From contig JAXDQS010000010.1 of assembly GCA_034667725.1 (NCBI GenBank), forward strand, positions 217,937 through 281,936: DNA of 64,000 nucleotides. The letters run 5' to 3'. A model generated the notes under the pieces. The model worked only from the letters and a program-made list of their open reading frames with translations. It did no database searches and had not been told where the DNA came from. Origin of the DNA: Thermoplasmata archaeon (GTDB lineage Archaea; Thermoplasmatota; E2; JACPAO01; JAHFTW01). The position numbers and the translations under genes were made by a program. Of the stretch, positions 1 through 64,000 are shown one piece after another; the stretch's first letter is position 1; every line of letters begins with the position of its first letter.

Positions 1-1
1 C

Positions 2-2008
2 GGCGTGACCGGCCCCTGGAGCAACGCCCTGTCGGTCGCGACCTGGATCGCGCCGCCGGGCCCGGTCACGAACGCCGTCGCCTACAGCAAGAGCATGGCG
101 ACCGGCCGCGTCGAGCACGGGCTCACCGGCATCGTGGACTGGGACGTGCCCACCGCGAACAACTGCCCCGTCGTGGACTACAAGATCTACAAGACGGACA
201 ACACGTTCGCGCCGCTCGGCATCGACCTCTACAACGACCCGCACGCGGTGGTCCCCCACCCGACGACGGTGCTGGAGGACACGCCCAACGTGGTGTGCGT
301 CCGCTACACCTACGACATCCAGGCCGACAACACCGCCCTCGGCGGCGGCCTTGGCCCGGCCGTCCAGGTGAGCTACGTCCACATGATCTACGTCGATGCC
401 GACACCTACGCCGGCGACGCAGAGGCCATCACGGGCCTGCCCATCGCGGCCACCCGCGGCACCGCCTCGGGCGCGACCGGCCTGCCCCTCTCGGACGTGC
501 CCATGGTGGCGCTGCCCGTCTGCGGCCTGCCGTGCATGCCCTTGGACATCGAGCTGTGGGACACCGACGAAGGCCTCGCGTACCACGTCGACCTGGACGA
601 CTTCCCGTTCTACGAGAAGCGCGACCCGGCCGGCTACCCCGCGGGCATCGGCTACGACCTCCTGCTGGAGTCGCAGTGCGTCCCGGACCCGCCGTGCATG
701 AGCCAGCGCGGCGACTACCTCTACGACAACCCGTTCACCGGCACCAGCCTGTGGCTTGAGCTGGCCGGCGCGCCCAAGGTGCACTTCCACCAAGGCGTCC
801 CCGACCCGAACGGGGCCGTGACCCTGCCCACGGAGCCCGTGGGCACCGGCAAGGCCGTCGTCGTGGAGTGCGTCCCCGCCCTCCCCTGCCTGTGGGCCAA
901 CGCCGGCTACACCAACCAGGTGCTCGGCTTCGGCGGCTGGGCCTCGGCGCCGGGCTCCCTCGGGGCCTACGTCCACCAGCCGACCCTCGGCGGCCCCAAC
1001 CCGCTGGGCACGTACTACGCCGGCGCGGCCCTCGGCTGCATCCCGGACGTCCCATGCCTGCGGGGCGGCGGCGGGTACCTCGGCGTCCGCCCGCTCGACG
1101 CCGACGTCTACTGGCCCGGCGCCGACGGCGGCTCGCTGGTGGTGTTCGCGTACACGCCCGACTCGCCCACGGCGACCCCGGGCATCACGAGCACCTCGAC
1201 GCTGCCGACGGTGGACCGCAACTGCGTCGTCGACTGCAGGAGCATCCCGTCCAACACGCTGGTCAACCCGTGCGACCCCTGCCCGGACATGCCCAACCCT
1301 GGCCCGCTGCCGTGCGGCGTCTGCACGCGCGTGCAGGCCCAGGTCGTGTGCGACCCGGTCTGCCCCAACCAGGAATGCATCCCCGACTGCGAGGACCTCG
1401 GCACCTGCCCTCCCCCGTGCGACCCGCGGGACCCGAAGGCGGAGTGCTGCGAGTCGGCCCTCTCGGCCGACTGCCTGGTGCCGACCTGCGAAGACCTCCT
1501 GGGCCGGCCTTGCACGTGCGACAACCTGCTCGGGCGGTCCTGCACCTGCGACAGCCTGGCCGGGCGGTCCTGCACGGTGACGTGCCATGACGTCCCGCGG
1601 CCGAACCCCTCCGTGGACCCGTGCAATCCCTGCCCGCCGTCCACCACAGGCCCGGTCCCGTGCGACGTCTGCCCGCCCGCCCCCCCGCAGGTGTGCAGCC
1701 CGCCGGACTGCGACGACGTGACCAACCCCGTGGCCGGCCACGACCCATGCCGGCCGCCTTGCAGCGTGCCCATCAATGTGAACACCTGCCTGCCGTGCGA
1801 CCCGACACCGATCCAGGGATGCACGGGGACGCTGCCTTGCGTCAACAACCTGGATGACTGCCTGCCGGTGACGACGTGCGACCCCACGCCCATCCAGAAC
1901 TGCATTCCGGAGCTCCCGTGCGGGACCATCCAGGAGTGCATCGTCCGGCAGGAGCCCATCTGCGTCACCGTGGGTGGCCGGAACCCCATCTGCGTCACCA
2001 ACGCCTGA
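2..2008 (+). CDS. Cys-rich secreted repeat protein, 5'-partial (continues upstream of window)
   Basis: Open frame runs from the window edge to the stop at 2006-2008. C-terminal third is dense in Cys with repeated CDPTPIQ and TC(D/E)xL(L/A)GR(P/S)C modules; no C-terminal TM. Confidence 0.5.
   Translation, partial: GVTGPWSNALSVATWIAPPGPVTNAVAYSKSMATGRVEHGLTGIVDWDVPTANNCPVVDYKIYKTDNTFAPLGIDLYNDPHAVVPHPTTVLEDTPNVVCVRYTYDIQADNTALGGGLGPAVQVSYVHMIYVDADTYAGDAEAITGLPIAATRGTASGATGLPLSDVPMVALPVCGLPCMPLDIELWDTDEGLAYHVDLDDFPFYEKRDPAGYPAGIGYDLLLESQCVPDPPCMSQRGDYLYDNPFTGTSLWLELAGAPKVHFHQGVPDPNGAVTLPTEPVGTGKAVVVECVPALPCLWANAGYTNQVLGFGGWASAPGSLGAYVHQPTLGGPNPLGTYYAGAALGCIPDVPCLRGGGGYLGVRPLDADVYWPGADGGSLVVFAYTPDSPTATPGITSTSTLPTVDRNCVVDCRSIPSNTLVNPCDPCPDMPNPGPLPCGVCTRVQAQVVCDPVCPNQECIPDCEDLGTCPPPCDPRDPKAECCESALSADCLVPTCEDLLGRPCTCDNLLGRSCTCDSLAGRSCTVTCHDVPRPNPSVDPCNPCPPSTTGPVPCDVCPPAPPQVCSPPDCDDVTNPVAGHDPCRPPCSVPINVNTCLPCDPTPIQGCTGTLPCVNNLDDCLPVTTCDPTPIQNCIPELPCGTIQECIVRQEPICVTVGGRNPICVTNA
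1484..1573 (+). repeat. Three tandem 30-bp in-frame repeats encoding TC(E/D)xLxGR(P/S)C
   Basis: Units 1484-1513, 1514-1543 and 1544-1573 are near-identical (acctgcga..ggccggccttgc / acgtgcgac..cgggcggtcctgc / acctgcgac..cgggcggtcctgc). Confidence 0.7.
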
Positions 2009-2013
2009 CGGGC

Positions 2014-2064
2014 ATCTTCCCCCTTCGCCCCTCTTTCCCTCCTCCTTTTTCCTTCCCTTTTCGC
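2014..2064 (+). terminator. Pyrimidine-rich tract with T5/T4 runs directly after the stop; putative archaeal intrinsic terminator
   Basis: cttcccccttcgcccctctttccctcctcctttttccttcccttttcgc follows the stop; the CTCCTTTTTCC core recurs after two other genes in the window. Confidence 0.3.
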
Positions 2065-2092
2065 GCCGGGGAGCCTAAGTAGCATCGGCCGG

Positions 2093-3661
2093 GTGCGCGC
2101 AAGCGTGAGCGTCGAGGCGAAGGTCGCGGACCTCCGGCGGAAGAAGGCCGAGTCGCTGGCGGGCGGCGGCGCGGAGCGCGTCGAGAAGCAGCACCAGGCG
2201 GGCAAGCACACGGCCCGCGAGCGCGTCGACCTCTTGCTGGACGCCGGCACCTTCGTCGAGCTGGACGCGCTGCGGGTCCACGAGTCGCACGACTTCGGCA
2301 TGGACAAGAAGCACTACCTCGGCGACGGCGTCGTCACCGGCTGGGGCCACGTCGACGGCCGACTGGTGTACGTGTTCGCGCAGGACTTCACCGTCCTTGG
2401 CGGCTCGCTCGGTGGCGTCTACGCCGAGAAGATCTGCAAGGTGATGGACCTCGCCGTCCAGAACGGCGCGCCCGTGGTTGGCCTCAACGACTCCGGCGGC
2501 GCGCGCATCCAGGAGGGCGTCGTGGCGCTCGGGGGCTACGCGGAAATCTTCTGGCGCAACACGCGGGCCTCCGGCGTCGTGCCGCAGATCTCGGCCATCC
2601 TTGGGCCGTGCGCGGGCGGCGCCGTCTACTCCCCCGCCATCACCGACTTCGTGCTCATGGTGCAGGACACCAGCCACATGTTCATCACCGGCCCCGAGGT
2701 CATCAAGACCGTCACTGGCGAGACCGTCACCTTCGACGAGCTGGGCGGCGCGCACACCCACATGGCCACCTCGGGCGTCGCGCACATGAGCTACGAGGAC
2801 GAGGAGGCCTGCATCAAGGGCATCCGCGAACTCTTGTCCTACCTGCCGTCCAACAACCTCAGCGAGCCGCCGCAGCTCACCCCCACCGACGACCCGTCCC
2901 GCATGGACGAGGCCCTGCTGCGCCTGGTGCCCGACTCGCCCGACAAGCCCTACGACATGCTTGCGGTCATCCGCGCCATCGTCGACGGCGGCCGCTTCCT
3001 CGAGGTCCAGCCCGAGTTCGCCAAGAACATCGTGTGCGGCCTCGCCCGCCTCAACGGCCGCAGCGTCGGCGTCGTCGCCAACCAGCCCGCCAACCTCGCC
3101 GGCGTCCTAGACATCGACGCCTCCACCAAGGCCGCCCGCTTCGTGCGCACCTGCGACGCCTTCAACCTCCCGCTCGTGACCTTCGTCGACGTCCCCGGCT
3201 TCCTGCCCGGCGTCGGCCAGGAGCACCGCGGCATCATCCGCCACGGCGCCAAGCTGCTGTACGCCTACGCCGAAGCCACCGTGCCCAAGCTCACCGTCAT
3301 CACCCGCAAGGCCTACGGCGGCGCCTACGACGTGATGTGCAGCAAGCACGTCCGCGCCGACTACAACGTGGCGTGGCCGACGGCGGAGATCGCGGTCATG
3401 GGCCCCGAGGGCGCGGTCAACATCGTGTTCCGCAACGAGCTCAAGGGCCTGGAGGGCAAGGCGCTCGCCGACCGCCGCTCGCAACTGGTGGCCGAGTACC
3501 GCGCCAAGTTCGCAAGCCCCTACGTCGCCGCCCGCAAGGGCTACATCGACGACGTCATCGAGCCGCAGGAGACCCGCCCCGCCTTGATCCGCGCCCTGGA
3601 GACCTTGGTCAACAAGCGGGCGGACGGGCCGAAGCGGAAGCACGGCAACATCCCGCTCTGA
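2093..3661 (+). CDS. pccB: Acyl-CoA (propionyl-CoA/acetyl-CoA) carboxylase carboxyltransferase beta subunit
   Basis: 522 aa, GTG start. Full-length match to the PccB / methylmalonyl-CoA decarboxylase alpha family (N-terminal [42 protein letters not shown] and carboxyltransferase core). Confidence 0.8.
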
Positions 3662-3748
3662 CAGGGACACGCCTGGTTGCCCCCGGCGCCCGCATTATCC
3701 CGCCCCCGCATTTCGTGGGCCGGGGCGTGGTGGGCGCCCGCAAGGACG

Positions 3749-4954
3749 ATGCGCATGCACCCGCGACCGACATTGAAGCTCCGCCTGCCCTCTGCTGCCC
3801 TGCCGCTGCTGCTCCTGCTGTCCTCCGTGGGCCTGGCCGCCCCCGTCGCTGCGGAGGAATCGCCCCCGGCCGGCTGCGCCCCCACCGGCCTCAGCGGCTT
3901 CTACCAGGACGACGTCGTGTACCTGCAATGGGACGCGACCGCGGGCGCCACGGCCTACGACCTCTACCACGACCCCGGCGACGGCGAACTGGTGTACTTC
4001 ACCACCGTCTATGCGCCCGAGACGCAGACCTACGACCCCACCGTCGTGGCCGGGCGCACCTACCGCTACCTTGCCACCGCCTACGTGGACGGCATCGAGA
4101 CCCAGAGCTGCGGCCCCATCTCCGTGACGACCACGGCGCCGCCCTGCGCTCCCCAGGACTTCACCGCCACGGGCCAAAGCGACGGCATCCTGCTCCAGTG
4201 GACCGCGACGGAGGGCGCGACCCAGTACGACATCTACCGGTGGGACGACACCGACCCCGGCGGGCAGCTGCTGGCGAGCGTGCAGCCGCCCGCCACCCAG
4301 TACTTCGACGGGCAGACCGTCCCGGACGTCTGGTACTGGTACGGCGCGGTGGCCATCGTCGACGGCGCCACGACCGACGGCTGCGGCAGCGTGGTCGCCA
4401 AGATGGACACGTCCGAGACGGGGCCGGCCCCTGACCCGAACGTCTGCGCCCCCGCCGACTTCACGGCGACCCCCATCGGCAGCTTCGTGCAACTCTCCTG
4501 GACCGCCACCGTCAACGCCTCGCAGTACAACATCTACCGCGCCCGCGAGGACGGCGCGTTCCGCCTCGTCATCCTGGGCGACGCCAGCACCACCTCCACC
4601 ATCGACACCCAGGTCGAGGCGCAGACGACGTACCACTACTACGCGACCGCGGAAGGCGGCGGCGTCGTGACCCCGAGCTGCGGCATCGTGACCGTGACGA
4701 CCCAGGGCGAATGCTCCCCGATGCTCACCGTCACGCGCGGCGACGGCGTCAACCACCTGGAGTGGGGCTTCCTGCCCGCGGCGGAGCACTACAACGTGTA
4801 CGTGGGCAAGAACCCGCGGCACATGACGCTCCTGGCCTCGGTGTTCAACGGCAACGAATACCACCACACGGTTCACGACCCCAAGGCCAAGCTCCACTAC
4901 GAGGTGCGCGCGGTGGTGGACGGCGAGGAGAGGCCGGCCTGCAACACCGCCTGA
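3749..4954 (+). CDS. Secreted protein with four FN3/Ig-like ~85-aa repeats
   Basis: Signal peptide (MRMHPRPTLKLRLPSAALPLLLLLSSVGLAAPVAA). Four repeats each start CAP/CSP and contain an aromatic (Y/W)-(D/N)-(I/L/V)-Y-(H/R/V) motif. Start codon approximate. Confidence 0.55.
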   Translation: MRMHPRPTLKLRLPSAALPLLLLLSSVGLAAPVAAEESPPAGCAPTGLSGFYQDDVVYLQWDATAGATAYDLYHDPGDGELVYFTTVYAPETQTYDPTVVAGRTYRYLATAYVDGIETQSCGPISVTTTAPPCAPQDFTATGQSDGILLQWTATEGATQYDIYRWDDTDPGGQLLASVQPPATQYFDGQTVPDVWYWYGAVAIVDGATTDGCGSVVAKMDTSETGPAPDPNVCAPADFTATPIGSFVQLSWTATVNASQYNIYRAREDGAFRLVILGDASTTSTIDTQVEAQTTYHYYATAEGGGVVTPSCGIVTVTTQGECSPMLTVTRGDGVNHLEWGFLPAAEHYNVYVGKNPRHMTLLASVFNGNEYHHTVHDPKAKLHYEVRAVVDGEERPACNTA

Positions 4955-4984
4955 GGCCTCCACGCGCAGCCAAGGCCCTCGGGC

Positions 4985-5110
4985 CCGCCGGCCTTTCCGG
5001 TGCAGCCACTTGTTTTCCGCTCATCGGAAGCTGCGCGACGGCCCCGCCCCCAAGGGCAGGGTTCCACCGGAAGCAAGGGGGTCTCTGAAGGGGGCGGATA
5101 CCTATATTTC
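4985..5110. other. Candidate replication origin region with ORB-like elements upstream of orc1
   Basis: gttccaccggaagcaagggggtc at 5061-5083 resembles the archaeal origin recognition box (TTCCA-N-GGAA dyad plus G-string). A second G-string and partial dyads (ttccggtg at 4994, ttttccgctcatcggaagc) lie nearby. No strongly AT-rich unwinding element is visible. Confidence 0.35.
5102..5109 (+). promoter_or_regulatory. TATA-box-like element upstream of orc1
   Basis: ctatattt is an AT-rich octamer in a ~70% GC background, ~45 nt upstream of the in-frame ATG at 5153. Confidence 0.3.
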
Positions 5111-5152
5111 CCATGCCCGTCTTGGCACGAATCCCGCGGGGGTCCAGGACCC

Positions 5153-6523
5153 ATGGAACCCGTGCAGCCGCTGGGAGGCGGAGGCGCGGCGGAGGGTCCA
5201 CGGCACCGAGCTGGGAGGTTTCCTTCGTTGGCTGTCAATGACTTGTTTGGCCAGTTGCTCCAGGTCGAGCCCCTCTTCGTGAACAAGGAGGTCATGCGGG
5301 CCTCCTACACGCCCGACGACCTGCCGCACCGGGACACGGAGATCCGCTCGCTCGGCAGCCTGCTGGTCCCCGCCCTGCGCGGCGAGACCCCGTCGAACGT
5401 CTTCATCTACGGCAAGACCGGCACGGGCAAGACCGCCTGCGTCAAGTACGTCGGCAAGGAGCTCAGCCACAAGGGCGTCGAGCTCGGCAAGCGCGTCAAC
5501 CTCATCTACATCAACTGCGAGATCGTCGACACCCAGTACCGCGTCCTGCAGAACATCGCCAACGCCTTCGTCCCCGCAGAGAACTGGAACCACCGCATCC
5601 CCTTCACCGGCTGGCCCACGGACGAAGTGTACGAGGCGCTGCGGCGCTACGTCGACGGCTGGATGAAGGCCGACGACACCCAATGGGTCCGCGACCCCAG
5701 CCGCGTCGGCGGCGAGGTCACCATCATCGTGCTCGACGAGGTGGACAAGCTCAAGGGCGACGAGGTCCTCTACAACCTCACCCGCATCAACGGCGACCTG
5801 GCCCAGAACAAGGTCAGCGTCATCGGCATCTCGAACGACCTCAAGTTCACCGAGTTCCTCGACCCCCGCGTCAAGTCGTCCCTCGGCGAGGAATCGATGA
5901 TCTTCGCGCCCTACGACGCCAAGCAGCTCGAGGACATCCTGATGCAGCGCGCCACCATGGCGCTCAAGCTGAACGTCGTCCAGGACGGCGTCGTGCCCCT
6001 GTGCGCCGCCCTGGCCGCCCGCGAGCACGGCGACGCCCGCCGCGCCCTCGACCTCCTCCGCGTCGCCGCCGAATTGGCCGAGCGCGACCGCGCCCCCAAG
6101 GTCACCGACGCCCACGTCCGCATGGCCCAGAACAAGATCGAGCTGGACCGCATCAGCGAGGTCGTGCGCACCCTGCCCACCCAGAGCAAGCTCGTCCTGC
6201 TGGCCACCATCCTCGGCGAGGAGGCCAACCGCGACCAAGGCGTCCACACCCTCACCACCGGCGAGGTGTTCGACGTCTACAAGGACCTCTGCAAGCACAC
6301 CGGCAGCGACGTGCTGACCCAGCGCCGCATCACCGACCTCATCAGCGAGCTCGACATGCTCGGCATCTTCACGGCCCGCGTCATCTCGAAGGGCCGCTAC
6401 GGCCGCACCCGCGAGATCCAGATGAGCTGCCCCATCGACAGCACCAAGCGCGTGCTGGAGGAGGACGAGCTCATCCGGACGGTCGTGCAGCACAAGCCGA
6501 AGAAGCAGCATCGTCTGACTTGA
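5153..6523 (+). CDS. orc1: Orc1/Cdc6 replication initiator (AAA+ ATPase with C-terminal winged helix)
   Basis: Walker A GKTGTGKT, Walker B IIVLDEVD, and the conserved N-terminal YTPDDLPHRDTEI motif. Start uncertain: in-frame ATG at 5153 or TTG near 5228; the ORF-track start at 5000 is probably too far upstream. Confidence 0.85.
   Translation: MEPVQPLGGGGAAEGPRHRAGRFPSLAVNDLFGQLLQVEPLFVNKEVMRASYTPDDLPHRDTEIRSLGSLLVPALRGETPSNVFIYGKTGTGKTACVKYVGKELSHKGVELGKRVNLIYINCEIVDTQYRVLQNIANAFVPAENWNHRIPFTGWPTDEVYEALRRYVDGWMKADDTQWVRDPSRVGGEVTIIVLDEVDKLKGDEVLYNLTRINGDLAQNKVSVIGISNDLKFTEFLDPRVKSSLGEESMIFAPYDAKQLEDILMQRATMALKLNVVQDGVVPLCAALAAREHGDARRALDLLRVAAELAERDRAPKVTDAHVRMAQNKIELDRISEVVRTLPTQSKLVLLATILGEEANRDQGVHTLTTGEVFDVYKDLCKHTGSDVLTQRRITDLISELDMLGIFTARVISKGRYGRTREIQMSCPIDSTKRVLEEDELIRTVVQHKPKKQHRLT
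6485..6519 (+). repeat. Direct repeat copy 1 (last 35 nt of the orc1 coding sequence)
   Basis: gtgcagcacaagccgaagaagcagcatcgtctgac recurs 96 bp downstream. Confidence 0.7.
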
Positions 6524-6580
6524 CCTGGCCGGGGGGCCGCAGGCCTTGCCGCGGGGCGACCCTCGGGGCGGAGCCCCCGG

Positions 6581-6620
6581 GTGCAGCACAAGCCGAAGAA
6601 GCAGCATCGCATCGTCTGAC
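6581..6620 (+). repeat. Direct repeat copy 2 (duplicate of orc1 3' end with a 5-nt insertion)
   Basis: gtgcagcacaagccgaagaagcagcatcgCATCGtctgac; identical to copy 1 except for the inserted catcg. Confidence 0.7.
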
Positions 6621-6626
6621 GCCATC

Positions 6627-6668
6627 CACCGAGGACACCGAGACCACCGAAGTTCGGTGTCCTCGGTG
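6627..6668. terminator. Perfect 14-bp-stem hairpin between convergent orc1 and nob1
   Basis: caccgaggacaccg (6627-6640), 14-nt loop, cggtgtcctcggtg (6655-6668). Lies between two convergent stop codons. Confidence 0.4.
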
Positions 6669-6682
6669 CGCTCGGCGGATGG

Positions 6683-7201
6683 TCAGTCGTTGCCCCGCAT
6701 CGCCGGCTTGTGGGCTCCGCCCTGCACCGGCTTCGCCTTCACCGGCGACCCGCACACGATGCACTCCTCGCGCTTCGGCATCGTGTCGAACCAGCGGCCG
6801 CACCCGATGCAGCGCGGCCGGAAGTCCAGCGTCGCCGCGATGCCTTCGGTGTTGACCGTCTGCGTGCGCACGCCCAGGCGGCGCGCCACATCGAGGAGCG
6901 TGTAGTCGTCCGTGACCAGCGTGCCCGCCAGGTCGACGGCGAGGGCCGCGAGGCTCAGGTCGGCCGCGGACAGGCGGACCAGGTTGCCGGCCGCGGTGGC
7001 GACGTCGCGCACCCGCTCGACGGCCTCGGGTGTTGCGTCGCGGACCTGGAGGCCGGTGGCGATCCAGTTGTCGTAGCGGCGCGCGTCGCGGCCCCCCGTG
7101 GAGATTTCGGCGGCGGCCTCCGGCGTCGTGGCCCAGTTGGCAGAGCGGGGCGGGTCTTTGCCGCCAAGGAGCAGGCTGGTGTCCAGGACGAGCCAGGGCA
7201 C
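6683..7201 (-). CDS. nob1: Nob1-like PIN-domain endonuclease with C-terminal zinc ribbon
   Basis: 172 aa. N-terminal PIN-like acidic residues (VLDTS..., TDDYTLLDVA) and C-terminal CIGCGRWF...ECIVCG zinc ribbon, the archaeal Nob1 architecture. Confidence 0.6.
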   Translation of the reverse strand: MPWLVLDTSLLLGGKDPPRSANWATTPEAAAEISTGGRDARRYDNWIATGLQVRDATPEAVERVRDVATAAGNLVRLSAADLSLAALAVDLAGTLVTDDYTLLDVARRLGVRTQTVNTEGIAATLDFRPRCIGCGRWFDTMPKREECIVCGSPVKAKPVQGGAHKPAMRGND

Positions 7202-7290
7202 GGCGCGGGATTCAGCCCTCGCGGTGATGAGGCTGCCGGGTCGCGTGCCGCCGCGGCGCCCTTTTCAACTTCCCTCCGGTCGCCGCGCCC

Positions 7291-8208
7291 ATGGCCAAAG
7301 TCGGATTCGTCGGCGCGGGCACCATCGGCGCGAACTCCATCTATGCGACGCTGGCGCTCACCGACCGCATCTCCGAGATCGCCGTCGTGGACGTCAACGA
7401 GGCCGCCGCCGTCGGCCGGGCCCTCGACCTCAACACCGCGTCGGTCGCCTTCGGCCGCCGCACCCGAGTCCACGGCGCCACCGATTACGCGATCCTCAAG
7501 GGCAGCCAGGTCGTCGTGGTGTCGGCGGGGATGCCCCGCAAGCCCGGCATGACGCGCGCGGACCTTCTGGGCATCAACATCAAGATCCTCAAGTCGGTGT
7601 GCGCCGAGGTCAAGAAGCACGCCCCCGACTGCATCTTCCTCCTGGTCACGAACCCCGTCGACATCCTGCTCTACGTCTGCTGGAAGGAGCTCGGCTTCCC
7701 CCGCGAGCGCGTCCTCGGCATGACCAGCCTGCACGACTCGGCCCGCCTCACCGACATCGTCCGCGACGCCACCGGCGATCGCGAGCTGCGCGCCACCATC
7801 CTCGGCGAGCACGGCGAGACCATGTTCGTCGCCCCCAGCCTCAGCAGCCCCGAGATCAAGGCCGCCGACTGGGAGGCGCTGGAGAAGAAGACCCGCGGCC
7901 GCGCCATGGAGATCATCGAGCGCGTCGGCGCCACCGCCTACGCCCCCGGCGCCTGCACCGGCCGCATGGTCAAGGCGTTCATCGAGGACACCCACGAGGA
8001 GATTCCCACCGGCGTCATCCTCACCGGCGAGTACGGCCACCGCGATGTTGCCACCGGCGTCCCCGCCGTCCTGGGCCGCGGCGGCCTGGTGCGCGTTGTC
8101 CAGTACGAGCTGCGCCCCGACGAGAAGCAGAAGCTCGAGGTCACGGTCCAGGCGGTCAAGGACAAGATCGCCGAGGGCATGGCGATGCTGGCGGCGCCTG
8201 CGAACTGA
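7291..8208 (+). CDS. mdh: Malate dehydrogenase (LDH-like family)
   Basis: 305 aa. Rossmann GFVGAGTIG; substrate loop GMPRKPGMTR carries Arg at the discriminating position, which points to malate rather than lactate. Confidence 0.8.
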   Translation: MAKVGFVGAGTIGANSIYATLALTDRISEIAVVDVNEAAAVGRALDLNTASVAFGRRTRVHGATDYAILKGSQVVVVSAGMPRKPGMTRADLLGINIKILKSVCAEVKKHAPDCIFLLVTNPVDILLYVCWKELGFPRERVLGMTSLHDSARLTDIVRDATGDRELRATILGEHGETMFVAPSLSSPEIKAADWEALEKKTRGRAMEIIERVGATAYAPGACTGRMVKAFIEDTHEEIPTGVILTGEYGHRDVATGVPAVLGRGGLVRVVQYELRPDEKQKLEVTVQAVKDKIAEGMAMLAAPAN

Positions 8209-8391
8209 GCGGGAAGGGTCGCGCGTCAGCGCGCGCGGCCGCACGCGCAGCCGTGCGCCGCGGCCGTGATGGTCCCTGGCGCCCGCTCAGCCCGCCCGTC
8301 TTCTCGTCAAGATTCGGCCACGGGTTTCTTCATCACTGCGGGCAGGCCCGCCACGCCGGCCCGCTTTAAGCCGTCGCGCCTTCGGGGGACC

Positions 8392-8865
8392 ATGGACGAC
8401 ATCCCGGTCGTGGCCGTGCGCGACACCAAGGACCTGGCGGCGGCGCGGCAGGCGCTCGAGGACGCGGACGGCCCGGTGCTGGTGCGCATCCAGCGCGAGG
8501 GCTTGGCCGTCGTGAAGGCGCTGGCCGACGACGGCGAGCTGTGGGCGGACGCCAAGGACGTCCATGCCGACGAGGCGCTGGACATGGCGGTGGCGGGCGC
8601 GTCGCGCATCGTGCTGCACGCCGACTCCGTCGCGCCGGACATGCTGGACGAGATGGGCGACGTCCTGGGCCCGAGCCTGGCGGTGGTGGCGCGCAAGGCC
8701 GACGCCGCGCTGGCCGAGAAGCTCATGGGCTGGGGCGCGGCCTTGATCGTGCAGGAGCGCGGCGACGCCGGCGACGTCGAGTGCTACCTCGACCACGGCA
8801 GCCGCCTGGAGACGCTGCACGCCGCCGGCGACGGCGACGACGCCGCCGGCGACGCCGAAGAGTGA
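8392..8865 (+). CDS. Hypothetical acidic protein
   Basis: ORF with GC3-biased codon usage; 157 aa from the internal ATG. No family recognised. Confidence 0.4.
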   Translation: MDDIPVVAVRDTKDLAAARQALEDADGPVLVRIQREGLAVVKALADDGELWADAKDVHADEALDMAVAGASRIVLHADSVAPDMLDEMGDVLGPSLAVVARKADAALAEKLMGWGAALIVQERGDAGDVECYLDHGSRLETLHAAGDGDDAAGDAEE

Positions 8866-8867
8866 GC

Positions 8868-9320
8868 ATGGGCGACCTGGAGACGGCGCTCGCCTTCGTG
8901 GCGCGCCGCGCCGGCGCCCGCGCGATGCCGCCGGCGGCGTGGGTCCACCACCTCAGCCTGGAGCTGGCGTGGATGGCCCCCGCGCAGGCGCGCGCGTTCG
9001 TCGAGCGCGCCATGGCCGCCGGCGTGCTGCGGCTGGCTGGCGACGACGCGGAGCTGGCGTTCGACCCGCGCGCGGTCGAGGCGCCGCGCGGCTTCCGCCC
9101 GAACCCCGACACGGGCGCCGCCCCGCCGGAGGACCCGTTCGTGGCGTGGCTCGGCCGCGTGGGCGCCGCCACCGGCAAGGACCGGGCCGCCGTGCTGGCC
9201 GACGTGGCCGCGCGCCAGCAGGCCATGGGCGGGATGCTGACGGCGTGGGCGGCGCTGCTGTGGGCGGCGGCGGACGCGGGCCTCGACGTCAGGTCGGCGG
9301 CGCAAGCGTCCGCAGGATGA
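8868..9320 (+). CDS. Hypothetical protein
   Basis: ATG 3 nt after the upstream stop (operon-like spacing). Ala-rich helical protein; no family recognised. Confidence 0.4.
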   Translation: MGDLETALAFVARRAGARAMPPAAWVHHLSLELAWMAPAQARAFVERAMAAGVLRLAGDDAELAFDPRAVEAPRGFRPNPDTGAAPPEDPFVAWLGRVGAATGKDRAAVLADVAARQQAMGGMLTAWAALLWAAADAGLDVRSAAQASAG

Positions 9321-10518
9321 TGGGCACCGCCAGCGCGCCCACCAAGTGGATGCGGCGCACGCCCCACGCGATTGGCAGCAGGCCGACGAGGGCCGCCGCC
9401 ACCAGGATGGCCAGCCCGAGCGGCCCGGCCAGCACGCCGACGAGCGCCACCAGCAACGCGAGGGCGGCGAGCGGCACGCGGCGCGGGTCCCACTGATGGA
9501 CGCGCGCCGCCACCAGGCGGTCGAGCCCGCGCACCGCGGCCCAGCCGAGCACGGCGGCGGCCACGGTCGCGGCCAAGGCGTCGAGCATGGCCGTCGGCGG
9601 GCGGCCCGCCGTCCACGGCTGCGCCTGGCCTTGCGCGACGACGGCGAGCGCGATGCCGGTGCGTGCCTGGCCGGTCGTCCAAAGCAGCCCGAGCGACAGC
9701 GCGTGGTGGGCGGCGCCCACGGCCGCCAGCGCGGCGGCGGAGGCGCGCGCGTCGCCGCGTCCGTAGGCGAGGGTTGCGCCCATGGCTGGGGTGGCGCCCG
9801 GCGTCACCGCGGTCCAGAGGGCGGCCGCGCTGCCGCGCAGCGTCGCGGCCCAGCCGGCCAGGAAGGCGTGCCGGCTCCAGCGGCGCGGCGCCGGCTGCTG
9901 CGGCGGCAGCCGCGCCGCGCGCAGGCTGGCCAGCAGGCCGGCGGCGCCGAACAGGCCGGACAGCAGCGGCAGCAGTGGGCTGGCCGGGATTGGCAGCAGG
10001 CCGGCGGGGCGCAGGCCGAGGCAGGCCCAGCCGAGGGCGGCGCTGGCGGCCAGGACGGCGGCGGCGCGCAGCCGCTGCTGCTCGCGGGCGAGGACCCACG
10101 CGAGGGCGGCAAGGACGGTCCAGGGCGCCGCGGCCGCCGCCACGCCGCGCAGGTTGCCGGGCTCCAGCAGCAGCCACTTCAGCAGCCATCCGAGCGGGAC
10201 CGCGACCAGGGTCGCCGCCAGCGTGGCGTCGGCGGCCGCGCGCACCGCCTCGCGGCCGCGGCCGGCGAGCACGAGGCGGTGGGCCGGCAGCGCGCCCAGG
10301 TCGTCGTCGGGCACGCCGAGGTAGGTGCCGGGCAGCAGGCTCGCGAACGATTGGGTGGCGGCCATCGCGGCGAGGCCCGGGACGAGCGCTTCGTGCGGCG
10401 CGAGCGTGGCGGTCGCGACGGCGGCGAGCGTGTTGGCGTGCAGGCCCGGCAGCAGGCCGAGCAGCCCGGCGGCTGCACCGACGAGGGTGGCGGCCGCCAG
10501 GGTCGCAAGGTCGATCAT
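9289..10518 (-). CDS. Polytopic membrane protein, possibly TctA/DUF112-like transporter
   Basis: ~409 aa with many Gly/Ala-rich TM helices. Start overlaps the upstream stop by ATGA at 10515-10518. The long ORF-track frame 9289..12582 is a run-on through the upstream genes. Confidence 0.45.
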   Translation of the reverse strand: MIDLATLAAATLVGAAAGLLGLLPGLHANTLAAVATATLAPHEALVPGLAAMAATQSFASLLPGTYLGVPDDDLGALPAHRLVLAGRGREAVRAAADATLAATLVAVPLGWLLKWLLLEPGNLRGVAAAAAPWTVLAALAWVLAREQQRLRAAAVLAASAALGWACLGLRPAGLLPIPASPLLPLLSGLFGAAGLLASLRAARLPPQQPAPRRWSRHAFLAGWAATLRGSAAALWTAVTPGATPAMGATLAYGRGDARASAAALAAVGAAHHALSLGLLWTTGQARTGIALAVVAQGQAQPWTAGRPPTAMLDALAATVAAAVLGWAAVRGLDRLVAARVHQWDPRRVPLAALALLVALVGVLAGPLGLAILVAAALVGLLPIAWGVRRIHLVGALAVPIILRTLAPPT

Positions 10519-11057
10519 GGGACGGGCGCGAAGGTGTGGCAGAGGCAGGCGGGCGCGTAGCGCACGAGGCCGGCGCCCCGGAACGGCCCAGCCGGCGCGG
10601 CGCCCGCGAGCCGGATGCGGTGGCCTTCCTGGTCGCGCAGCTGGTCGCCTTGCACGACGCCGGCCAGCACGACGGGCCGGCCGGCCCATGCGTCGGGGTC
10701 GGCGGCGAGGGCGTGCCAGCCGGGCTCGGGCAGGGCCGTGGGCGCGGCGGCGTCGACGTCGAGGGCGTCGGCCCACAGCACCAGGCTGCCGCCGAGGCGG
10801 AGGACCCGGCCCGTCGCCGTGGCCTGCGCGCCCACGGGGACCTCGGCGGCGCGCACGGCCAGCTCGACGCCGTCGCGCGCCAGCCAGACGGTGCCGTCGC
10901 GGGCGCGGACGACCGTGCCCGTCACCTGGATGGCGCCTTGGCCTTCGTAAAGCGCCGCGTCGCGCGGGTGGACCTCCGGCGGCGGGGCGTGGGCTAGCAC
11001 CGAGAGCGTGCCGGCAAGCAGGAGGCCGAGGGCGGGCAGGAGGCGGGGTCCGAGCAC
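10515..11057 (-). CDS. Secreted hypothetical protein
   Basis: 180 aa with N-terminal signal peptide (MLGPRLLPALGLLLAGTLSVLAHA); operon-like with the flanking genes. Confidence 0.45.
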   Translation of the reverse strand: MLGPRLLPALGLLLAGTLSVLAHAPPPEVHPRDAALYEGQGAIQVTGTVVRARDGTVWLARDGVELAVRAAEVPVGAQATATGRVLRLGGSLVLWADALDVDAAAPTALPEPGWHALAADPDAWAGRPVVLAGVVQGDQLRDQEGHRIRLAGAAPAGPFRGAGLVRYAPACLCHTFAPVP

Positions 11058-11108
11058 GGGCGGGCAAGGGGCGCGTGCGGGGTTGGCCGGGAACGGACGG
11101 GCCTTGGC

Positions 11109-12563
11109 TCAGGCGAGGCGGGCCACGACGGCCGGGATGGCCTCGGCCACGTCGGTGGCAAGCGCCCCGTCGCCGCGCAAGGCGGCCGCGATCTCCCCGG
11201 CGGCCCCGAGGAGGTAGGCCGCTGCTGCTGCCGCCTCGAACGGCTTGGAGCCCACCGCGAGAAGCTGGGCGGTGATGCCCGCGAGCACGTCGCCCGTGCC
11301 GCCGACCGTGAGCGTCGGGTGGCCGCGGCGGCAGAAGCGGGCGCGGGCGCCGTCGGTGACCAGGTTGGCATGGCCCTTCCCGAGGACGCCCTTGCACATC
11401 ACCACGACGCCGTGGCGGCGGGCGTAGGCTTGCACGTTCGCTGGTGTCGCCTCCCTCCCGGAAAGGTCCAGGAACTCGCGGGCGTGGGGGGTCAGCACCA
11501 TGCGCCGGCCGTGGCTGCGGAACAAGGCGGGCGAGAGGGCGTCGAGGCCGTCGGCGTCCACCACGGTCGGCTTGCGGGCCTGGGCGGCGGTGGCGAGCGC
11601 GCCGTGGGCGAGCGCGATGCTCTCCGGGTCGTGGCCGAGGCCGGGGCCCAGCAGCAGGGCGGTGGACTTCGGGAGCAGGCGGCGCAGCGGCTGGAGCGCG
11701 GTCGGCGTGAGGTGGCGGCCCGGGTTGCCGTCGTGGACGATGGCGTGCGGGCCCCAGTTGCGCATCACGGCGGCGGCGTCGGCGGGGGCCACGCAGTGGA
11801 CGAGGTCCGCCCCGGTGCGGTAGGCCGCCATCGCACTGTAGTAGGGCGCCCCCACCAACGGGAGCGAGCCGCCCACCACCAGCACGACGCCGTTGTCGCC
11901 CTTGTGCGAGTCGGCGCGGCGCGCGATCCAGCCTTCGTGCAGGTCGCCGACCCCGACGTCCGCGGCGGCCGGCGGGACGCCGATGTCCGCCACCACGATG
12001 CGCCCGGCGTTCGCGGCCGCCATGCCCTCCTTCGGGGCGTGGAACGTCACGGTCGCGTCCGGCCGGACCGCCATCGCGGTGCCCAGCCCGCTCGGCAGGT
12101 CGCAGGCGACCCGGACCGCGTCCTTGCGCGCCTTGAGCCAGCGCAGCATCGACGCGTACGGCCCGCGCGGCACGCCCTTCAGGCCGGAGCCCAGGAGGCA
12201 ATCGACGACCGTCGGCGCCGCGGCCCACGCCGGGTCCGGCTTGCCGGCCCAGGTCACGACCGTGTCCTCCTGCAGGTGCCCGAGGTAGCCGGCGCCCGGC
12301 CCCTGGAACGCGGCGCGCGGCTCGGCCAGCACGGCCCAGGCGCGGCGCCCTTGGCGTTGCAGCAGCGCCGCGGCGGCCAGGCCGTCGCCGCCGTTGTTGC
12401 CCTTGCCGCACAACAGCACGATGTCGCCGGGCGGCGCGATGCGCAGCACCTCGGCCGCCAGCGCCTTGCCGGCCCGCGCCATCAGGTCGGCAACAGGGAC
12501 GCCAAGCTCCGCCGCGTTGCGGTCCAGGCGCCGCGCCTCTGCCCACGGGATGGCCTTCGGCAC
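11109..12563 (-). CDS. nnr: Bifunctional NAD(P)H-hydrate repair enzyme (epimerase plus ADP-dependent dehydratase)
   Basis: 484 aa. N-terminal YjeF-N domain (LLCGKGNNGGDG) and C-terminal carbohydrate-kinase-like domain (GKGHANLV...GGTGDVLAG). Confidence 0.8.
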   Translation of the reverse strand: MPKAIPWAEARRLDRNAAELGVPVADLMARAGKALAAEVLRIAPPGDIVLLCGKGNNGGDGLAAAALLQRQGRRAWAVLAEPRAAFQGPGAGYLGHLQEDTVVTWAGKPDPAWAAAPTVVDCLLGSGLKGVPRGPYASMLRWLKARKDAVRVACDLPSGLGTAMAVRPDATVTFHAPKEGMAAANAGRIVVADIGVPPAAADVGVGDLHEGWIARRADSHKGDNGVVLVVGGSLPLVGAPYYSAMAAYRTGADLVHCVAPADAAAVMRNWGPHAIVHDGNPGRHLTPTALQPLRRLLPKSTALLLGPGLGHDPESIALAHGALATAAQARKPTVVDADGLDALSPALFRSHGRRMVLTPHAREFLDLSGREATPANVQAYARRHGVVVMCKGVLGKGHANLVTDGARARFCRRGHPTLTVGGTGDVLAGITAQLLAVGSKPFEAAAAAAYLLGAAGEIAAALRGDGALATDVAEAIPAVVARLA

Positions 12564-12608
12564 CCAGCCTGCAAAGGGTCAAGCGCCATTCAAGCTTCGC
12601 CCTGGCCG

Positions 12609-13004
12609 ATGATGCCTGGAATGGGCGACACCCGCCAGATGGCCGCCATGATGAAGCGCATGGGCATCGAGATGCGCGACGTCGAGCAGGTCGAGGAGGT
12701 CGTGGTGCGCACCGCCACCAAGGAGTACCGCTTCAAGCGGCCCGAGGTGTCGATCATGAAGGCCCAAGGCCAGGAGACCTGGCAGATTCAGGGCAAGGCC
12801 GTCGCGTCCGACCGGGCCGGCGCCGCCGTGCCCCCGCCCGCCGTGCCTTCCGTGTCCTCCGCTCCTGCCGCGCCTTACGCCCCCTCGCCCGACGACGTCA
12901 AGGTCGTCATGGAGGCAGCCAAGGTCCCCGAGGCGAAGGCCTGCGAGGCGCTCCTGGCCACCGGCGGCGACCTGGCCGAGGCCATCCTGCGGCTGTCCGC
13001 CTAG
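12609..13004 (+). CDS. nac: Nascent polypeptide-associated complex protein (archaeal NAC alpha) with C-terminal UBA-like domain
   Basis: MMPGMGDTRQMAAMMKRMGIEMRDVEQVEEVV... matches the archaeal NAC N-terminus; C-terminal tail has the UBA-like AKACEALLATGGDLAEAILRL. Confidence 0.8.
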   Translation: MMPGMGDTRQMAAMMKRMGIEMRDVEQVEEVVVRTATKEYRFKRPEVSIMKAQGQETWQIQGKAVASDRAGAAVPPPAVPSVSSAPAAPYAPSPDDVKVVMEAAKVPEAKACEALLATGGDLAEAILRLSA

Positions 13005-13008
13005 AGAC

Positions 13009-13223
13009 GATTTCAAAATTCCAAGTGGCCTGCGCGCGCCGGTTTGCAAGGAGTGCAAGGAAGGCCGCAATCCGCCGCAAAGCGGCGCGCCCTTCGGGGC
13101 GGTTTGCCGCCCCCCAATACGGCGTCAGGGGGTCCTTGGCGGGCCTCCAGCCCGCCGGCGGACCCCCTTCCTTGGACTGCGATGGCCGGAAACCGCCGCA
13201 GGCCTTCTTGGAATTTTGAAATC
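13009..13223. repeat. ~215-bp imperfect palindromic element with AT-rich 17-bp terminal inverted repeats (MITE-like or structured RNA)
   Basis: GATTTCAAAATTCCAAG at 13009-13025 is the exact reverse complement of CTTGGAATTTTGAAATC at 13207-13223. Further arm pairing GGCCTGCG/CGCAGGCC, CGGTTT/AAACCG, CAAGGAAGG/CCTTCCTTG; internal hairpins GCCGCaaaGCGGC and CGCCCttcgGGGCG. Confidence 0.5.
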
Positions 13224-13228
13224 ATCTC

Positions 13229-14752
13229 TTAGGCCGTTTCGGCCTGGTCCGCCGCCAGCTGCCGGTCCCGGCTGCGCTGCACGAAGAACATCGGCACGCC
13301 GGCCAGGATCAGGCCGGACGCGATCAGCGCCTGCGCGAGGAACTTGAAGTAGATGATGCCGACCACGAACGCCGAGGCCGCCATGAACAGCAGCGGCACG
13401 AACGGGTAGAGCGGCGTCTTGAACGGGCGCTCGACGTCGGCGTGGGTGCCCTTGATCCCCAGCCATGGGACGCCGCGCATCCGGACGTGGGCCCACGAGG
13501 TCGGCACGTAGAACAGGAAGATGGCGAACACCACCATGATGACGAGCTGCTCGTAGCCGCCGGTCATCACGAGCAGGCTGGCCCAGATGGCGGTGAAGTA
13601 GATGGCCCACCCCGGGACCGAGTGCTTGTTGAGCGTGCCCATCGAGCCTAGCAGGCTGCCGTCGCGGCTGAAGGCGTAGAACACGCGGGGCCCCGTCAGC
13701 AGGAAGCCGTTGACCGTGCCGAACACCGACACGAGGGCGACGGCGCTGATGAAGTCGTAGCCGCCGATCCCCAGCACGGCGCCTGCCGCCTCGGGGGCGA
13801 TGCGCTGGTTGGCGACCCCAAGCTCGACCGCCCGGTCGATGGGGATGACGTGGAAGTAGCTCGACGCCAGCGCGATGTAGATGGCGCTCGTGATGAGCGG
13901 GCCGACGATGAGTGCCACGGGCAGGTTGCGCCGGGCGTTGCGGACCTCGGAGGCGACGTAGGTGGCCTGCGGCCAGCCGTCGAACGCGAACAGCGACAAC
14001 GCAAGGGCGCCGCCGAACGCGGCCACGAGGGCGCCGCCGCCCATGCCCTCCGGCGCGAAGCCGCCGCCTTGGGCCTGGTAGGCCTGCGGGTGGGCGGTGC
14101 CGAACACGAACACGATGACGACCAGGCTGGCCAGGCCCAGCACCTTGGCGATGGTGCTGACGTTCTGGATGCGGCCGGCGATGGCGGCGCCGCGCGAGTT
14201 GATGAACGCCAACAGCAGGATGACGGCGATGGCCAAGAACGCAGGCCCGTAGGCGGGGATCGTGATGGGGTCGATGTGGACCAGCTTGCGGGTGCAGGCG
14301 CCGGCGAGGCTCTCCTCGACGCAGGGGCCGGTGTCCACGAGGCTCGTGAGGGCGAACTTCGTGCCCGGCATCGTGCCGCCCATACGCTCGACGAAGTAGG
14401 TGGCGAACCGGCTGAACGCCACCGCGACGCCGGCGATGATGCCGCTCTGGATGACCCAGAACTGCGACCACCCGAACAGGTAGGCGCTGAACCGGCCGAT
14501 GCCCTCCTTGAGGAAGTGGTACTGGCCGCCGGCGCGCGGGAACATGCTCGACAGCTCCGCGAACGTCAAGGCACCCAGCACCGTCAGCACCGCGCCGGCC
14601 ACCATCACCAAGAGGATGAGGCCCGGGCTCGGCAGCACCTCCGCCATGTCCGCGGGCAGCAGCAGGATGCCGGAGCCGATCATCGAGCCGACGATGATCG
14701 TGATGGCCTCGAACAGCCGCAGGTTCTGCTTGAACTTGATAGGCCCGCCCAT
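13229..14752 (-). CDS. Amino acid permease (APC superfamily transporter)
   Basis: 507 aa, ~12 TM segments, typical APC N-terminal region (ITIIVGSMIGSGILLLP...FAELSSMFPRAGGQYHFL). Confidence 0.75.
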   Translation of the reverse strand: MGGPIKFKQNLRLFEAITIIVGSMIGSGILLLPADMAEVLPSPGLILLVMVAGAVLTVLGALTFAELSSMFPRAGGQYHFLKEGIGRFSAYLFGWSQFWVIQSGIIAGVAVAFSRFATYFVERMGGTMPGTKFALTSLVDTGPCVEESLAGACTRKLVHIDPITIPAYGPAFLAIAVILLLAFINSRGAAIAGRIQNVSTIAKVLGLASLVVIVFVFGTAHPQAYQAQGGGFAPEGMGGGALVAAFGGALALSLFAFDGWPQATYVASEVRNARRNLPVALIVGPLITSAIYIALASSYFHVIPIDRAVELGVANQRIAPEAAGAVLGIGGYDFISAVALVSVFGTVNGFLLTGPRVFYAFSRDGSLLGSMGTLNKHSVPGWAIYFTAIWASLLVMTGGYEQLVIMVVFAIFLFYVPTSWAHVRMRGVPWLGIKGTHADVERPFKTPLYPFVPLLFMAASAFVVGIIYFKFLAQALIASGLILAGVPMFFVQRSRDRQLAADQAETA

Positions 14753-14776
14753 GGACGCGGCGCCACCGCCAGGCTT

Positions 14777-14785
14777 GCATAAAGG
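14777..14785 (-). promoter_or_regulatory. TATA-like box for the permease gene (leaderless spacing)
   Basis: Minus-strand CCTTTATGC centred ~29 nt upstream of the ATG at 14752. Confidence 0.3.
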
Positions 14786-14852
14786 CTGGCTGAACTTGCA
14801 CGTTCACTTGGGCCTGGCCAGGGCCTAAGGGCTGCACCAAAGGTGCGAGCGC

Positions 14853-15152
14853 ATGGCCGATCCACGGCTCGACCCTGCCATCTTGGAGTTCCTGAACCTT
14901 CCAAGCAACCGAGGGCGTTGGCACTACACCCGCGACATCGCCCAGCAACTGTTTGGCACGGACTGGGCATCTCCGGAGGAGATCGTGCGGGTCCGGGCAG
15001 CCCTGAAACGCCTGGAACGGGATGAGAAGGTGGCCGGGTTCGGCTACTTCCGCGAATGGCGGTCCACCCAGCATCCTGAGGCCGAAGCCCCCGAGGCGGT
15101 TCGGGCGGTCCTTGCCATCATGCGCGAGCAGAGGACAACCCGGCCTTCGTAG
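14853..15152 (+). CDS. Hypothetical small protein
   Basis: 99-aa ORF; no family recognised. Confidence 0.35.
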   Translation: MADPRLDPAILEFLNLPSNRGRWHYTRDIAQQLFGTDWASPEEIVRVRAALKRLERDEKVAGFGYFREWRSTQHPEAEAPEAVRAVLAIMREQRTTRPS

Positions 15153-15192
15153 CTGCGAAACCCTCCTGAAGGGGTGCCTCCTCGCCGCTTCC

Positions 15193-16002
15193 ATGGACCG
15201 CGGCCGCCTTCTCTGGGAGTACCGCCCGCCGCGCGCCCATCCCATCCTCTACGCCGGCCTGCTGGTGTTCAGCTTCGTGTTCGCCACCGGCTCGCTGGAG
15301 AACCTTGCCCGCGACAACGTGCCGCGCCTGTACGCGGTCTACGCCGCCCCCGTCGCCGCCGTCCTCGTCCTCATGGCCGCCCTCTGGCCGACCCCCGTGC
15401 GCATCCACGAGAACGGTGTCGCCCCCAGCCGCGCCCTGGTGCTGCGGTGGTGGCGCCCGTTCGTCCCGTGGCCCCAGGTCGCCGCCTGCTACGCTGTCTC
15501 CTACGACGTGACCGGCGCCTTCGTGTCGCCGTTCGCCTCCTCCGACGGCAAGGTCACCCAGACCGGCATCGGGCTGGAGCTGCACGGCGGCGCCCTCGAG
15601 ACGCTGCGCTTCACGCCCACCCGCTTCGCCCTCACGAGCCGCCGCAGCCGCGGCTACCGCGAGGCCATCGAGGTGGTGCGCGAGCGCTTCGCCCTGCTTG
15701 GCCGCCCGCTCGTGGCCCAGGCCGAGCGGCTCGCCCCGGCCGACCGCGAGACCCTGCTGGCCGAGGCGCGCAAGCCGTTCCTGCCGTTCTTCGCCATCGT
15801 GTTCCTGTTCGCGAGCGCCGCGCCCGTGGTGTGGCTCCTGATGGAGACGCTGCGCTGGGAGCCGCCGGGCGCCATCGCCGCCGCCCTGCTGCTGCCACTT
15901 GGCACCAGCCTCCGGAGCTACCTGCAGAGCCGGCGCCGCAACGCCATCCTCAACCGCCTCAGCAAGGCCGCCGAGTTCGAGCGCCGCACGGGGCCGGCAT
16001 GA
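15193..16002 (+). CDS. Hypothetical membrane protein
   Basis: Internal ATG followed by several hydrophobic helices; stop overlaps the next start (ATGA at 15999-16002). Confidence 0.4.
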   Translation: MDRGRLLWEYRPPRAHPILYAGLLVFSFVFATGSLENLARDNVPRLYAVYAAPVAAVLVLMAALWPTPVRIHENGVAPSRALVLRWWRPFVPWPQVAACYAVSYDVTGAFVSPFASSDGKVTQTGIGLELHGGALETLRFTPTRFALTSRRSRGYREAIEVVRERFALLGRPLVAQAERLAPADRETLLAEARKPFLPFFAIVFLFASAAPVVWLLMETLRWEPPGAIAAALLLPLGTSLRSYLQSRRRNAILNRLSKAAEFERRTGPA

Positions 16003-16346
16003 GCAAGGTGTCGATGCCGCGGCCGCGCTACCTCGCCTTCGAGGTGGCGGCGGGCGCCCCCGTCCCGCGCAAGGCCTTCGCCAGCGCCCTGCGCGCCGCG
16101 GCGCGCGCGGGCGGCTGGGCCGAATCCGACGCGCCGCAGCTCACGCGCTACGCCTGGCCGCACGGCGTCGTGCGCGTCGAGCACCTGCACGCGGCGCGGG
16201 CGCGCGGCCTGCTGGCGGGCATCACGTGGGCGCAGGACGGGGCGGGGCCGCGCGCCGAGGTGCGGGTGCGGACGTTGGCGACGTCGGGGACCCTCAAGGC
16301 GCTCGCGGCGCGCACGGGCGTGCTGGGAAGCCGGGACGCCTCCTGA
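15999..16346 (+). CDS. RNase P protein component Pop5-like
   Basis: ~115 aa. RPRYLAFEV near the N-terminus, VVRVEH in the middle and a C-terminal TLATSGTLKAL fit the archaeal Pop5 pattern as I recall it (RYIAFEI ... HTLGVSGTIK). Confidence 0.55.
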   Translation: MSKVSMPRPRYLAFEVAAGAPVPRKAFASALRAAARAGGWAESDAPQLTRYAWPHGVVRVEHLHAARARGLLAGITWAQDGAGPRAEVRVRTLATSGTLKALAARTGVLGSRDAS

Positions 16347-16356
16347 GCCCGGCCGG

Positions 16357-17721
16357 TCAGGCCTTCCGCTTCGCCGCCGGCTTGGCGGGCACGACCATCT
16401 CCGACTCCTTCTCGAACCGGTCCTGCGCCCGCTCCTGCCGCCACACCACCAGCCCCGAGGCCGCCACCGTCAGCAGCACCAAGAGCAGGCTGAGATTGGT
16501 GAAGGCGGCCTCCCACGGGCTGAACAGGTCGTGGAAGGCGCTGCCGGGGACGTACGCGGGCGCCACGAACGGCAGGGTCGCAAGCACGGCGGTGTCGAGG
16601 CCGCGGCCGAACACGCCGAACAGGTCGGCCTGGGCGGGGTCGCGGATGGAGGCGAGGCGGACGCTGAGGTAGCGGGCGGCGACGATGACGGCGAGGAACA
16701 GGAACGCCGCCGCCAGGAACAGGGCGCCGGGGCTGAGGCCTTGGAAGAACGCGACGGGGGTGGCGGGCCAGAGGCCGCCCTCGAAGGTGAAGCTGGCGCC
16801 CAGGAACAGGAAGAACATCGTGCGCACCAGGAACGTGATCTCGTCGTGGAACGCGACCACCTTGCCGTGCTCGTGGTCGTCCTCGCGCACGCGGGCGAAG
16901 CGGCGCAGGATGGCGGTGCGGTTGCCGACCAGGATGCCGAACAGCAGGATGCTCAAGGCGCCGGAGCCGCCCAGGAGCTCGGAGGCGCCGTAGACGCCGA
17001 TCATGGTGGCGAACGTGAGCATGTAGGAGTGCGGGTGGCCGCTCAGGGTCCGGAGCGCGAACAGCCACGGGATGCCCGCCGCCAGGCCGACGGCGAGCGA
17101 CACGGACAAGAGGACGGCGAACTGGCGGACGAACAGCGCGGGCGTCCCGGTGCCGTCGGCGAACGCCAACAGCGACACGATGAGCGGGATGCACACCAGG
17201 TCGTACACCGCCATCTCGATGGTGTAGATGGCGCGTTGGCGGTCGGGGATGCGCAGGTCCCGGAGAACGCCGCTGGAGACCACCTGGTCGACGTTGGTCA
17301 GGGCGACCGCGAGGATGGCGGCGACCAGGGGCGGCATCCCCAACAGCAGGACGCCGACGCCGGCGATGCCGAGGGCGGTCAGGAAGAAGATCGGGAGGGT
17401 GTGCAGCAGCGCCGGGCGCAGGCCTTTGCGGAACGGCCCGAAGTCGAGCTGCAACCCGGCGTCGAACACCAGCACGACCAAGGCGATGCCGGCGAGCACC
17501 GGCGTGGCGGCGCGCAGGATGGCCGGGTCCAGGGCGGCGGCAAGCTGGTCGGAGCCCCAGCCGCGGCCCGCCAGCACGCGGTTGACCGGGCCCAACATCA
17601 GCCCGAGGCCCAAGAGCAGCAGGACGTCGGGGACGCGGGTGCGCTGGAAGATGCGGCCCGCCACGAAGCCGGCGAACGTCAGCAACGCGATGGCGAGGAA
17701 CCCGGCCGCCACGTCCGCCAT
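16357..17721 (-). CDS. Cation:proton antiporter (Na+/H+ exchanger family)
   Basis: 454 aa, ~12 TM helices, CPA1-like composition; C-terminal cytoplasmic tail. Confidence 0.7.
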   Translation of the reverse strand: MADVAAGFLAIALLTFAGFVAGRIFQRTRVPDVLLLLGLGLMLGPVNRVLAGRGWGSDQLAAALDPAILRAATPVLAGIALVVLVFDAGLQLDFGPFRKGLRPALLHTLPIFFLTALGIAGVGVLLLGMPPLVAAILAVALTNVDQVVSSGVLRDLRIPDRQRAIYTIEMAVYDLVCIPLIVSLLAFADGTGTPALFVRQFAVLLSVSLAVGLAAGIPWLFALRTLSGHPHSYMLTFATMIGVYGASELLGGSGALSILLFGILVGNRTAILRRFARVREDDHEHGKVVAFHDEITFLVRTMFFLFLGASFTFEGGLWPATPVAFFQGLSPGALFLAAAFLFLAVIVAARYLSVRLASIRDPAQADLFGVFGRGLDTAVLATLPFVAPAYVPGSAFHDLFSPWEAAFTNLSLLLVLLTVAASGLVVWRQERAQDRFEKESEMVVPAKPAAKRKA

Positions 17722-17744
17722 CGCGGGACGACAGCCGGATGGCC

Positions 17745-17750
17745 ATTATA
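17745..17750 (-). promoter_or_regulatory. TATA-like element in the divergent intergenic region
   Basis: attata/tataat lies 27 nt from the antiporter start (17721) and ~46 nt from the plus-strand start (17794). Confidence 0.3.
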
Positions 17751-17793
17751 GCCCCGCCACAACGCTTACAGGCGCCCGGCCTGCGTCCCGGCC

Positions 17794-19233
17794 ATGCGCG
17801 TGCTTGCCGTCCTCCTCCTTGCCCTCCTGGTCCTGGTCCCCGCGGCCGACGCCCAGCACGCCCACGAGGAGGGCGGCAGCGTGCGCATCCTTGCGGAGGG
17901 GCCGGTCCACGCCGGCGTCCTGGCCGGCTTCGCCGCCTTGGCCTTGGGCGACGACGACGCGCCGGACTTCCACCAGCAGAACCACCTGCGCGTGACGCAG
18001 GGCGGCCTGGTGCTGTTCGAGACCACGCCCGACTCCGGCCACGACTACGACGGTGTTGCCCGCTTCGCGCTCGCCTTCCCCGCCCCTGGGCCGTACCGCG
18101 TCGAGGCGCTGGACGACGCCGGCGCGGTCCTCGGCGCGCTGGAGGGCGAAGCGTTGCCCGTCCCCACCGAGGCCGGGACCTTGGCCGTCGCCCACAGCCT
18201 GGTCGACGGCATGGTGCGCTTCGACGCCATCGTGTCCGTCGGCGGCGTCCAGGTGCCGTCCCGGCTGCAGCTCGAGGCGATGGCGGACGGGAAGCCCGCG
18301 GCCCGCCTCGCGACCGTGGCCGTCGCGCACGTGGTGGAGCTTGGGCTCGACCCCGGCGTGACCTACCGGTTCCGCCTGCTCGCGACCCCGCTCGACGCGC
18401 CGTTCGCGCCCGTCGTCCACGAGGAGACGTTCGCTGTCGAGGCCGCCCCGCGCGCCGACCCGCCCGCCCTGCCGTCCCCCAGCCCCATGCCGGGCAACGC
18501 CGTGGTGCGCGCCGGCGCGGGCAACGCCACCCTGCTCGGCACCTACGACCCCTGGACCGCGGTCGGCCCGGACACCCGCGCCCGCTTCGCCGCCGTCGGC
18601 CCCGCCGGCCCCATCGCCGTCCGGATGCACGACGCCGCCGGCCGGGTCCTGCTGGCCACCGACCAGCTCGCCGGCCCCGTCGCCGAGGTCACGACCACCC
18701 GCCCGCCCGGCGCCTACACCATCGCGTACACCGCCGGCGGCGAAACCGTCGAGCTGCCGTGGACCGTGCTGCCGCCCAGCGACCCGTCCGCCGTCGGCCC
18801 GCAGGACCTCGTCTTCACCGCCCCCGCCGCCCAGGCCGGCGTCCCGTTCGACCTCGCGCTGGCCTCGCACGACCTCGCCGGCCGCCCGTTCGACCACACC
18901 GAGGTCGAGCTCGAGGTCGCCCGCGCCGGCGTCCCCGTCGTCCAGGCCAAGCTGCACACCCACGGCGACGGCAGCTTCCCGCTCCGCCTCGCCCTTCAGG
19001 AAGGGCGCCAGGACGTGCGCGCCCAGGTCTACCCGCTGGAGGCGCGCACCGCCCTGGCCGGCCCCGCCCTGCTGGCAAGCTTCGACGTGGCCCCCGGCGC
19101 CCCCGCCGAGCCCACCCCTGCCCCACAGGACCAAGAGGCCGAGGCGGCGCCCTTGGGCGCGCCCCTGGCCGTGCTGGCCGTGCTGGCGGCGGGCGGGCTG
19201 CGGCGCGGGGGCCGCGGCTGCAAAGGATTTTGA
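17794..19233 (+). CDS. Secreted protein with C-terminal membrane-anchor tail
   Basis: Signal peptide MRVLAVLLLALLVLVPAADA; C-terminus GAPLAVLAVLAAGGLRRGGRGCKGF (short motif, hydrophobic helix, basic end). Confidence 0.5.
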   Translation: MRVLAVLLLALLVLVPAADAQHAHEEGGSVRILAEGPVHAGVLAGFAALALGDDDAPDFHQQNHLRVTQGGLVLFETTPDSGHDYDGVARFALAFPAPGPYRVEALDDAGAVLGALEGEALPVPTEAGTLAVAHSLVDGMVRFDAIVSVGGVQVPSRLQLEAMADGKPAARLATVAVAHVVELGLDPGVTYRFRLLATPLDAPFAPVVHEETFAVEAAPRADPPALPSPSPMPGNAVVRAGAGNATLLGTYDPWTAVGPDTRARFAAVGPAGPIAVRMHDAAGRVLLATDQLAGPVAEVTTTRPPGAYTIAYTAGGETVELPWTVLPPSDPSAVGPQDLVFTAPAAQAGVPFDLALASHDLAGRPFDHTEVELEVARAGVPVVQAKLHTHGDGSFPLRLALQEGRQDVRAQVYPLEARTALAGPALLASFDVAPGAPAEPTPAPQDQEAEAAPLGAPLAVLAVLAAGGLRRGGRGCKGF

Positions 19234-19265
19234 GGCACCAGCGCCGTGGGCCGCTCGGTCTGTCG

Positions 19266-21383
19266 ATGCGTCCAGCGATGCTGCTTCCAGCCTTGGCCCT
19301 GGTGGGCCTGGGGCTTCTCACGATGATCCCGCACGAGGCCCAGGCCCAGGCGGTCATCGACAACGGCTTCGTCCAGGTCGGCGTCCGCGCCGACGGCGCC
19401 CTCATCGCCTCCCCGGTCTCGACCGACGGCGACTGCACCGTCGTCGGCGGCGTCACGGTCTGCACCGGCGGCGCCGGCACGGGCCTGGTCGGCCTGCGCC
19501 ACATGGCCACCGGCTACGAGTCGACGGCCGACGGCTGCGCCTGCGAGACCTGGGGCGTGTCGTACGACGGCGCCGTGTCGGGCTACGCCCGCAGCGGCAG
19601 CGCCGGCCCCGGCTCCGGCCTCACGCCGGTGGCGTTCTCGAACACCGCCAGCACCGCCGTGGCCACCGTGCGCGCCGGCGACCTGCTGGTCACCCACGAC
19701 TTCCACCCGACGGCACTCACCAACGACCTGTACGAGGTCAACGTCACCATCGAGAACACCGGCCCCGCCCACGTCGACCTGCGCTACCGCCGCGCCATGG
19801 ACTGGGACATCCAGCCCACCGCCTTCAGCGAGTTCGTCACCATCGAGGCCAAGAGCCCGCTGCCGACCGCGCTGTCCTGCTCCAGCGACGACGGCTTCGC
19901 CACCGGCAACCCCCTCAGCGGCCTCGGCTCGATCCTGATGTACGGCCCCGGCTGCGGCTCCGACTTCATCGACTCCGGCCCGAGCGACCACGGCGCCGCC
20001 TTCGACTTCCACTTCGGCGTCATCGCGGCCAGCGAGAAGCGCGAGTTCCGCATCTACTACGGCGCCGCCTCCTCCGAGATCGACGCCTACGCCGCCATGG
20101 CCGCGGTGGGCGCCGGCGTCTGGACCTTCGGGCAGTGCAACCCGGGCAGCAACCCCGCCTGCGACACCAGCACGGGCGCGCCGGCCACCTTCATGTTCGG
20201 CTTCGACGACGTCGACATCATCCCGGTCAAGCCCGCCAACATCCCGCCCGTCGCCGCCGGCACCTACCTCGCCCGCACCGCCTGCGAGGACTCCCGCGTC
20301 TCGTTCGACGGGAGCAAGAGCACCGACCCCGACGGCTTCGTCCGCACCCACGCCTGGACCTTCGGCGACGGCGGCAACGCCACCGGCGAGAAGGTCGACC
20401 ACCTCTACAAGGCGCCGGGCCCCTACACCGTGACGCACACTGTGATGGACAACAACGGCGCCCTCACCACCCGCACCTTCACCATCGTGAGCGCCGGCGA
20501 CCCCGACTGCTGCCTCAACCTCAACCCGGTCCCGCCCATCGACGCGATGGAGTTCGACGCCGTCGGCTTCCTGCCCATCGTCTGGGACTTCGAGGACGGC
20601 CCCTACAGCTTCGACCTGTTCCCGCTGCCGACGGGCGCCACCTTCAACCCCGCCACCGGAGAGTTCGGCTGGCCCACCGCGGCCGGCGACGCTGGCGCCT
20701 ACACCCTCACCCTGCTGGCCACGGACGGCGGCGGCTGCACCGTCGGCACCGAGGTCGACATCGCCGTCCGCCCGTACCCGCCGCCGCTGCCGCCCGCCGA
20801 GGACCATGACCTCGACGGCATCGCCAACGCGCAGGACAACTGCCCCGACCGCGTCAACCGCGACCAGGGCGACGCCGACCGCGACGGCCTCGGCGACCTG
20901 TGCGACGACGACCCCGGCCTCACGGGCCCGGAGGCCGAGGCCGCGCGCCGGCTGCGCGCCGGCGGCGCGCGCGACCGCGACCGCGACGGGGTCGCCGACG
21001 TGGCCGACGTCTGCCCCGACGTGGCCGACCGCGACCAGAAGGACCTCGACGGCGACCGCCTCGGCGACCTGTGCGACCCGGACGCCGACGGCGACACGGT
21101 GCGCGACCAGCCCGCCGCCGGCATCCCGGCCGACAACTGCCTCCAACTGGCCAACGCGGACCAGGCCGACGCGGACGGCGACGGCGTCGGCGACGCCTGC
21201 GCCGCCGACCGCCTCGCCGCCGCCCAGGCGCGCAGCAGCGACGCCGAAGGCCGGCCCGCCGTCCTGGCCGCCGAGCAAGGCGGCCTCGGCTCGGGCGCCA
21301 AGGCGTTCATGCTGGCGTTCGCCGCCGCAGGCCTCCTGGGCCTGCTGGTGGTCTTGGCCATCCTGCGCCGCAACGAAGCGTAG
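19266..21383 (+). CDS. Surface protein with PKD domain, Ig-like domain, TSP3 calcium-binding repeats and C-terminal TM anchor
   Basis: Signal peptide; PKD motif (FDGSKSTDPDGFVRTHAWTFGDGGNATGEKVDHLYKAPGPYTVTHTV); Asp-rich DxDxDGxxDxxDNCP repeats; C-terminal AFMLAFAAAGLLGLLVVLAILRRNEA. Paralogous to 57188..59221 and 61203..63659. Confidence 0.6.
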   Translation: MRPAMLLPALALVGLGLLTMIPHEAQAQAVIDNGFVQVGVRADGALIASPVSTDGDCTVVGGVTVCTGGAGTGLVGLRHMATGYESTADGCACETWGVSYDGAVSGYARSGSAGPGSGLTPVAFSNTASTAVATVRAGDLLVTHDFHPTALTNDLYEVNVTIENTGPAHVDLRYRRAMDWDIQPTAFSEFVTIEAKSPLPTALSCSSDDGFATGNPLSGLGSILMYGPGCGSDFIDSGPSDHGAAFDFHFGVIAASEKREFRIYYGAASSEIDAYAAMAAVGAGVWTFGQCNPGSNPACDTSTGAPATFMFGFDDVDIIPVKPANIPPVAAGTYLARTACEDSRVSFDGSKSTDPDGFVRTHAWTFGDGGNATGEKVDHLYKAPGPYTVTHTVMDNNGALTTRTFTIVSAGDPDCCLNLNPVPPIDAMEFDAVGFLPIVWDFEDGPYSFDLFPLPTGATFNPATGEFGWPTAAGDAGAYTLTLLATDGGGCTVGTEVDIAVRPYPPPLPPAEDHDLDGIANAQDNCPDRVNRDQGDADRDGLGDLCDDDPGLTGPEAEAARRLRAGGARDRDRDGVADVADVCPDVADRDQKDLDGDRLGDLCDPDADGDTVRDQPAAGIPADNCLQLANADQADADGDGVGDACAADRLAAAQARSSDAEGRPAVLAAEQGGLGSGAKAFMLAFAAAGLLGLLVVLAILRRNEA

Positions 21384-21438
21384 CCGAAAAAATCGAAGGA
21401 AACGGAAGGAAAAGGGAAGAAGGGAATGTCAGCTTGGC
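21384..21438 (-). terminator. T-rich/pyrimidine-rich tract downstream of the minus-strand gene
   Basis: Minus-strand reading ...cattcccttcttcccttttccttccgtttccttcgattttttcgg directly after the stop of 21439..22041. Confidence 0.3.
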
Positions 21439-22041
21439 TCAGAACAGGCTCGCGACCCCGGACACCATGCCGGAGAAGAACGCCTCGACCTGGCCCATGA
21501 AGCTCGCGTCGGCCTCGACGTCCGCCTGGGCGTCGACCGAGGCGTCCGCCTGCAGGCCCGCGTCGAGCTGGGCGTCGGCCGCGACGTCCGCGTCGACCGC
21601 CGCGTGGGCGTCCGCGGCCACGTTGGCGGCCGCGTCGAGCGCGCCGTCGACCGTGCCGTGGACCGTCGACTGGGCGGTCGCGGTGGCGGTGCCGGCCAGG
21701 CCGAGGCCCGTGCCGAGGGCACCGGTGGCGGTCGCCTGCGCGTCCGCCGTCACGTCGGCCGCGGCGTGGGCCGCGGCGTCGAGCTGGGCGTCGGCGTCGA
21801 CGCTGGCGTCGAGGGCCGCGTCGAGGTTGGCGTCGACGTTGGCGTCAAGGCTGGCGTCCGCATCCGCGGCGGCGTCCAGGCCAGCGTCCGCGGCGGCGTC
21901 GGCGGCAGCGTCCGCCGCGCCGGTCGCGCCGAGGCCGAGCATGGCCGTGCCCGGGATGGCCAGGGCCAGCAGGGCAGTCAGGGCAAGGGCAGCAAGGCCC
22001 GCCTTCTTCCAGGGTTTCTTGGGGGTGTGTTGGGGTTCCAT
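21439..22041 (-). CDS. Ala/Asp-rich low-complexity secreted protein
   Basis: Signal peptide after the internal Met (MEPQHTPKKPWKKAGLAALALTALLALAIPGTA), then ~150 aa of D-A-rich degenerate repeats; hydrophobic C-terminus. Confidence 0.4.
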   Translation of the reverse strand: MEPQHTPKKPWKKAGLAALALTALLALAIPGTAMLGLGATGAADAAADAAADAGLDAAADADASLDANVDANLDAALDASVDADAQLDAAAHAAADVTADAQATATGALGTGLGLAGTATATAQSTVHGTVDGALDAAANVAADAHAAVDADVAADAQLDAGLQADASVDAQADVEADASFMGQVEAFFSGMVSGVASLF

Positions 22042-22252
22042 CGGGGTCACCTTGTCTCCTGGTCCGACGGCGCGGCACATAAGGCGACGCGATACGCCGG
22101 GAAACTCCCAGCACCTCCTCAGGCAGGCTTATCTACGAACCATCCTGAGCCGGCCCCCGACGCCTGTGCCGGGTCCCCCCGGGTCGGTCGTTGAAAGATG
22201 AAGGAGGGCGGGGCGCCACCGCGGCCCAAACTCCCTATGGAGACAGACAACT

Positions 22253-22621
22253 ATGGCAATGTTCGTTCGTTTTGAGACCCCCAAGGAGCTTGGGGCGCAG
22301 ATCTACGAGACCATCGAGAAGGCCCGCAGCACGGGCCGGGTCGCCAAGGGCGCCAACGAGGTCACGAAGCAGGTGGAGCGCGGCGTGGCGAAGTTCGTCG
22401 TCATGGCCGAGGACGTCACCCCCGAGGAGATCCTCGCCCACATCCCGCTTTTGTGCGAGGAGAAGGGCATCCCCTACGGCTACGTCCCCTCCAAGGCCGA
22501 GCTCGGCAACGCCGCCGGCCTCGCCGTCGGCACCGCCGCGGTCGCCATCGTCGACGCCGGCACCGCCGCCGAGTCCGTCGAGGACGTCGCCAAGAAGACC
22601 AGCGCCCTCAAGAGCGCGTAA
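22253..22621 (+). CDS. rpl7ae: Ribosomal protein L7Ae
   Basis: 122 aa; the [37 protein letters not shown] region is the conserved L7Ae/L30e fold signature. Confidence 0.85.
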
Positions 22622-22634
22622 GGAGGCAGTTCCC

Positions 22635-22973
22635 ATGGCTGAAGAAGCGAAGAAGGGCAAGGCCCCCGCCGACGACAAGCCGGCGAAGGCGGCCAAGGCC
22701 CCGAAGGACGCCGACGCGGCACCCGCCTCGGCACCCGCCACGCCCCAGGCCGGCGAGACCGACGCCTTCCCCGCGGAGGTCGTCGAGGTCGTCTCGCGCG
22801 GCGGCATGACCGGCGAGGTCACCCTCGTCAAGGTCCGCGTCCTTGCGGGCCGCGACAAGGGCCGCATCATCGCCCGCAACGCGATGGGCCCCATCCAGAT
22901 GGGCGACATCCTGATGCTGCGCGAGACCGAGCGCGAGGCGCGCACCATCGGCGGCGGGGGTCGGAAGAAGTGA
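22635..22973 (+). CDS. rps28e: Ribosomal protein S28e with Lys/Ala-rich N-terminal extension
   Basis: C-terminal 70 aa ([57 protein letters not shown]) is canonical S28e. AGGAGG at 22621-22626 precedes the ATG. N-terminal ~40 aa is KA-rich. Confidence 0.8.
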
Positions 22974-23281
22974 GCAACTGCTCCTTCTGCGGCAAGCCCG
23001 TCGAGGCCGGCACCGGCAAGATGTACATCAAGCGGGACGCGACCGTGTTCCACTTCTGCAGCAGCAAGTGCCAGCGCAACCAGGTCGAGCTCGGCCGCGT
23101 CAACCGGCACGTCGGCTGGACCAAGGCCTACGCCGAGCACAAGGGCGACCGCCAGACGACGTCCGCCCGCGCCGCCGGCAAGGGCACCGCGACCGGCAAG
23201 GCCGTCGCCGCCGCCAAGCCTGCCAAGCCCGCGAAGCCCGCCAAGGCCGCCAAGAAGACGGCCGAGGCCCAGGCCGAGTAA
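22970..23281 (+). CDS. rpl24e: Ribosomal protein L24e
   Basis: [37 protein letters not shown] zinc-ribbon N-terminus; GTG start overlaps the S28e stop. Confidence 0.85.
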
Positions 23282-23294
23282 GCGCGCGCCAGCG

Positions 23295-23328
23295 CCTCCT
23301 TTTTCCCTCTCCTTCCTCCCCTCTTTTG
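23295..23328 (+). terminator. Pyrimidine-rich T-tract after the ribosomal protein operon
   Basis: cctcctttttccctctccttcctcccctcttttg shares the CTCCTTTTTCC core with the tracts at 2041 and 28070. Confidence 0.3.
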
Positions 23329-23351
23329 AACGCGGCCGGCTTCGGCGCCCC

Positions 23352-23906
23352 GTGGCCCTGACGCCGTCCACGATGGTGGAGCTCGGCACGCCCGCCCCCG
23401 ACTTCGCGCTGCCCGACACCGAGGGCCGCGCCGTCCGCCGCGCCGACTTCGCGGGCCGGCCGCTGCTGGTGATGTTCCTCTGCAACCACTGCCCCTACGT
23501 CAAGCACGTCGCCAAGGGGCTCGCCGACGCCACCGCCAAATACCTCCAGAAGGGGCTCGCCGTGGTCGCCATCAACGCCAACGACGCCGAGCGCTACCCC
23601 GAGGACTCCCCCGCCAACATGCGTCGCGAGGCCCGCGACCGCGGCTACCGCTTCCCCTACCTGTTCGACGAGACCCAGGAAGTGGCCCGCGCCTACCACG
23701 CCGCCTGCACGCCGGACTTCTTCCTCTACGGCCGCGACCACCGCCTGGTCTACCGCGGCCAGTTCGACGACTCGCGCCCAGGCAACGGCAAGCCCGTGAC
23801 CGGCATCGACCTCACGATGGCCGTGGAAGGATTGCTGGCGGGCCGGGCGCCGATCGAGCCGCAGGTGGCGTCGATGGGATGCAACATCAAGTGGAAGGCG
23901 GCCTAG
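23352..23906 (+). CDS. Thioredoxin-fold thiol-disulfide oxidoreductase / peroxiredoxin-like protein
   Basis: CxxC-type motif in FLCNHCPYV within a thioredoxin-like fold signature; start may be the ATG at 23373. Confidence 0.6.
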   Translation: MALTPSTMVELGTPAPDFALPDTEGRAVRRADFAGRPLLVMFLCNHCPYVKHVAKGLADATAKYLQKGLAVVAINANDAERYPEDSPANMRREARDRGYRFPYLFDETQEVARAYHAACTPDFFLYGRDHRLVYRGQFDDSRPGNGKPVTGIDLTMAVEGLLAGRAPIEPQVASMGCNIKWKAA

Positions 23907-23994
23907 CGCGAGGACGAAGCGCCGGTCGTGCCCTTCACACCCCAAAGCCTTGCCGGTCCTTCGCATCGGCACGCCCAAATGACGGGGCCGAATC

Positions 23995-24330
23995 GTGCAG
24001 GCCGTGGTGACGTACCGGGCGGTGGCCTTCGCGCTGGGCGCCCTGGGGCTGCTGGCGTTCGCCGCCGCCGGCGTGCTGGCCCTCACCGCGCAGCCGGACG
24101 CGTCCTGCGGCGCCATCGTCACCTGCAAGCGGGAGTCGCTGGCGAAGCAGGAGTTCCCGGTGGCGCTCGCCGCCGCGTTGGGCGCGGCGCTGATGGCGGC
24201 GGCCGTGCTGTTCCTGTTCCTGCAGTTCCGCCAGGACCGGCGCCGGCCGAAGCGGGCGGCGGCCGCGGCGCCTGCGCGCTCGCATGGGCCCATCGTCACG
24301 ACGACGCGGCCGCGCCCGCCCCGGCCCTGA
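23995..24330 (+). CDS. Hypothetical small membrane protein
   Basis: 111-aa ORF with two hydrophobic helices and a basic C-terminal tail. Confidence 0.3.
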   Translation: MQAVVTYRAVAFALGALGLLAFAAAGVLALTAQPDASCGAIVTCKRESLAKQEFPVALAAALGAALMAAAVLFLFLQFRQDRRRPKRAAAAAPARSHGPIVTTTRPRPPRP

Positions 24331-25839
24331 TCACATCAAGGGCGGGATGTCGCCCGGCAGCCCCGACGCGGAGCCGGGCGCGTCGTCGGAGCCGCGCAGG
24401 CCGCGCTGGCTGCTGGCCCGCTTGCGGTAGCGCCCGTCGATGCGGAGCTGTTGGATCGCGGTCTCGAACGCGGCGGTGACGGCGATGCGCACCGGCGCCG
24501 CGGGGTCGAGCACGCCGTCGGCGTCGGGCAGCAGCGGCTCGACGATCGGGTCGTGGCCGGCGTTGGCCACCAGCAGGTCGGCCAGGCGGGCGAAGCCGTC
24601 GGCGGCGGCGCGCAACGCCCACGGCGTCTTGCCGGGCCCGGCGTCGGCCGCGGCGCGCAAGGCCTTGGCGAGGTGGCGCTGCCAGCGGCCGCCGCCCGGG
24701 ACGCAGGAGGGGTCGCCGAGGTGGGCGCCGGCGGCGCGCAGCAGGCGCTCGGCGTCGTCCTTGGCGCGGTCTTGCGCCATGGCGTTGTGCGCCGGCACGA
24801 CGAGGGTGGCGGACGGGCCGGCGCCCTGCACCATCCAGCCGGCGTGGCCGGGGCGGCGCACCAGGGTGCCTGTGCCCAAGTCGGCGGCCGTGGCCTCCTC
24901 CAGGCGCGGGACGGGGGTCGCGCCGGTGGCGCCGCGCAGGCGGTCGAGCGCGCTGCGCGGGGCGTCGTTCCACACGGTGATGCCGCGGGTGGCGGCGCGC
25001 TCGGCCAGCTCGGGGTTGACCTCGCGGGCGCAGACGACCAGGTTGACGCCGAGCCGCTGGAGGTGGCCGAGGGCCTCCGTGCGCCTGCGGTCCTCCCCGT
25101 CGGTCCAGGCCGCAAGCGCGTGGTCGGCCGTCATGCGGTAGGACATGCGCTCGTTCCATGGGCCGGGCTTCCAGTCGTCGGTCAGGAGCAGCACGCGCAC
25201 CGGCGTCGCGGCGGGCACGTCGCGCGGGAGGTGCTGGGGCGCCACCGCGACGCCGGGCAGCCAGGCGGGGCCGTCGGCCTCGGCCCGCACGTCGACGGCG
25301 TCGAGCCGGATTTCGCCGTCGAGGCTGAGATGGGCGAGGCCGCGCAGCACGGTGGCGGCAAGGTCGGGCTGGCCCGGCAGCACGCTGCGCAGGCTGGCGC
25401 CGGCCGCGTCGCGGCTCGCCATGGCGTTGAGTTCCGCGCGCGCCTGGCGCAGCGCGAGCTGGTAGCCGTCGAGCAGGGCCGCGACCGGGACGCCGGCTTG
25501 CCGGGCGCGGTCGGCGGCCCGCATCAGGTGGGCCGCGAGCAGGATGGCGCCCGTCGCCTGGTCGCCCGCGTGCTCCTGGACGGCGTGCGCGAGGTCGAGG
25601 TACGGCTGCAGGTCGGGATGGCGGATGCCGGCCTCGCGCAGCGCCGAGGCGCCCGACTTGAGGATCCGGCCGGAGCCGTCGCCCTGCTCGATGCACTTGT
25701 CCAGGCCGTGCGGCCCGTAGGTGGGCCCCGCGAAGCCGGCGACCCAGTCCGCGACCCATGCCGTGACGGCCCGCTCCTCGCCCGCTTGGCCTTCCTCCAC
25801 GCGGCGCCGAAGCAAGGGCTTCCCAAAGGCTTTCAGCAA
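24331..25839 (-). CDS. Divergent group II chaperonin (thermosome/TCP-1 family) paralogue, probably ATPase-degenerate
   Basis: 502 aa. GPHGLDK (thermosome GPKGMDK), GASALREAGIRHP, apical-domain region and C-terminal VPGGG...LVANAGHDP...IQQLRID all align to thermosome signatures. The nucleotide-binding GDGTTT is replaced by GDQATG. Confidence 0.55.
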   Translation of the reverse strand: MLKAFGKPLLRRRVEEGQAGEERAVTAWVADWVAGFAGPTYGPHGLDKCIEQGDGSGRILKSGASALREAGIRHPDLQPYLDLAHAVQEHAGDQATGAILLAAHLMRAADRARQAGVPVAALLDGYQLALRQARAELNAMASRDAAGASLRSVLPGQPDLAATVLRGLAHLSLDGEIRLDAVDVRAEADGPAWLPGVAVAPQHLPRDVPAATPVRVLLLTDDWKPGPWNERMSYRMTADHALAAWTDGEDRRRTEALGHLQRLGVNLVVCAREVNPELAERAATRGITVWNDAPRSALDRLRGATGATPVPRLEEATAADLGTGTLVRRPGHAGWMVQGAGPSATLVVPAHNAMAQDRAKDDAERLLRAAGAHLGDPSCVPGGGRWQRHLAKALRAAADAGPGKTPWALRAAADGFARLADLLVANAGHDPIVEPLLPDADGVLDPAAPVRIAVTAAFETAIQQLRIDGRYRKRASSQRGLRGSDDAPGSASGLPGDIPPLM

Positions 25840-25859
25840 GACCTGCCTCGCGCGGCCCG

Positions 25860-26891
25860 ATGCAGCTCGAGGTGGCCCTCCTGGCCGTCGTCGCTGTCGG
25901 GACCGCCATTCTGGTGGTCGCCGCCGCCGGCCTGCTGTTCCGCATGGCCCGCCGCCACGCCGACGTCGTCCCCGCCGCCCGCGCCAAGGCCGTCGGCGCC
26001 CTCGTGGCCAGCCTGGTGCTCGGCGGCGTCGGCATCGTGGCCCTGCACGGCTTCGAGTCCGCCGGCCACGACGGCATCCACGCCACCTTCACCCAGAACC
26101 TCAACAAGACCGTCGGCGAGTCCGACTACCTCGAGGCCCAGAAGGCGCGCGTCAGCAAGACCAACGCCATCGACAACATCCTGCCCGCCAAGATCCTGGC
26201 CGCCCAAGACGCGGTCAACGCGACCCCGGAAGGCACCAAGCAGCGCACCAACGCCGAGGGCAACCTCACCGCCCTCCAGGCCGCCCTCGTCACCGCCCAC
26301 GCCGACCTTGCCGCCGCGGAGGCCACCATGAAGCGCCTCGCCGGCAACCACCTCCTCTGGCTCAAGGTCCAGCCGCACTTGGCCAAGCACACGCCCGAAG
26401 GCGACGCCGAGGCCCACGACCTCATCGAGCGCTCCCTGCACGCCAGCACCGTCGGCGGCGTCCTCTCCATCGGCCCCGACGGCGCCTGCGCCCGCGACGC
26501 CAAGACCGGCGACTGCACCCAGCCCGTCACCGCGGCGGCGCTCGAGCACGACTTCAAGGACTCCCACCAGCAGCCGCTCACCATGGAGCAGGGCTTCGAG
26601 GACGCCTACCACCACAAGGCGGAGTTCACCCACCAGATGGAGAGCCAGATGGCCTGGTTCTTCTACCCCAGCCTGACCGGCCTGTTCCTCGCGCCGTTCG
26701 CCTTCGTCGGCGGCCACTTCCTCAGCCGCGCCTTCGTCCCCAGCGACTCAGTCGGCTTCAAGAAGTACCCCGGCACCAGCGCCGGCTTCTTCCTGCTGCT
26801 GGGCGGGTTTGGCTTGCCGGCGCTGCCCTTCAGTGCATGGCTGCTGCGCGACTTCGCGAAGCGCAGCGCCGAAGGGCAGATCGCGCTGTAG
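25860..26891 (+). CDS. Hypothetical membrane protein
   Basis: 343 aa; N-terminal and C-terminal TM helices flank a soluble middle domain. No family recognised. Confidence 0.4.
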   Translation: MQLEVALLAVVAVGTAILVVAAAGLLFRMARRHADVVPAARAKAVGALVASLVLGGVGIVALHGFESAGHDGIHATFTQNLNKTVGESDYLEAQKARVSKTNAIDNILPAKILAAQDAVNATPEGTKQRTNAEGNLTALQAALVTAHADLAAAEATMKRLAGNHLLWLKVQPHLAKHTPEGDAEAHDLIERSLHASTVGGVLSIGPDGACARDAKTGDCTQPVTAAALEHDFKDSHQQPLTMEQGFEDAYHHKAEFTHQMESQMAWFFYPSLTGLFLAPFAFVGGHFLSRAFVPSDSVGFKKYPGTSAGFFLLLGGFGLPALPFSAWLLRDFAKRSAEGQIAL

Positions 26892-26964
26892 GACACGCGG
26901 GTGTAGCCACATCGGCCGCAAGCCTGAACCCTTGCCTTGCACCTGCCGCCACGGTCGGTCGGAC

Positions 26965-27759
26965 ATGCAAAGCACCCCCATCCTTTCCAGCATCGCAACC
27001 GTCGCCTTGGCGCTCGCCTTGGCGGTGCCGGGCGCCGCGTACCACGTCACGCCGGACGCCTTCAACAACCAGAACGGCCTCGACGCCCAGGAGTGGGGCC
27101 GGTCCCCGAGCGTGTACTTCCCGCTTGGCGACCCGTTCACCGACGACCAGCCCCTCTGCATCACGCTGCGCGCCATCGCGAACTTCGTCCCGGACCCATC
27201 CCTGCGGACCACCCTGAACGCCCTGCTAAGCCTCGTCTGCAAGCCCTACTATGCCTGGAACGCCGCCGACGCCATCTTCGCCTTCCCCGTCTGCGAGGCG
27301 CCGCCTGCCTTCCCGGACCCGGGCCACAGCGGCTTCGGCAAGCTTTGCTTCATGAGCCCCGGCTTCGCGGGCGTCACATGCGCCTTCGTCGGCACCGGCG
27401 TCGACCAAGGCGGCTCGAACGGCTTCTACAACCCCTACACGGGCGGAGCCTGCGCCGCGGCCCCGCCCACCATGGCGCCGATGGGCGGGCCCGCCTGGTT
27501 CAGGATCACCATGCAGTCGACCCATCCCGCTACGCCAGGCAGCGACGTGCAGTTCGTCGCCTCCATCGGCGGGATCTCCTGCCCGCCCGCCACCGCCCTC
27601 GTGTACGACGACCTCTTCGCCCAGACCGTGGCCAACGGCCACGTCACGGGCGTCCCGGACGTCGAGCCGGCGCCCGCCAGCTTCGGCGGCTACACGGTCG
27701 AGAGCGTGGCCGGCCCCGCCGGCCTCACGGCGTGCGGGGCGTCGCCGATGTACGTCTGA
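26965..27759 (+). CDS. Secreted Cys-containing hypothetical protein
   Basis: Signal peptide MQSTPILSSIATVALALALAVPGAA; about 10 Cys residues. Confidence 0.45.
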   Translation: MQSTPILSSIATVALALALAVPGAAYHVTPDAFNNQNGLDAQEWGRSPSVYFPLGDPFTDDQPLCITLRAIANFVPDPSLRTTLNALLSLVCKPYYAWNAADAIFAFPVCEAPPAFPDPGHSGFGKLCFMSPGFAGVTCAFVGTGVDQGGSNGFYNPYTGGACAAAPPTMAPMGGPAWFRITMQSTHPATPGSDVQFVASIGGISCPPATALVYDDLFAQTVANGHVTGVPDVEPAPASFGGYTVESVAGPAGLTACGASPMYV

Positions 27760-27820
27760 CGGCGGCCACGTCGCGCGCCGCTCGCCAGAATAGTCATAAG
27801 CGACCCGCCCGTCGAAGCCC

Positions 27821-28057
27821 TTGATGGTCCTGCGCTTCTTCCGCCGCAAGCCTGCCGCCAAGCCCCAGCCGCCTGCCGACAAGTCGCTCCCGGAGGTCTC
27901 GCGTCCCCAGCCCCCGCCCGTCGTGGCGCCCGAGCTGACCGAGTCCCCCAAGGCCCCTAAGCAGGTCAAGAAGGCCCCCGCCAAGAAGGCGGCCGCGAAG
28001 AAGGCCTCGGCCAAGAAGGCGCCTGCCAAGAAGGCGGCCGCGAAGAAGGCCAAGTAG
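27821..28057 (+). CDS. Small Lys/Ala-rich basic protein (histone H1-like KAAAKK repeats)
   Basis: 78 aa ending KKAPAKKAAAKKASAKKAPAKKAAAKKAK. Confidence 0.4.
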   Translation: MMVLRFFRRKPAAKPQPPADKSLPEVSRPQPPPVVAPELTESPKAPKQVKKAPAKKAAAKKASAKKAPAKKAAAKKAK

Positions 28058-28095
28058 GCCCGTTCCCCCTCCTTTTTCCCCGCTTCGTCTTCCGC
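28058..28095 (+). terminator. Pyrimidine-rich T-tract between the KA-rich gene and uvrB
   Basis: gcccgttccccctcctttttccccgcttcgtcttccgc with the shared CTCCTTTTTCC core. Confidence 0.3.
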
Positions 28096-28100
28096 AGCGC

Positions 28101-30179
28101 GTGGCCTACCAGCTCAAGGCCCCCTTCGAGCCCGCGGGCGACCAGGGGCCCGCCATCGCCGCCATCGTCAAGGCCGTCCGAGCGGGCCAGCGCTTCATCA
28201 CGCTCCAAGGCGTGACCGGCGTCGGCAAGACCTACATCATGGCGCAGGTGGTCTCGCAGGTCCGCAAGCCGACCTTGGTGATCAGCCACAACAAGACCTT
28301 GGCGGCGCAGCTCTACGAGGAGCTGAAGGCGTTCTTCCCCCAGAACGCGGTCGAGTACTTCGTCAGCTACTACGACTACTACCAGCCCGAGGCGTACGTC
28401 CCGCAGTCGGACACCTACATCGCGAAGGAGTCGGACGTCAACAAGGAGATCGAGAAGCTGCGGCACTCGACGACGCAGTCGCTCATGACGCGCGACGACG
28501 TGGTGGTGGTGTCGTCGGTGTCGTGCATCTACGGCCTGGGCTCGCCGGAGAACTACCGCGCCAACAACCTGCTCTTGCACGTGGGCGAGAAGATCGAGCG
28601 CCGCACCTTGACCGGCCGGCTGGTGGACATCTACTACGAGCGCAACGACGCCGAGCTGAAGCCGGGCACGTTCCGGGTCCGCGGCGACACCATCGACATC
28701 CTGCCCCCCGGCGACGAGGACCCGCTGCGCGTGGCGTTGTGGGGCGACGAGGTCGAGTCGATTCGCCGCGTCCACCGCCTCACCGGCGACACCCTGGTGG
28801 ACTACCAAGGCGCGACCGTGTTCCCAGCCAAGCATTTCGTGTTGCCGCCGGACCAGCTCGAGGCCGCCATCCAGCGCATCCAGGAGCAGCTCAAGGACCG
28901 CCTGTCCGAGCTGCGCGGCCAAGGCAAGATCCTGGAGGCGGCGCGGTTGGAGCAGCGCACCCGGTTCGACGTCGAGATGCTGCGGGAAATCGGCTACTGC
29001 AACGGCATCGAGAACTACAGCCAGCCCTTGAGCGGCCGCCCGCGCGGCGACCCCGGCGCCTGCCTGATGGACTACTTCCCCGACGACTACCTGTTGATCA
29101 TGGACGAGTCGCACGTGACGGTCCCCCAGGTGCGCGGCATGTACAACGGCGACCGGATGCGCAAGGAGACGCTCATCGAATACGGCTTCCGCCTGCCCAG
29201 CGCCCTCGACAACCGCCCCCTGAAGTTCCACGAGTTCGAACGCAAGTTCCGCCAAGTGGTGTTCACGAGTGCCACGCCAGGCCCCTACGAGGCGGAGAAG
29301 GAGGAGCTGCGCGTGCAGGCCGTGGTGCGCCCCACCGGCCTCATCGACCCCGAGGTCGAGGTCCGCCCCGTCCAAGGCCAAGTCGATGACCTCTACGGCG
29401 AGATCGTCAAGACCGCCAAGCGCGGCGAGCGCATCCTCATCACGACGCTCACCAAGAAGATGGCCGAGGAGCTCACCAAGCACTACCAAGGCCTCGGCCT
29501 CAAGGTCGCCTACCTGCACTCCGACATCGACACGCTGGAGCGCGTCATCATCCTGGAGAAGCTCCGCAAGGGCGAGCACGACGTCCTCGTCGGCATCAAC
29601 CTGCTGCGCGAAGGCCTCGACCTGCCCGAAGTGAGCCTGGTGGCCATCTTCGACGCCGACAAGATCGGCTTCCTCCGCAGCCACACCAGCCTCATCCAGA
29701 CCATCGGCCGCGCCGCCCGCAACGTCCACGGCCGGGTCCTGATGTACGCCGACCGGATGAGCGACGCCATGAAGGTGGCCATCGACGCCACCAACGAGCG
29801 GCGCGCCAAGCAGGTCGCGTACAACAAGGAGCACGGCATCACCCCGACGAACGCCGTCCGCAGCATGAAGGGCCTCGAGATCGACGGCCGCCGCATCGGC
29901 GAGAAGATCCCCGCCATCCCCAAGGAGGCCATCGCCAAGATGGGCAAGACCGACTTCGACCGCCTCATCCGCGACTTGGAGCACGAGATGCAGGCCGCCG
30001 CCAAGGCGTGGGACTTCGAGAAGGCCGCCCTGCTCCGGGACGAGATCCTGCAGCTCAAGACCGACGCCGGGTCGCACAAGGACGAGCCTTCCGAGCGCCA
30101 GGCCGCGGCGCAGGAGAAGGTGGAGGAGCGGGTCGGGCCGCGGCGTGGGAAGGGGAAGCCGAAGGAGCCGCTGCTTTAG
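28101..30179 (+). CDS. uvrB: Excinuclease ABC subunit B
   Basis: 692 aa, GTG start. Helicase motifs (GVTGVGKTYIMAQV, DESH), beta-hairpin region and C-terminal UvrB/UvrC interaction domain (DFEKAALLRDEILQLK). Confidence 0.9.
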   Translation: MAYQLKAPFEPAGDQGPAIAAIVKAVRAGQRFITLQGVTGVGKTYIMAQVVSQVRKPTLVISHNKTLAAQLYEELKAFFPQNAVEYFVSYYDYYQPEAYVPQSDTYIAKESDVNKEIEKLRHSTTQSLMTRDDVVVVSSVSCIYGLGSPENYRANNLLLHVGEKIERRTLTGRLVDIYYERNDAELKPGTFRVRGDTIDILPPGDEDPLRVALWGDEVESIRRVHRLTGDTLVDYQGATVFPAKHFVLPPDQLEAAIQRIQEQLKDRLSELRGQGKILEAARLEQRTRFDVEMLREIGYCNGIENYSQPLSGRPRGDPGACLMDYFPDDYLLIMDESHVTVPQVRGMYNGDRMRKETLIEYGFRLPSALDNRPLKFHEFERKFRQVVFTSATPGPYEAEKEELRVQAVVRPTGLIDPEVEVRPVQGQVDDLYGEIVKTAKRGERILITTLTKKMAEELTKHYQGLGLKVAYLHSDIDTLERVIILEKLRKGEHDVLVGINLLREGLDLPEVSLVAIFDADKIGFLRSHTSLIQTIGRAARNVHGRVLMYADRMSDAMKVAIDATNERRAKQVAYNKEHGITPTNAVRSMKGLEIDGRRIGEKIPAIPKEAIAKMGKTDFDRLIRDLEHEMQAAAKAWDFEKAALLRDEILQLKTDAGSHKDEPSERQAAAQEKVEERVGPRRGKGKPKEPLL

Positions 30180-30353
30180 CCCAGGCTTGGCCTAGGACAA
30201 CCTGGGCGCAAAGACCGCGGATTCGCCCGCCTAGGCTTGTCCCAGCCCCCCATCCCGCCCGCAACCGCGGAATCCGCGGCGAATCCCGGGGCGCGGCTTC
30301 TGCCCTTGCCGGAGGCGGCCCCGTTCAAGCCCGCCCGCACCCAAGGGGTCGGC

Positions 30354-30539
30354 ATGGCCGACAGCTACGAGCTGCGCAAGGGTGCCCGCACCCTGAATGT
30401 CATCGAGGACGACCTGGCCGCCGAGATCGTGGCCGCCGTGGCCCGCGACCGCCTGGAGGAGGACCTCGCGTCCCAGGCCCGCGTCGAGCGCGACCGCGAG
30501 GCGGCCGAGGCGGACGACAGCCTGGGCTGCGACTGCTGA
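30354..30539 (+). CDS. Hypothetical small acidic protein
   Basis: 61-aa ORF from an internal ATG in a structured intergenic region; weak support. Confidence 0.25.
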   Translation: MADSYELRKGARTLNVIEDDLAAEIVAAVARDRLEEDLASQARVERDREAAEADDSLGCDC

Positions 30540-30573
30540 AGCGTTTTCCCTCGCCCGCCGCTTCGCCGCCGCG

Positions 30574-30966
30574 TTGACCGACGCCACCGTGTGGTTCGAC
30601 GGCGCCTGCAGCGGCAATCCCGGCCCCATGGGCGCCGGCGCCGTGGTCGAGGTCGCCGGCCGGCGCGAATCGTTCAGCCGCAACATGGGCCACGGCACCA
30701 ACAACGAGGCAGAATACCACGCCATCATCCTGGGCCTGTTGCGCGCCCACGCCGCCGGGGCGACCCGGGTGACGATCCGCGGCGACTCCCAACTGGTCCT
30801 GCGGCAACTGGAGGGCCGCTACGCCGTCAAGGCCGCGAACCTCCAGCCCTTGGTGGCCGAGGCCAAGCGCCTGTTGGGGCAGTTCGAGCGCGCCAAGCTG
30901 GAATGGGTCCCGCGGCTCGAGAACGCCGAGGCCGACGCCGCCGCCCGCCACGCCATCGGCATGTGA
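30574..30966 (+). CDS. rnhA: Ribonuclease HI
   Basis: WFDGACSGNPGPMGAGAVV...NNEAEYHAIILGL...EWVPRLENAEADAAARHA matches the RNase H type 1 catalytic residues. Probable TTG start. Confidence 0.7.
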   Translation: MTDATVWFDGACSGNPGPMGAGAVVEVAGRRESFSRNMGHGTNNEAEYHAIILGLLRAHAAGATRVTIRGDSQLVLRQLEGRYAVKAANLQPLVAEAKRLLGQFERAKLEWVPRLENAEADAAARHAIGM

Positions 30967-31037
30967 GCCCTCCTGGGCGCGGACGTCCCGCGGGGCGCAG
31001 CCCCCGGTTGGGGAGAAAACCAACCTCCAACCCTCTC

Positions 31038-31043
31038 TTATAT
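31038..31043 (+). promoter_or_regulatory. TATA-like box, leaderless spacing to the ATG at 31069
   Basis: ttatat in a GC-rich context ~29 nt upstream of the ATG that begins the signal peptide MRPLLLVATALLMF. Confidence 0.3.
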
Positions 31044-31068
31044 GGGGACGGCGCCCATCGACCTACCC

Positions 31069-33003
31069 ATGCGCCCCCTCCTCTTGGTGGCCACCGCCCT
31101 GCTGATGTTCGCGTTCGTGGCCAGCGCCCCGCACGCGGACGCCCAAGGCGCTTCCACACTTACCGTCACCATCTGCGCCCAGCCGACCTATTCCGAGTCC
31201 AAGGACACGGCCCTGTGCGAGGGCCGCGGCTTGGCGGGCGCCACCGTCCGCGTCACCCGCAACGGCCCGCTCGGCAACAACGTCGGCGCCGTCGACCGCA
31301 GCGCGACCACCGACGCCAACGGTGTCGCCGCCTTCGACGCCTTGGCGGACGGCACCTACAACCTCCAGGCGACCCGCGCCGGCTTCGCCGCGCGCACGGC
31401 CACCGTCGAGGTCGCGGGCGCCACCAAGGCGGCCTACACCCTCGCCGGCGTCCCGGTCGAGTTCCAAGGCATCGTCAAGGACGCCGCCGGCAAGCCGGTG
31501 GCCGAGGCCATCGTCACGGTGTGCTGCTCGCGCGACTCCTCGTACCAGCCGCCCGTCGCCACCGGCGAGGACGGCCTGTTCCGGGTCGCGACCACGGGCG
31601 GCTACCAGTCGGTCGGCGCCTACGACGCCCCAGGCTTCGTGCCTTACAACGCCGAGGTGCTGGTGGACGGCAGCCGCCAGGACATCACCCTGGAGCGGGT
31701 CCCCGCCCAGGACGCCGAACTCCACGGCGTCGTGCGCGACCAGGACGGCAAGCCCGTCGCCGGCCTGCGCATCGACGCCAACCCCTCGTGCTGCCACACC
31801 GAGCCGATGCCGGCCGACGAGCCGGGCGCGCCCGCGTCGTCGGTGCCCCCCAGCCCCGGCTACGCCTACTACGGCAACCACACCACGACCGCCAGCGACG
31901 GCTCCTACGCGATCCACGTCTACGGCGGCGCCACCGTCGGCCTGCGCGTCGGCTCCGAGGACTTCGCCCCGCTCTACAAGGACGTCCAGGTCGGCAAGGG
32001 CGCCTCCGTGCGCGCGGACCTCGACGTCAAGCGCTACCCGCCCCGCGACGCCCGCATCGAGGGCCGCGTCACCGACGGCGACGGCCACGGCATCGGCTCG
32101 GTCGCGATCACGGTCAACAACCCCGAGTTCGGCCGCACCGAGCAAGGCGGCCAATGGTGCGCCGCCGCCCCCGTGCCGATGATGGCAGAGGGCGACGCCA
32201 TCGCCAAGCCCGCCATCTGGGCCGGCCCGGAGTGCTCCCTCAGCGTGCAGGCCGACGGCAGCTTCTCCGGCCTCGTGACCCCCGGCTACAGCATCGTCAC
32301 CGTGTACTACGTCTGCATGGAGGGCGACTGCGCCGACGGCTACTACCCGTCCGTCCGCACCCTGGTGCTGCGCTCCGGCACCCAGCGCCTCGACGTCGCC
32401 CTCGTGCCCCGCCCCGGCCCCGACGCCACCCTGTCCGGCTACCTCGTGGACGCCGACCAGCGCGAAGGCATCGCCGGCCCCGACGCCCGCATCGACCTCT
32501 ACAACCTCGACAACGGCGCCTGGGGCAGCGCGGTCGCCGACGCGCAAGGCTCCTACAAGATCCGGCTCCGCAGCGGCCTCCACCAGGTCACCGCCTACGC
32601 CGACGGCCACCTCCACTGGGAAGGCATCGTCAGGGTCGAGCCCGGCGACAACGCGCTCGACATCCTCATGACGGCCGGCCAGGACACCGGCTACGGCGGC
32701 TGCTGCTACCTCGCGCAGGACAGCAAGGGCATGGCCACCACCGCCACCGCCTCCCCGGCCCCGATGACGCCGGGCGACGACGGCGGCAGCCGCGTCGCCG
32801 AGCAGGAGCTGCGCCAGAACCTCGCCGCCAACACGCCCGCCTTCGAGGACCTCAACGGCGGCCTCGGCCCGTACGACCCGGACGAGCGCCCCGCCCCGAA
32901 CAACGGCACCGGCACCCGCGCCAGCCCGGCGCTGGGCCTGCTGACGGTGCTGGGCGTCGCGGCCGCGATGGTCGTGGCGCGGCGCAAGGGCCGCGAATCC
33001 TAG
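31069..33003 (+). CDS. Surface protein with carboxypeptidase-regulatory-like beta-sandwich repeats and C-terminal TM anchor
   Basis: Signal peptide; repeated GxxGAxVxV...DxxGxxxF...DGTYxL modules; C-terminus SPALGLLTVLGVAAAMVVARRKGRES. The ORF-track start at 31042 would begin inside the TATA-like box. Confidence 0.55.
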   Translation: MRPLLLVATALLMFAFVASAPHADAQGASTLTVTICAQPTYSESKDTALCEGRGLAGATVRVTRNGPLGNNVGAVDRSATTDANGVAAFDALADGTYNLQATRAGFAARTATVEVAGATKAAYTLAGVPVEFQGIVKDAAGKPVAEAIVTVCCSRDSSYQPPVATGEDGLFRVATTGGYQSVGAYDAPGFVPYNAEVLVDGSRQDITLERVPAQDAELHGVVRDQDGKPVAGLRIDANPSCCHTEPMPADEPGAPASSVPPSPGYAYYGNHTTTASDGSYAIHVYGGATVGLRVGSEDFAPLYKDVQVGKGASVRADLDVKRYPPRDARIEGRVTDGDGHGIGSVAITVNNPEFGRTEQGGQWCAAAPVPMMAEGDAIAKPAIWAGPECSLSVQADGSFSGLVTPGYSIVTVYYVCMEGDCADGYYPSVRTLVLRSGTQRLDVALVPRPGPDATLSGYLVDADQREGIAGPDARIDLYNLDNGAWGSAVADAQGSYKIRLRSGLHQVTAYADGHLHWEGIVRVEPGDNALDILMTAGQDTGYGGCCYLAQDSKGMATTATASPAPMTPGDDGGSRVAEQELRQNLAANTPAFEDLNGGLGPYDPDERPAPNNGTGTRASPALGLLTVLGVAAAMVVARRKGRES

Positions 33004-33803
33004 CGAAGCGAGGACGCGGCCTTCGCCAGCTCCACGAGCCCCGCCGCCGTGCGCGTGCCGAACCAGGTGAGCGCCTCGCCGTCCACCACCCGCACCCGCC
33101 CGGGCGCGCCGCACGGCCCGAGGCCGGCGGTGTCGACCGGCTTGCGGTGGAACGGGAACGGCTCCGTGGGCAGCAGCGTCCACGCCGCCCCGGCGGCGCG
33201 GACCTCGGCGTCCGTGACCTCGAAGTAGCGCGGCCCCGCGTGGTCCCCGAAGACGTTGCGCAGGCCCGCCGCCGCCAGCATCGCGCTGGGGTAGCTGGTG
33301 CCGTCGAACGTCATCCACGGATGCCAGATCGGGCAGAACACCGGCACCGGCGACGCGGGCCGGGGCAGCGCCGCGACGGCAGCGTCGAAGCCGGCCCGCC
33401 AATGCTGGGCGGCCGCCTCGGCGCCGCCGCCGACCCGCCGCGCCAGGCGCAGCACGAAGGCCGCCGCGTCGTGCGGGGTCGCGATGTCGCTCCACAGCAC
33501 CTCGACGCCGTGGGCTTCCAGCGCGTCCACCAGCGCCTTGGGGTTCTCGTCCTTGTCGGCCACCACGAGCGTGGGCCGCAGCGCGAGGATCTTGTCGAGG
33601 CTGGCGTCCTTGGTGCCGCCCACGTGCGGGACCGTCTTGGCGGCCTCCGGCGCGATGCAGAACCGGGTGCGGCCGACGACCTGGCCGCCGGCGCCGAGGT
33701 CGAACAAGGTCTCGGTGTGGCTCGGCACCAGGCTCACGATGCGCTGCACGGACGGGGCAAGGCGTCGCGCGCTTGGGCCTTCCGTCGCGTCCTCCGACCA
33801 CAA
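33000..33803 (-). CDS. Periplasmic-binding-protein-like (BtuF/TroA-fold) ABC substrate-binding protein
   Basis: 267 aa, class III SBP-like pattern (IVSLVPSHTETLFDLGAGGQVVGRT..., LRPTLVVADKDEN). No obvious signal peptide. Confidence 0.55.
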   Translation of the reverse strand: MWSEDATEGPSARRLAPSVQRIVSLVPSHTETLFDLGAGGQVVGRTRFCIAPEAAKTVPHVGGTKDASLDKILALRPTLVVADKDENPKALVDALEAHGVEVLWSDIATPHDAAAFVLRLARRVGGGAEAAAQHWRAGFDAAVAALPRPASPVPVFCPIWHPWMTFDGTSYPSAMLAAAGLRNVFGDHAGPRYFEVTDAEVRAAGAAWTLLPTEPFPFHRKPVDTAGLGPCGAPGRVRVVDGEALTWFGTRTAAGLVELAKAASSLR

Positions 33804-33835
33804 CCGTTCTAAGGGTGGGGGAAGTGAGAACCGCG

Positions 33836-35119
33836 ATGGAGGAGGCGGCGCCCACCGAGAGCCCCTTGCCGGGCGCCGGCGCCAAGGGCAAGCCGGTGCG
33901 CGTCCACCCCTACGCGCTCGAGCTGTCCACGGCCGCCGAGCTGCGCCGCGACCCGCGCATGGTCACCCTGTTCTGGGCCGGCCTGGGCACGGCGCTGGTG
34001 CTGCTGGGATTGGGGCTCGCCAACCGCTTCAGCCCCTGCCTGAACGGCGTCGGCCCCGAGCCCTGCGCCACCCCCGCGGCATGGACCAGCTGGGTCCAGC
34101 TTCCCCTGTTCGGCGGCCTTGCCCTGCTGGGCTTCGGCTTCGTGCAGCGCCAATGGGCCCGCCGCGTCACGCTTGCCGGCTGGCTGCTGTTCGGGTTCTA
34201 CTGGGCGCTCACCGCGCAGGACCTGTTCGTGGCCGAGGGCGGCGACATCGTCAACCTCTGCTTCGCCATCGTCGGCGTCTACTTCTTCGTCTACCTGGCC
34301 TACCACCAATGGCTCTCCGAGGCGCGCGGCATCGAGAACCTCACCGTCCGGTTCCTCAACATCGCCACCTTCGTCGCCGCCGGCTCCTACTTCGTCATCG
34401 ACAAGATCGAGCCGGTCCGCAAATGGCTCATCCTCACCGTCAGCCGCCACACCGAATGGATGCTGGGGCTGTTCGGGCAAGGCGCCGACGCCGGCCTCCG
34501 GGCCGTCTACAACCCCGCCGGCAGCACGAGCGACTTCCAGGCCGACCTGGCCCGCTTCTACTACGAGGGCCACCTCAACCACTGCCCCTCGCAGCCGAGC
34601 GACTGGTTCTCCAGCCTGATGCACTGGGACCCGTTCGCCCGCCAAGCCCTCGACGCCTGCCGCGACTTCTCGGCCCACGAGGCCGTCATCGTCCCCGTCT
34701 CGATCATCCTGGCCTGCACCGCCCTCCAGTCCATCATGCTGTTCGTCGGCCTGTTCATGGGCACCCCGGCCCCATGGAAGCGGCGCCTGCTGGCGTCGGC
34801 CATCGTCGCCGCCGTCGTGTACGTCCTCAACCTGCTGCGGAACACCGGCATCGTGTGGTTCTACGGCCAAGGCGAGGCCTCGTTCTGGATGATGCACGAC
34901 GCCGTCGGCAAGGGCGGCAGCCTGGTCGCCATGATCCTCATCGCGTTCGCCGCCTTCGCCTGGTTCCCCGAGTTCCTCAAGGCGCTCGTCGGCGTGCTGG
35001 ACCTGCCGCACCGCGACGGCCCCATCGAGCGCACGCTGCGCCTTGGCAGGCGGCGGCCCGACCAAGGCGCGCCGCCAGCGGAGCCGCCGGCCGAGACGCC
35101 GGCACCCCCCGTCCACTGA
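33836..35119 (+). CDS. Polytopic membrane protein, candidate exosortase/archaeosortase-family enzyme
   Basis: 427 aa, ~8 TM helices. Cys293 sits in a TM helix (SIILACTAL) and NLLRN lies 42 residues later, reminiscent of the archaeosortase catalytic Cys/Arg arrangement recalled from the literature. Family assignment is tentative. Confidence 0.4.
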   Translation: MEEAAPTESPLPGAGAKGKPVRVHPYALELSTAAELRRDPRMVTLFWAGLGTALVLLGLGLANRFSPCLNGVGPEPCATPAAWTSWVQLPLFGGLALLGFGFVQRQWARRVTLAGWLLFGFYWALTAQDLFVAEGGDIVNLCFAIVGVYFFVYLAYHQWLSEARGIENLTVRFLNIATFVAAGSYFVIDKIEPVRKWLILTVSRHTEWMLGLFGQGADAGLRAVYNPAGSTSDFQADLARFYYEGHLNHCPSQPSDWFSSLMHWDPFARQALDACRDFSAHEAVIVPVSIILACTALQSIMLFVGLFMGTPAPWKRRLLASAIVAAVVYVLNLLRNTGIVWFYGQGEASFWMMHDAVGKGGSLVAMILIAFAAFAWFPEFLKALVGVLDLPHRDGPIERTLRLGRRRPDQGAPPAEPPAETPAPPVH

Positions 35120-35177
35120 AGGCGGGGTCGCGCCCGGCCTCCGATTTAATCATTTGCGCTCTGGGCCAGTGTTGGAC

Positions 35178-38100
35178 ATGGGCTGCAAACGGTCAAGAAG
35201 GCACGGCGGTCGCTGGGCCTTGACAATGGTCGTCCACCGCTTGTCCCCGCTCGCCGCTGCCTTCATCCTGGCAGTCTCCACCCTCGCCGCCGCGCCGGCG
35301 TCGGCCCTCATCGTCGGCCCCGTCGGCCCCATCGACCCCGACCTCATCAACGTAGACTGCGAGGACAGTGCCGCCGTTAGGGCCGCCTGCAACGCGGTGG
35401 CCACCCTCACGGAGGACCCTGGCGAGATCACCGTCGGGTGCGGCGACGGGTACGCCGGCAACGCCTGCCGCGAAGCCTTGGACACCCTCGAGGACCCGCC
35501 CGCGGCCTGCGAGGCCGTCACGTTCGCGATCTGCGAGGCGGTGGCCCGGCTGCTGGCCGACGACGGCGGCGACCCCGTCGGCCAGTGCCTGCACGACCTC
35601 GGCTTCGACACCGTCGTGATGCCCCAGCCCGGCACCAGCATCGTCAACCTGGACTGCTCGCAGCTTGGCGAGACCCTGGCGAGCCTCTACGTCATCCTGG
35701 ACAACCTGGCGGCGCGGGGCGGCGCCACCCTGAACTCCTGCCTGGCGCTGTTGGGCGACGGCATTGCCAACCTGGAGTCGAGCGGCCCGCCACTGGTGGA
35801 TTGCGAAGGCCTCGGCGAGACCGCCCGCGACACCGTCCAGGCCGCCATGGACCTGGTGGACCGCGAAGCCGACGACGCCATGCGCACCGTCGAGGCGTGC
35901 GTCTACGGCGCGCCCCCGCCGTCCGCCGGCGCCGCGCTGTGCCGCTCCCTCTACAACACGCTCGTCCTCTACCTCGCCTTCGCCGTCCAGACCGGCCTCC
36001 AGGCGGCCAACCACCAGCTTGAGTGCCAAGGCCTCGACACCGTCTCCATCACGGCGCCCGCCCCCGAGGGCGACCCGCCCGCCACCTTCGGCCTGCCGGA
36101 GGAGTGCGTGACCGCCCACCTGCTCTTGACCGCCGTCCAGGAGGCCGTCGCCAACGTGCTGCGCATCGCCGGCGACCTCGCGCCCTCCGTCTCGCTCTGT
36201 GTCGCCGAGGTCCCCGGCGGCCCCACCACCGTCACCCTCGACTGCCGCTACGTCGAGCGCGTCGTGCGCACCGTCGGCGACGCCGAGGCCACCGTCATGC
36301 TCGTCGTGCAGCAATACCTCGACGACTGCCAAGGCCGCGGCGCGCCCCCCGAGGGCCTGCCGAGCTGCCGCGAGCAGGTCGAGAACCTGCAGCGCATCGT
36401 GGACCGCAACTTCGCCGGCGCCTGGCGTGCCGCCCAGGAAGCCGCCGCCGACCTGCAGGCCTGCGCCGCGGCCGCCGCCGCGAGCACCTGCGCGGCCACG
36501 CAAGACTGCGCCCTGCTGCCCTGCGTCCTGCCCGGCGCCTGCGACACCGGCTGCGCCAGCAACGGCACCACCTCCTACCCGGCGCGCGCCAACGGCACCG
36601 CCACCGACGCCCGCATCGGCAACGTCTTCGAGTTCGTGGCCCCCGTCACGGGCGCCGCGGTCCCGGTCGACGTCCACGACTACGACGGGGACGGCATCCC
36701 CGACCTGCTGGACCCCGTCAACCTCCCCTCCGAGACCCTGCGCACGACCTCCGGCGCCGACAACCTGACGCTGCTGGACGGCCTCGGCGAGCAAGGCTTC
36801 GTCCTCTTGATCGAGCCCGGCCACCGGGAGGCCCAGCTCGTGGCCGCCGACCCGCTCGGCGTGGCCCTGTCGCTGCTGCCCGTCGAGGTGCTCGACGCCG
36901 CCACCACCCTCCAGCTTTTGGGCCAGACCCACGGCGGCCACGTCGCCGACCTGCTGGCCAGCGCCCTCAACGAGAACATGACGGTGAACGTCACCTGGGT
37001 CGTCCCGCAGCTGCCCACCGTCGTCCCCCTGCATTGGGCCGGCGGCGCCATCCCCGCCGACGGCAGCTGGCTCATGGCCCGCTCCGACCCGACCCGCCGC
37101 GTCACGTTGGCGCTCTCCGGCCTTGACGTCAAGCTGGAGGCCCCCAGCGCCAGCCACGCCAGCACCGACCCCGACCTGTCGTACCGCTGGGAGTTCCTCA
37201 ACCTCTGGGGCAAGAAGGGCTTCTGCTTCGACCCCACCACCTACACCGGCGGCACCGGCCAGTGCGAAGGCAAGGCCGAGCCCGGCTGGCTGCGCGCCTA
37301 CAGCGGCCGCGCCCACTACGCCCTCCAGGCCGTCGCCGAGAACCTGGAGCGCGGCCTGTCCGACCTGGCGGCGACCCCGGCGGGCACCAACGGCACCGCC
37401 CTGGAGCCCATCCTGGCGCCGACCGAGGGCCTGCGCGGCGACGAGGTCCCCGCCGACGCCATCGACCTGTTCGACCCCTCCTCGCTGGTGCACGCCATCG
37501 GCGACAACAGCACCTCGTTCCCGCCCGGCGTCGGCGTCGACTACCAGGTCCCGGCCCGCGAGCCGCGCTCCCTGCCGCGCCCCGCCATCCTGCAAGCCCC
37601 CGACGCCCTGCTCACGACCGACGTGGACCTGTCGGCCTACCGCCCGACGCGCACCTTCCGCTTCGACGCCCAGTTCTACGAGACCCCCGGCACGCCGCGC
37701 GACCTGCAGCTGCTGACGCTGCACATCACGCCGGCCGACGGCAACGACGCCGCCCAGACCTTCGTGCTCGACGGCCGCGCCTTCACGGAGTACCTGCGCC
37801 TGCTGCCCGGCGAGCAGCTCGCCCTCGATATCGACGCCGATCACTTGGACGGCTTCGTCCAGGTCTCCAAGGACGTCAACGCCGACGGCTGGGAGGACCT
37901 CGTCGTGCAGGTGCCCCACTTCAGCACCGTCACCATGGACGTCCACAGCGACAACTCGATCGCCTACCCCATGTGGACCATGGTCAAGATGACCAGCGCC
38001 ACCGAGGGCTGGCTCACCGGCCCTTACGGCGCCATGTACAAGTACAGCGCCGGCCGCGTCTACCGTCACGACATCCCCGGCCTCGCGGGCCAGATGCGCT

Positions 38101-41100
38101 CCATCGCGCTGCACGTCGTCGGCCCCAACGACGTCTGGGTGGCGGGCGACGGCGACTGCAACCTCGCCGACCCGTCGCCGTTCATCGCCCACTACTACTA
38201 CGGCAGCTGGAGCATCTTCCGCACGTCGCAGGTCGGCCCCGGCTGGGCCTGCGAGGGCTTCATCACCATCTGGATGGACCCCACCGGCTCCTTCGGCTAC
38301 GCGGGCGGCACCGACGGCATGTGGTTCAAGTACGCCAGCGGCGCGTGGAACCCCGCCCCCAGCCCCGCGCCCGGCGCCTGCGTCCGCGACATCGCCTTCG
38401 ACAGCAGCGGCCGCGGCTACGTCGGCGCCAACACCGACTTGTGCCTGGCCAGCGGCCGCCCCGCCATCAGTTACTGGGACGGCAGCTCGTGGAGCAGCCA
38501 CAGCACCTACGGCAGCACCGAGATCTGGAGCGTCATGGACGGCTCCGGCCAATGGGCCGCCGCCATTCCCAAGGACCCGGCCACCCACGGCATCCTGCAA
38601 CAGTCCGGCTCGTCCTGGTCCCTCGCCTCCGTCCCCGTTCCGGCGGGCCATTACTACGGCATGACGCGCGCGCCCGACAGCCGCCTCTGGTTCAGCGCCA
38701 CCGACCGCAGCAACCGCGGCTTCCTGGTCGAACGCGACCCGTCCGGCACCTGGACGACGCACTGGTTCCAGACCCGCATCGGCTTCCTGCGCGACGTCTC
38801 GATGTCGTCCAGCACGGCGGGCCTCGTCGTCGGCGACAAGAACATCCTGGCCATCCAGGTCTCGTCGGCCGCCGCCGCCTCCGCCGACTGGATCTGGGAC
38901 AGCCTGTCGCCGACCTCCGGCACCACCAGCACGACGTTCGCCGGCCGCGACTCCGGCACCCGCGACCCCGACAGCGGCAGCGGCACCGTCGCGCACACCT
39001 GGAACTGGGGCGACGGCTCGGCCAACGACCTGGCCGCCAACGCCGACCACGTCTACCAGGCGCCCGGCACCTACGCCGTCACCCACCAGGTGCGTGCCAG
39101 CAGCACCGGCCAGGCCAACGCGCACGGCTGGACCGTCACGGTGAACCCCCAGTCCACCAGCATCGGCCCCAGCACCTCGGACTCGCTGCCCGCCGGCACC
39201 CGCGTGGCCCCGAAGTACTACCAGTACACCAACGCGGCCAGCGACGGCCAGGCGCATGACTTCCGCGTCGTGCTCGGCGGCGCTGCCGGCGTCAAGATGA
39301 CGATCCGCAAGGGCACCGGCATGGGCGACTTCAGCGCCGGCGGCAACTGGCCCAACTACGGCGCCGCCGGCCGCGACCTGTCCGGCCCCATCGCCTACGG
39401 CCAGTCCATCACCATCCGGGTCGAGCAGGACACCAGCGTGAGCCCCTACGGCGGCTCCTACACCCTCACGGTGACGCAGCTGCCGCCCCCGCCCAACCCG
39501 GCCTTGAGCAGCCTGGTGCCGCAGCCGATGGAGGCGCTGACCCGCGGCTACGAGGAGCTGACGTTCCGCGTCACCTGGACCGACACGCAAGGCTACCAGC
39601 CCCGCGACGCCAGCGGCGCCACCAGCCCGCCCACCATCACGCTGGACACCAACGGCGACGGCGCCCTGGAGACCTACTCCATGCACCTGGACCGGCCGCT
39701 GTTCACCGGCTCCACCTACAAGGCGATCTACTCGTACTCGACCTACCTCAAGGAAGGCAGCGGCACCCAGCCGATCTACAAGGCTTGGGACACGCAGCCC
39801 TACCAGCAGGTCGCCACCGGCGCCTGGATCTACGCCCGCGCCACCGTCCTCAAGGCCTACGACTTCGAGGCCGACGCCGTCGACCGCCTCCCGGCAGGCT
39901 TCGCCAACGTCCCGCTGGCCGGCCACCCGGTGAGCTACTGGCACGTCACCGACACCGCCAAGGCGGGCACGCCCGACCGCGTCGCCTTCGGCGCGCACGG
40001 CAAGGCCCTCTGGTTCGGCCAGGAGTCCTCCGGGAACTACGTCGACGCCGACGGCCGCGCCCCGGGCGGCGCCCTCGAGACGCCGGTGCACGACCTGAAC
40101 CGCATGGACAAGCCGGTGCTGTCGTTCGCGTCGCTCTACGAGACCCAGGACGACGGCAGCAGCATCGACGTCAAGCAGGTCCACATCAAGGCCCGCGACC
40201 CCGGCGGCGTCTGGGGCGGCTGGGTGCTGCTGCAGGCCGTCCACGGCCCCGGCTTCCTGCCCGGCCGCTGGAACACCGTGGCCGCCAGCCTCGCCGACTA
40301 CGCCGGCAAGGAGGTCGTGCTGCGCTTCCAGTTCCAGGCCGACAACGCCAACAACGGCTACCTCGGCTGGTACGTCGACGACATCGTGCTCGGCAGCGAC
40401 GCCGACGGCGACCTGATCCCCGACCTGAAGGAGGCCAACCGCGTCATCGGGCTCCGCAACGGCGCCGTCGGCCCCGTCAACGTCGCCCCCGGCCAGACCG
40501 GCGCCAGCTACGTCAACCGCGTCAGCACCTCCGGCTTCCAGGGTGTCGTCGCCGAGGCCGTCCTCTACTCCGAGCGGCCGCAGGACCTGCGCGTCGAGCT
40601 GCTGGTGCCGCCGGCGGGCACGCTCCCCGGCGACTTCCCCGCGCTCACGACCGAATTCCGGCCGTTCAAGCTGAACCCGGCCGCGGCGCCCGCCACCGAC
40701 ACGGTGTGCGGCGTCACCAGCCCGGTGCGCAACTCCCTGTCGCCCTGGTACGCGACCTACCCGAACCTGCTCTTGGACCCCGCCACCGGCTTCGACAACC
40801 CCCGCATCGGCGGCGGCTTCGGCCCCGACTCGCGCCCGACCGTCGTGCCGATCCACGCCCTGGAGTTCAAGCGGGTCGACGGCGTCGGCCTTGCCATCAA
40901 GGCGGACCTCACCGAATGCCTCAAGGCCGCCGGCTTGAGCGAGTTCGGCGTCCACGACGTCGTGCTGCGCGTCCAGAACACCGCCGCCTCCGGCACCGCG
41001 ACCATCGAGTCGTTCGCGGTCACCGGCGTCGGCCGGTCGTCGATGTTCAGCGCCCGCAGCGCCGCCATCGGCATGGGCGACTACCGCGCCAGCGACGGCG

Positions 41101-42806
41101 GCTGGCTGGGCGGCGGCACGCCGCTGGGCCCCGACGCCGACTGGGACGGCATGGCGCGCGGCGAGGACGGCAACGACATGGTGCCGACCTACGTGCCGTT
41201 GGTCTTCGTCGACTACAACAAGCCCGAGGAGGGCCTGCAGTTCGCCCTCGACAGCAAGCGCGTCGTGCTGTCCGTCGACATCCTGGCCACCACCGGCACC
41301 ACCACGCGCGACGTCGCGACCCCGGTGGCCCAGGCCTACGGCGAGTGGCGCAACTACGTCCTGCCGGCCAGCCGGTTCGCCGGCGCCGACAGCCTGCGCA
41401 TCGTCGTCAGCCTGGCCGGCGGCTCGGTCATGACCATCGAGGCGGCCTTCAAGGACCGCCAGCCGCAGCTGGCCAGCCTCACCGAGTCCTTCCTGGCCGA
41501 CCCCGGCAACCCCTCGCCGGAGCCTGGCAGCCACTACCTGACCGACGCCGAGCGCAACCTCGGCTACATCATGGGCGGCGCCAAGGCCCTCTACTGGGTC
41601 TACAAGGCGGGCAAGCTCATCACGGGCGTCGGGGCCGCCGAGACCGCCCTCGAAGGGGCCACCCTGGTCGTCAAGACCGTCGGCAAGTGGGCCATCGTCA
41701 AGGTCGCCAAGGAGGGCCTCAAGTCGGCCTACGCCTCCAGTGGCGAGCTCACCATCTACGAGAAGACCTCGCGCCACAACATCTACAAGGGCCGGACCTC
41801 GCGCGGCGACTACCCCGAGGTCTACGACCTCTTGGACGAGGCCATCACCAACGCCCAAGGCCCGTACCCCACCATCGGCGGCAACAACGTCTGGTTCTAC
41901 GAGAAGGCGGTGGACCCGTCGACGGGCGCCATCGCCAAGCTCTACGTGCTGGAGACCCGCCAGGACGGCGACCTGTTCCGCGGCTGGGGCCACTCGCTTG
42001 CCAGCTGGGGCCAGATGGTGTCGCGGCCCTACACGGCCGGCGCGGACGCCAACACCGTCCACGCCACCGACGTCTCGGACATCCAGAGCATCGAGCGGCT
42101 GGCCAAGGTCGCCGGCCCGTACCCGAGCTTCGGGAGCTTCCTGTGCGCCGTCACTTGCTATGCCGAGGTGGACGGCGACCCCGGCCGCGTCCACCTGCAA
42201 GCCTACGGCGTCAACTGGGACAACCGCCACGACAGCAAGCTCGACGTCGACGCCGGCTGGGTCACGGCGGCGCGCTACGCCGCCTACCGCCCGAACTCGT
42301 GGGTGCCTTCCATCAACGAGGGCCAGCGCGACCTCCAGCTCGCGGGCTGGATCCGGTCGTACCGCTTCATCCACGACAACGGCGTCCACGCCTCGGCCTC
42401 GCAGGACGCGAAGGCCTTCTGGGGCGACGACTACGCCTCGAACCCAGGATGCGCTGCCGAGACCACGCGCCGCTGCCAGGCGCCGACCGCGACCTTCGAC
42501 GGCCACGGCGTCTTCGCCCAGGGCTTCACCCTGCGCTGGACGACCTCGTCGAGCCCCACGGTCCTCAAGACCGACAAGGCGGCCAGCTTCGGCCTCTACA
42601 CCAACTCCGACCGCGGGCCCTGGGATGGCCGCTCCGGCATCGAAAAGAGGCGCGACACCCTGGCGACGTCGCTCGGCACCCCGGGCTCCGGCCATGACGC
42701 GAACCTCATCCTGGCGCTCGACGCCAGCGGCGCCACCTGGGAGGACGACCACTACTACCCAGAGTACGGCCCGCACACCTTGGAGGAGTTCTACGACGTC
42801 CCGTAG
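35178..42806 (+). CDS. Giant secreted multidomain protein (~2540 aa)
   Basis: Single uninterrupted frame. Signal peptide, Cys-rich helical N-terminal ~450 aa, propeller-like W/Y/G-rich repeats, a PKD-like domain (TVAHTWNWGDGSANDLAANADHVYQAPGTYAVTHQV), a GWYVDDIVLG motif and a ~600-aa K/Y/I-rich C-terminal module. The antisense ORF is low-complexity. Confidence 0.7.
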   Translation: MGCKRSRRHGGRWALTMVVHRLSPLAAAFILAVSTLAAAPASALIVGPVGPIDPDLINVDCEDSAAVRAACNAVATLTEDPGEITVGCGDGYAGNACREALDTLEDPPAACEAVTFAICEAVARLLADDGGDPVGQCLHDLGFDTVVMPQPGTSIVNLDCSQLGETLASLYVILDNLAARGGATLNSCLALLGDGIANLESSGPPLVDCEGLGETARDTVQAAMDLVDREADDAMRTVEACVYGAPPPSAGAALCRSLYNTLVLYLAFAVQTGLQAANHQLECQGLDTVSITAPAPEGDPPATFGLPEECVTAHLLLTAVQEAVANVLRIAGDLAPSVSLCVAEVPGGPTTVTLDCRYVERVVRTVGDAEATVMLVVQQYLDDCQGRGAPPEGLPSCREQVENLQRIVDRNFAGAWRAAQEAAADLQACAAAAAASTCAATQDCALLPCVLPGACDTGCASNGTTSYPARANGTATDARIGNVFEFVAPVTGAAVPVDVHDYDGDGIPDLLDPVNLPSETLRTTSGADNLTLLDGLGEQGFVLLIEPGHREAQLVAADPLGVALSLLPVEVLDAATTLQLLGQTHGGHVADLLASALNENMTVNVTWVVPQLPTVVPLHWAGGAIPADGSWLMARSDPTRRVTLALSGLDVKLEAPSASHASTDPDLSYRWEFLNLWGKKGFCFDPTTYTGGTGQCEGKAEPGWLRAYSGRAHYALQAVAENLERGLSDLAATPAGTNGTALEPILAPTEGLRGDEVPADAIDLFDPSSLVHAIGDNSTSFPPGVGVDYQVPAREPRSLPRPAILQAPDALLTTDVDLSAYRPTRTFRFDAQFYETPGTPRDLQLLTLHITPADGNDAAQTFVLDGRAFTEYLRLLPGEQLALDIDADHLDGFVQVSKDVNADGWEDLVVQVPHFSTVTMDVHSDNSIAYPMWTMVKMTSATEGWLTGPYGAMYKYSAGRVYRHDIPGLAGQMRSIALHVVGPNDVWVAGDGDCNLADPSPFIAHYYYGSWSIFRTSQVGPGWACEGFITIWMDPTGSFGYAGGTDGMWFKYASGAWNPAPSPAPGACVRDIAFDSSGRGYVGANTDLCLASGRPAISYWDGSSWSSHSTYGSTEIWSVMDGSGQWAAAIPKDPATHGILQQSGSSWSLASVPVPAGHYYGMTRAPDSRLWFSATDRSNRGFLVERDPSGTWTTHWFQTRIGFLRDVSMSSSTAGLVVGDKNILAIQVSSAAAASADWIWDSLSPTSGTTSTTFAGRDSGTRDPDSGSGTVAHTWNWGDGSANDLAANADHVYQAPGTYAVTHQVRASSTGQANAHGWTVTVNPQSTSIGPSTSDSLPAGTRVAPKYYQYTNAASDGQAHDFRVVLGGAAGVKMTIRKGTGMGDFSAGGNWPNYGAAGRDLSGPIAYGQSITIRVEQDTSVSPYGGSYTLTVTQLPPPPNPALSSLVPQPMEALTRGYEELTFRVTWTDTQGYQPRDASGATSPPTITLDTNGDGALETYSMHLDRPLFTGSTYKAIYSYSTYLKEGSGTQPIYKAWDTQPYQQVATGAWIYARATVLKAYDFEADAVDRLPAGFANVPLAGHPVSYWHVTDTAKAGTPDRVAFGAHGKALWFGQESSGNYVDADGRAPGGALETPVHDLNRMDKPVLSFASLYETQDDGSSIDVKQVHIKARDPGGVWGGWVLLQAVHGPGFLPGRWNTVAASLADYAGKEVVLRFQFQADNANNGYLGWYVDDIVLGSDADGDLIPDLKEANRVIGLRNGAVGPVNVAPGQTGASYVNRVSTSGFQGVVAEAVLYSERPQDLRVELLVPPAGTLPGDFPALTTEFRPFKLNPAAAPATDTVCGVTSPVRNSLSPWYATYPNLLLDPATGFDNPRIGGGFGPDSRPTVVPIHALEFKRVDGVGLAIKADLTECLKAAGLSEFGVHDVVLRVQNTAASGTATIESFAVTGVGRSSMFSARSAAIGMGDYRASDGGWLGGGTPLGPDADWDGMARGEDGNDMVPTYVPLVFVDYNKPEEGLQFALDSKRVVLSVDILATTGTTTRDVATPVAQAYGEWRNYVLPASRFAGADSLRIVVSLAGGSVMTIEAAFKDRQPQLASLTESFLADPGNPSPEPGSHYLTDAERNLGYIMGGAKALYWVYKAGKLITGVGAAETALEGATLVVKTVGKWAIVKVAKEGLKSAYASSGELTIYEKTSRHNIYKGRTSRGDYPEVYDLLDEAITNAQGPYPTIGGNNVWFYEKAVDPSTGAIAKLYVLETRQDGDLFRGWGHSLASWGQMVSRPYTAGADANTVHATDVSDIQSIERLAKVAGPYPSFGSFLCAVTCYAEVDGDPGRVHLQAYGVNWDNRHDSKLDVDAGWVTAARYAAYRPNSWVPSINEGQRDLQLAGWIRSYRFIHDNGVHASASQDAKAFWGDDYASNPGCAAETTRRCQAPTATFDGHGVFAQGFTLRWTTSSSPTVLKTDKAASFGLYTNSDRGPWDGRSGIEKRRDTLATSLGTPGSGHDANLILALDASGATWEDDHYYPEYGPHTLEEFYDVP

Positions 42807-43938
42807 CCGCGCCCTCTTGGCCGTCGCGGCGGCGCTGCTGCTGGCCGGCTGCCTGGGGTCGGTGGACGACGGCAGCCAGGCCCCGCCGCCGGACGCCTGC
42901 GCGGACGGCGTGCCGCCGTGCGTCCGCAACGCCGACGCCGAGCTGCTGGAGGCCAAGTACGGCTTCCGGCAACTCAGCAACGGCACCGGCCGGCCGCTCC
43001 AGCCGTGGGTCACGAACGGCTTCGCCGGCTGGTCGGTGTTCTACTCGGACGCCTCCCCCCGCGTGGACCTCGCGGCGCGGACCCTGGCGGAAGATGACGA
43101 CGACGGCGCGGCCCGCGGGCTCACGCTGGCGGCCGGCGGCAAGGTCGCCTACACCTTGACGCCGCTGGCCAACGACGCGCTCGACCACGCCCACGCCCGC
43201 CTGCTGCTGCAGGACGCCGCCACCGGCGAGGCCACGCCCCTCGTGGAGGACCGCGGGCTGTATCCTCGCGCCTTCGGCCCGCCGTGGCTGCTGCTGCAAG
43301 AAGACAAGGGCGACGGCGCGCCGCGCGACCTCTGGGCCCTCCACGTCGAGACGCGGGCGCTGCAACTGGTCTCCGACCGCAGCGGCGAGGCCCACGGCGG
43401 CCCCGTCGTGACCGGCCACGCCGTCGCCGGCCACCACGCCGTCTGGGCCGAGGCCGAGCCCCAGCCGGACGGAAGCTTCGCCTACTCGGTGCGCACCCGC
43501 GACCTGGAGGCCCAAGCCGACGGCCCGACGTTCCGCGTCGCCGGCGGCGGCGAGGTCGACTGGATCGCCAGCACCGGCGCCGCCGCGGCCATCCTGGTCG
43601 GCCACGACGCGGGCGCCGACCTTTTGCTCTTCGACCCCGCCACCGGCCAGGCACGCCCGCTGGGCCCCGAGCCCGGCTGGAACGCGGTGCTCGCCGCCGC
43701 GGGCGGCGGCGCCGTCGTCGTGGCCGAGCGCCGCGGCGACGACGAGGCCCGGCTGCGCCTCATCCGCGCCGACGGCACGTCGGAGGCGCTGGCGGACCTG
43801 GAGGAGCTGGCGGTGGCGTCGATGGCCACCGACGGCCACGACCTCGTGCTGGTGGCCTACGCGTCGCCAAGCCGCGGCCTGCGCTACGAAGGCACCCAGG
43901 TCTACTGGAAGCCGCTCGACCTCGGCAATCGCGCTTAA
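42693..43938 (+). CDS. Putative lipoprotein (beta-rich), start uncertain
   Basis: Lipobox LLLAGC after a basic n-region (TSRSRALLAVAAALLLAGCLG). The only upstream in-frame ATG (42693) overlaps the giant gene's 3' end by 113 nt in another frame; a TTG at 42816 is the alternative. Confidence 0.45.
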
Positions 43939-43941
43939 GAG

Positions 43942-44598
43942 TTGCACCTCCGTCGCGCCGCCGTGGCGCGCTTTGCGCGGGGGTCCGCCCCCTGGCTGCT
44001 GGCCCCCGTGACCCTCGCGGTCGTGCTGGTGGCCTACGGTCTGCAGTCGAAGGACGTCTGGCCGTTCGTCGCCGCGGTCCTGCCGCTCTTGGTGTTCGCG
44101 TTCTTCATCGTGTTCTTCCGCGACCCCGACCGCCTGGCCTCGGAAGGCATCGCGAGCCCCGCCGACGGCACCGTGAGCTTCATCGACGAGGTGGACGACC
44201 CCGACCTCGGCCGGGTCGAGCGCTTCTCGATCTTCATGTCGCCTAAGGACGTCCACGTCAACCGCTACCCGGTGGACGGCACCGTCGTGTCGGTGCTGCA
44301 CAAGCCCGGCGGCCACGTGCCCGCCTTCAACAAGGAGGCCGAGCGCAACGAGCGGGTCGAGACCCTGCTGGCCACCGCCCACGGCCGCGTCAAGGTCATC
44401 CAGATCGCCGGCACCGTGGCCCGCCGCATCGTGCCCTACCACAAGGCCGGCGAGGCCGCCGTCAAGGGCGAGCGCTTCGGCCTCATCCGCCTCGGCTCGC
44501 GCTGCGACATCCTGGTCGCGCCCGGCACGGTGCGCTGGACCGTCCCGCCCGGCACCCAGGTCTACGCCGGCACCACCAGCCTGGGGGCGTTCAAGTGA
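43942..44598 (+). CDS. psd: Archaetidylserine (phosphatidylserine) decarboxylase proenzyme, short form
   Basis: 218 aa; N-terminal membrane helices, Psd-like core and a near-C-terminal GTTS motif consistent with the self-cleavage site of short PSDs. Confidence 0.65.
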   Translation: MHLRRAAVARFARGSAPWLLAPVTLAVVLVAYGLQSKDVWPFVAAVLPLLVFAFFIVFFRDPDRLASEGIASPADGTVSFIDEVDDPDLGRVERFSIFMSPKDVHVNRYPVDGTVVSVLHKPGGHVPAFNKEAERNERVETLLATAHGRVKVIQIAGTVARRIVPYHKAGEAAVKGERFGLIRLGSRCDILVAPGTVRWTVPPGTQVYAGTTSLGAFK

Positions 44599-45443
44599 CC
44601 CAGCCGCCGCCCGGCGCCCCTGGCGCCCCCGCCGCGGGCGACGGCGACACCTGGCGCGGCTACTTCCGCGCCGCCCTGCGCGACGAGTGGGACGGCCTCG
44701 ACCGCATCAACCGCGACCTCCGGCTGGCGGACCTGTTCACGCTCACCAACGCCCTCATGGGCCTCGCCGCGCTGCTGCTGATCGCCACCGCGCCCTACGA
44801 GGCCCGCTGGGACCGCATCCACCTCGCCATCGAGCTGGTCCTGGTCGGCGTCATCATGGACGGCGTCGACGGCGCCGTGTCCCGCATGGGCAAAGGCAAC
44901 GGCCCGCTCGGCGCCGTCCTCGACACGCTCGCCGACGCCTTGACCTTCGTCGCCACCAGCGCCGTCGTCACCTTCGTCTTCATCGACACCGCCCGCGGCG
45001 GCGAGACCGACCCGTTCCTCGACCGCTGGGGCAGCCTGCTCGCCCTCGGCTTCTACGTCGTGTGCGGCCTGCTGCGCCTGGCCCGCTTCGAGTCGCTCCG
45101 GGACACCGGCAAGCCCCGCGACTACTTCTCCGGCATCCCGACGCCCGCCGCCGCCCTCATGCTGCTGGCCATGGTGCTGGTCGAGTCGCCCGACTGGCTG
45201 CTGCTGTCGGCCGCGTTCGTGCTCGGCATCCTCATGACGACCCGCGCCCGCTACCCGAAGATCCGCGGCTGGATCGCCGTCGGCACCGTCGCCATCCTGC
45301 TCGCCATCCTCGTGAGCTTCAGCAACCCCGACTTCCAGGCGTGGCTCGCGCGCGGCCTCCTGGCCCTCATGGCGCTCTACGTCCTTGCCGGCCCCTTCGT
45401 CGTGCTCGCCCGCCACGGCGCCAACTTCCCGGGGTCCCGGTAG
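44595..45443 (+). CDS. pssA: CDP-alcohol phosphatidyltransferase (archaetidylserine synthase-like)
   Basis: DGxxAR...G...G...D...D signature in DGVDGAVSRMGKGNGPLGAVLDTLADALTF; multiple TM helices. Start overlaps the psd stop. Confidence 0.75.
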   Translation: MTQPPPGAPGAPAAGDGDTWRGYFRAALRDEWDGLDRINRDLRLADLFTLTNALMGLAALLLIATAPYEARWDRIHLAIELVLVGVIMDGVDGAVSRMGKGNGPLGAVLDTLADALTFVATSAVVTFVFIDTARGGETDPFLDRWGSLLALGFYVVCGLLRLARFESLRDTGKPRDYFSGIPTPAAALMLLAMVLVESPDWLLLSAAFVLGILMTTRARYPKIRGWIAVGTVAILLAILVSFSNPDFQAWLARGLLALMALYVLAGPFVVLARHGANFPGSR

Positions 45444-45444
45444 G

Positions 45445-46896
45445 ATGCCCAAGGCCCCGCGCCAACGACGCACCAGCATCCGCACCGCCAGCGACGCCGT
45501 CCAAGACCAGTACGTCGCCCGCATCCGCGCCCTCGCCGACGACCCCACCGTCGTGCTCCCCGAGCCCGTCGGCCCCGAGCACCCCGTCCTTGCCAAGCTG
45601 CGCCGCCGCCTAAAGGCCGGCAAGCTCCCCGTCACCGCCCGCTTCGACAAAGGCCTCGTCGGCGCCGTCCGCGTCGCCCTGTCCCTCGCCGACGTCGACT
45701 CGGCGCCCCGCATGGTGGACGCCCGCGTCGACGGCAACCGCCGCTTCTACCTCCAGCGCGGCCACGTCGTCCGCCTGTGCAACCTCGGCGTCCAGAACTG
45801 GGACGACCCCCTCAGCCTGATGCTCGCCTACGGCCGCCTCGCCCCCAAGCACGGCCTCCACCTGTTCGCCGGCGACAAGCTCTGGTGCAGCGGCGCCAAG
45901 CCCAACCCCCCGCCCGAATGGTTCGCCGCCCTGGCCCGCCGCACCGGCGTCCCCCTCACCCCCAACGACGACGGCGCCGCCTGCCCGCACGGCGACCGCC
46001 CCCGCCTCGAGCTCCGTATGCGCAACGGCCCCGCCCTCCTCGTGTGCGGCCCCTGCGGCGCCAAGTCCGCCAGCGGCGGCATGAACCTCCACGGCCACCT
46101 CCTGCAACGCTACCTCAGCGACCGCCCCGCCCGCCCCGTCGAGCTCGCCGTCCGCCTCCCCGACGGCAAACGCCACGACCTGCCCGACACCCTCCAGGCC
46201 AGCTACCGCGCCGGCCGCGCCGACGAAGCCGCCATCCTCGAGGTCGCCCTCCAGGCGTTCCACGGCTCGCGCGCCGACGGCGGCTACGTCGCCGCCGGCC
46301 GCACCTACCCCACCCAGTCCGCCTTCCTCGACGCCCTCGGCCTCGCGCCCTGGGAAATGGAGGCCGTCCGCCGCATGACCGCCGACGGCCACATCGGGCC
46401 CAGCCTCGACGTGCCCGTGGTGCTGGCGGCGCACGCCGACAAGCTGCCCGAGGCCGTCGAGGCGCTGCTGCCCGGCGACGGCGCCGCGTTCGCAAGGAAG
46501 CACGCCGGCACCGAGGCGCGGACTTTGCTGCGGATGGCGCACGACGAGGCGCAACGGCGGGCGCGGACCCGCGACTTGCCTGTGCTGGAGGGCGTGGGCC
46601 CGTTGGGGCAGTGGATGGACGCGTTCGTCCGGCAGGCGCGGACTTTGGACCGCGGCGAGCTGCTGCAACAAGTCCGCAAGGAGATCGGCAACCCACGGCA
46701 CCCGGCGCACCTGTACGCTTTTTTGTGCGCGGCGGGATTGGAAAGCGAGGGGGAACGGAGCTTCACCTTGGACCAAAGGGAGGCCGGCAAGCACTGGTCA
46801 GGCGCTGCGGCGAAGGTGATGGCTTCCACTGGTGAAGGGTATCGGCTGGCCGTGCTGGAGTATCTCAGGGAGACGGGGGCGGGGGAGGGGGCGTAG
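45445..46896 (+). CDS. Hypothetical protein with Cys cluster
   Basis: 483 aa; CSGAKP...CPHGDRP...LVCGPCG suggests a metal-binding site. No family recognised. Confidence 0.45.
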   Translation: MPKAPRQRRTSIRTASDAVQDQYVARIRALADDPTVVLPEPVGPEHPVLAKLRRRLKAGKLPVTARFDKGLVGAVRVALSLADVDSAPRMVDARVDGNRRFYLQRGHVVRLCNLGVQNWDDPLSLMLAYGRLAPKHGLHLFAGDKLWCSGAKPNPPPEWFAALARRTGVPLTPNDDGAACPHGDRPRLELRMRNGPALLVCGPCGAKSASGGMNLHGHLLQRYLSDRPARPVELAVRLPDGKRHDLPDTLQASYRAGRADEAAILEVALQAFHGSRADGGYVAAGRTYPTQSAFLDALGLAPWEMEAVRRMTADGHIGPSLDVPVVLAAHADKLPEAVEALLPGDGAAFARKHAGTEARTLLRMAHDEAQRRARTRDLPVLEGVGPLGQWMDAFVRQARTLDRGELLQQVRKEIGNPRHPAHLYAFLCAAGLESEGERSFTLDQREAGKHWSGAAAKVMASTGEGYRLAVLEYLRETGAGEGA

Positions 46897-46958
46897 TCCC
46901 CTCCGCTTCGACGGCCTCTCCCCTCCCCTTCAAATCCCGTTCCCCCCTCAAGCCCGCC

Positions 46959-48311
46959 ATGGTCATGGAAGGCCTCGGCGAGTCCCTGAGGTCCACCCTT
47001 CGCAAGCTCGCCAACGCCGGCCGCATCGACGCCGAGCTGATCAAGGAGGTCACGCGCGACATCCAGCGGGCGCTCATCCAGGCCGACATGAACGTCCGCC
47101 TCGTCCTAAGCCTCTCCAAGACCATCGAGCGGCGGGCGCTTGAGGAAAAGCCCCTGTCCGGGATGTCGAACCGGGAGCACGTGGTCCGCATCGTCCACGA
47201 CGAGCTGGTCAAGCTCCTGGGCGAGCCGCGCACCATCCCGCTCAAGAAGCAGGTCATCATGATGGTCGGCCTCTACGGCCAGGGCAAGACGACGACCACG
47301 GGCAAGCTGGCGCTTCACTTCAAGAAAAAGGGGATGCGGGTGGGCGTCATCGCCGCCGACGTCCATCGGCCTGCGGCGCACGCGCAGCTCAAGACGCTTG
47401 CCGACAAGGTGCAGGTCATGTTCTACGGCGAGGAGGGGGCGCGCGACGCCGCCGGCATCGTGACCCGCGGCTTGGCCGAGTTGCGCAAGAAGAACGACAT
47501 CCTCATCGTGGACACGGCCGGCCGCGACAAGCTGGAGGCCTCGCTCATCGACGAGATGAAGGACATCTTCGAGGCGGCCAAGCCGGACGAGAAGTTCCTC
47601 GTCATGGACGCCGCCGTCGGCCAGCAGGCGGAGTCGCAGGCCAAGGCGTTCCACGACGCCGTGCAGGTCACGGGCGTCATCATCACGAAGCTCGACGGCA
47701 CGGCCAAGGGCGGCGGCGCGCTGTCGGCGGTCGCGGTCACGAAAGCCCCCGTGGTCTTCATCGGCACCGGCGAGCATGTCGACGAGCTGGAGCCCCTCGA
47801 CCCGAAGCGCTTCATCGGCCGCCTCCTGGGCATGGGCGACCTGGAGGCGCTCTTGGAGAAGGCGAACGCCGCCATGGAGGGCAAGGACGCGGAGAAGGTG
47901 GCGCGCAAGATGCTCACCGGCCGCTTCACCCTCAACGACATGATGGCGCAGATGGAGATGGTCAACAAGATGGGGCCGCTCGGGAAGGTCGCCCAGATGC
48001 TGCCCGGCAACCTCGGCCAGGCATTGCAAGGCCGCGACATGGAAGGGACCCAGAAGAAGCTCGCCACCTACAAGACCATCATGACCTCGATGACGGACGA
48101 CGAGCGCGAGGACCCCAACCTCCTCAAGGCGCCCCGCATCGGCCGCATCGCGCGCGGCTCCGGCCGCACCACCAACGAGGTCCGCGAGCTCTTGAAGTAC
48201 TACGAGGCGACGAAGGGCATGATGAAGGGCATCGGCAGCAACCGCAAGATGCAGCGCAACCTGATGCGCCAGATGGGCCAGAAGGGCGGCGGCCGCGGCG
48301 GGAAGGCCTAG
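46959..48311 (+). CDS. srp54: Signal recognition particle protein SRP54
   Basis: 450 aa. N domain, GTPase motifs (GLYGQGKTTTTGKLA, DTAGR, TKLDG) and Met-rich M domain (MMAQMEMVNKMGPLGKVAQMLPG). Confidence 0.9.
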   Translation: MVMEGLGESLRSTLRKLANAGRIDAELIKEVTRDIQRALIQADMNVRLVLSLSKTIERRALEEKPLSGMSNREHVVRIVHDELVKLLGEPRTIPLKKQVIMMVGLYGQGKTTTTGKLALHFKKKGMRVGVIAADVHRPAAHAQLKTLADKVQVMFYGEEGARDAAGIVTRGLAELRKKNDILIVDTAGRDKLEASLIDEMKDIFEAAKPDEKFLVMDAAVGQQAESQAKAFHDAVQVTGVIITKLDGTAKGGGALSAVAVTKAPVVFIGTGEHVDELEPLDPKRFIGRLLGMGDLEALLEKANAAMEGKDAEKVARKMLTGRFTLNDMMAQMEMVNKMGPLGKVAQMLPGNLGQALQGRDMEGTQKKLATYKTIMTSMTDDEREDPNLLKAPRIGRIARGSGRTTNEVRELLKYYEATKGMMKGIGSNRKMQRNLMRQMGQKGGGRGGKA

Positions 48312-48934
48312 TGCGCCGCTTCGTCTTCGTCTCGCACACCGGCGACTCCAGCGGCGACTGGCACCTCAACGACCTGTCCGCCGGCGCCGGCCGCGTCGAC
48401 TTGCTGTGCCGCAACGTCCAGTCGGCGTTCTTCCTCAGCCATGGCTTGCGGGAGGACGTCGAGGCCTACCTCGTGTTCGCGGCCAGCCCCGTGCGCCAGA
48501 AGGTCGTCCGCATCCAAGGCAACGCCATCCAGATGCTGCATCCCGACGAGCGCAGCACGGCGGCCCGCATCCAGCAGGCGCTCAAGGTGCAGTGGTCCGT
48601 GCCCGACTGGAAGGAGGTCCAGCGCGGCTTGGCGGTCGCGCGCTTCGGGCTGGAGGAACTGCTGGAGGAGCTGAAGGGGAAGGGCACGCTCGTCCTCTTG
48701 GACCCGCAGGGGCAGCCGGTGCAGGAGTGGAGCCCGCCGGCGGACCCGATCCTGCTGCTGTCCGACCATGTGCCGTTCACCAAGGCCGAGTACCAACTGC
48801 TGGACGGCATGGGCGCGCAACGGGTGAGCCTCGGCCCCTACTGGTATCATGGCAACCATGCGGCGGCGGTCGTGCAGTGGCGCATCGACCAGGTGGTGGC
48901 GCCGGTGTCCAGCGATCCCCGCAACGCCAAGTAG
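48311..48934 (+). CDS. trmY: tRNA pseudouridine(54) N1-methyltransferase TrmY-like (SPOUT family)
   Basis: GRVDLLCR, SAFFLSHGLREDV, PDERS and C-terminal VSLGPYWYHGNHAAAVVQWRID match my recollection of TrmY/DUF358. GTG start overlaps the SRP54 stop. Confidence 0.6.
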   Translation: MRRFVFVSHTGDSSGDWHLNDLSAGAGRVDLLCRNVQSAFFLSHGLREDVEAYLVFAASPVRQKVVRIQGNAIQMLHPDERSTAARIQQALKVQWSVPDWKEVQRGLAVARFGLEELLEELKGKGTLVLLDPQGQPVQEWSPPADPILLLSDHVPFTKAEYQLLDGMGAQRVSLGPYWYHGNHAAAVVQWRIDQVVAPVSSDPRNAK

Positions 48935-48955
48935 CGCAACTTCGTCCTGCCCCTC

Positions 48956-49579
48956 GTGGGCACCGAGGTCCAAGGCACCGTCACCGTCGGCGGCCAGAAG
49001 GTGCAGGTCAAGGCCGACTTCGCGAGCGACCACGTCACGTTCAGCGGCGGCCGGCGCGGCGAGGTGCCCTACAGCAAGATCCAGGTGGTGGGCACCGGGA
49101 AGGGCGTGCTGCGGCTGCGGGTCGACGACGCGCTCATGGAGTTCCCGCTCGGCGAGAAGGTCGACCGGATGGCGAACAAGATCCGCTCGCCGCCCACGCT
49201 GGTCGAGAAGCTCGGCGTCAAGCCAGGCATGAAGGTCGCGGGCCTCGACCTGCCGTCCGCCCTCGTGAAGCAGCTCAAGACGGCCGCGACGTTCTCCGAG
49301 CGCGAGCCGGCGCAGCCGGTGCAGATGATGTTCCTGGGCATCAAGGGCGTCGAGGGGTTGGAGCGGCTCGAAGGGCTTGTGCGCAGAATCCATCCGGACG
49401 GCGCCATCTGGGTGGTCTACCCGAAGGGCAAGCGCGACATCCGCGAGTCGGACGTGCTGGCGGCGGGGCGCGCCGTGGGCCTCAAGGACGTCAAGGTGGC
49501 GCGCATCTCGACCAACCACACGGCGCTCAAGTTCATGATCCCGGTCGCAGACCGCCAGGCGCCGCCCGCCGAGGCATGA
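48956..49579 (+). CDS. Hypothetical protein
   Basis: 207 aa, GTG start, coding-like composition. No family recognised. Confidence 0.4.
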   Translation: MGTEVQGTVTVGGQKVQVKADFASDHVTFSGGRRGEVPYSKIQVVGTGKGVLRLRVDDALMEFPLGEKVDRMANKIRSPPTLVEKLGVKPGMKVAGLDLPSALVKQLKTAATFSEREPAQPVQMMFLGIKGVEGLERLEGLVRRIHPDGAIWVVYPKGKRDIRESDVLAAGRAVGLKDVKVARISTNHTALKFMIPVADRQAPPAEA

Positions 49580-49866
49580 CGGTCCGCTGCGCCTGCCTGC
49601 ATTGGACCTCGCCGCTCGACCTCGTGTCGTTCCGGTTCGCCTGCTGCGCGCCGTGGTGGCCATGCGATTTGTGCCACCAGGAGGCCGCCGGCCATCCGGC
49701 CGAACCGTGGCCGAGCGCCCGGTTCCACGAGCCGAGCGTCTTGTGCGGCGCCTGCGGCAACGCCATGACGGCGCCGGCCTACGTCGCGTCGGGGTCGCGG
49801 TGCCCGTCGTGCGCCGCGCCGTTCAACCCGGGCTGCCGGCCGCATTGGCCGCGCTATTTTCAGTAG
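49576..49866 (+). CDS. Small Cys/His-rich protein, CHY zinc-finger-like
   Basis: 96 aa with ~12 Cys and several His in CxxC/CxH spacing; ATG overlaps the upstream stop. Confidence 0.4.
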   Translation: MTVRCACLHWTSPLDLVSFRFACCAPWWPCDLCHQEAAGHPAEPWPSARFHEPSVLCGACGNAMTAPAYVASGSRCPSCAAPFNPGCRPHWPRYFQ

Positions 49867-51011
49867 ACCTCGAACAGGATGGCGAAGCCTTGGCCGCCGC
49901 CGACGCACATGGTCTCGACGGCGAGGCCGCCCCCCTTCTTGCCGAGGGCGTCGAAGATGTGCGCCGCGATGCGCGCGCCGGAGGCGCCGAGGGGGTGCCC
50001 GAGCGCGATGGCGCCGCCGTCCGGGTTGACGATCTCCTCGGGGACTTGCAGTTCGCGGATGCAGGCGAGCACTTGGCTGGCGAACGCCTCGTTGATCTCG
50101 AAGTGGTCGAGGTCGGACACCTTGGTGTTGGTCTGGGCGAGGAGCTTGCGGACGGCGGGGACGGGGCCGATGCCCATGACCTCCGGCGCGACGCCGGCGA
50201 CCGCGGCGCCCAGGATGCGGCCCTTGGGTTCCAGGCTGTGCTGCTCGGCGAACTTGCTGCTCGTGATGAGGCTCATGGCGGCGCCGTCGCTCATCTGGCT
50301 GGCGTTGCCGGCGGTGACGACGCCGTCCGGGCGGAACGCGGGCTTCAGGGCCGCGGTGGCCTCGTAGGTCGAGCCGTAGCGGATGCCTTCGTCCTTGGAC
50401 ACCACCGTGCCGTTCACCGTGACGGGGACGATCTCGCCGTCGAACCGGCCCGCCTTCTGGGCGGCCTCGGCGCGGGTGTGGCTGCGCACGCCCCAGCGGT
50501 CCATGTCCTCGCGGCTGACCTTGTAGCGCGACGCGACCTCCTCCGCGGTGATGCCCATTGCGTTGTAGTAGGATTTGCGGACCTCGACCATGCGCGGGTT
50601 GAGGTAGAGCTCCGGGGTCATGCCGACCATCGGGATGAGGCTCATGGTCTCGACGCCGCCGGCGACGATGCAGTCGTTCCAGCCCGACTCGATGGTCGAG
50701 TGCGCGACGGCCATCGCGTAGGCGCTGCTGGAGCAGAAGCGGTTGATGGTCGCGGCGCCCGCCGTGTCCGGCAGGCCGCCGAGCAACGCGACTTGGCGGG
50801 CGACGTTGTAACCTTGCGGCCCCTCCGTCATGGCGCACCCGACCAAGACGTCCTCGACGGTGTTGGGGTCGAGCTTGGTGCGGCGCATCAGGCCCTCGAT
50901 GCACCAGGCGCCCAGGTCGTCGCTGCGGGTCTTGGCGAACGCGCCCTTGAACGCGCGTCCGATCGGCGTGCGGCAGGCGTCGATGACGACGGCGTCCGGC
51001 TTCACGGCCAT
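49860..51011 (-). CDS. Acetyl-CoA C-acetyltransferase (thiolase)
   Basis: Thiolase N-terminus VIDACRTPIGRAF, active-site Cys region NRFCSSSAYAM, C-terminal catalytic His/Cys (GHPLGASGARI, CVGGGQG). Start taken at the internal Met (MAVKPDAVV). Confidence 0.85.
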   Translation of the reverse strand: MAVKPDAVVIDACRTPIGRAFKGAFAKTRSDDLGAWCIEGLMRRTKLDPNTVEDVLVGCAMTEGPQGYNVARQVALLGGLPDTAGAATINRFCSSSAYAMAVAHSTIESGWNDCIVAGGVETMSLIPMVGMTPELYLNPRMVEVRKSYYNAMGITAEEVASRYKVSREDMDRWGVRSHTRAEAAQKAGRFDGEIVPVTVNGTVVSKDEGIRYGSTYEATAALKPAFRPDGVVTAGNASQMSDGAAMSLITSSKFAEQHSLEPKGRILGAAVAGVAPEVMGIGPVPAVRKLLAQTNTKVSDLDHFEINEAFASQVLACIRELQVPEEIVNPDGGAIALGHPLGASGARIAAHIFDALGKKGGGLAVETMCVGGGQGFAILFEVY

Positions 51012-51094
51012 CGCAACCCGGGCTTGCACATGGTCGCTTCGGCTGGGGAGAGAGCCTTCAACCCCCAAGCGGTTGGGCCGCCTGGAGCCGCCCG

Positions 51095-52084
51095 ATGGTG
51101 GACCTCAACGACCAGCGCGCGCCGGAGCTTACGGACATCCATGTCGGGCAGTTCCGGCTGAGCGATTCCGGCTCCGGATGGGTTCCACCGGGCGACGGCA
51201 GCAGCCCGTCCGACTGGACGCCGGGCGCCCAGGCCTTGTTCTACACGGGGGTCGTCGTCATGGTCGGCGGCTTTGGGGTCGGGCTGATGACGGAGGCGTT
51301 CGAGATGCTCTTGGTCGGCATGTTCGGCGGCCCGCTCCTCATCCTTGCCGGCGGCATCGTGAACAAGAACTCCACCCGGCCCCGCGCGCCCAAGCCCGCC
51401 CGCGCGGCCCGTCCCTCCCCGCCGCCTGGCCCGTCCCCCGAGGAGCGGGCGCGGCAGCGGCGCCGCGCGCGGGAGCGGCGGCAAGAGGCGCGGCGGGAGC
51501 GGCAGGCCAAGCGGGTCTTGCGGATGCAGCGCCAGACGCCGCCCGAGGCGATCCTTCGGCTGCACCGCGAACCCCGCCTGCCGCTCGTGCCCAAGGTGGC
51601 GCGCTACCGCGTCGCGATCAAGCCGTTGGGGTCGCTGCGCGCGATGCGGCAGGCCGCCGCGGCGTTGCGGCCGGAAGAAGACGCCCGCCTGCCGTTGGAA
51701 ACGCTCCGGGAAGAATCGGGCCGCACGTTCGTCAACCCGGGCGACGCCGACGTCCCCGTCATGGCCGTGCCCGACGCCGGCCTTGCCCCGTTGCCGCCCG
51801 CCGTCGCCAACGACCCGGTGTACCTCCACTTGGCGGAGAAGGACCGCGCCCTGCAAGCCGAGGCGGCCCGCCTGGACGCGGCGGTCGTCACGGCCCGTGC
51901 GCTGGCGGCGGCGCGGCCCGGCGGCCGGGCGGACGTCGAGCTGGCGCAGGCCAAGCAGGCGCGGAGCCAGGCCGAGTACCTGCACAAGGTCAACCGCAAG
52001 GAGCTGGAGGCGCGCCACGAAGTGCTGCGCAAGAGCTTCACCGCGAAGACCCTGCCGATCGACGGTCCCGGGACGCCGCGATGA
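51095..52084 (+). CDS. Hypothetical membrane-anchored protein with basic/coiled-coil region
   Basis: 329 aa; one TM region (FYTGVVVMVGGFGVGLMTEAFEMLLVGMFGGPLLILAGGIV) followed by an Arg-rich helical stretch. Confidence 0.4.
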   Translation: MVDLNDQRAPELTDIHVGQFRLSDSGSGWVPPGDGSSPSDWTPGAQALFYTGVVVMVGGFGVGLMTEAFEMLLVGMFGGPLLILAGGIVNKNSTRPRAPKPARAARPSPPPGPSPEERARQRRRARERRQEARRERQAKRVLRMQRQTPPEAILRLHREPRLPLVPKVARYRVAIKPLGSLRAMRQAAAALRPEEDARLPLETLREESGRTFVNPGDADVPVMAVPDAGLAPLPPAVANDPVYLHLAEKDRALQAEAARLDAAVVTARALAAARPGGRADVELAQAKQARSQAEYLHKVNRKELEARHEVLRKSFTAKTLPIDGPGTPR

Positions 52085-53025
52085 GCGCCGAGCCGCCGCC
52101 CCTGCCCCAGGTGCCCGCGACCTTGGCGGACCCGCCGCGCGCCGCCTTGGCCGCCCAGCGCGCCGGCTTGGCGCAAGAGTACCTCGCCCTCAACCGGCGG
52201 GTCGAGGCGTTCGTGTCCCGTTGCGCCGACGTCGAGGTGGGCTCGGCGCGGGACGTGGAGTGCACCGTGGAGGACGGCGCCATCGCGCAGGCGAAAGCCG
52301 GCGTCGCCGCCCGGGCGTGGGCCTTCGTCGCGACGCTGGACGCGGCCTTGCAAGCAGAGCGGGCCCGCCGGCGCCGGGCGTTGGAGGTCGAGATGGAAGG
52401 GCTGCGCACGAGGGGCCTGGCGACGCGCGCGGCGGAGTTCGAGGCCTGGGCCGAGCTGGCAAGCGACGCCAAGGACGACCTGGCCCGCGACGCGGTCGGC
52501 AAGGCCATCCGGTTGACCCTCGCGGCCGCGCAGGCTGGCGCCGCGGCGTTGCCGGCCTTCACGCCCGCGCAGGCGGCCCGCCTCGAGCTGCTTCTGATGG
52601 AGCACGAGGTCGCGGCGCCCGAGACCATCGCCCTCCTCAACGCGGTGGCGGACAACGCGAAGGGCCGGGAGGCGGTCGCGCGCGCCGCGCAGCAGCTTCT
52701 TCCCCAGATGCCCGCGGTGCTGGACAAGCTGCTGGCCAAGCCCTCCTCGCATCCGGGGCTCGACGCCTTGCTGGCGCTGGCCCAAGTGGTCGGCGGCATC
52801 TGGGGCGGCCCCGCCGCCGCCGTCGTGATGGTGGTCGGCCCGACGGTCGGCGCCTGGCTTCCGGCCGCCTACGTCCTGGCCGTGGACGCGCCCCGCCTGG
52901 CCGCACTTGAGAAGGCGACCGAGGCGGACCTGGGGCGGGTGCGCCGCCACGCGGCCCGCATCGAGGCGGAGGTCCACGGCCTGCGCGACGCCGAGGCCGC
53001 GCTGCACGCGTTGCCGGCGCGCTGA
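52081..53025 (+). CDS. Hypothetical helical protein with C-terminal hydrophobic segment
   Basis: ATG overlaps the upstream stop; Ala-rich helical sequence with a hydrophobic stretch near the C-terminus. Confidence 0.4.
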   Translation: MSAEPPPLPQVPATLADPPRAALAAQRAGLAQEYLALNRRVEAFVSRCADVEVGSARDVECTVEDGAIAQAKAGVAARAWAFVATLDAALQAERARRRRALEVEMEGLRTRGLATRAAEFEAWAELASDAKDDLARDAVGKAIRLTLAAAQAGAAALPAFTPAQAARLELLLMEHEVAAPETIALLNAVADNAKGREAVARAAQQLLPQMPAVLDKLLAKPSSHPGLDALLALAQVVGGIWGGPAAAVVMVVGPTVGAWLPAAYVLAVDAPRLAALEKATEADLGRVRRHAARIEAEVHGLRDAEAALHALPAR

Positions 53026-53027
53026 CG

Positions 53028-54362
53028 CTAGCCGGCCGGGCGCACCTGGTCGGGGTCGAGCGGCACGAAGACCACGGCGGGCCGGCCCCGCCCGCCCGTG
53101 GCGGCGGCCAGCAGCCCGGTCGGGACCACGCCGGCCTTGAGCGTGGCGGCGGGGTTCCGCACCGTGCGCTCCACGGTTCGGCGCAGGCGGGGCGACAGCG
53201 GCTCGTCCAGCAAGGGCGAATGGGATTGGTTGTGGCCGACGAAGGCGACGAACAGGCGCACGTCGCGGACGGGCCGGCCCCAGCGGTTGCGCACGCGGGC
53301 CGTGAGGGTGCCGTCCTGGAGGTCGCCGTCCAAGCGGAGGTCGAGGCGCAGCCGGCTTGCCGGCAGCAGGAAGCGGCCACCCAGCCAGCCGGCCAGCGCC
53401 GCCAGGGGCGCGAGGTTGGTGGCATCGGCCCAGTCGCCGCCTCCGACGACGAACAGCGAGCCGTGCAGGAACAGCTCGTCGGCCTGGATCGGGGCGCGCA
53501 ACAGCGCCGACACCGCGTCGGAGCCGAGCAGGATGCCGAGGAAGGCCGCGAGCATCGCGGCCAGCGCGGCGCCGAGGCCCTGCGAGCGGTTGCCGGTCCA
53601 GGCGCCGGCGGCGAACGCCGCCAGCAGCAAGGGCCGCGTGTCGGGATACGCCGACGGGGCCAGCAGCCACGCCCCAAGCGTGTACGCCCCGGCGACGGCC
53701 GCGACCCCAAGCAGCGGCCGGAGGAACGGCGCCCGGCTGCGCCCCGCCGGCCAAGCCAAGGCGAGCGCGGCGGCGGCCAGCACGATGGTGATGCCGCTGA
53801 CGGCGTAGCCGATGAGGCCGGGCAGCTCGTAGAACGGAGCCTGCCGGAGGACTGCGGCGCGCAGGTCGTCGGGGCTGCTGGCGAAGCCCGGCGTGAACAG
53901 GTCCGTGAGGGTGAACGCCAAGGTCGCGTTGGCGTGGGCGCGGACGCCGGCGGACGGGAAATCCGAGTTGTCCAGGACGAGGACATAGTCGCCGGCGGGG
54001 AGCATGGTGAAGCGCGCGTCCAGGCTGCGCACGTTCAGGTGGCCATCGACCCATGGGACGCTGGCGCCCGCGCTGAAGTCGGCGAACTGACCCGCGGTGA
54101 GCAAGAGCACGTCGATGGGGACGTCCGACACCAGCGTCAGGTCGAACCGCTCGATGCCCTCGGTCGCGTTGTAGTAGAAGTATTCGAAGAAGTTGTCCGG
54201 CAACACGTCGTCGTGCGGCCACTCATGCACCCCCGCCGCGTGCGCGGGCAGGGCGGCCAGCGGCAGCCCCGCAAGCGGCGCCAGCAGCACGGCGGCCGCG
54301 ATGGACGCGTGCCAGCGGCGGGGCTTCACGCCGGCCCATCCGCCCGCGGCGTCTTCAACCAT
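53028..54362 (-). CDS. Hypothetical membrane protein with N-terminal signal peptide
   Basis: Internal Met start (MVEDAAGG...); signal-like segment, soluble beta-rich domain, then several TM helices. Confidence 0.45.
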   Translation of the reverse strand: MVEDAAGGWAGVKPRRWHASIAAAVLLAPLAGLPLAALPAHAAGVHEWPHDDVLPDNFFEYFYYNATEGIERFDLTLVSDVPIDVLLLTAGQFADFSAGASVPWVDGHLNVRSLDARFTMLPAGDYVLVLDNSDFPSAGVRAHANATLAFTLTDLFTPGFASSPDDLRAAVLRQAPFYELPGLIGYAVSGITIVLAAAALALAWPAGRSRAPFLRPLLGVAAVAGAYTLGAWLLAPSAYPDTRPLLLAAFAAGAWTGNRSQGLGAALAAMLAAFLGILLGSDAVSALLRAPIQADELFLHGSLFVVGGGDWADATNLAPLAALAGWLGGRFLLPASRLRLDLRLDGDLQDGTLTARVRNRWGRPVRDVRLFVAFVGHNQSHSPLLDEPLSPRLRRTVERTVRNPAATLKAGVVPTGLLAAATGGRGRPAVVFVPLDPDQVRPAG

Positions 54363-55321
54363 TCCCGCGCAGCACGCACGCCTTGCACGCGGCGCCGCTG
54401 GTGGGCTCGCCGCATTCGGGGCAGGACCGCATCGTCTCGCGCGGCAGGGCGGCGGCAAGGATCGGCTTGAGGCGCTCCTGCGCCTTGACGAGGGCGTGCC
54501 TTGTGCCTGGCGTGCGCTCCTCCAACCCGGCCAGCACGTCGCGCAACGCGAACCGGCCGCTGCGCACGGCGTACGGACACTCGGCCTCGTGGTGCAGTGG
54601 CAGCCCGTGCAGCACCGCGTACAGCAGCACCTCCTTCTCCGGGATGGTCCGGAACGGCATCAGGCGCGGCACCAGCCCCTCCACCGGGTCGCGGGGGTCG
54701 TGCGGCGCCAGCCGGGCCAGCCGCTCCAGGTCGCCCTTGAGGTGGTTCATCAGGATGGTCTGCGCCTGGTCGTCGAGGTTGTGGCCCGTCACGATGGCCG
54801 TGCAGCCCAGGTCGCGGGCGAGGCGGTTCATCCCAAGCCGCCGGTACACGCCGCACGGCCCGCACGCCGGCCGCGGCACGCCCGCCTTGGCTTCGCCGGC
54901 GGGGCCATCGGTGCCGGCCGCGTAGCCGTCGATGTCGTAGCCGGCCAGGTCGCGGACCTTGACGACGTGCCACGGCACGTCGAGGTCGCGCGTCACCTGC
55001 CGGCAGATCTCCAGCGCGCCGTCGCGGTAATTGGCGATGCCCTCGTCCACCGACACGGCGGCCAATTCGATGCGCGGGTGGTCCTTGGTCAGATGGCGCA
55101 GGAAATGCAGCGCGCTCACCGAGTCCTTGCCGCCCGACAACGCGACGGCGATGCGGCCTTCGGGCAGGCGGCCCTGGCGGGACAACTCCAGCTTGGCGCG
55201 GCGGCCGAACCCCTCCAGGAAGTGCCGGTCGCACAACGACGTGCCGGCGTAGCGCAGGCGGACGACGGCGGGCCGGTCGCACTTGGCGCAGCCGGCCGGC
55301 GCCGGCGCCATCAAAGTTCCC
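54355..55321 (-). CDS. tRNA 2-thiolation PP-loop ATPase (TtuA/NcsA family)
   Basis: N-terminal zinc finger CAKCDRPAVV...CDRHF, PP-loop ALSGGKDS, C-terminal CPECGEP...CKAC. Confidence 0.65.
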
Positions 55322-55679
55322 GCGCCGTCTCGTGGGCGTGCGGCCGCGGCTTGGTCACGAGGTACAGCTCGCGCGCCACCAGGATCGCCATCACGTACGC
55401 CAAGATGGCGGCGCCGATGCGCAGGTAGATGGCCCAGGCTTGCGCCGACAGCGGCCAGCGGGCAAGCTGCTCCAGGTCGCCGGTCAGCCACGAAGCCGCC
55501 AGCACGCCGAGGTAGTACACGAAGATGGCCCACGCCATGAAGCGCAGGTTGCGCGCCGCGCGCCGCAGGTGCCCGAACGCCTCGCGCTGGAAGCTGCGCA
55601 CCTGCCGGTCGACGACGAACGCCAGCGCCAACGGCGCGGCGGCGACCACCGATGCCACCGCCGCCAGGACCAGCTGCAT
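55311..55679 (-). CDS. Hypothetical small membrane protein
   Basis: 122 aa with three hydrophobic helices; overlaps the ttuA-like start by 11 nt. Confidence 0.35.
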   Translation of the reverse strand: MQLVLAAVASVVAAAPLALAFVVDRQVRSFQREAFGHLRRAARNLRFMAWAIFVYYLGVLAASWLTGDLEQLARWPLSAQAWAIYLRIGAAILAYVMAILVARELYLVTKPRPHAHETAREL

Positions 55680-55681
55680 CC

Positions 55682-56671
55682 CTAGAGCAGGCCCGCCTTC
55701 TGCAGCGTCAGCAGGTCCTCGGTGGAGAGCTTCTCGCCCTTCTTGAAGCGCTGGAACACCATCTCCGCCGCCGCCTCGTTCTTGGCCTGGGTGGCCGCCG
55801 AGGGCTGCCCGCCGCCGTGCTGGCCGGTGGCGTCCTCGATCTCGTGGATGGCGTTGACGAACTGGATGTACGTCTTGTGAATCTCGTCCGCCTCCATCTT
55901 GGCGACGACGAACTTCTCCTGGAGCTTGTCCGCCTTCTTGCGGAGCTTGTCGGACTCCTTGTAGAGCTTGATCATGGCGTCGTGCTCCGACTGGGCCTTC
56001 TCCGCCATCTCGCCGACCTTGGCGTGCGCCTTCTCGGCCTTCTCCTTGAGCTCCTCCGCCTTCTCCAGGCTGGCCTTCAGCTCGGGGTCGGCGCGCAGCA
56101 GCTTCTCCTTCTCGCGGATGAGCTTGCCGATCTCCTTGAGGCGCTCCATCAGCGCCTTCTCCTTGGCGACCGTCAGCACCGAGGTCATCTGCTGGAACTC
56201 GAGCTGCTTGGCCTCCTTCTTGAGCTTCGCGACCGTCAGGGTGGCGTCGCCCTCGGGCATCCGGGTGCGCCGCAGCACCTCCGCGGACTTCTGCGCCTCG
56301 TCGGCCGCCCGGTTGGCCTCGTCCCGCAGCTCCTTCGAGCGCTTGACGCCCTCGTTCATCTCGTCGCGGCGCTTCTTGTGCTCGTTGGCCTGGTTCACGA
56401 GCCCGCGGACCTCTGCGTTGTAGGTGTCGCGCTCCTCGGCGTGCTTGCGCGCCTCGTCGTTGAGGCGGTCGCGCTCGCGCCGGAGCATGTTGGCGCGGCT
56501 CTGGAGGTCCTCCTTCTTCATGCCGGGCTTGGGCCCGTTGGGGTTCGGCTTGGGAGGCTCGGGGGTCGCCTCGACGGGGGCGGCCGCGGTCTCGGTCTCA
56601 GGGGCTTCGGGCGCGGGGGGCGACTCGGGCGCCGGCGGCGCCGCCGAGGCCACATCGGTGGTCTCACTCAT
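55682..56671 (-). CDS. Archaeal coiled-coil protein
   Basis: ~330 aa. Pro/Ala-rich N-terminus, long K/E/R-rich heptad region, conserved-looking C-terminus (VFQRFKKGEKLSTEDLLTLQKAGLL). The ORF-track frame extends antisense through the next gene and is a run-on. Confidence 0.55.
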   Translation of the reverse strand: MSETTDVASAAPPAPESPPAPEAPETETAAAPVEATPEPPKPNPNGPKPGMKKEDLQSRANMLRRERDRLNDEARKHAEERDTYNAEVRGLVNQANEHKKRRDEMNEGVKRSKELRDEANRAADEAQKSAEVLRRTRMPEGDATLTVAKLKKEAKQLEFQQMTSVLTVAKEKALMERLKEIGKLIREKEKLLRADPELKASLEKAEELKEKAEKAHAKVGEMAEKAQSEHDAMIKLYKESDKLRKKADKLQEKFVVAKMEADEIHKTYIQFVNAIHEIEDATGQHGGGQPSAATQAKNEAAAEMVFQRFKKGEKLSTEDLLTLQKAGLL

Positions 56672-56832
56672 GGTCCAGTCACCAGGATGGGCGTTCGCAC
56701 AAGGGCCCCCTAGATAACGGGTGCGGCTGAGGAGGGCACCATAATCCCCGCGCCCTAACGGTGCATGAGGGGACAGAAGGAGGATGTAGGCGGCAAAAAG
56801 GTGGCCAAAATGTGCTACGGTGCCGCCGATTC

Positions 56833-56897
56833 CCACAGAACTCTGTGGAATTTTGGCTAGGCCTGCCAAATCAATGTCGAGGTCTGTGGAATCTGTG
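56833..56897. promoter_or_regulatory. Cluster of TCTGTG/CACAGA hexamers (dyad plus direct repeats) in a divergent promoter region
   Basis: CCACAGAacTCTGTGG palindrome at 56833-56848 and TCTGTGgaaTCTGTG at 56883-56897, in a relatively AT-rich island. Confidence 0.3.
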
Positions 56898-57154
56898 TCC
56901 AGTCGGCGGTGCGCGACGGGCCAGCGGCTCCAGGCGACCTGCACGGCCTTCGGTCCAACCCCCCTCGTGCCGCGCCACCGTCTCCGCGTACAGCTCCAGC
57001 TGCCGCAACAGCCGCCCGGCCGTGCCATGCGACAGGCCGCCCCGTTCGCGCCCCGCCCCCCCAACCTCGCGCGTGGCCCCAGCAACGGGAACCCCAAGCC
57101 CAAGGCCGAAAGTCGTAGCCGGCCCGCTGTCCGCCCAGGACGCCGCCTGCAATG

Positions 57155-57162
57155 CTTTATTT
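57155..57162 (+). promoter_or_regulatory. TATA-like box (within hairpin CCTGCAAtgctttatTTGCAGG), leaderless spacing to the ATG at 57188
   Basis: ctttattt centred ~30 nt upstream of the ATG that begins the signal peptide. Confidence 0.35.
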
Positions 57163-57187
57163 GCAGGACAGGGTGGTGACGCCCAGA

Positions 57188-59221
57188 ATGACATCGTCTG
57201 CCGCCTGGGCCGCCTTCGGCGTCCTGGCCGCCCTTGCCGCCACCGGCATCGTCCTGTTGGCGACCCCCGCCGAGGCCGCGGTCATCCTGGAGCCGGCCGG
57301 CCCGCTGGAGCAAATCCACATCTCGCGCTCCAAGACGCTCGACTGCCAGGTGATGTACATCGGCACGGTGTACAGCTTCCCCGGCAGCGAGGCGGACGGC
57401 GAGTTCTGGGGCGTCGGCTCGGGCTCGTGCGGCACTTTCCTGCACGTGGTGGGCGACCAGACCTACGGCCCGCCGGTCGAAGGCTACGGCCCGCCCTACA
57501 TGGCGGGCGGCATCCCGCCCACGCCCTACACGCCCGTCAGCCAGGTCGGCCCCACCGGCACCGGCACCGTCGCGGACCCGTGGACCATCGACACGGTGGC
57601 GCGCGCCGTCGGCCCCGGCACCTTGGTCGAGCTGCACCAGGTGGACGAGTACGTCAAGGGCGACGAGTACTACACCACCACCGTCACCGTCAGCAACCTC
57701 GGCGCCGCCGCGGTGGACCTCATCCTCTACCGCGCCGGCGACTGCTACCTCACCACCACGAGCGCGGACCCCGACTCGGGCTACGGCTACCTCGACGTCG
57801 CCAACCACACCGTGGCCTGCACCGAGACGCCCGGCGGCGCCACCGGCCGCATCATCGAGTGGGTGCCCCTCACGCCCGGCGCGCACGCCGAGCACAACGA
57901 GTGGGACGACATCTGGATGCGCCCGATGTACGGCGACGAGATGGCCGACACCTGCCTGTGCGCCACGTTCCTCGACAACGGCGCCGGCCTGAGCTGGGCG
58001 TTCAGCCTCGGCGTGGGCCAGGACAAGACCTACGCCAACAACAACGTGTTCTCGCCGACCGGCGTCCCGCCGCCCCCCGACCCGGACGTCCCGCCCGTCG
58101 CCCGCGCCACCGCCGCCCCCGGCGAGCGCACCTGCTTCTCGGCGCCGTTCTTCTTCAGCGGCACGGCCTCCACCGACTCCGACGGCACCATCGTCTCCTA
58201 CCTGTGGGACTTCGGCGACGGCTCCCCCGTCGGCGCGGGCGCCACCACCAGCCACGACTACCCCGCCGCCGGCACCTACACCGTGCGCCTCACGGTGACC
58301 GACGACGACAAGCTTGCGCACACGGTCACCTTCACCATCACGAGCCTCGGCGACACCGACTGCCCGTTCACGCTGCGGGTGTTCGACTCGACGGTGCGCG
58401 AGGGCGCCCTGCTGCGCTTCTGCATCCAGGCCGAGGACCTCGACGGCGGCGCGTTCACCTACGCCGCGACCTACCCCGGCGGCCTGCCGGCCGGCCTCGA
58501 GTTCGATGTCGCCGGCTGCCTCGACTGGACCCCCGCCCAAGGCCAGGCCGGCAAGTACGACTGCCTCACCTTCACGGCCATGCAGGGCGGCGGCCCCACC
58601 GGGGCGCCGTTCCAGACCGCCACCGACTGCGCCACCATCACCGTCGTGGCCGTCCCGCCCGTCCAGGCGACCGACGACACCGACATGGACGGGGTCGCCG
58701 ACGAGGCCGACAACTGCCCGTCGCACGTCAACCGCGACCAGGCCGACAGCGACCGCGACGGCCCCGGCGACGCCTGCGACCCCGTGGCGCCGCAGGCCCG
58801 CGACCCCAGCGTCCCGACGCGCAACCTCGCCGGCCCCGGCGACCAGGACGGCGACCGCGTCGCCGACCGCCTCGACAACTGCCCGGAGCGCCCGAACGCC
58901 TCGCAGGACGACCGCGACCGCGACGGCCTCGGCGACGGCTGCGACCCCGACGAGGACGGCGACGGCATCATCGTCGGCGGCCCCTTCACCGACAACTGCC
59001 CGCTCGCGGCGAACCGCGACCAGGCCGACGCCGACCGCGACGGCGTCGGCGACGCCTGCGACCTGGCCGGCGTGACGGCCGCGTTCGTGCCCGCGCGCGG
59101 CAACGAGCCCGCCCTGCACTCCGCCCGCGCCGGCCCCTCCGTGTGGCCGTGGGTCGCGGCGGCGGCGCTGGGCGCGCTGGCCGCGGCGGCCTTGGTGGCG
59201 GTCGTGCGCCGGCGGGCCTAG
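57188..59221 (+). CDS. Surface protein with PKD domain, Ig-like domain, TSP3 repeats and C-terminal TM anchor (paralogue 2)
   Basis: Signal peptide MTSSAAWAAFGVLAALAATGIVLLATPAEA; PKD motif (YLWDFGDGSPVGAGATTSHDYPAAGTYTVRLTV); CPxT...RFC Ig-like region; DxDxDGxxDxxDNCP repeats; C-terminus GPSVWPWVAAAALGALAAAALVAVVRRRA. Confidence 0.6.
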   Translation: MTSSAAWAAFGVLAALAATGIVLLATPAEAAVILEPAGPLEQIHISRSKTLDCQVMYIGTVYSFPGSEADGEFWGVGSGSCGTFLHVVGDQTYGPPVEGYGPPYMAGGIPPTPYTPVSQVGPTGTGTVADPWTIDTVARAVGPGTLVELHQVDEYVKGDEYYTTTVTVSNLGAAAVDLILYRAGDCYLTTTSADPDSGYGYLDVANHTVACTETPGGATGRIIEWVPLTPGAHAEHNEWDDIWMRPMYGDEMADTCLCATFLDNGAGLSWAFSLGVGQDKTYANNNVFSPTGVPPPPDPDVPPVARATAAPGERTCFSAPFFFSGTASTDSDGTIVSYLWDFGDGSPVGAGATTSHDYPAAGTYTVRLTVTDDDKLAHTVTFTITSLGDTDCPFTLRVFDSTVREGALLRFCIQAEDLDGGAFTYAATYPGGLPAGLEFDVAGCLDWTPAQGQAGKYDCLTFTAMQGGGPTGAPFQTATDCATITVVAVPPVQATDDTDMDGVADEADNCPSHVNRDQADSDRDGPGDACDPVAPQARDPSVPTRNLAGPGDQDGDRVADRLDNCPERPNASQDDRDRDGLGDGCDPDEDGDGIIVGGPFTDNCPLAANRDQADADRDGVGDACDLAGVTAAFVPARGNEPALHSARAGPSVWPWVAAAALGALAAAALVAVVRRRA

Positions 59222-59274
59222 GCCGGCAGCCCCCGGCGACAACCGTTAAGGGCGAAGGCCGCCGTCGGCCGCAT

Positions 59275-61125
59275 ATGCGCCTTGGCGCCATCCTTCCCGT
59301 CGCCCTCCTGGGCCTTGCCCTTCTCGCCGGCTGCACGCAGCCCGAAGCCGAGCCGCCCGTCGCCCAGGACGAGCCCCGCCTGGTGCCCGTCGCCGAGCGC
59401 AACGGCCTGCCGTACAACGTCACCGGCTACTACTCGCGCACCTTGGTGGACGGCGTCCTCGGGATGCTGCCCGTGGAGTCGGTGTTCGTCGACGTCGAGC
59501 TGCCCGCCACCGAGGGCGGCGCCGCCTTGATGGGCGGGGCCCGCGTCCACATGGGCCTGTGGCGCCCGAACGTGCCCGCCGGTACCAAGGTCCCCGTCAT
59601 CGCGGACATCGGCCCGTACTACGGCGACTCCGACGACCCCGCCGTGAGTCCGGCGCACCGCCTGGGCGGCTTCCTGATCGAGAACTTCGTCCCGCACGGC
59701 TACGCGGTGGCCCAAGTGTCGGTGTTCGGCTCCGGCCTCTCCAACCACTGCATGGACCTCATGGGCAACGCCGAGCAGCTCGGCATCGACGCCGCCGTCA
59801 CCTGGCTCGGCACCCAGGAGTGGTCCAACGGCAAGGTCGGCCTCGTCGGCCGCAGCTACGACGGCTCCACCCCATGGGAGGCCGCCACCTTCGGCAACGA
59901 GCACCTGGCCACCATCGTCCCGATCTCCGGCCTCATCGGCATGCACGACCTGATGTGGCGCAACGGCAGCGCCGAGACCCGCGGCCCCATCATGCACAAC
60001 GTCGTCTACGGCACCTTCGGCATCGACACGCCCGACCCCACCGGCCCCGAGGGCCCGCAGGTGGACGACGGCGAGATGGTGGAGAACCTCCAGACCCTCT
60101 GCCCCGACTACGTCGCCGGCCTGCCCGAGGGCGCTGGCGCCACCGTCACCGGCGACCAGGTCGTCCCCGCCGTCAACCCGTACTGGGCCGAGCGCAGCTT
60201 CCTGCCGCGCGCCCTTGCCAACTACAAGGGCTCGGTGTACCTCATCCACGGCCTGCAGGACTGGAACGTCGACCCGCACATGGCGTTCCCGACCTACCAG
60301 AAGCTAGAGGCCGCCGGCCTGGAGGTCAAGGGGCTGTTCGGCCAATGGAACCACATGTACCCCGACCGCCCCAGCGAGCACGTCAGCACCCCTGACGGCG
60401 AGGGCCACGAGGCCTACCCCGCCTCGGTGCGCTACGACTGGGCCCAGGACCTGCTGGAGTGGTTCGACCACTACCTCATGGGCGACCCGCTGGCGCCTGC
60501 CCTCCACGCCGAGGTGCAGGACAACCACGGCGCCTGGCGCGTCGAGGCCACCTACCCGCCCGCCGACGCCACCCCGCTGGCCATCGGCCTCGACGCCGCG
60601 ACCAGTGTTGCGCCCAATGGCGCCGCCGCCCCCGCCGGCCAGCCCATCGTCAGCCCGAACGACGGCATGGCCCTCGCGTTCGCGCCGCTTGCCGCCGACA
60701 CCCGCATCGCCGGCCTGCCCACCTTGCACGTCCAGGTCACACCCACCGGCCCCGGCGGCCAAATCTACGCCGAGCTGACCGACGTGGCGCCCGACGGCAA
60801 GACGCTGCGCCTCGGCCACGCCATCATGGATCTTCGGTTCGCCGCCGGCGGCACCGAGGCCCAGCCCGTCACCCCCGGCATGCCGCTCGTGGCCCGCATG
60901 GAGTTCGAGGCGTTCGACGCCGTCGTGCCCGCCGGCCACAGCCTCCGCCTGGAGCTGGCCGGCTTCGGCCGCGACTACCTGCCGAGCGCGGTGTCGGCGC
61001 CGGTGCTGGTGGACCTGTCGGCCGCCAGCGTGCTGACCCTGCCCACCATCGAGCGCGGCGCGGAGGCGTTCTTCACGCCGCCGGCGTGGTCGGGCGAGGC
61101 CGAGGCGACCGCGCAGGAACCGTAG
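59275..61125 (+). CDS. S15-family (CocE/NonD, X-Pro dipeptidyl-peptidase-like) hydrolase lipoprotein
   Basis: Lipobox LLAGC; GRSYDG nucleophile elbow (GxSYxG) in an alpha/beta-hydrolase context; C-terminal beta-sandwich region. Confidence 0.6.
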   Translation: MRLGAILPVALLGLALLAGCTQPEAEPPVAQDEPRLVPVAERNGLPYNVTGYYSRTLVDGVLGMLPVESVFVDVELPATEGGAALMGGARVHMGLWRPNVPAGTKVPVIADIGPYYGDSDDPAVSPAHRLGGFLIENFVPHGYAVAQVSVFGSGLSNHCMDLMGNAEQLGIDAAVTWLGTQEWSNGKVGLVGRSYDGSTPWEAATFGNEHLATIVPISGLIGMHDLMWRNGSAETRGPIMHNVVYGTFGIDTPDPTGPEGPQVDDGEMVENLQTLCPDYVAGLPEGAGATVTGDQVVPAVNPYWAERSFLPRALANYKGSVYLIHGLQDWNVDPHMAFPTYQKLEAAGLEVKGLFGQWNHMYPDRPSEHVSTPDGEGHEAYPASVRYDWAQDLLEWFDHYLMGDPLAPALHAEVQDNHGAWRVEATYPPADATPLAIGLDAATSVAPNGAAAPAGQPIVSPNDGMALAFAPLAADTRIAGLPTLHVQVTPTGPGGQIYAELTDVAPDGKTLRLGHAIMDLRFAAGGTEAQPVTPGMPLVARMEFEAFDAVVPAGHSLRLELAGFGRDYLPSAVSAPVLVDLSAASVLTLPTIERGAEAFFTPPAWSGEAEATAQEP

Positions 61126-61202
61126 CAAAAGGCAACGTTCTCGCAGGGTGCGCCGTCGCCTGCCTGCCAAGGTTCAAGAGCCGGAATCAAAATCCGGGGC
61201 TG

Positions 61203-63659
61203 TTGTCGCTTGGTCGGTGGCTGCTTGCCCTTGGGCTCGTGCTGCTCGGCGTCGCCGTGGCCGTCGAGGCGCGCGAGTACTGGACGGCCGACCTGCCGAC
61301 CTTCTGCGGCACCAAGGGCCCCACCATCGACCTCCTGAACCCGTCCCCCACGATCGCCACCGCCACCGTCACCACGGAAGGCATCTCGACGGTCTACGTG
61401 GTGCTGCCCGACTCGGCCTTCGTGATCAAGCCCGCGTCCCCGATCCCAGGCAGCGGCATCGGGGTCGCGGGCGTCTACCACATCGACACCGGGACGGGCC
61501 CTGTCGTGCCCCTGCTGGCCGGCGACGAGGTGCCGTCGTGCGGCGACGCCAACCGCATCCTGCCCACCGACGCCTTGGGCACCAACCACGTCCTCCACAC
61601 CTTCCCCGCGACCACCTACGCCACCGACCGCTCGTTCTTCACGGTCATCGCCACCGAGGACGACACCACCGTCGGCATCTTCCTGCAAGGCACCCCGACG
61701 ACGCCGGGCGGCGGCCTGCCTCCCATGGTCCCCGGCGTCAGCTACTCCTACGTCCTTGCCCGCGGCGTCGCGCTCACCGCAGTCTCCGGCCCCTCCACGG
61801 TGCTGGCGATGGCGGCGTTCGACGGCACCAACATCGTCTCCGACAAGCCCGTGAGCGTCTGGTCCGGCAACTTCCACAGCACCTACGGCATGGCCTCCGG
61901 CGGCGCGGACCAGATCTGGAACCAGCACCCGCCCACGCGGCTGTGGGGCACCGAGTACGTCGCCTGCTCCACCCTGGACCCGATGGTGCGCGCCAGCGGC
62001 ACCGAGCGGCTCCGGTTCGGCAACGCGTTCGTCCCGGCCACCGTCACCTTGGACCCGCCTCCCGTGGGCGCGGCAAGCGGCGTCTACGCCCTCGCCGCCA
62101 ACGCGTGGCTGGAGGTCAACGTCGACAGCAACACCCGCATCACCTCGACCGAGCCGATCCAGGCGCTGCACATCATGGTCCCCGACTCGCCGCCGCCGCT
62201 CGGCGACGTCGACATCCTGCCGCTGGCGCCGACCTCGCTCTGGACCGAGGAGCACCTGCTCTACGCCTCGCCCAACTACCCCGTGCGCCACCTCGCCATG
62301 GTGGTCCCGGCCGGCGGCGCCGCGGCGCTCGACGGCACCCTGGTCACGGGCGGCACCCCGGTCGGCGCCTCCGGCTACCGGTGCGCGCTCCAGCCGGTGG
62401 CGGCCGGCCTGCACCGCGTCACCGGCACCCAGCCGCTCGGCAACTGGATGATGGGCCAGACCCCGTTCTCCGGCTCCTACTGGTACGAGGACGCCGGCCT
62501 CCCCAAGGTGCTGCCGCCTCCGCCGCCGCCCCCGCCGCCCCGCCCGCCGGTGGCGGTGCCGGCCGTGGCCGGCGCGGGCACGAGCTGCGTGGACAGCGCC
62601 GTGCTGCTCACCGGCATCGCCTCGTTCGACCCCGACCTCGGCGGCACGGTCGTGGCGTGGGCGTGGGACTTCGGGGATGGCGTGAAGGGCGCCGGCAAGA
62701 CCGTCGCGCACGAGTACGCGCTCGCCGGCGATTACACCGTCACCCTCACCGTCACCGACAACGACGGCATGACGCACACGGCCACGCTCCTGGTCCACGT
62801 CGCCGTCGACGCCGACTGCCCCGCCACCCTCGTCACCGGCCATTCCTTGGTGCGCGAGCGCGACACCGTCCGGTTCTGTGTTGCCGCCAGCGACCCCGAC
62901 GGCGGCCCCTTCACCTTCACCCTCGCCTGGCCCGACGGCGAGCCCGCCGGCGTCACCTTCACGCCCGACGGCTGCCTCAGTTGGCGCACCTCCGTCGGCC
63001 AGGCCGGCTTCTACCCGTGCCTGCTGTTCACGGCCCTCGGACCCGGCGGCCCCGTGGCCGGCTGCGCCACCGTCGAGGTGCTGCCGTGGCCCCGCCCCGA
63101 TCCGACCCTCGACACCGACCTCGATGGCGTGGCCGACACTCAGGACAACTGTCCTTACGACGCCAACCGCGACCAGGCGGACGACGACCTCGACGGCCTC
63201 GGCGACCTGTGCGACCCGACGCCCCTGCGGCGCGACCTCGCCAATCCCGGTCCCGAACGGCTTGGCCGCGCCCGCGACGCCGACCGCGACGGCATCGCCG
63301 ACCCCGCCGACAACTGCCCGCTGGCGCCCAACACCTCGCAGGCCGACCGCGACCGCGACGGCGCCGGCGACGCCTGCGACCCGGACGCCGACGGCGACGG
63401 CGTCGCGACGGCGGGCGCGTTCCCCGACAACTGCCCCGACGCCGCCAACCCCGACCAGCGCGACGCCGACGCCAACGGCCACGGCGACGCCTGCGACGCC
63501 GCCGCGCCCGCCGCGCCGCGCGCCCTGGCGCGCGGCCGCGAGGCGGCGGCGTCGGTCGGCGGCGGCGCGCCGTGGGCCGTGGCGGCCGTCGGGCTGGGGG
63601 CGGCAGCGCCCCTGCTGGCGTGGGCCGTCGTGCGCCGCAAGTTCGCTGCCAAACCTTAA
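61203..63659 (+). CDS. Surface protein with PKD domain, Ig-like domain, TSP3 repeats and C-terminal TM anchor (paralogue 3)
   Basis: Probable TTG start giving a signal peptide (LSLGRWLLALGLVLLGVAVAVEA); PKD motif (AWAWDFGDGVKGAGKTVAHEYALAGDYTVTLTV); CPATL...RFC region; TSP3 repeats; C-terminus GAPWAVAAVGLGAAAPLLAWAVVRRKFAAKP. Confidence 0.55.
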   Translation: MSLGRWLLALGLVLLGVAVAVEAREYWTADLPTFCGTKGPTIDLLNPSPTIATATVTTEGISTVYVVLPDSAFVIKPASPIPGSGIGVAGVYHIDTGTGPVVPLLAGDEVPSCGDANRILPTDALGTNHVLHTFPATTYATDRSFFTVIATEDDTTVGIFLQGTPTTPGGGLPPMVPGVSYSYVLARGVALTAVSGPSTVLAMAAFDGTNIVSDKPVSVWSGNFHSTYGMASGGADQIWNQHPPTRLWGTEYVACSTLDPMVRASGTERLRFGNAFVPATVTLDPPPVGAASGVYALAANAWLEVNVDSNTRITSTEPIQALHIMVPDSPPPLGDVDILPLAPTSLWTEEHLLYASPNYPVRHLAMVVPAGGAAALDGTLVTGGTPVGASGYRCALQPVAAGLHRVTGTQPLGNWMMGQTPFSGSYWYEDAGLPKVLPPPPPPPPPRPPVAVPAVAGAGTSCVDSAVLLTGIASFDPDLGGTVVAWAWDFGDGVKGAGKTVAHEYALAGDYTVTLTVTDNDGMTHTATLLVHVAVDADCPATLVTGHSLVRERDTVRFCVAASDPDGGPFTFTLAWPDGEPAGVTFTPDGCLSWRTSVGQAGFYPCLLFTALGPGGPVAGCATVEVLPWPRPDPTLDTDLDGVADTQDNCPYDANRDQADDDLDGLGDLCDPTPLRRDLANPGPERLGRARDADRDGIADPADNCPLAPNTSQADRDRDGAGDACDPDADGDGVATAGAFPDNCPDAANPDQRDADANGHGDACDAAAPAAPRALARGREAAASVGGGAPWAVAAVGLGAAAPLLAWAVVRRKFAAKP

Positions 63660-63686
63660 GCCGCCATCAAAGTCGGTAGGGGCGTC

Positions 63687-64000
63687 ATGCGTGCCGCGCT
63701 CCTGGCCTTGCTGTTGAGCCTCCCGTTGGCGACCGCCAGCCTCGTCCCCGTCCTGCCCAGCGCGGTCCCGGACACGCCGCTGGCTTCGGTTGCGCCGCCA
63801 GCGCCCCCGGCCATGCCCACCCTGGCGGACCTGCTGGCCGACCCCAACGTCGGGCCCGTGCTGCGCACGACGCCGGGCGTCCGCGGCCTCGAGCGCCTCC
63901 AGGCCAGCGCGCAGGCGGAAGGCAGCGAGCCCGCCCCCGCGCCCGCCACCGACCTTGGCGCCGACGGCCTCCAGCTCGCCTGGCTCCAGGCGTTCCTTGG
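63687..64000 (+). CDS. Secreted hypothetical protein, 3'-partial (continues beyond window)
   Basis: ATG followed by signal peptide MRAALLALLLSLPLATASLVP; frame stays open to the window end. Confidence 0.3.
   Translation, partial: MRAALLALLLSLPLATASLVPVLPSAVPDTPLASVAPPAPPAMPTLADLLADPNVGPVLRTTPGVRGLERLQASAQAEGSEPAPAPATDLGADGLQLAWLQAFL

Follow-up and report, generated by a model that had tools for sequence, protein, structure and literature searches.

In the SlaA/SlaB system of the Sulfolobales, a large outer surface protein is encoded beside a smaller partner, which is anchored in the membrane and serves as its tether. Lipoprotein signal peptides are recognized by a PROSITE-type rule, with K or R in the first ~7 residues and the lipobox Cys at about residue 15–35. 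Lipobox lipoproteins exported through Sec or Tat are predicted to be common in Euryarchaeota; their lipidation is AliA/AliB-dependent in Haloferax volcanii, and the arCOG for AliA/AliB shows gaps in Thermoplasmata (PMC12462473). Here, we describe a lipoprotein gene that follows a giant secreted-protein gene in the metagenome-assembled genome of a Thermoplasmata archaeon (72% G+C). The window, meaning the whole stretch of DNA that was analyzed, is 64,000 nt long.

Two genes between artA and pssD

The giant protein opens with a Sec-type signal peptide (N-terminal MVVHRLSPLAAAFILAVSTLAAAPASA), contains a PKD domain and an InhA-like MAM domain (matches to PKD_4 and InhA-like_MAM, and to a ColH PKD domain in the PDB), and ends in ...HTLEEFYDVP ahead of a TAG stop at 42804–42806. 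No second transmembrane-like stretch, PGF-CTERM model match, or C-terminal anchor was detected in it. As the giant protein and the lipoprotein both lack the combination of a C-terminal PGF motif, hydrophobic helix, and basic tail, and indeed any hydrophobic stretch at the C-terminus, neither is an archaeosortase substrate by the defining signal.

Together, the two genes make up 8.8 kb of DNA inserted between artA and pssD (Table 1). In relatives L006 and L009, artA, pssD, and pssA are contiguous, with orfX also present in L006; in L008, ~1.1 kb with a small membrane-protein ORF separates artA from pssD, followed by pssA and orfX. The pair is absent as a unit from all three, and their artA flank reaches pssD. 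The gcTTAA...CCTCCGT...GTG arrangement seen at the right edge of the insertion also stands upstream of pssD in L006, which carries no insertion.

Table 1. Features of the locus, in window coordinates
Feature	Position	Strand	Details
artA, archaeosortase A, upstream flank of insertion	33836–35119	+	TIGR04125 123.5 bits (cutoff 75); Pfam Exosortase_EpsH
Giant secreted-protein gene	35226–42806	+	2526 aa from ATG 35226; GC3 0.94–1.00 in frame
Proposed overlap	42694–42806	+	From nearest in-frame ATG (42694–42696) to TAG of giant gene
GGAGGAG (42782–42788), then in-frame ACG ACG (42793–42798)	42782–42798	+	Possible near-cognate or former ATG start; product M(T)SRSRALLAVAAALLLAGC
Spacer, giant-gene stop to TTG 42817	42807–42816	+	10 nt; 12 nt in homologue
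Lipoprotein gene, best-supported form	42817–43938	+	373 aa; starts with TTG, stops with TAA; full-length alignment with P0002
Lipobox L-A-G-C	42841–42852	+	Cys12 of TTG-started protein; LAGC columns invariant in both family members
pssD promoter-like element (GCTTAAGAG ... CCTCCGT)	43933–43953	+	Right edge of insertion; contains lipoprotein TAA stop
pssD-like archaetidylserine decarboxylase	43963–44598	+	Pfam PS_Dcarbxylase 1e-38; NCBIfam anchor_synt_D / AS_decarb below cutoffs
pssA-like archaetidylserine synthase	44595–45443	+	NCBIfam archae_ser_T / anchor_synt_A below cutoffs; GTGA 4-nt overlap with pssD

The lipoprotein gene is genuine: its codon bias is strong, and the LLAGC lipobox of its product is kept in the only homologue. 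Its frame is open from 41740 to 43938 on the + strand, and from 42817 on has a clear coding composition (GC1/2/3 of 0.76/0.56/0.97). The product has a hydrophobic stretch and a lipobox (Cys codon at 42850–42852), preceded by ...TSRSRALLAVAAALLLAGC; L-A-G-C after AVAAALLL conforms to the lipobox rule [LVI][ASTVI][GAS]C at the end of the h-region. Another lipoprotein in the window, at 59275, carries an identical LLAGC. The protein ends in ...KPLDLGNRA and would be secreted, with ~360 mature residues. An earlier note on this DNA had called a lipobox-bearing lipoprotein here, and the open frame, coding composition, and conserved LAGC bear out that identification, though not the coordinate and start given with it.

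Modeling suggests that the lipoprotein is all-beta and probably a beta-propeller, at low confidence. The AF2 model has ~24 strands and a pLDDT of 47.7 (36, and so worse, for the homologue), and the best 50 Foldseek matches in the PDB were almost all beta-propellers (Kelch, TolB, acylaminoacyl-peptidase) with a TM score of only ~0.3. Sequence searches gave no Pfam match at E ≤ 5, no NCBIfam match, and no PDB match at E ≤ 10.

Translation start of the lipoprotein gene

The likeliest translation start is TTG 42817, 10 nt past the stop of the giant gene, which we consider probable. The upstream ATG proposed in the earlier note is not the only possible start, as this TTG is available and was chosen by three gene callers, being the start in GenBank (MEA3191264.1, QOD77_1846, 373 aa) and in the JGI and Logan calls. 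Codon log-odds just after it are +1.79 bits/codon, in line with true-frame segments, which never fall below +0.98. UUG is accepted as a start codon in archaea (PMC7531240). Among the 14 called genes of the stretch, TTG is the rarest start, used once, and GTG begins five, so an ATG-only criterion is unsuited to this genome. Three assemblies are identical, and the sequence is therefore not an assembly error.

The TTG start is nonetheless not settled, because the resulting signal peptide is unusually short and uncharged: MAVAAALLLAG precedes the Cys, which gives 11 residues, no K or R, and the Cys at residue 12. Classical signals are found in the homologue P0002 (Cys23, K3) and in the lipoprotein at 59275 (Cys20, R2). 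The earlier note had named a non-canonical start near 42816, leaving no overlap, as an outcome that would count against it; codon statistics, the architecture of the homologous locus, and the three gene callers indicate that this is probably the case, with the atypical signal peptide keeping it short of proof.

A start at ATG 42694 is unlikely. It would give a precursor of 414 aa whose signal peptide, at 52 residues, includes a basic n-region of 39, and the two genes would truly overlap. This codon is the nearest canonical ATG, and it places before the h-region the basic residues that are missing with the TTG start. By chance, moreover, only 4.6% of positions in that frame would have an open in-frame ATG in the 41 codons ahead of them, and this one owes its existence to CAT, a T-ending codon for His that is rare in the giant gene, which has 97% GC3. 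Its position is 42694–42696; the earlier note placed it at 42693, which does not share the frame of the stop at 43938. Nor is it the sole in-frame ATG, as had been claimed, but merely the nearest, as ATGs at 42625 and 42160 also lie within the open frame. The proposed overlap does come to 113 nt, in the +1 frame, if this ATG is used, but the start on which it depends is poorly supported.

The extension from ATG 42694 has no coding signature. Its 36 overlap codons score -2.13 bits/codon in the lipoprotein frame against a +1-frame null of -2.39 ± 0.43 (70th percentile), and GC1/2/3 across the overlap is 0.39/0.93/0.68 in the lipoprotein frame versus 0.66/0.34/0.95 in the giant frame. Coding constraint is thus visible in the giant frame alone (GC3 0.95), unlike in a genuine overlapping pair. 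The added residues, T/R/S/P/A/G/W, match the composition of that frame throughout the giant gene and look like frame noise. Arg makes up 14% of the giant gene's +1 frame, in which 23% of 6-residue windows have at least two K/R, and the “basic n-region” TSRSR is a chance product of that frame. The case for an upstream start on the strength of the n-region is therefore weak, since basic residues are common by chance there. The extension would also put the Cys at residue 53, beyond the usual 15–35 range. No SD-like, AT-rich, or promoter-like element was found upstream of ATG 42694, which sits within an actively translated frame and was picked by none of the gene callers.

The homologous locus, L002, also argues against this start. 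There, the upstream stop (TAG 2963–2965) is in frame with the lipoprotein ATG at 2978, so no overlap with the upstream gene is possible. The alignment to this one orthologue begins with its M1 at TTG 42817, and neither extension nor overlap is shared.

Initiation at the near-cognate ACG 42793 or 42796 is very unlikely, as is an ancestral ATG there, lost through a T-to-C change with TTG 42817 taking over. Such a start would lie 6–9 nt after GGAGG and give an overlap of 11–14 nt and a textbook M(T)SRSRALLAVAAALLLAGC signal; it alone satisfies both parts of the classical rule (Cys19/20, Arg in the first 7 residues), where TTG gives Cys12 without K/R and ATG 42694 gives Cys53. GGAGGAG stands at ideal SD spacing. 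In the giant gene, which is under strong GC3 pressure, the C at 42794/42797 falls in third codon position, where the change would be synonymous (GAT to GAC, or TAT to TAC). Against this, ACG has no established use as a start codon in archaea: a review gives AUG, GUG, and UUG only, and “ACG” and “near-cognate” are absent from it (PMC7531240). As none of the 14 called starts shows SD use, the simplest reading of GGAGGAG is as codons for L-E-E; GGAGG stands before 3 of 160 +1-frame ACG codons, and basic residues are again expected by chance.

Pairing of the lipoprotein and giant genes

With TTG 42817 as the start, the 10-nt gap falls within the distance for termination-reinitiation coupling on one mRNA (≤ ~14 nt); in H. 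volcanii, reinitiation keeps 40–60% efficiency at +13/14 nt (PMC10666635). We found no terminator-like site on the + strand between the two genes and no unusually stable RNA fold at their junction (z = +0.55). The genes would be co-transcribed with no terminator between them, and the short gap may permit partial termination-reinitiation coupling, which would allow roughly coordinated synthesis of both proteins. The tight coupling that had been deduced from the overlap is unsupported, though the gap that replaces it still allows co-transcription and this partial form of coupling.

P0002 is the only relative of the lipoprotein among 1.8e9 cluster representatives (28% identity, M1 aligned to M1), and the family is tiny and uncharacterized, with two known members. 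P0002 directly follows a homologue of the C-terminal ~1000 residues of the giant protein (31% identity over 435 aa, colinear), in a layout of stop, 12 nt, ATG, compared with stop, 10 nt, TTG here. Both family members thus follow giant-gene homologues at two independent loci whose downstream genes differ. The lipoprotein and giant genes thus constitute a conserved two-gene cassette, with synteny provided by one independent second genome.

The idea of a functional partner of the giant protein, raised in the earlier note, gains support from the P0002 pairing and from the presence or absence of the pair as a unit in relatives. Processing, anchoring, and an immunity-like function were put forward there as candidate roles. 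A lack of conserved synteny, which that note took to count against it, is not what we observe, with P0002 lying 12 nt downstream of the giant homologue.

It is quite unlikely that the adjacency has no functional meaning and that the lipoprotein is an unrelated surface protein in the same inserted segment. There are only two independent loci, and the lipoprotein matches no known family. A possible AT-rich element, GTTCTA, lies ~29 nt ahead of the TTG; it is similar to the promoter-like element of artA and could allow independent transcription of the lipoprotein gene. However, the + strand has 10 copies of GTTCTA, most of them Phe-Tyr codons, so this element is likely due to chance. Both members also lie 10–12 nt past homologous giant 3′ ends despite only ~28–31% identity and differing downstream contexts, which argues for a meaningful pairing.

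Cys12 of the lipobox is predicted to be lipid-modified after export, and the putative propeller would be held on the outer membrane face. There, it would most plausibly dock, tether, or help assemble the giant protein, which has no anchor of its own. A fuller reading, which we offer as a long shot, is that the cassette is an undescribed archaeal surface-display module, in which a dedicated propeller lipoprotein holds a giant PKD/MAM protein on the cell. The module would have been acquired as a unit and lodged in the artA-pssD-pssA operon, and its lipoprotein would be exported by way of an exceptionally short, uncharged 11-residue signal peptide or of ACG initiation. If true, this would be a non-covalent alternative to archaeosortase anchoring. 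Among about 15 billion proteins, the cassette turns up in two genomes only, and it could show how wall-less or poorly known Thermoplasmata keep very large proteins on their surface.

Comparison with known systems

The proposed overlap resembles the apparent long co-directional overlaps created by mis-extended downstream genes (Palleja et al. 2008, PMC2478687), in that it exists only if the 5′ end is extended to an upstream ATG, the homologue has no such extension, and the extension carries no coding signal. It differs in that the signal peptide from the shorter start is atypical, and in that an upstream ATG is somewhat unlikely by chance (at the 4.6% given above), which makes this case less clear-cut than most. 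In a genome of 72% G+C and 97% GC3, shifted frames run on for hundreds of codons without a stop and give Arg/Ser/Thr-rich peptides resembling signal-peptide n-regions, so an ATG-only search yields false long overlaps. Since none of the canonical starts leads to a signal peptide that is normal for a lipoprotein, the gene is a small test case for archaeal start choice and minimal signal peptides.

Like other archaeal lipobox lipoproteins (PMC12462473), the protein carries [L][A][G]C at the end of an N-terminal hydrophobic segment, as does its homologue, and comes from a euryarchaeal host, but its best-supported start leaves only 11 residues before the Cys and no K/R. With the TolB, Kelch, and peptidase-S9 N-terminal propellers, it shares a predicted all-beta structure and recurring hydrophobic-x-D-x-x-T-G blade-like motifs (LLLQDAATG, LLLFDPATG), though it matches no propeller profile even at lenient thresholds. 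The flanking genes follow the artA, pssD, pssA order of the PGF-CTERM sorting cluster in Methanosarcina and relatives (PMC7157517); the cassette sits inside this cluster here, whereas relatives carry the cluster without it.

By gene arrangement alone, the pair is similar to SlaA/SlaB, with a large, anchor-less secreted protein followed by a smaller membrane-attached protein in the same operon. Here, an N-terminal lipid would provide the anchor in place of a C-terminal helix, and the partner looks like a propeller where that of SlaA is a coiled-coil stalk.

Coding composition around the junction of the giant gene and the lipoprotein gene

The window is 72% G+C and contains no tRNA or Rfam matches. 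Codon-position G+C places the giant gene on the plus strand, with third positions at 0.94-1.00 and a TAG stop at 42804-42806. The minus-strand ORF that mirrors it (35193-43013, 2606 aa) misses the GC3 peak at its third positions and is not a gene but a compositional artefact of a high-GC genome. The product of 42817-43938 is identical to GenBank MEA3191264.1 (373 aa). Its frame, +1 relative to the giant gene, is open from 41740 and reads through MTRTSSWRSTPAAPPGRTTTTTQSTARTPWRSSTTSRSRALLAVAAALLLAGCLGSVDD; the in-frame start candidates are ATG at 42160, 42625, and 42694-42696, and TTG at 42817, which sits 10 nt past the giant gene stop. A Logan contig (11.3 kb) and a JGI contig (21.1 kb compared) are both 100% identical to the window, and with three assemblies base-identical, an assembly error at the junction is ruled out. 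The locus considered as a close strain for substitution analysis (P0003 on L012) turned out to be the same sequence as the window. RNA structure at the junction showed no extra stability against shuffles (z = +0.55).

An earlier note had started the lipoprotein at a single in-frame ATG at 42693, inside the giant gene. That codon lies one base further on, and the other two ATGs share its frame. If it were used, the overlap would indeed measure 113 nt, but composition, gene callers, and the layout of the homologous locus all speak against such an overlap being real. Across 42694-42816, the lipoprotein frame has a GC1/2/3 of 0.39/0.93/0.68 and the giant frame 0.66/0.34/0.95, so that the former is simply the latter displaced by one base; after 42817, the lipoprotein frame changes to 0.76/0.56/0.97. 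Codon log-odds (coding against +1-shifted) were compared with a null of giant-gene segments read in the +1 frame (mean -2.39, sd 0.43). The extension upstream of TTG scored -2.13 bits/codon, at the 70th percentile of those segments, and the score was +1.79 directly after TTG; true-frame segments all score at least +0.98. A basic n-region containing TSRSR had also been taken to demand an upstream start. In its +1 frame, the giant gene encodes 86% P/A/S/T/R, with R at 14%, and 23% of six-residue windows hold at least two K/R, so TSRSR carries little information.

GenBank, Logan, and JGI all place the lipoprotein start at TTG, and UUG counts among the accepted start codons of archaea (PMC7531240). 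GTG starts are frequent in the stretch (5 of 14 called starts); that of the archaetidylserine synthase-like gene pssA falls within the GTGA it shares with pssD, and homologues of pssA align from residue 1. On L002, the contig carrying the sole homologue P0002, an upstream TAG (2963-2965) shares the reading frame of the lipoprotein ATG at 2978, so P0002 cannot extend upstream. The spacing is alike: 12 nt separate stop and ATG on L002, and 10 nt separate stop and TTG in the window. Most of the evidence therefore opposes the long overlap, which is probably an artefact of demanding an ATG.

Start candidates and the signal peptide

We favor TTG 42817 as the probable translation start. It yields the N-terminus MAVAAALLLAGC, whose signal peptide is MAVAAALLLAG followed by the lipobox Cys12, with no K/R. 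Classical lipoprotein signals combine a charged n-region with a cysteine at a suitable position. The TTG start provides neither and the ATG start departs in position (Cys53), leaving a real oddity of the window gene: no canonical start yields a normal lipoprotein signal peptide. P0002 has a classical signal, MTKMQPLPLLLALMLGLGALAGC, with Cys23 and K3. A second lipoprotein in the window (59275-61125, 616 aa) likewise has a classical signal, MRLGAILPVALLGLALLAGC, and exemplifies a normal one in this organism.

Translation from ATG 42694 is unlikely, although an open in-frame ATG no more than 41 codons upstream is expected at just 4.6% of positions in the lipoprotein frame, because such an ATG depends on a T in the third position of a giant-gene codon. 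ATG 42694 is preceded by neither an SD-like nor an AT-rich element. The ATGs at 42160, 42625, and 42694 are three of the four in the +1 frame of the whole 7.6 kb giant gene, all fall within its last 650 nt, and arise from rare T-ending codons of that gene (TAT, GAT, and CAT). GC3 is slightly lower at this 3′ end. Near-cognate initiation at ACG 42793/42796 we consider less probable still. These codons are the sole start that would give a classical signal, and they lie 6-9 nt after a GGAGG (42782-42786); the C that separates ACG from ATG occupies a giant-gene third position, so a T-to-C change under GC pressure would be silent there. Use of SD sequences is, however, not apparent in this genome, there being no consistent SD for any start among the 14 called, and GGAGG precedes ~2% of +1-frame ACG codons. 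We set aside a fusion of the two proteins by readthrough or frameshifting: in the window they are read in different frames, and a lipobox-bearing signal peptide points to an independent protein.

A cassette within the archaeosortase cluster

The gene order is a TroA-like gene (minus strand), artA, 106 nt, the giant gene, 10 nt, the lipoprotein gene, 24 nt, a pssD-like gene (archaetidylserine decarboxylase-like), a 4-nt overlap, the pssA-like gene, 1 nt, a conserved ORF (45445-46896), and SRP54. The artA product scored 123.5 bits for archaeosortase A, where the cutoff is 75. Synteny of artA-pssD-pssA is known in Methanosarcina, and in H. volcanii lipid anchoring that depends on ArtA requires both PssA and PssD (PMC7157517). 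Among relatives, ArtA is 49-65% identical to that of the window in five and 33% in a sixth (L009). The genes artA-pssD-pssA are contiguous in L009, as are artA-pssD-pssA and the following ORF in L006; L008 keeps the same order, but its artA and pssD are separated by ~1.1 kb that includes an ORF for a small membrane protein. Neither the giant gene nor the lipoprotein gene was found in the relatives' artA loci. The window and L006 also share a gcTTAA...CCTCCGT...GTG element 5′ of pssD, which in the window holds the lipoprotein TAA stop. This contiguity or near-contiguity, together with the shared element, argues that the giant and lipoprotein genes form a cassette of 8.8 kb, whose insertion parted artA from pssD in a cluster that spans 33836-46896 with the ORF after pssA included. 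The cassette recurs as a pair in L002, in a different context. Neither protein carries a PGF-CTERM, so lying within an archaeosortase cluster is no reason to regard them as ArtA substrates.

The 483-aa ORF after pssA has no Pfam or NCBIfam match and keeps its position in three relatives (L004, L006, and L008), where identity is 44-57%. Possibly it belongs to the ArtA/PssA/PssD system as a component so far overlooked.

AT-richer elements upstream of start codons suggest TATA-like promoters and mRNAs that are mostly leaderless or have very short leaders. An internal promoter, the artA-element-like GTTCTA ~29 nt before TTG, was rejected, as GTTCTA occurs 10 times on the plus strand, mostly as Phe-Tyr codons.

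AT-richer elements in the window
Element	Position	Distance upstream of start codon
GTTCTAAGG	33806-33814	~25-35 nt
GGTCAAGAAGG	35186-35196	~25-35 nt
GCTTAAGAG	43933-43941	~25-35 nt
CTTCAAATC	46925-46935	~25-35 nt
CGTTAAGGG	59245-59253	~25-35 nt

The lipoprotein family and its large neighbor

When 1.8 billion cluster representatives were searched exhaustively with HMMER, the lipoprotein had a single relative, P0002 (391 aa, E = 5e-7, 28-31% identity), which aligns end to end and has the LAGC lipobox and another two Cys in common with it. A word-indexed profile search added nothing new, metagenome and genome contig scans with profiles of the lipoprotein or of the giant C-terminus gave no hits in collections that lack the source metagenome of L002, and no paralogue turned up in the window. 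A word-indexed search with the C-terminal 1001 aa of the giant protein (39801-42803) gave no match, even to itself, and is uninformative on homologues; these word-indexed and contig searches do not establish that giant-gene homologues are absent.

On L002, the gene ahead of P0002 stops 12 nt before it. Truncated at the contig edge, this gene encodes at least 987 aa and matches the final ~1000 residues of the giant protein colinearly, with 31% identity across 435 aa and a second colinear block. The two L002 genes are in the same frame, apart by TAG plus four codons (2963-2980, TAG GAG CCG CCC TGC ATG), and the spacers of L002 and the window both have a GCCCT motif immediately ahead of the start codon. 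L001, L003, L012, and L002 (SRR24887408, SRR24887266, JGI 3300044738, and 3300044834) have adjacent accession numbers, and both family members come from these samples, which probably represent one study or habitat; the window genome is base-identical in two of them.

The lipoprotein matched nothing in Pfam, NCBIfam, or PDB sequences. AlphaFold2 with a two-sequence alignment gave an all-beta model of low confidence (pLDDT 47.7), and that of P0002 was inferior (pLDDT 36). The top 50 Foldseek PDB matches were almost all beta-propellers, at a TM of only ~0.3, and blade-like motifs recur (LLLQDAATG, LWALHVETR, and LLLFDPATG). A beta-propeller fold is likely, though not established, on this modeling.

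The giant protein carries a signal peptide of the Sec type, 36 Cys, a single PKD domain for which that of ColH in PDB was a further match, and, in its conserved C-terminal part, an InhA-like MAM domain. It has no further hydrophobic anchor. A salt-in halophile cause for the acidic proteins was rejected, since cytoplasmic proteins are not acidic.

On the simplest reading, the cassette would be transcribed from the promoter-like element upstream of the giant gene, and the lipoprotein translated from TTG 42817, perhaps in part by ribosomes that terminate 10 nt before it and reinitiate; in H. volcanii, reinitiation is 40-60% efficient at +13/14 nt and near zero at 22 nt (PMC10666635). The lipoprotein would then be exported, lipid-anchored at Cys12, and serve the anchor-less giant protein as a partner close to the membrane, be it as dock, tether, or assembly factor. 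The earlier observation is partly confirmed: its proposal of a functional partner gains support from synteny conserved between the window and L002, a genetic linkage from which we infer interaction and role. The lipoprotein represents a new, tiny family whose kind is otherwise familiar: lipobox lipoproteins of archaea that are encoded together with a large surface protein.

Follow-up and report, generated by a model that had tools for sequence, protein, structure and literature searches.

A Thermoplasmatota-specific protein family with a predicted zinc site, encoded in one clade beside the archaetidylserine genes psd and pssA

In Bacillus subtilis, the genes pssA and psd share an operon with a third gene, ybfM (pssA-ybfM-psd). 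The gene described here, referred to as X, resembles ybfM in being an uncharacterised gene that accompanies pssA and psd, but there is no sequence relationship between the two, and X is predicted to be soluble and is linked to psd and pssA in one clade only. The phylum in which X occurs, the Thermoplasmatota, takes in the Poseidoniia, which are abundant in the ocean, the Methanomassiliicoccales as methanogens of the human gut, and numerous lineages from soils and sediments. This group is distinguished mostly by ‘hypothetical’ proteins, and in a gene module specific to the Thermoplasmata, families that lack a functional prediction predominate (Meheust et al. 2022, PMC9258230). Like the families of that module (module 171), X is near-ubiquitous in one lineage, absent elsewhere and devoid of a functional prediction, a match at the level of general description; the same study contains no structure or context analysis for X. 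As it stands, X belongs to the common class of conserved proteins that are still uncharacterised, and no surprising mechanism is indicated yet. What is firm is that X is a real gene with phylum-wide conservation, that its product carries a Cys3His site and that it matches no known family or fold.

Gene X and its neighbours

X was analysed within a 64-kb stretch of DNA, which as a whole is called the window below. An earlier reading of these letters (the original prediction) had placed a 483-aa ORF between pssA and SRP54, with psd next to pssA on the upstream side and TrmY further downstream. The ORF lies exactly there, and all four neighbours could be confirmed:

43942..44598, + strand: psd, archaetidylserine decarboxylase-type, heading the psd-pssA-X unit (PF02666, E 1e-38; 4-nt overlap with pssA)
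44595..45443, + strand: pssA, archaetidylserine synthase-type CDP-alcohol phosphatidyltransferase, the cistron upstream of X (PF01066; TIGR04217 below cut-off)
45445..46896, + strand: gene X, 483 aa, predicted soluble, member of an unnamed Thermoplasmatota-restricted family (from the ORF, homologues, GC3, pI and hydropathy)
46959-48311: SRP54, downstream of X
48311-48934: TrmY, downstream of SRP54 (NF002560 above cut-off)

The coding region of X runs from the ATG at 45445 to the stop codon at 46894-46896, and only 1 nt separates this ATG from the pssA stop codon (TAG, 45441-45443). An alternative start, TTG at 45385, lies 60 nt upstream and would yield a protein of 503 aa, but the ATG is preferred because the N-termini of the homologues align to it and not to the TTG. 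In the genome of the window, psd, pssA and X form a translationally coupled unit that ends with X, and X is therefore made together with the archaetidylserine/archaetidylethanolamine enzymes. The window has a GC content of ~72% and contains many overlapping ORFs. The long ORFs that overlap X in other frames or on the opposite strand are the usual artefacts of high-GC DNA, while X itself is a genuine single-copy chromosomal gene, with a GC3 in its frame of 0.93 compared to 0.95-0.99 in the flanking genes. Scans with Rfam and for tRNAs detected no RNA genes in the window. A mobile-element origin of X was considered and rejected, as a search of viral contigs gave no relatives.

A family restricted to Thermoplasmatota

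The closest homologues of X match over the full length with E-values down to 1e-244. A word-indexed search returned 26 close clusters, with identities of 42-100% and lengths of 470-506 aa throughout, every one of them from Thermoplasmata/Thermoplasmatota MAGs, and a profile search of 1.84 billion representatives returned 231 clusters (50% identity) at E <= 1e-3, most of them full length with 480-560 aa. Of these clusters, 183 have E<1e-10 and 96 have E<1e-30. In the following, A1 denotes the close-family alignment of 26 sequences and A2 that of the distant members, while family-wide counts are taken from 145 full-length members. The protein identical to X in NCBI is the ‘hypothetical protein’ QOD77_1849 (Thermoplasmata archaeon), and the named members, which come from Methanomassiliicoccales, Poseidoniia and unclassified Thermoplasmatota, all bear the annotation ‘hypothetical protein’ as well. 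Candidatus Methanomassiliicoccus intestinalis has RefSeq entries for the family, such as the Cys-rich orthologue WP_400260014.1. A few records are labelled ‘bacterium’, ‘Halobacteriales’ or ‘Altiarchaeales’, and these labels would be mislabelled MAGs. The family is restricted to the phylum Thermoplasmatota, conserved across it and previously undescribed; literature searches that covered the archaetidylserine operon, DUF835, signature proteins of the Thermoplasmata and wyosine enzymes gave no description of it.

No known family could be assigned to X by sequence comparison. Searches against Pfam, NCBIfam, PHROGs and PADLOC gave no matches at E<=0.01, and PDB sequences were not matched by the single sequence, by profile A1 or by profile A2. 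Thirty distant members likewise had no Pfam match at E<=0.01, bar one sub-threshold match to DUF2118 (E 0.0086), and no family recurred when 54 distant members were compared with Pfam at the permissive threshold of E<=1. No informative domain fusion was found among the longest and the partially matching members. Comparison at the level of structure gave the same picture. The AlphaFold2 (AF2) model of X has a mean pLDDT of 89.6 and a pTM of 0.63, and that of the Cys-rich relative P0211 has a pLDDT of 92.0 and a pTM of 0.79. A Foldseek search of both models against the PDB returned nothing with E<0.001 (best E 0.37 and 0.68, TM <= 0.13), and one model searched against BFVD gave a best E of 0.80, again with TM <= 0.13. 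The structure prediction called for by the original prediction has thus delivered a confident model with no fold match in PDB or BFVD.

A clamp-loader delta/RFC-like protein (AAA+ or AAA+-derived three-domain fold) was considered and rejected, being represented only by noise-level Foldseek matches, with E >0.5 up to 7 and TM ~0.1. Nor does X look like a phospholipid headgroup enzyme (CDP-alcohol phosphatidyltransferase or PS decarboxylase): the profiles PF01066 and PF02666 match the neighbours and not X, and X has no predicted transmembrane segment.

The original prediction had called X a protein without a recognisable family and with a conserved but uncharacterised role. The first statement holds for Pfam, NCBIfam, PHROGs, PADLOC and PDB sequences, and the second is borne out by phylum-wide homologues that are all ‘hypothetical’; neither a confident family match nor absence from relatives, the two outcomes named as counterevidence, was encountered. 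The family is outside every known kind that was tested. Being single-copy and phylum-wide, with a confident predicted structure and yet orphan in both sequence and fold, it makes a tractable case.

Modules and metal sites of X

In the AF2 model, X is predicted to fold confidently into two modules, and its main features are distributed over these as follows:

45445..45492, + strand: basic N-terminal tail MPKAPRQRRTSIRTAS with the invariant R13-T14-A15 (alignments A1/A3; AF2)
45445..46239, + strand: N-terminal module, aa 1-265, pI 10.2 (pI; stand-alone relatives of ~260 aa)
45784..45810, + strand: strongest motif L-G-V-Q-N-W-D-D-P, aa 114-122 (alignments; used as search pattern)
45886..45888, + strand: C148, within LWCSG, present in 128/145 members and Ser in several close relatives
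45958..46071, + strand: treble-clef-like predicted Zn site, aa 172-209 (conservation; AF2 secondary structure)
46240..46893, + strand: C-terminal module, aa 266-483 (218 residues), mostly helical and mildly acidic, pI 6.1 (alignments, AF2, pI)

The first ten residues of the basic tail are predicted to be disordered (residues 1-10, pLDDT <50). The N-terminal module also occurs on its own as a protein of ~260 aa, encoded by short genes at loci L023 and L025 and represented by P0041, P0043, P0045 and P0048, and the C-terminal module of X is absent in some lineages. Family-wide, the strongest motif takes the form G-V-Q-N-x-D-D-P, and its glutamine, Q117 of X, is retained in 140/145 full-length members. 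The C-terminal module ends in a conserved L-R-E-T-G-A-G-E-G-A (the G-x-G-E tail), in which G478 is kept in 138/145. The whole protein has a pI of 9.45 and a maximal Kyte-Doolittle value of 1.05 in a 19-residue window, so that no transmembrane segment is predicted and X is expected to be soluble.

X carries six cysteines, at positions 112, 148, 180, 201, 204 and 428, and C112 and C428 show no conservation. Three of the others (C180, C201 and C204) and H182 do not vary among the 26 close sequences of A1 and are present in 125-129 of the 145 members family-wide. According to the DSSP assignment for the X model, C180-x-H182 follows just after the strands 172-174/177-179, while C201-x2-C204 is placed at strand 197-201 and the first turn of helix 202-209; the same pattern is seen in the P0211 model. 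X thus has four conserved ligands in two pairs, as in the treble-clef and zinc-ribbon fingers of ribosomal proteins, aaRS insertions and His-Me nucleases, with which, going by the predicted secondary structure, it would also share a C-x-H on a beta-hairpin knuckle and a C-x2-C at the end of a second hairpin and in the first helix turn. On the basis of secondary structure, we infer a treble-clef geometry for this Cys3His site (C180-x-H182...C201-x2-C204), which would bind a structural zinc. Unlike in these fingers, the predicted zinc site makes up only ~40 of 483 residues, the fold surrounding it is unmatched and the ligands are lost in some members. Concerning the ‘probable metal-binding Cys cluster’ of the original prediction, the conserved metal-type site is there, but it consists of one Cys3His site, accompanied by C148 as a probable relic, and is no multi-Cys cluster.

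Most of the distant members have up to seven further conserved cysteines, up to 11 in all. These comprise a CxxxCxxC near X position 41-47, two to three cysteines in an insert near 241 and a ‘CYG’ at 287. All seven have been lost in the high-GC clade to which the window belongs, and C148 is probably a remnant of the N-terminal Cys/His site that disappeared with them, in which it would have been the fourth ligand. In one subgroup, a conserved C-x2-H-x2-H takes the place of the N-terminal CxxxCxxC triad, and because of this replacement the extra Cys sites appear more likely to hold zinc than an Fe-S cluster. Furthermore, the Cys3His ligands are entirely absent in P0031, P0032, P0037, P0038 and L023, for which reason the metal sites of the family look structural rather than catalytic. 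What gives them wider interest is that they were lost stepwise in different lineages. The CxxxCxxC present at the N-terminus of many distant members is also shared with radical-SAM enzymes; however, X itself does not have the motif, the members that carry it lack PF04055 (no Radical_SAM Pfam match in 54 members at E<=1) and there is no TIM-barrel match, and a radical-SAM reading was therefore rejected.

Gene order and possible functions

In a scan with one genome per GTDB species, 19 loci were found, all from Thermoplasmatota and with proteins 38-60% identical to X. In 17 of these 19 species-level loci, psd, pssA and X are on one strand, and the distance from the pssA stop to the X start in these 17 species is -14, -4, -1, 0, +1, +3 to +13, up to ~+41 to +50 nt. 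In two of the 19 species, the place of pssA is taken by an RNB-domain (RNase R/II-like) gene of 872 aa, which ends 1 nt before X; homologues of the RNB gene occur in the close-clade flanks at L005, L006, L012 and L013 and are absent from the other flanks and from the window. Downstream of X, wherever the flank was recovered, the relatives have a convergent 2-oxoacid:ferredoxin oxidoreductase (PFOR) pair. These PFOR genes are conserved beside X about as well as psd-pssA, so that part of the psd-pssA linkage comes down to general synteny. No match to SRP54 or TrmY was found near X in any of 25 related loci, and since none of these relatives has them downstream of X, the SRP54 junction is specific to the genome of the window. 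Of the gene order psd-pssA-X-srp54 that was to be checked in relatives, the first three genes therefore recur, whereas the last does not. The conserved-looking stretch of housekeeping genes that had been taken to suggest a conserved role is a real housekeeping setting, but its specific gene order says little on function.

The tight same-strand psd-pssA-X triplet is conserved in the close clade and is not kept outside of it, where X is not near psd or pssA in Methanomassiliicoccales, Poseidoniia or other Thermoplasmata. Four Methanomassiliicoccales-type loci have X alone in its unit with a DUF835 gene divergent upstream. At loci L029, L031 and L032, a Trm5/TYW2-type methyltransferase gene converges on X from downstream with a 3' overlap of 0-14 nt, and at L030 one gene separates X from the convergent Trm5/TYW2-type gene. 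In a further lineage of Thermoplasmata, X has a divergent CBS gene on its upstream side, and Trm5 is one gene away. In Poseidoniia, the loci of which were found with a single Poseidoniia query, X follows 2 nt after NAD kinase, and the Trm5/TYW2-type gene is two genes off on the other strand. The primase small-subunit gene PriS and a UbiA-family prenyltransferase gene are each divergent to X in single loci, and PolX and PCNA are found at <=6 kb from X in Methanomassiliicoccales.

A Trm5/TYW2-type gene thus adjoins X or lies within two genes of it in three deeply separated lineages and in differing arrangements, which makes it the one neighbour that recurs across such distances, and a lead only. 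It is never part of the X transcription unit, being either convergent or divergent, and no homologues of Trm5, DUF835 or NADK were found in the 64-kb window or in the close-clade flanks. Because the upstream partner varies between pssA, an RNase R-like gene, NAD kinase and, in Methanomassiliicoccales, none at all, the gene order suggests that X hitches onto different operons, and that its linkage to the lipid genes reflects such hitch-hiking rather than membership of the pathway.

The best overall explanation of these data, although its likelihood falls somewhat short of even, is that of a Thermoplasmatota-only family with zinc sites whose gene hitch-hikes on operons and whose product is a polyanion-binding housekeeping factor. 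The more specific proposal that X is a multi-zinc factor whose polyanion is most likely RNA or tRNA is possible, but of low confidence. The basic N-terminal module would bind the polyanionic substrate, contact with another protein would be made through the C-terminal module and tail, and the zinc sites would serve structure. An RNA or polyanion ligand is favoured because of the basic, multi-zinc N-terminal module, the translation-related neighbours and, in one subclade, the operon shared with an RNase R-like gene. Genes for aaRS, SRP54 and TrmY are frequent in the neighbourhood of X, and the proximity of the Trm5/TYW2-type gene in three deeply separated lineages points in the same direction. 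However, no known RNA-binding fold was detected in X, and the Trm5 proximity, seen outside of the transcription unit and neither in the window nor in the close-clade flanks, could be inherited synteny. In addition, the strongest hard linkage in the close clade is with lipid headgroup genes (17/19 species), anionic lipids are bound by basic patches no less readily than RNA is, and the conserved polar residues Q117, D120/D121, Y254, E304, D392 and R396 could form a small-molecule active site.

The main rival to an RNA-binding role is one in the lipid pathway, which we consider unlikely. X would then be an accessory factor of archaetidylserine/archaetidylethanolamine synthesis, i.e. a protein at the membrane periphery that docks onto anionic headgroups with its basic N-terminal module, and which assists, regulates or uses the product of PssA/Psd, for instance as a chaperone of Psd maturation, in flux control or in headgroup transfer. 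Such a role would agree with the retention of psd-pssA-X in 17/19 species, on one strand and with codons that overlap or abut, even though the X proteins of these species are only 38-60% identical to the query, with the 1-nt gap between pssA and X in the window, and with the pI of 10.2 of the N-terminal module and its polybasic tail. The UbiA-family prenyltransferase gene that diverges from X at a single distant locus also fits. However, the psd-pssA linkage is confined to one clade, and the equally conserved convergent PFOR genes imply that much of the signal goes back to general synteny. Elsewhere X is coupled to the RNase R-like gene (in the sister subclade) or to NAD kinase (in Poseidoniia), or it stands alone, as in Methanomassiliicoccales and others. 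Moreover, X is unlike any lipid enzyme and has neither a transmembrane segment nor an amphipathic anchor.

X may found an undescribed fold and family for a Thermoplasmatota-specific housekeeping step, either as a Trm5-linked multi-zinc factor for processing or modifying tRNA/RNA or as a soluble component of archaeal serine/ethanolamine lipid headgroup metabolism, a proposal that is doubtful at present. If true, it would concern a phylum-wide piece of cell biology without a counterpart in other archaea; the scope is phylum-wide because X is present in both the human-gut Ca. Methanomassiliicoccus intestinalis and marine Poseidoniia. To learn what X does would close a gap in what defines the lineage, and could bring to light a new RNA-handling factor or a new player in the synthesis of archaeal membrane headgroups.

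A catalytic role is less probable still. X could be a metallo-enzyme, redox or Fe-S dependent, that acts on a small molecule; in most relatives the conserved cysteines would then hold Fe-S clusters, and the oxic high-GC clade would have kept a reduced version. The up to 11 conserved cysteines, including the N-terminal CxxxCxxC in most members, would suit this, as would the prediction of a Cys-rich member as a compact single globule (pTM 0.79), the invariant polar residues Q117, Y254, E304, D392 and R396, which are compatible with an active site, and the presence of NAD kinase among the operon partners. Nevertheless, no radical-SAM or ferredoxin Pfam match was obtained at E<=1 across 54 members, and Foldseek returned neither a TIM barrel nor another known enzyme fold. 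Whole Cys sites have been lost in several healthy-looking lineages, that of the window included, and the Cys-to-His replacement in one subgroup is typical of zinc and not of Fe-S.

It is very unlikely that X, with a Zn finger and a helical domain, binds DNA as a transcription regulator or serves as a replication-associated factor. The basic Zn-finger module is in line with it, and so are the primase small-subunit gene divergent to X in one locus, PolX and PCNA within 6 kb of X in Methanomassiliicoccales, and the recurrence of clamp-loader subunits among the noise-level Foldseek matches of both models; the last, at E 1-7 and TM ~0.1, are no evidence. Pfam gave no HTH or winged-helix match. A length of 483 aa and phylum-wide single-copy conservation are atypical for a local regulator, and the position of X as last cistron in varying operons misfits an autoregulator.

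Finally, that X is a chance open frame in 72%-GC DNA and no real gene has next to no probability: high-GC DNA does yield many long spurious ORFs, several of which overlap the X locus in other frames, but this reading is already refuted by hundreds of full-length homologues whose alignments show conserved motifs and indel patterns, by the in-frame GC3 of 0.93, by the confident AF2 fold and by the conserved operon position of X.

The N-terminal part of the X family

Most members of the X family, named here after the 483-aa protein encoded between pssA and SRP54, carry an N-terminal CxxxCxxC motif. In the subgroup resembling the family representative P0049, this motif is replaced by a conserved C-x2-H-x2-H (columns ~38-50 of the family protein alignment A3), a substitution that suggests, at the level of sequence, zinc rather than Fe-S at the N-terminal site of the family. 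Two short relatives of ~260 aa comprise only the basic N-terminal module (aa 1-265 of X) and stop right behind a conserved Y-x2-G-x3-E motif. They are listed with the state of their Cys3His ligands (C180, H182, C201 and C204 in X):

L023, 4537-5331: N-terminal module only, ligands lost
L025, 5989-6792: N-terminal module only, ligands retained

Gene neighbours of X in other lineages

In one subclade (L005 3381-5999, L012, L013), an 872-aa RNB-domain (RNase R/II-like) gene lies directly 5' of X and replaces psd-pssA, the gap to X being 1 nt in L005, L006 and L012. In Poseidoniia (L033 2387-8098; L034-L045), the order is NAD kinase, X and a BNR-repeat protein, with 2 nt separating NAD kinase from X, and minus-strand Trm5/TYW2-like and AP_endonuc_2 genes are divergent from this pair. 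In Methanomassiliicoccales-type genomes, a Trm5/TYW2-type methyltransferase gene is convergent with X (3' overlap 0-14 nt), and a DUF835 gene lies upstream and divergent in L029, L031, L032 and also L030. The convergent 3' junctions are:

L029, 7550-7563
L031, 7490-7503
L032, 7503-7504

Flanks of psd-pssA-X in the window

Two plus-strand ORFs precede psd:

35043-42806, +: 2587-aa ORF, a single PKD domain being its sole Pfam match
42886-43938, +: ~350-aa ORF, N-terminus with a lipobox-like 'LLLAGC', no match in the Pfam scan

As psd begins 3 nt after the second of these, psd-pssA-X possibly forms the 3' part of a larger unit on the plus strand. At the other end of psd-pssA-X (46884-46958), a perfect 7-bp GC hairpin (ggagggg-gcgtagt-cccctcc) holds the X stop codon in its loop. 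The 62-nt X-SRP54 spacer contains a sole AT-rich box, 'ttcaaat', ~25 nt upstream of the SRP54 ATG, a hint that SRP54 has its own promoter and is transcribed as a leaderless mRNA.

Across the whole 64-kb window (1-64000), neither tRNA genes nor Rfam families at gathering threshold were found. Downstream of TrmY lie:

48956-49579, +: 207-aa ORF immediately 3' of TrmY, no family assigned by Pfam or NCBIfam
49860-51068, -: thiolase gene

The 207-aa ORF is a second unassigned gene of the X stretch.

Follow-up and report, generated by a model that had tools for sequence, protein, structure and literature searches.

Two probably unrelated transcription units of lineage-restricted membrane-protein genes at a synteny breakpoint in a Thermoplasmata archaeon

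Three neighbouring genes of a Thermoplasmata archaeon, here named g1, g2 and g3, probably (we put it at about 0.6) represent two adjacent, unrelated transcription units, made up of fast-evolving, lineage-restricted membrane-protein genes that lie at a synteny breakpoint and do not form one system. The original prediction had joined them in a three-gene cluster, a grouping that did not hold: g3 is encoded on the opposite strand and overlaps the gene for the tRNA 2-thiolation enzyme TtuA, and the check for co-occurrence in relatives was negative. All positions are counted from the first letter of the window, i.e., the whole 64-kb stretch of DNA that was analysed.

Coding status and arrangement of the three genes

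The genes and the junction between the first two are as follows.

51095-52084, plus strand: g1 (QOD77_1855), 329 aa, an orphan with a net charge of +15
52081-52084, plus strand: ATGA overlap of the g1 stop and the g2 start, reading CGATGAGCG, identical in two other assemblies
52081-53025, plus strand: g2 (QOD77_1856), 314 aa, an all-helical orphan with 26% Ala
53028-54362, minus strand: g3 (QOD77_1857), 444 aa, with a signal peptide, a beta-sandwich ectodomain, a five-helix DUF1614-like core and a C-terminal beta domain

All three are confirmed as real genes, and the frames listed are the coding ones. The length of the open frames is by itself weak evidence because the GC content of the window is 72%, a value at which an open frame of 314 codons has a chance of about 0.7% per frame start; the ORF listing shows plentiful spurious overlapping ORFs of 300-870 aa in the window. 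GC at the three codon positions (GC1/GC2/GC3) was 0.76/0.53/0.93 for g1, 0.81/0.54/0.95 for g2 and 0.75/0.53/0.95 for g3, the same pattern as in the neighbouring thiolase gene. A codon-usage log-odds score, trained on eight well-supported genes of the window, was positive in the listed frames (+0.27, +0.46, and +0.42 for g1, g2, and g3, respectively) and negative in all five other frames of each gene and in the competing long ORFs. The products of the NCBI/JGI gene calls QOD77_1855, QOD77_1856 and QOD77_1857 of this Thermoplasmata MAG are identical to those of g1, g2 and g3, and the locus, including the g1/g2 junction, recurs with 100% identity in a JGI contig and in an independent Logan assembly (run SRR24887408).

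ORFs, codon signature and gene calls agree with the original prediction of three open frames in these positions, with an overlapping plus-strand pair converging on g3. The stop codons of g2 and g3 are convergent, with 2 nt between them, and no terminator or structured element was found at their junction (folding z-score +0.8). Hydrophobic membrane segments occur in all three proteins, and direct searches of Pfam, NCBIfam, PADLOC and PHROGs returned only noise (DACBindInsig, E 0.029; mREase_II, E 0.011), so that the description of the genes as uncharacterised and membrane-associated was correct.

The orphan pair g1 and g2

The following features were recognized in the two plus-strand products.

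51095-52084, plus strand: g1 layout, from a predicted cytoplasmic N-tail through a two-helix membrane hairpin and a linker of Pro and Arg to a charged, Arg-rich helix and, at the C-terminus, a helical region
51233-51361, plus strand: membrane hairpin of g1 (aa 47-89), in which the short turn TEAFE connects two hydrophobic, Gly-rich helices (Kyte-Doolittle peaks of 1.9 and 2.2)
51437-51532, plus strand: g1 Arg-rich charged segment (aa 115-146), ERARQRRRARERRQEARRERQAKRVLRMQRQ, from sequence composition
52132-52410, plus strand: g2 N-terminal antiparallel helical hairpin (aa 18-110)
52750-52884, plus strand: g2 Gly/Pro-rich hydrophobic hairpin (aa 224-268), recognized by its hydrophobic moment and by hydropathy peaks of 1.6-1.75, with an amphipathic helix C-terminal to it

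The sequences of g1 and g2 predict helical proteins that are cytoplasmic and tethered to the membrane by hairpins. Membrane anchoring of g1 had been foreseen, although as a single anchor in place of the two-helix hairpin, and both of its termini would be cytoplasmic, because a strongly basic segment comes after the hairpin. The Ala-rich, helical nature attributed to g2 was upheld, while its supposed C-terminal hydrophobic segment is a Gly/Pro-rich hairpin ending about 45 residues before the C-terminus, modelled with a pLDDT of about 30. A single-sequence AF2 model of g2 was all-helical (mean pLDDT 58), with low confidence outside the N-terminal region, where a helical hairpin of 90 residues was confidently predicted. 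The two proteins may be translationally coupled through the ATGA overlap as one plus-strand unit (Unit B) and may form an approximately 1:1 complex at the cytoplasmic face of the membrane, each held by its Gly-rich membrane hairpin. To such a complex g1 would contribute its Arg-rich helix and C-terminal helical region and g2 its long helical hairpin, with a possible function as a lineage-specific membrane-attached scaffold.

A word-index search of 5.8 billion proteins, limited to 8000 candidates per query, returned, among the matches listed, only g1 and g2 themselves. The same method gave a false negative for g3, for which it also returned only the query while an exhaustive HMMER search found seven relatives, and distant relatives of g1 and g2 may therefore exist. 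None was found in phage or plasmid records (tblastn), in viral contigs, or in any fetched locus (tblastn, phmmer, jackhmmer); the sequence search of the PDB matched nothing with g2, and with g1 only low-complexity CENP-A tails at E above 0.1. On direct comparison g1 and g2 were rejected as paralogues of each other, and one frameshifted gene is unlikely in view of the canonical ATGA overlap and of the identical junction in the independent assembly.

The absence of homologues from every search run may also be taken to mean that g1 and g2 are very young frames (de novo or rapidly decaying), or non-functional ones that look like genes only through GC-richness. Their composition is in agreement with such an origin, with GARP fractions of 0.45-0.47 vs. 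0.30-0.40 in conserved neighbours and long low-complexity stretches of Pro, Arg and Ala, as are the low confidence of the AF2 model outside one hairpin and the commonness of long ORFs at 72% GC. We nonetheless consider it unlikely, since the pair displays a strong GC1 > GC2 << GC3 pattern and codon log-odds that are positive in these frames only, is joined by canonical ATGA start/stop coupling, and encodes well-formed membrane hairpins in both proteins besides the confident 90-residue hairpin of g2.

Helical-hairpin families were compared with g2. No Snf7 or PspA_IM30 Pfam match was obtained at E up to 0.1, and g2 has a hydrophobic membrane hairpin that ESCRT-III proteins lack; IpaB, ESAT-6, prefoldin, phasin and designed helical bundles scored equal to proteins of the ESCRT-III type. 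An assignment to ESCRT-III/PspA/Vipp1 was rejected, as g2 does not combine an HMM match with a soluble alpha1-alpha5 core free of membrane segments. A phasin (PHA-granule protein) was considered because a thiolase gene adjoins, and was likewise discarded, a Phasin or Phasin_2 HMM match together with nearby PHA synthase genes not being found.

g3 and its resemblance to DUF1614

The minus-strand gene encodes the following regions.

54237-54362, minus strand: g3 signal peptide (aa 1-42), with a basic n-region, a hydrophobic core and an A-H-A site as the putative cleavage site
53883-54230, minus strand: g3 ectodomain (aa 45-160), a DUF1883/PPC/GOLD-like beta-sandwich with the conserved motif Y-V-L-V-x-D-N...P-x-x-G
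53370-53816, minus strand: DUF1614-like membrane core of g3 (aa 183-331), with five predicted helices
53517-53519, minus strand: g3 Asp282, invariant in alignment A1 (codon checked), which belongs to the motif L-x-G-x-D close to where membrane helix 4 ends
53424-53444, minus strand: g3 G307, G308 and D313, all invariant in A1, which belong to the motif G-G-x-G/D-W-x-D-A located where membrane helix 5 starts
53055-53345, minus strand: g3 beta domain at the C-terminus (aa 340-436), its strands modelled with pLDDT 50-60, putatively cytoplasmic by the positive-inside rule

The original prediction of a polytopic membrane protein with a signal peptide was confirmed for g3, which has a Sec-type signal peptide (not a lipobox, as there is no Cys), an ectodomain of about 115 aa, five helices and a C-terminal beta domain of about 100 aa. 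The exhaustive HMMER search, covering 1.84 billion representative proteins, yielded seven homologues (E 7e-24 to 5e-4), four full-length and three limited to the N-domain, all distant (28-33% identity). One N-domain relative bears a PGF-CTERM surface anchor, and in the full-length homologue P0007 a zinc ribbon takes the place of the C-terminal beta domain. Scanning metagenomes with alignment A2 retrieved only N-domain relatives and one fragment; the G-G-x-G/D-W-x-D-A motif is also carried by the metagenome fragment L094. Searched against the PDB, the profile of alignment A1 matched only a trivial S-layer motif.

Through these homologues, g3 resembles a divergent member of DUF1614 (arCOG02159), an old archaeal membrane-protein family. 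The relationship is transitive only: g3 itself did not match PF07758 even at E up to 5, against a gathering score of 23.9 bits, and just one of the four full-length homologues passes this curated cut-off (P0007, 28.7 bits), while P0005, P0006 and P0004 stay below it (19.9, 18.2, and 12.5 bits, respectively) and match at the same place in the profile (positions 54-170 of 171). The membrane core of the g3 family aligns with the last two thirds of the DUF1614 profile (PF07758; arCOG02159; COG4089; Bacillus YphA-like), and each of the two groups consists of polytopic membrane proteins of archaea in which a beta-rich extracytoplasmic region precedes the conserved helices (PMC5898192). Canonical DUF1614 proteins have six membrane helices, the second and third of which are separated by an all-beta loop of about 50 aa (Makarova et al. 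2015; PMC5898192), an architecture not found in g3, which differs by its signal peptide, its larger beta-sandwich, its five helices and its extra C-terminal beta domain. None of the fetched loci contained a canonical DUF1614 gene.

The ectodomain has the compact fold of DUF1883/PPC-like beta-sandwiches and resembles those of DUF1883 (PF08980), the PPC (pre-peptidase C-terminal) domain and the p24 GOLD domain. g3 did not match PF08980 (gathering score 26 bits), the link again being offered by N-domain homologues: P0009 passes with 32.4 bits and P0008 falls just below with 23.4 bits, their E-values to g3 in the whole library being 4e-4 and 6e-5, respectively. The claim that none of the three proteins matches a family is consequently true on direct search and has to be amended for g3, which its homologues link to DUF1614 and DUF1883; both are families of unknown function, so the absence of a confident housekeeping assignment stands.

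The invariant residues D282 and D313 would lie on adjacent helices at the outer face of the membrane; their placement on the same side follows positive-inside reasoning, as the g3 model is of low quality in its membrane region (pLDDT 45-65). The ectodomain could bind a cell-surface ligand or protein and present it to the acidic pair, which might act as a catalytic or cation-binding site, and g3 would then be a membrane protein of cell-envelope processing or remodelling, in line with the only published guess for DUF1614 (arCOG02159), a vaguely defined role in membrane remodelling (PMC5898192).

It is conceivable that g3, and DUF1614 proteins generally, work as protease-like di-aspartate hydrolases embedded in the membrane, which cut or process surface proteins on its outer face. 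Two invariant Asp residues in Gly-rich helix motifs (LxGxD and GGxGWxDA), which topology reasoning would put at the same membrane face, and a PPC-like ectodomain suited to ligand binding speak in its favour; LspA (Peptidase_A8) and the GxGD aspartyl proteases (A22, A24) similarly have two Asp on adjacent membrane helices, but differ from g3 in motif order and helix count. In LspA the two Asp lie near the outer face, beside a Gly-rich motif of the GGAxG type. Conserved acidic pairs are found also in transporters and ion-binding sites, however, and no Pfam match to Peptidase_A8, A22 or A24 was obtained even at E up to 5. The comparison of A1 with Escherichia coli LspA by hhalign gave a probability of 0.6%, aligning the GGA tripeptide alone, and LspA homology was rejected, with PF01252 unmatched by any family member at E up to 5. 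The GxGD proteases (presenilin/SPP, A22; prepilin/preflagellin peptidase, A24) were equally unmatched among five members at E up to 5, and although g3 reads GGGD at aa 307-310, the family does not conserve D310; its invariant Asp is D313. One homologue weakly matched the membrane region of SpoIIGA (E 0.034), a non-significant match that covers the non-catalytic membrane part of that protein. Genes for lipobox-bearing S15 peptidases lie within 5 kb in three of the four contexts, a proximity that, in the window, follows from the conservation of the genes around TtuA. On balance a hydrolase function is improbable. The lipoprotein biogenesis enzymes AliA and AliB, also considered for g3, belong to different arCOGs (02177 and 02178).

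Neighbourhood and separation of the two units

On the minus strand the gene order is DUF7121 coiled-coil protein, 122-aa membrane protein, TtuA and g3; 2 nt separate the first two genes, the second overlaps the TtuA gene by 1 nt, and the junction that follows is

54355-54362, minus strand: 8-nt overlap of the TtuA stop and the g3 start, ATGGTTGA (sequence; gene table)

Since its ATG overlaps the TtuA stop by 8 nt, g3 appears to be the last gene of a tightly packed minus-strand TtuA operon, a membership that we infer from gene spacing. Relatives keep DUF7121, the small membrane protein and Peptidase_S15 in the vicinity of TtuA. In 17 TtuA-anchored loci of Thermoplasmatota (the nearest genome having about 73% TtuA identity) a convergent gene comes after the TtuA gene; among the five loci scanned it is FtsZ in four (L001, L003, L012, L015) and has no Pfam match in L002. 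g1, g2 and g3 were absent from all 17, as were thiolase, TrmY and SRP54. The four full-length g3 homologues occupy four different neighbourhoods; a partner methyltransferase conserved downstream of them was considered and rejected, as two such proteins share only 27% identity over 128 aa and the window has none.

The three genes might still act as one functional membrane module, e.g., with g3 as a surface sensor or processing protein and g1-g2 as its cytoplasmic membrane-anchored partners: they are immediately adjacent, with the g2 and g3 stops 2 nt apart, all have membrane segments and a similar GARP-rich composition, and all are lineage-restricted and sit together at the same synteny break. 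However, a common transcript is impossible for genes that converge, g3 lies opposite to the pair in overlap with TtuA, and in none of the four full-length homologues did the flanks, fetched up to 8 kb, contain a g1 or g2 relative, which leaves a single module with little probability; we advise against treating the three genes as one system.

Less probable still is that g1 and g2, possibly with g3, are cargo or remnants of an integrated virus, plasmid or other mobile element. The position of the orphans exactly at the break of synteny with relatives would suit it, as would the location of the g3 homologue P0004 in a defence and toxin-antitoxin island, but the 64-kb window has no tRNA gene, the gene table for 42081-63025 has no integrase, and phage, plasmid and viral collections, PHROGs and PADLOC gave no match; moreover, GC3 and codon usage are those of host genes, and housekeeping genes flank the locus. 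The least probable of all the readings, a long shot, is that DUF1614/arCOG02159 constitutes a new class of membrane-embedded acidic-dyad (D282, D313) enzymes, active at the outer face and fused in the g3 group to a PPC/GOLD-like substrate-binding ectodomain, which process archaeal surface proteins (e.g., lipobox-bearing or anchored ones, such as the neighbouring S15 peptidases), with g1-g2 as a separate, new helical scaffold pair.

Two adjacent, unrelated units thus remain the preferred reading, and their overall value is modest. g1 and g2 exemplify lineage-restricted, GC-driven, low-complexity membrane proteins without detectable relatives; orphan genes of this kind bear on estimates of the 'dark' archaeal proteome, and a single occurrence teaches little. 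If the reading of g3 is true, it would offer a testable handle on DUF1614 (arCOG02159), namely the pair of invariant aspartates and a fusion of domains suggestive of an extracytoplasmic substrate.

Gene content and transcription units

With 72% GC in the window, a codon is a stop with a probability of only 0.016, and many overlapping ORFs are spurious; since long open frames arise by chance under these conditions, ORF length was no evidence for the three genes of interest (g1, g2 and g3), which were identified by codon-position composition.

Features of the locus (window positions, strand)
49576-49866 (+), 96-aa zf-CHY protein gene
49860-51014 (-), thiolase gene
51095-52084 (+), g1, 329 aa
52081-53025 (+), g2, 314 aa
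53028-54362 (-), g3, 444 aa
54355-55311 (-), gene of TtuA, a tRNA 2-thiolation enzyme
55311-55679 (-), 122-aa membrane protein gene
55682-56671 (-), DUF7121 protein gene (143 bits)

Codon composition of g1, g2 and g3 (GC at codon positions 1, 2 and 3; log-odds in the gene's own frame)
g1: 0.76, 0.53, 0.93; +0.27
g2: 0.81, 0.54, 0.95; +0.46
g3: 0.75, 0.53, 0.95; +0.42

The thiolase gene next door showed the same codon-position pattern. The codon log-odds score, trained on eight well-supported window genes, was negative in all five alternative frames of each gene and in rival long ORFs, and a sliding GC3 plot placed the frame switch from g1 to g2 at about 52050-52090, in agreement with their ATGA overlap (52081-52084). 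The NCBI and JGI entries 'MAG: hypothetical protein QOD77_1855/1856/1857 [Thermoplasmata archaeon]', from a 487-kb contig, have the same sequences as the three products, and the locus DNA recurs at 100% identity both in JGI metagenome 3300044738 and in a Logan assembly of run SRR24887408. Codon-position GC, codon log-odds and database identity thus agree that g1, g2 and g3 are real genes, present where the original prediction had placed them.

The same prediction had joined them into one membrane-associated cluster, but g3 lies on the other strand, where the DUF7121 gene and that of the 122-aa protein are 2 nt apart, the latter overlaps TtuA by 1 nt, and TtuA overlaps g3 by 8 nt (ATGGTTGA); given this tight packing, the simplest reading makes g3 the terminal member of the TtuA operon. 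Genes g1 and g2 point away from the thiolase gene and towards g3, and the stop codons of g2 and g3 are just 2 nt apart (window 53023-53030). This junction showed neither a terminator-like element nor an unusual RNA structure. The 3' ends of the transcripts of both strands must overlap here, and antisense interference between them is possible.

The flanking genes have features of their own. The thiolase, of the bacterial Thiolase_N/Thiolase_C type (238 and 145 bits), is separated from g1 by 80 bp of GC-rich spacer in which no AT-rich box could be recognised, and its 3' end overlaps that of the convergent zf-CHY gene by 7 nt. On the other side, the DUF7121 coiled-coil protein is Lys/Glu-rich in a genome of 72% GC and the 122-aa membrane protein is holin-X-like; their operon with TtuA (54355-56671, minus strand) is partly conserved in seven related loci (L001, L003, L004, L007, L012, L014 and L017).

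Architecture and family of g3

A word-index search limited to 8000 candidates recovered g3 alone; seven distant homologues came from an exhaustive HMMER scan that covered 1.84 billion representative proteins.

Homologues of g3 (length, E value, coverage, context)
P0004, 425 aa, 7e-24, full length; defence and toxin-antitoxin island
P0005, 510 aa, 8e-19, full length; genes without Pfam matches
P0006, 430 aa, 4e-15, full length; flanked by MetRS and a methyltransferase
P0007, 352 aa, 1e-10, full length; directly downstream of a Peptidase_S15 gene
P0008, P0009 and P0010, 254, 288 and 215 aa, 6e-5 to 5e-4, N-domain only

The g3 protein begins with a Sec-type signal peptide that has no Cys and is therefore not a lipobox, followed by an ectodomain modelled as a beta-sandwich (block-mean pLDDT about 70-87 over aa 51-130), five predicted membrane helices and a C-terminal beta domain. 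Positive-inside counting gave an N-out, C-in topology; in P0007 a zinc ribbon replaces the C-terminal domain, as would suit a position of that domain in the cytoplasm, and the PGF-CTERM surface anchor at the C-terminal end of P0010 supports a predicted extracellular ectodomain. In the alignment of the group (g3 numbering), the invariant positions are V129-x-D131-N132...P136...G139 in the ectodomain, and R259, L278-x-G280-x-D282 and G307-G308...D313...P319 beyond it.

The membrane core of P0007 matched DUF1614 (PF07758) at 28.7 bits (cut-off 23.9), with P0005, P0006 and P0004 matching the same region below the cut-off, and the ectodomain of P0009 matched DUF1883 (PF08980) at 32.4 bits (cut-off 26). 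No known family had been recognised for any of the three genes in the original prediction; this held for g1 and g2, but g3 is tied to DUF1614 and DUF1883 through its homologues and, judged from these sequence matches, is a new architecture within a known but uncharacterised family. DUF1614 (arCOG02159 / COG4089) is an ancestral family of archaea; the one role proposed for it, a vague one in membrane remodelling, draws on its bacterial neighbours SpoIIP and YphB (PMC5898192). DUF1883 is considered to be PPC-like and ligand-binding (bioRxiv 10.1101/2025.08.20.671228).

Neighbourhoods in relatives

A TtuA scan of GTDB species genomes yielded 17 related Thermoplasmatota loci (TtuA identity 59-73%). 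The upstream side of TtuA (DUF7121, small membrane protein, Peptidase_S15) was syntenic in many of them; downstream, synteny with the window was lost and a convergent gene of about 440 aa followed, which was FtsZ in four of the five loci scanned (L001 11496-12809, L003 11220-12734, L012 11159-12571 and L015 11136-12368, all minus strand) and had no Pfam match in L002. In these TtuA-anchored loci tblastn, phmmer or HMM searches detected none of g1, g2, g3, thiolase, TrmY and SRP54; no window protein matched the relatives' FtsZ genes, and FtsZ appears to be absent from the 64-kb window. The conserved upstream side, together with the lack of g1-g3 downstream of TtuA in relatives, therefore places the trio at a lineage-specific rearrangement breakpoint: apparently, TtuA was split from FtsZ in this lineage, with g3, g2, g1 and thiolase at the junction.

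The rival reading of g1, g2 and g3 as one joint module, adjacent as they are here, is at odds with the loci of the four full-length g3 homologues, where tblastn and phmmer found no relative of g1 or g2; g3 does not travel with g1-g2. No co-occurrence was thus seen in the genomes covered, an outcome that the original prediction had named as counting against it, and the three genes are real and uncharacterised, but not a three-gene system.

A shared downstream methyltransferase as partner of g3 was rejected, the two methyltransferases being barely related to each other. Peptidase_S15 (X-Pro dipeptidyl-peptidase type) occurred within about 5 kb of the g3-family gene in three of four contexts (window 59275-61125, plus strand; L085 6068-7831, immediately upstream; L081 13011-14819); all three proteins have lipobox-type N-termini (LLAGC, LVGC, LAAGC) and are therefore predicted archaeal lipoproteins. 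Further lipoprotein-like genes lie at window 42817-43938 (LLLAGC) and L085 5332-5955 (AAGC). The island around P0004 (L081 917-7876 and 10369-12072) comprises CTD7 and MC3 domain genes, a Lamassu LmuB-like SMC ATPase, an HNH nuclease, an AAA-like 412-aa gene and three toxin-antitoxin pairs (MazE/PIN, ParE/YafQ).

Anatomy of g1 and g2 and putative functions

The g1 protein (net charge +15) consists of an acidic, Ser/Gly/Pro-rich N-tail, a membrane hairpin of two Gly-rich hydrophobic helices separated by TEAFE (aa 47-89), a Pro/Arg linker, an Arg-rich charged segment (aa 115-146), a Pro-rich middle and a helical C-terminal region (aa 241-320). The g2 protein, 26% Ala and all-helical by prediction, has an antiparallel hairpin (helices 18-48 and 56-110) that is the sole confident part of the model (block-mean pLDDT about 74-93, aa 21-100), followed by a Gly/Pro-rich hydrophobic hairpin (aa 224-268) and a terminal amphipathic helix. 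The two are not paralogues of one another, and each is probably hairpin-anchored with its bulk in the cytoplasm.

Word-index searches with g1 and g2 returned self matches only, and no relative was found among PDB sequences, elsewhere in the window or, jackhmmer included, in any fetched locus. The word-index negative is unreliable for Ala/Gly/Arg/Pro-rich queries from GC-rich genomes (none versus seven by HMMER for g3), and the exhaustive search was run with g3 only, so that g1-g2 are orphans in the sense of having no relative detectable by the searches run, the genomes covered being related at family level or more distantly. An unlikely rival reading takes them as non-functional or very young genes: their GARP-rich fraction is 0.45-0.47 versus 0.30-0.40 in conserved neighbours, and high GARP content is commonly seen where proteins of GC-rich genomes are under weak constraint. 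Another, less likely still, takes them as mobile-element cargo; no relatives were found in phage or plasmid records or in viral contigs. As functional genes, g1-g2 may form a lineage-specific, membrane-attached helical scaffold, the ATGA translational coupling suggesting a stoichiometric complex in which the Arg-rich helix of g1 would be a candidate binder of acidic lipids, nucleic acid or an acidic partner.

Several very large secreted proteins, one of them about 2526 aa long, carry PKD, He_PIG and thrombospondin type-3 repeats and are encoded at window 34935-42806, 57152-59221 and about 61200-63659 (all plus strand), which suggests that cell-surface functions are common in this genome neighbourhood. 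Genes for a phosphatidylserine decarboxylase and a CDP-alcohol phosphatidyltransferase, a pair for archaetidylserine/ethanolamine lipid head-group synthesis, lie side by side at 43939-45443 (plus strand), upstream of SRP54 and TrmY.

For g3, the ectodomain may bind a surface ligand or protein, and in the DUF1614-like core topology reasoning would place D282 and D313 at the outer ends of adjacent helices. A protease seems an improbable identity, as similarity to LspA (hhalign probability 0.6%) and to families A22 or A24 is lacking, and a lipoprotein enzyme of the AliA/AliB type was rejected because these known archaeal enzymes belong to other arCOGs (PMC12462473). The acidic pair may constitute a catalytic or cation-binding site of a protein that would act in envelope processing or remodelling.
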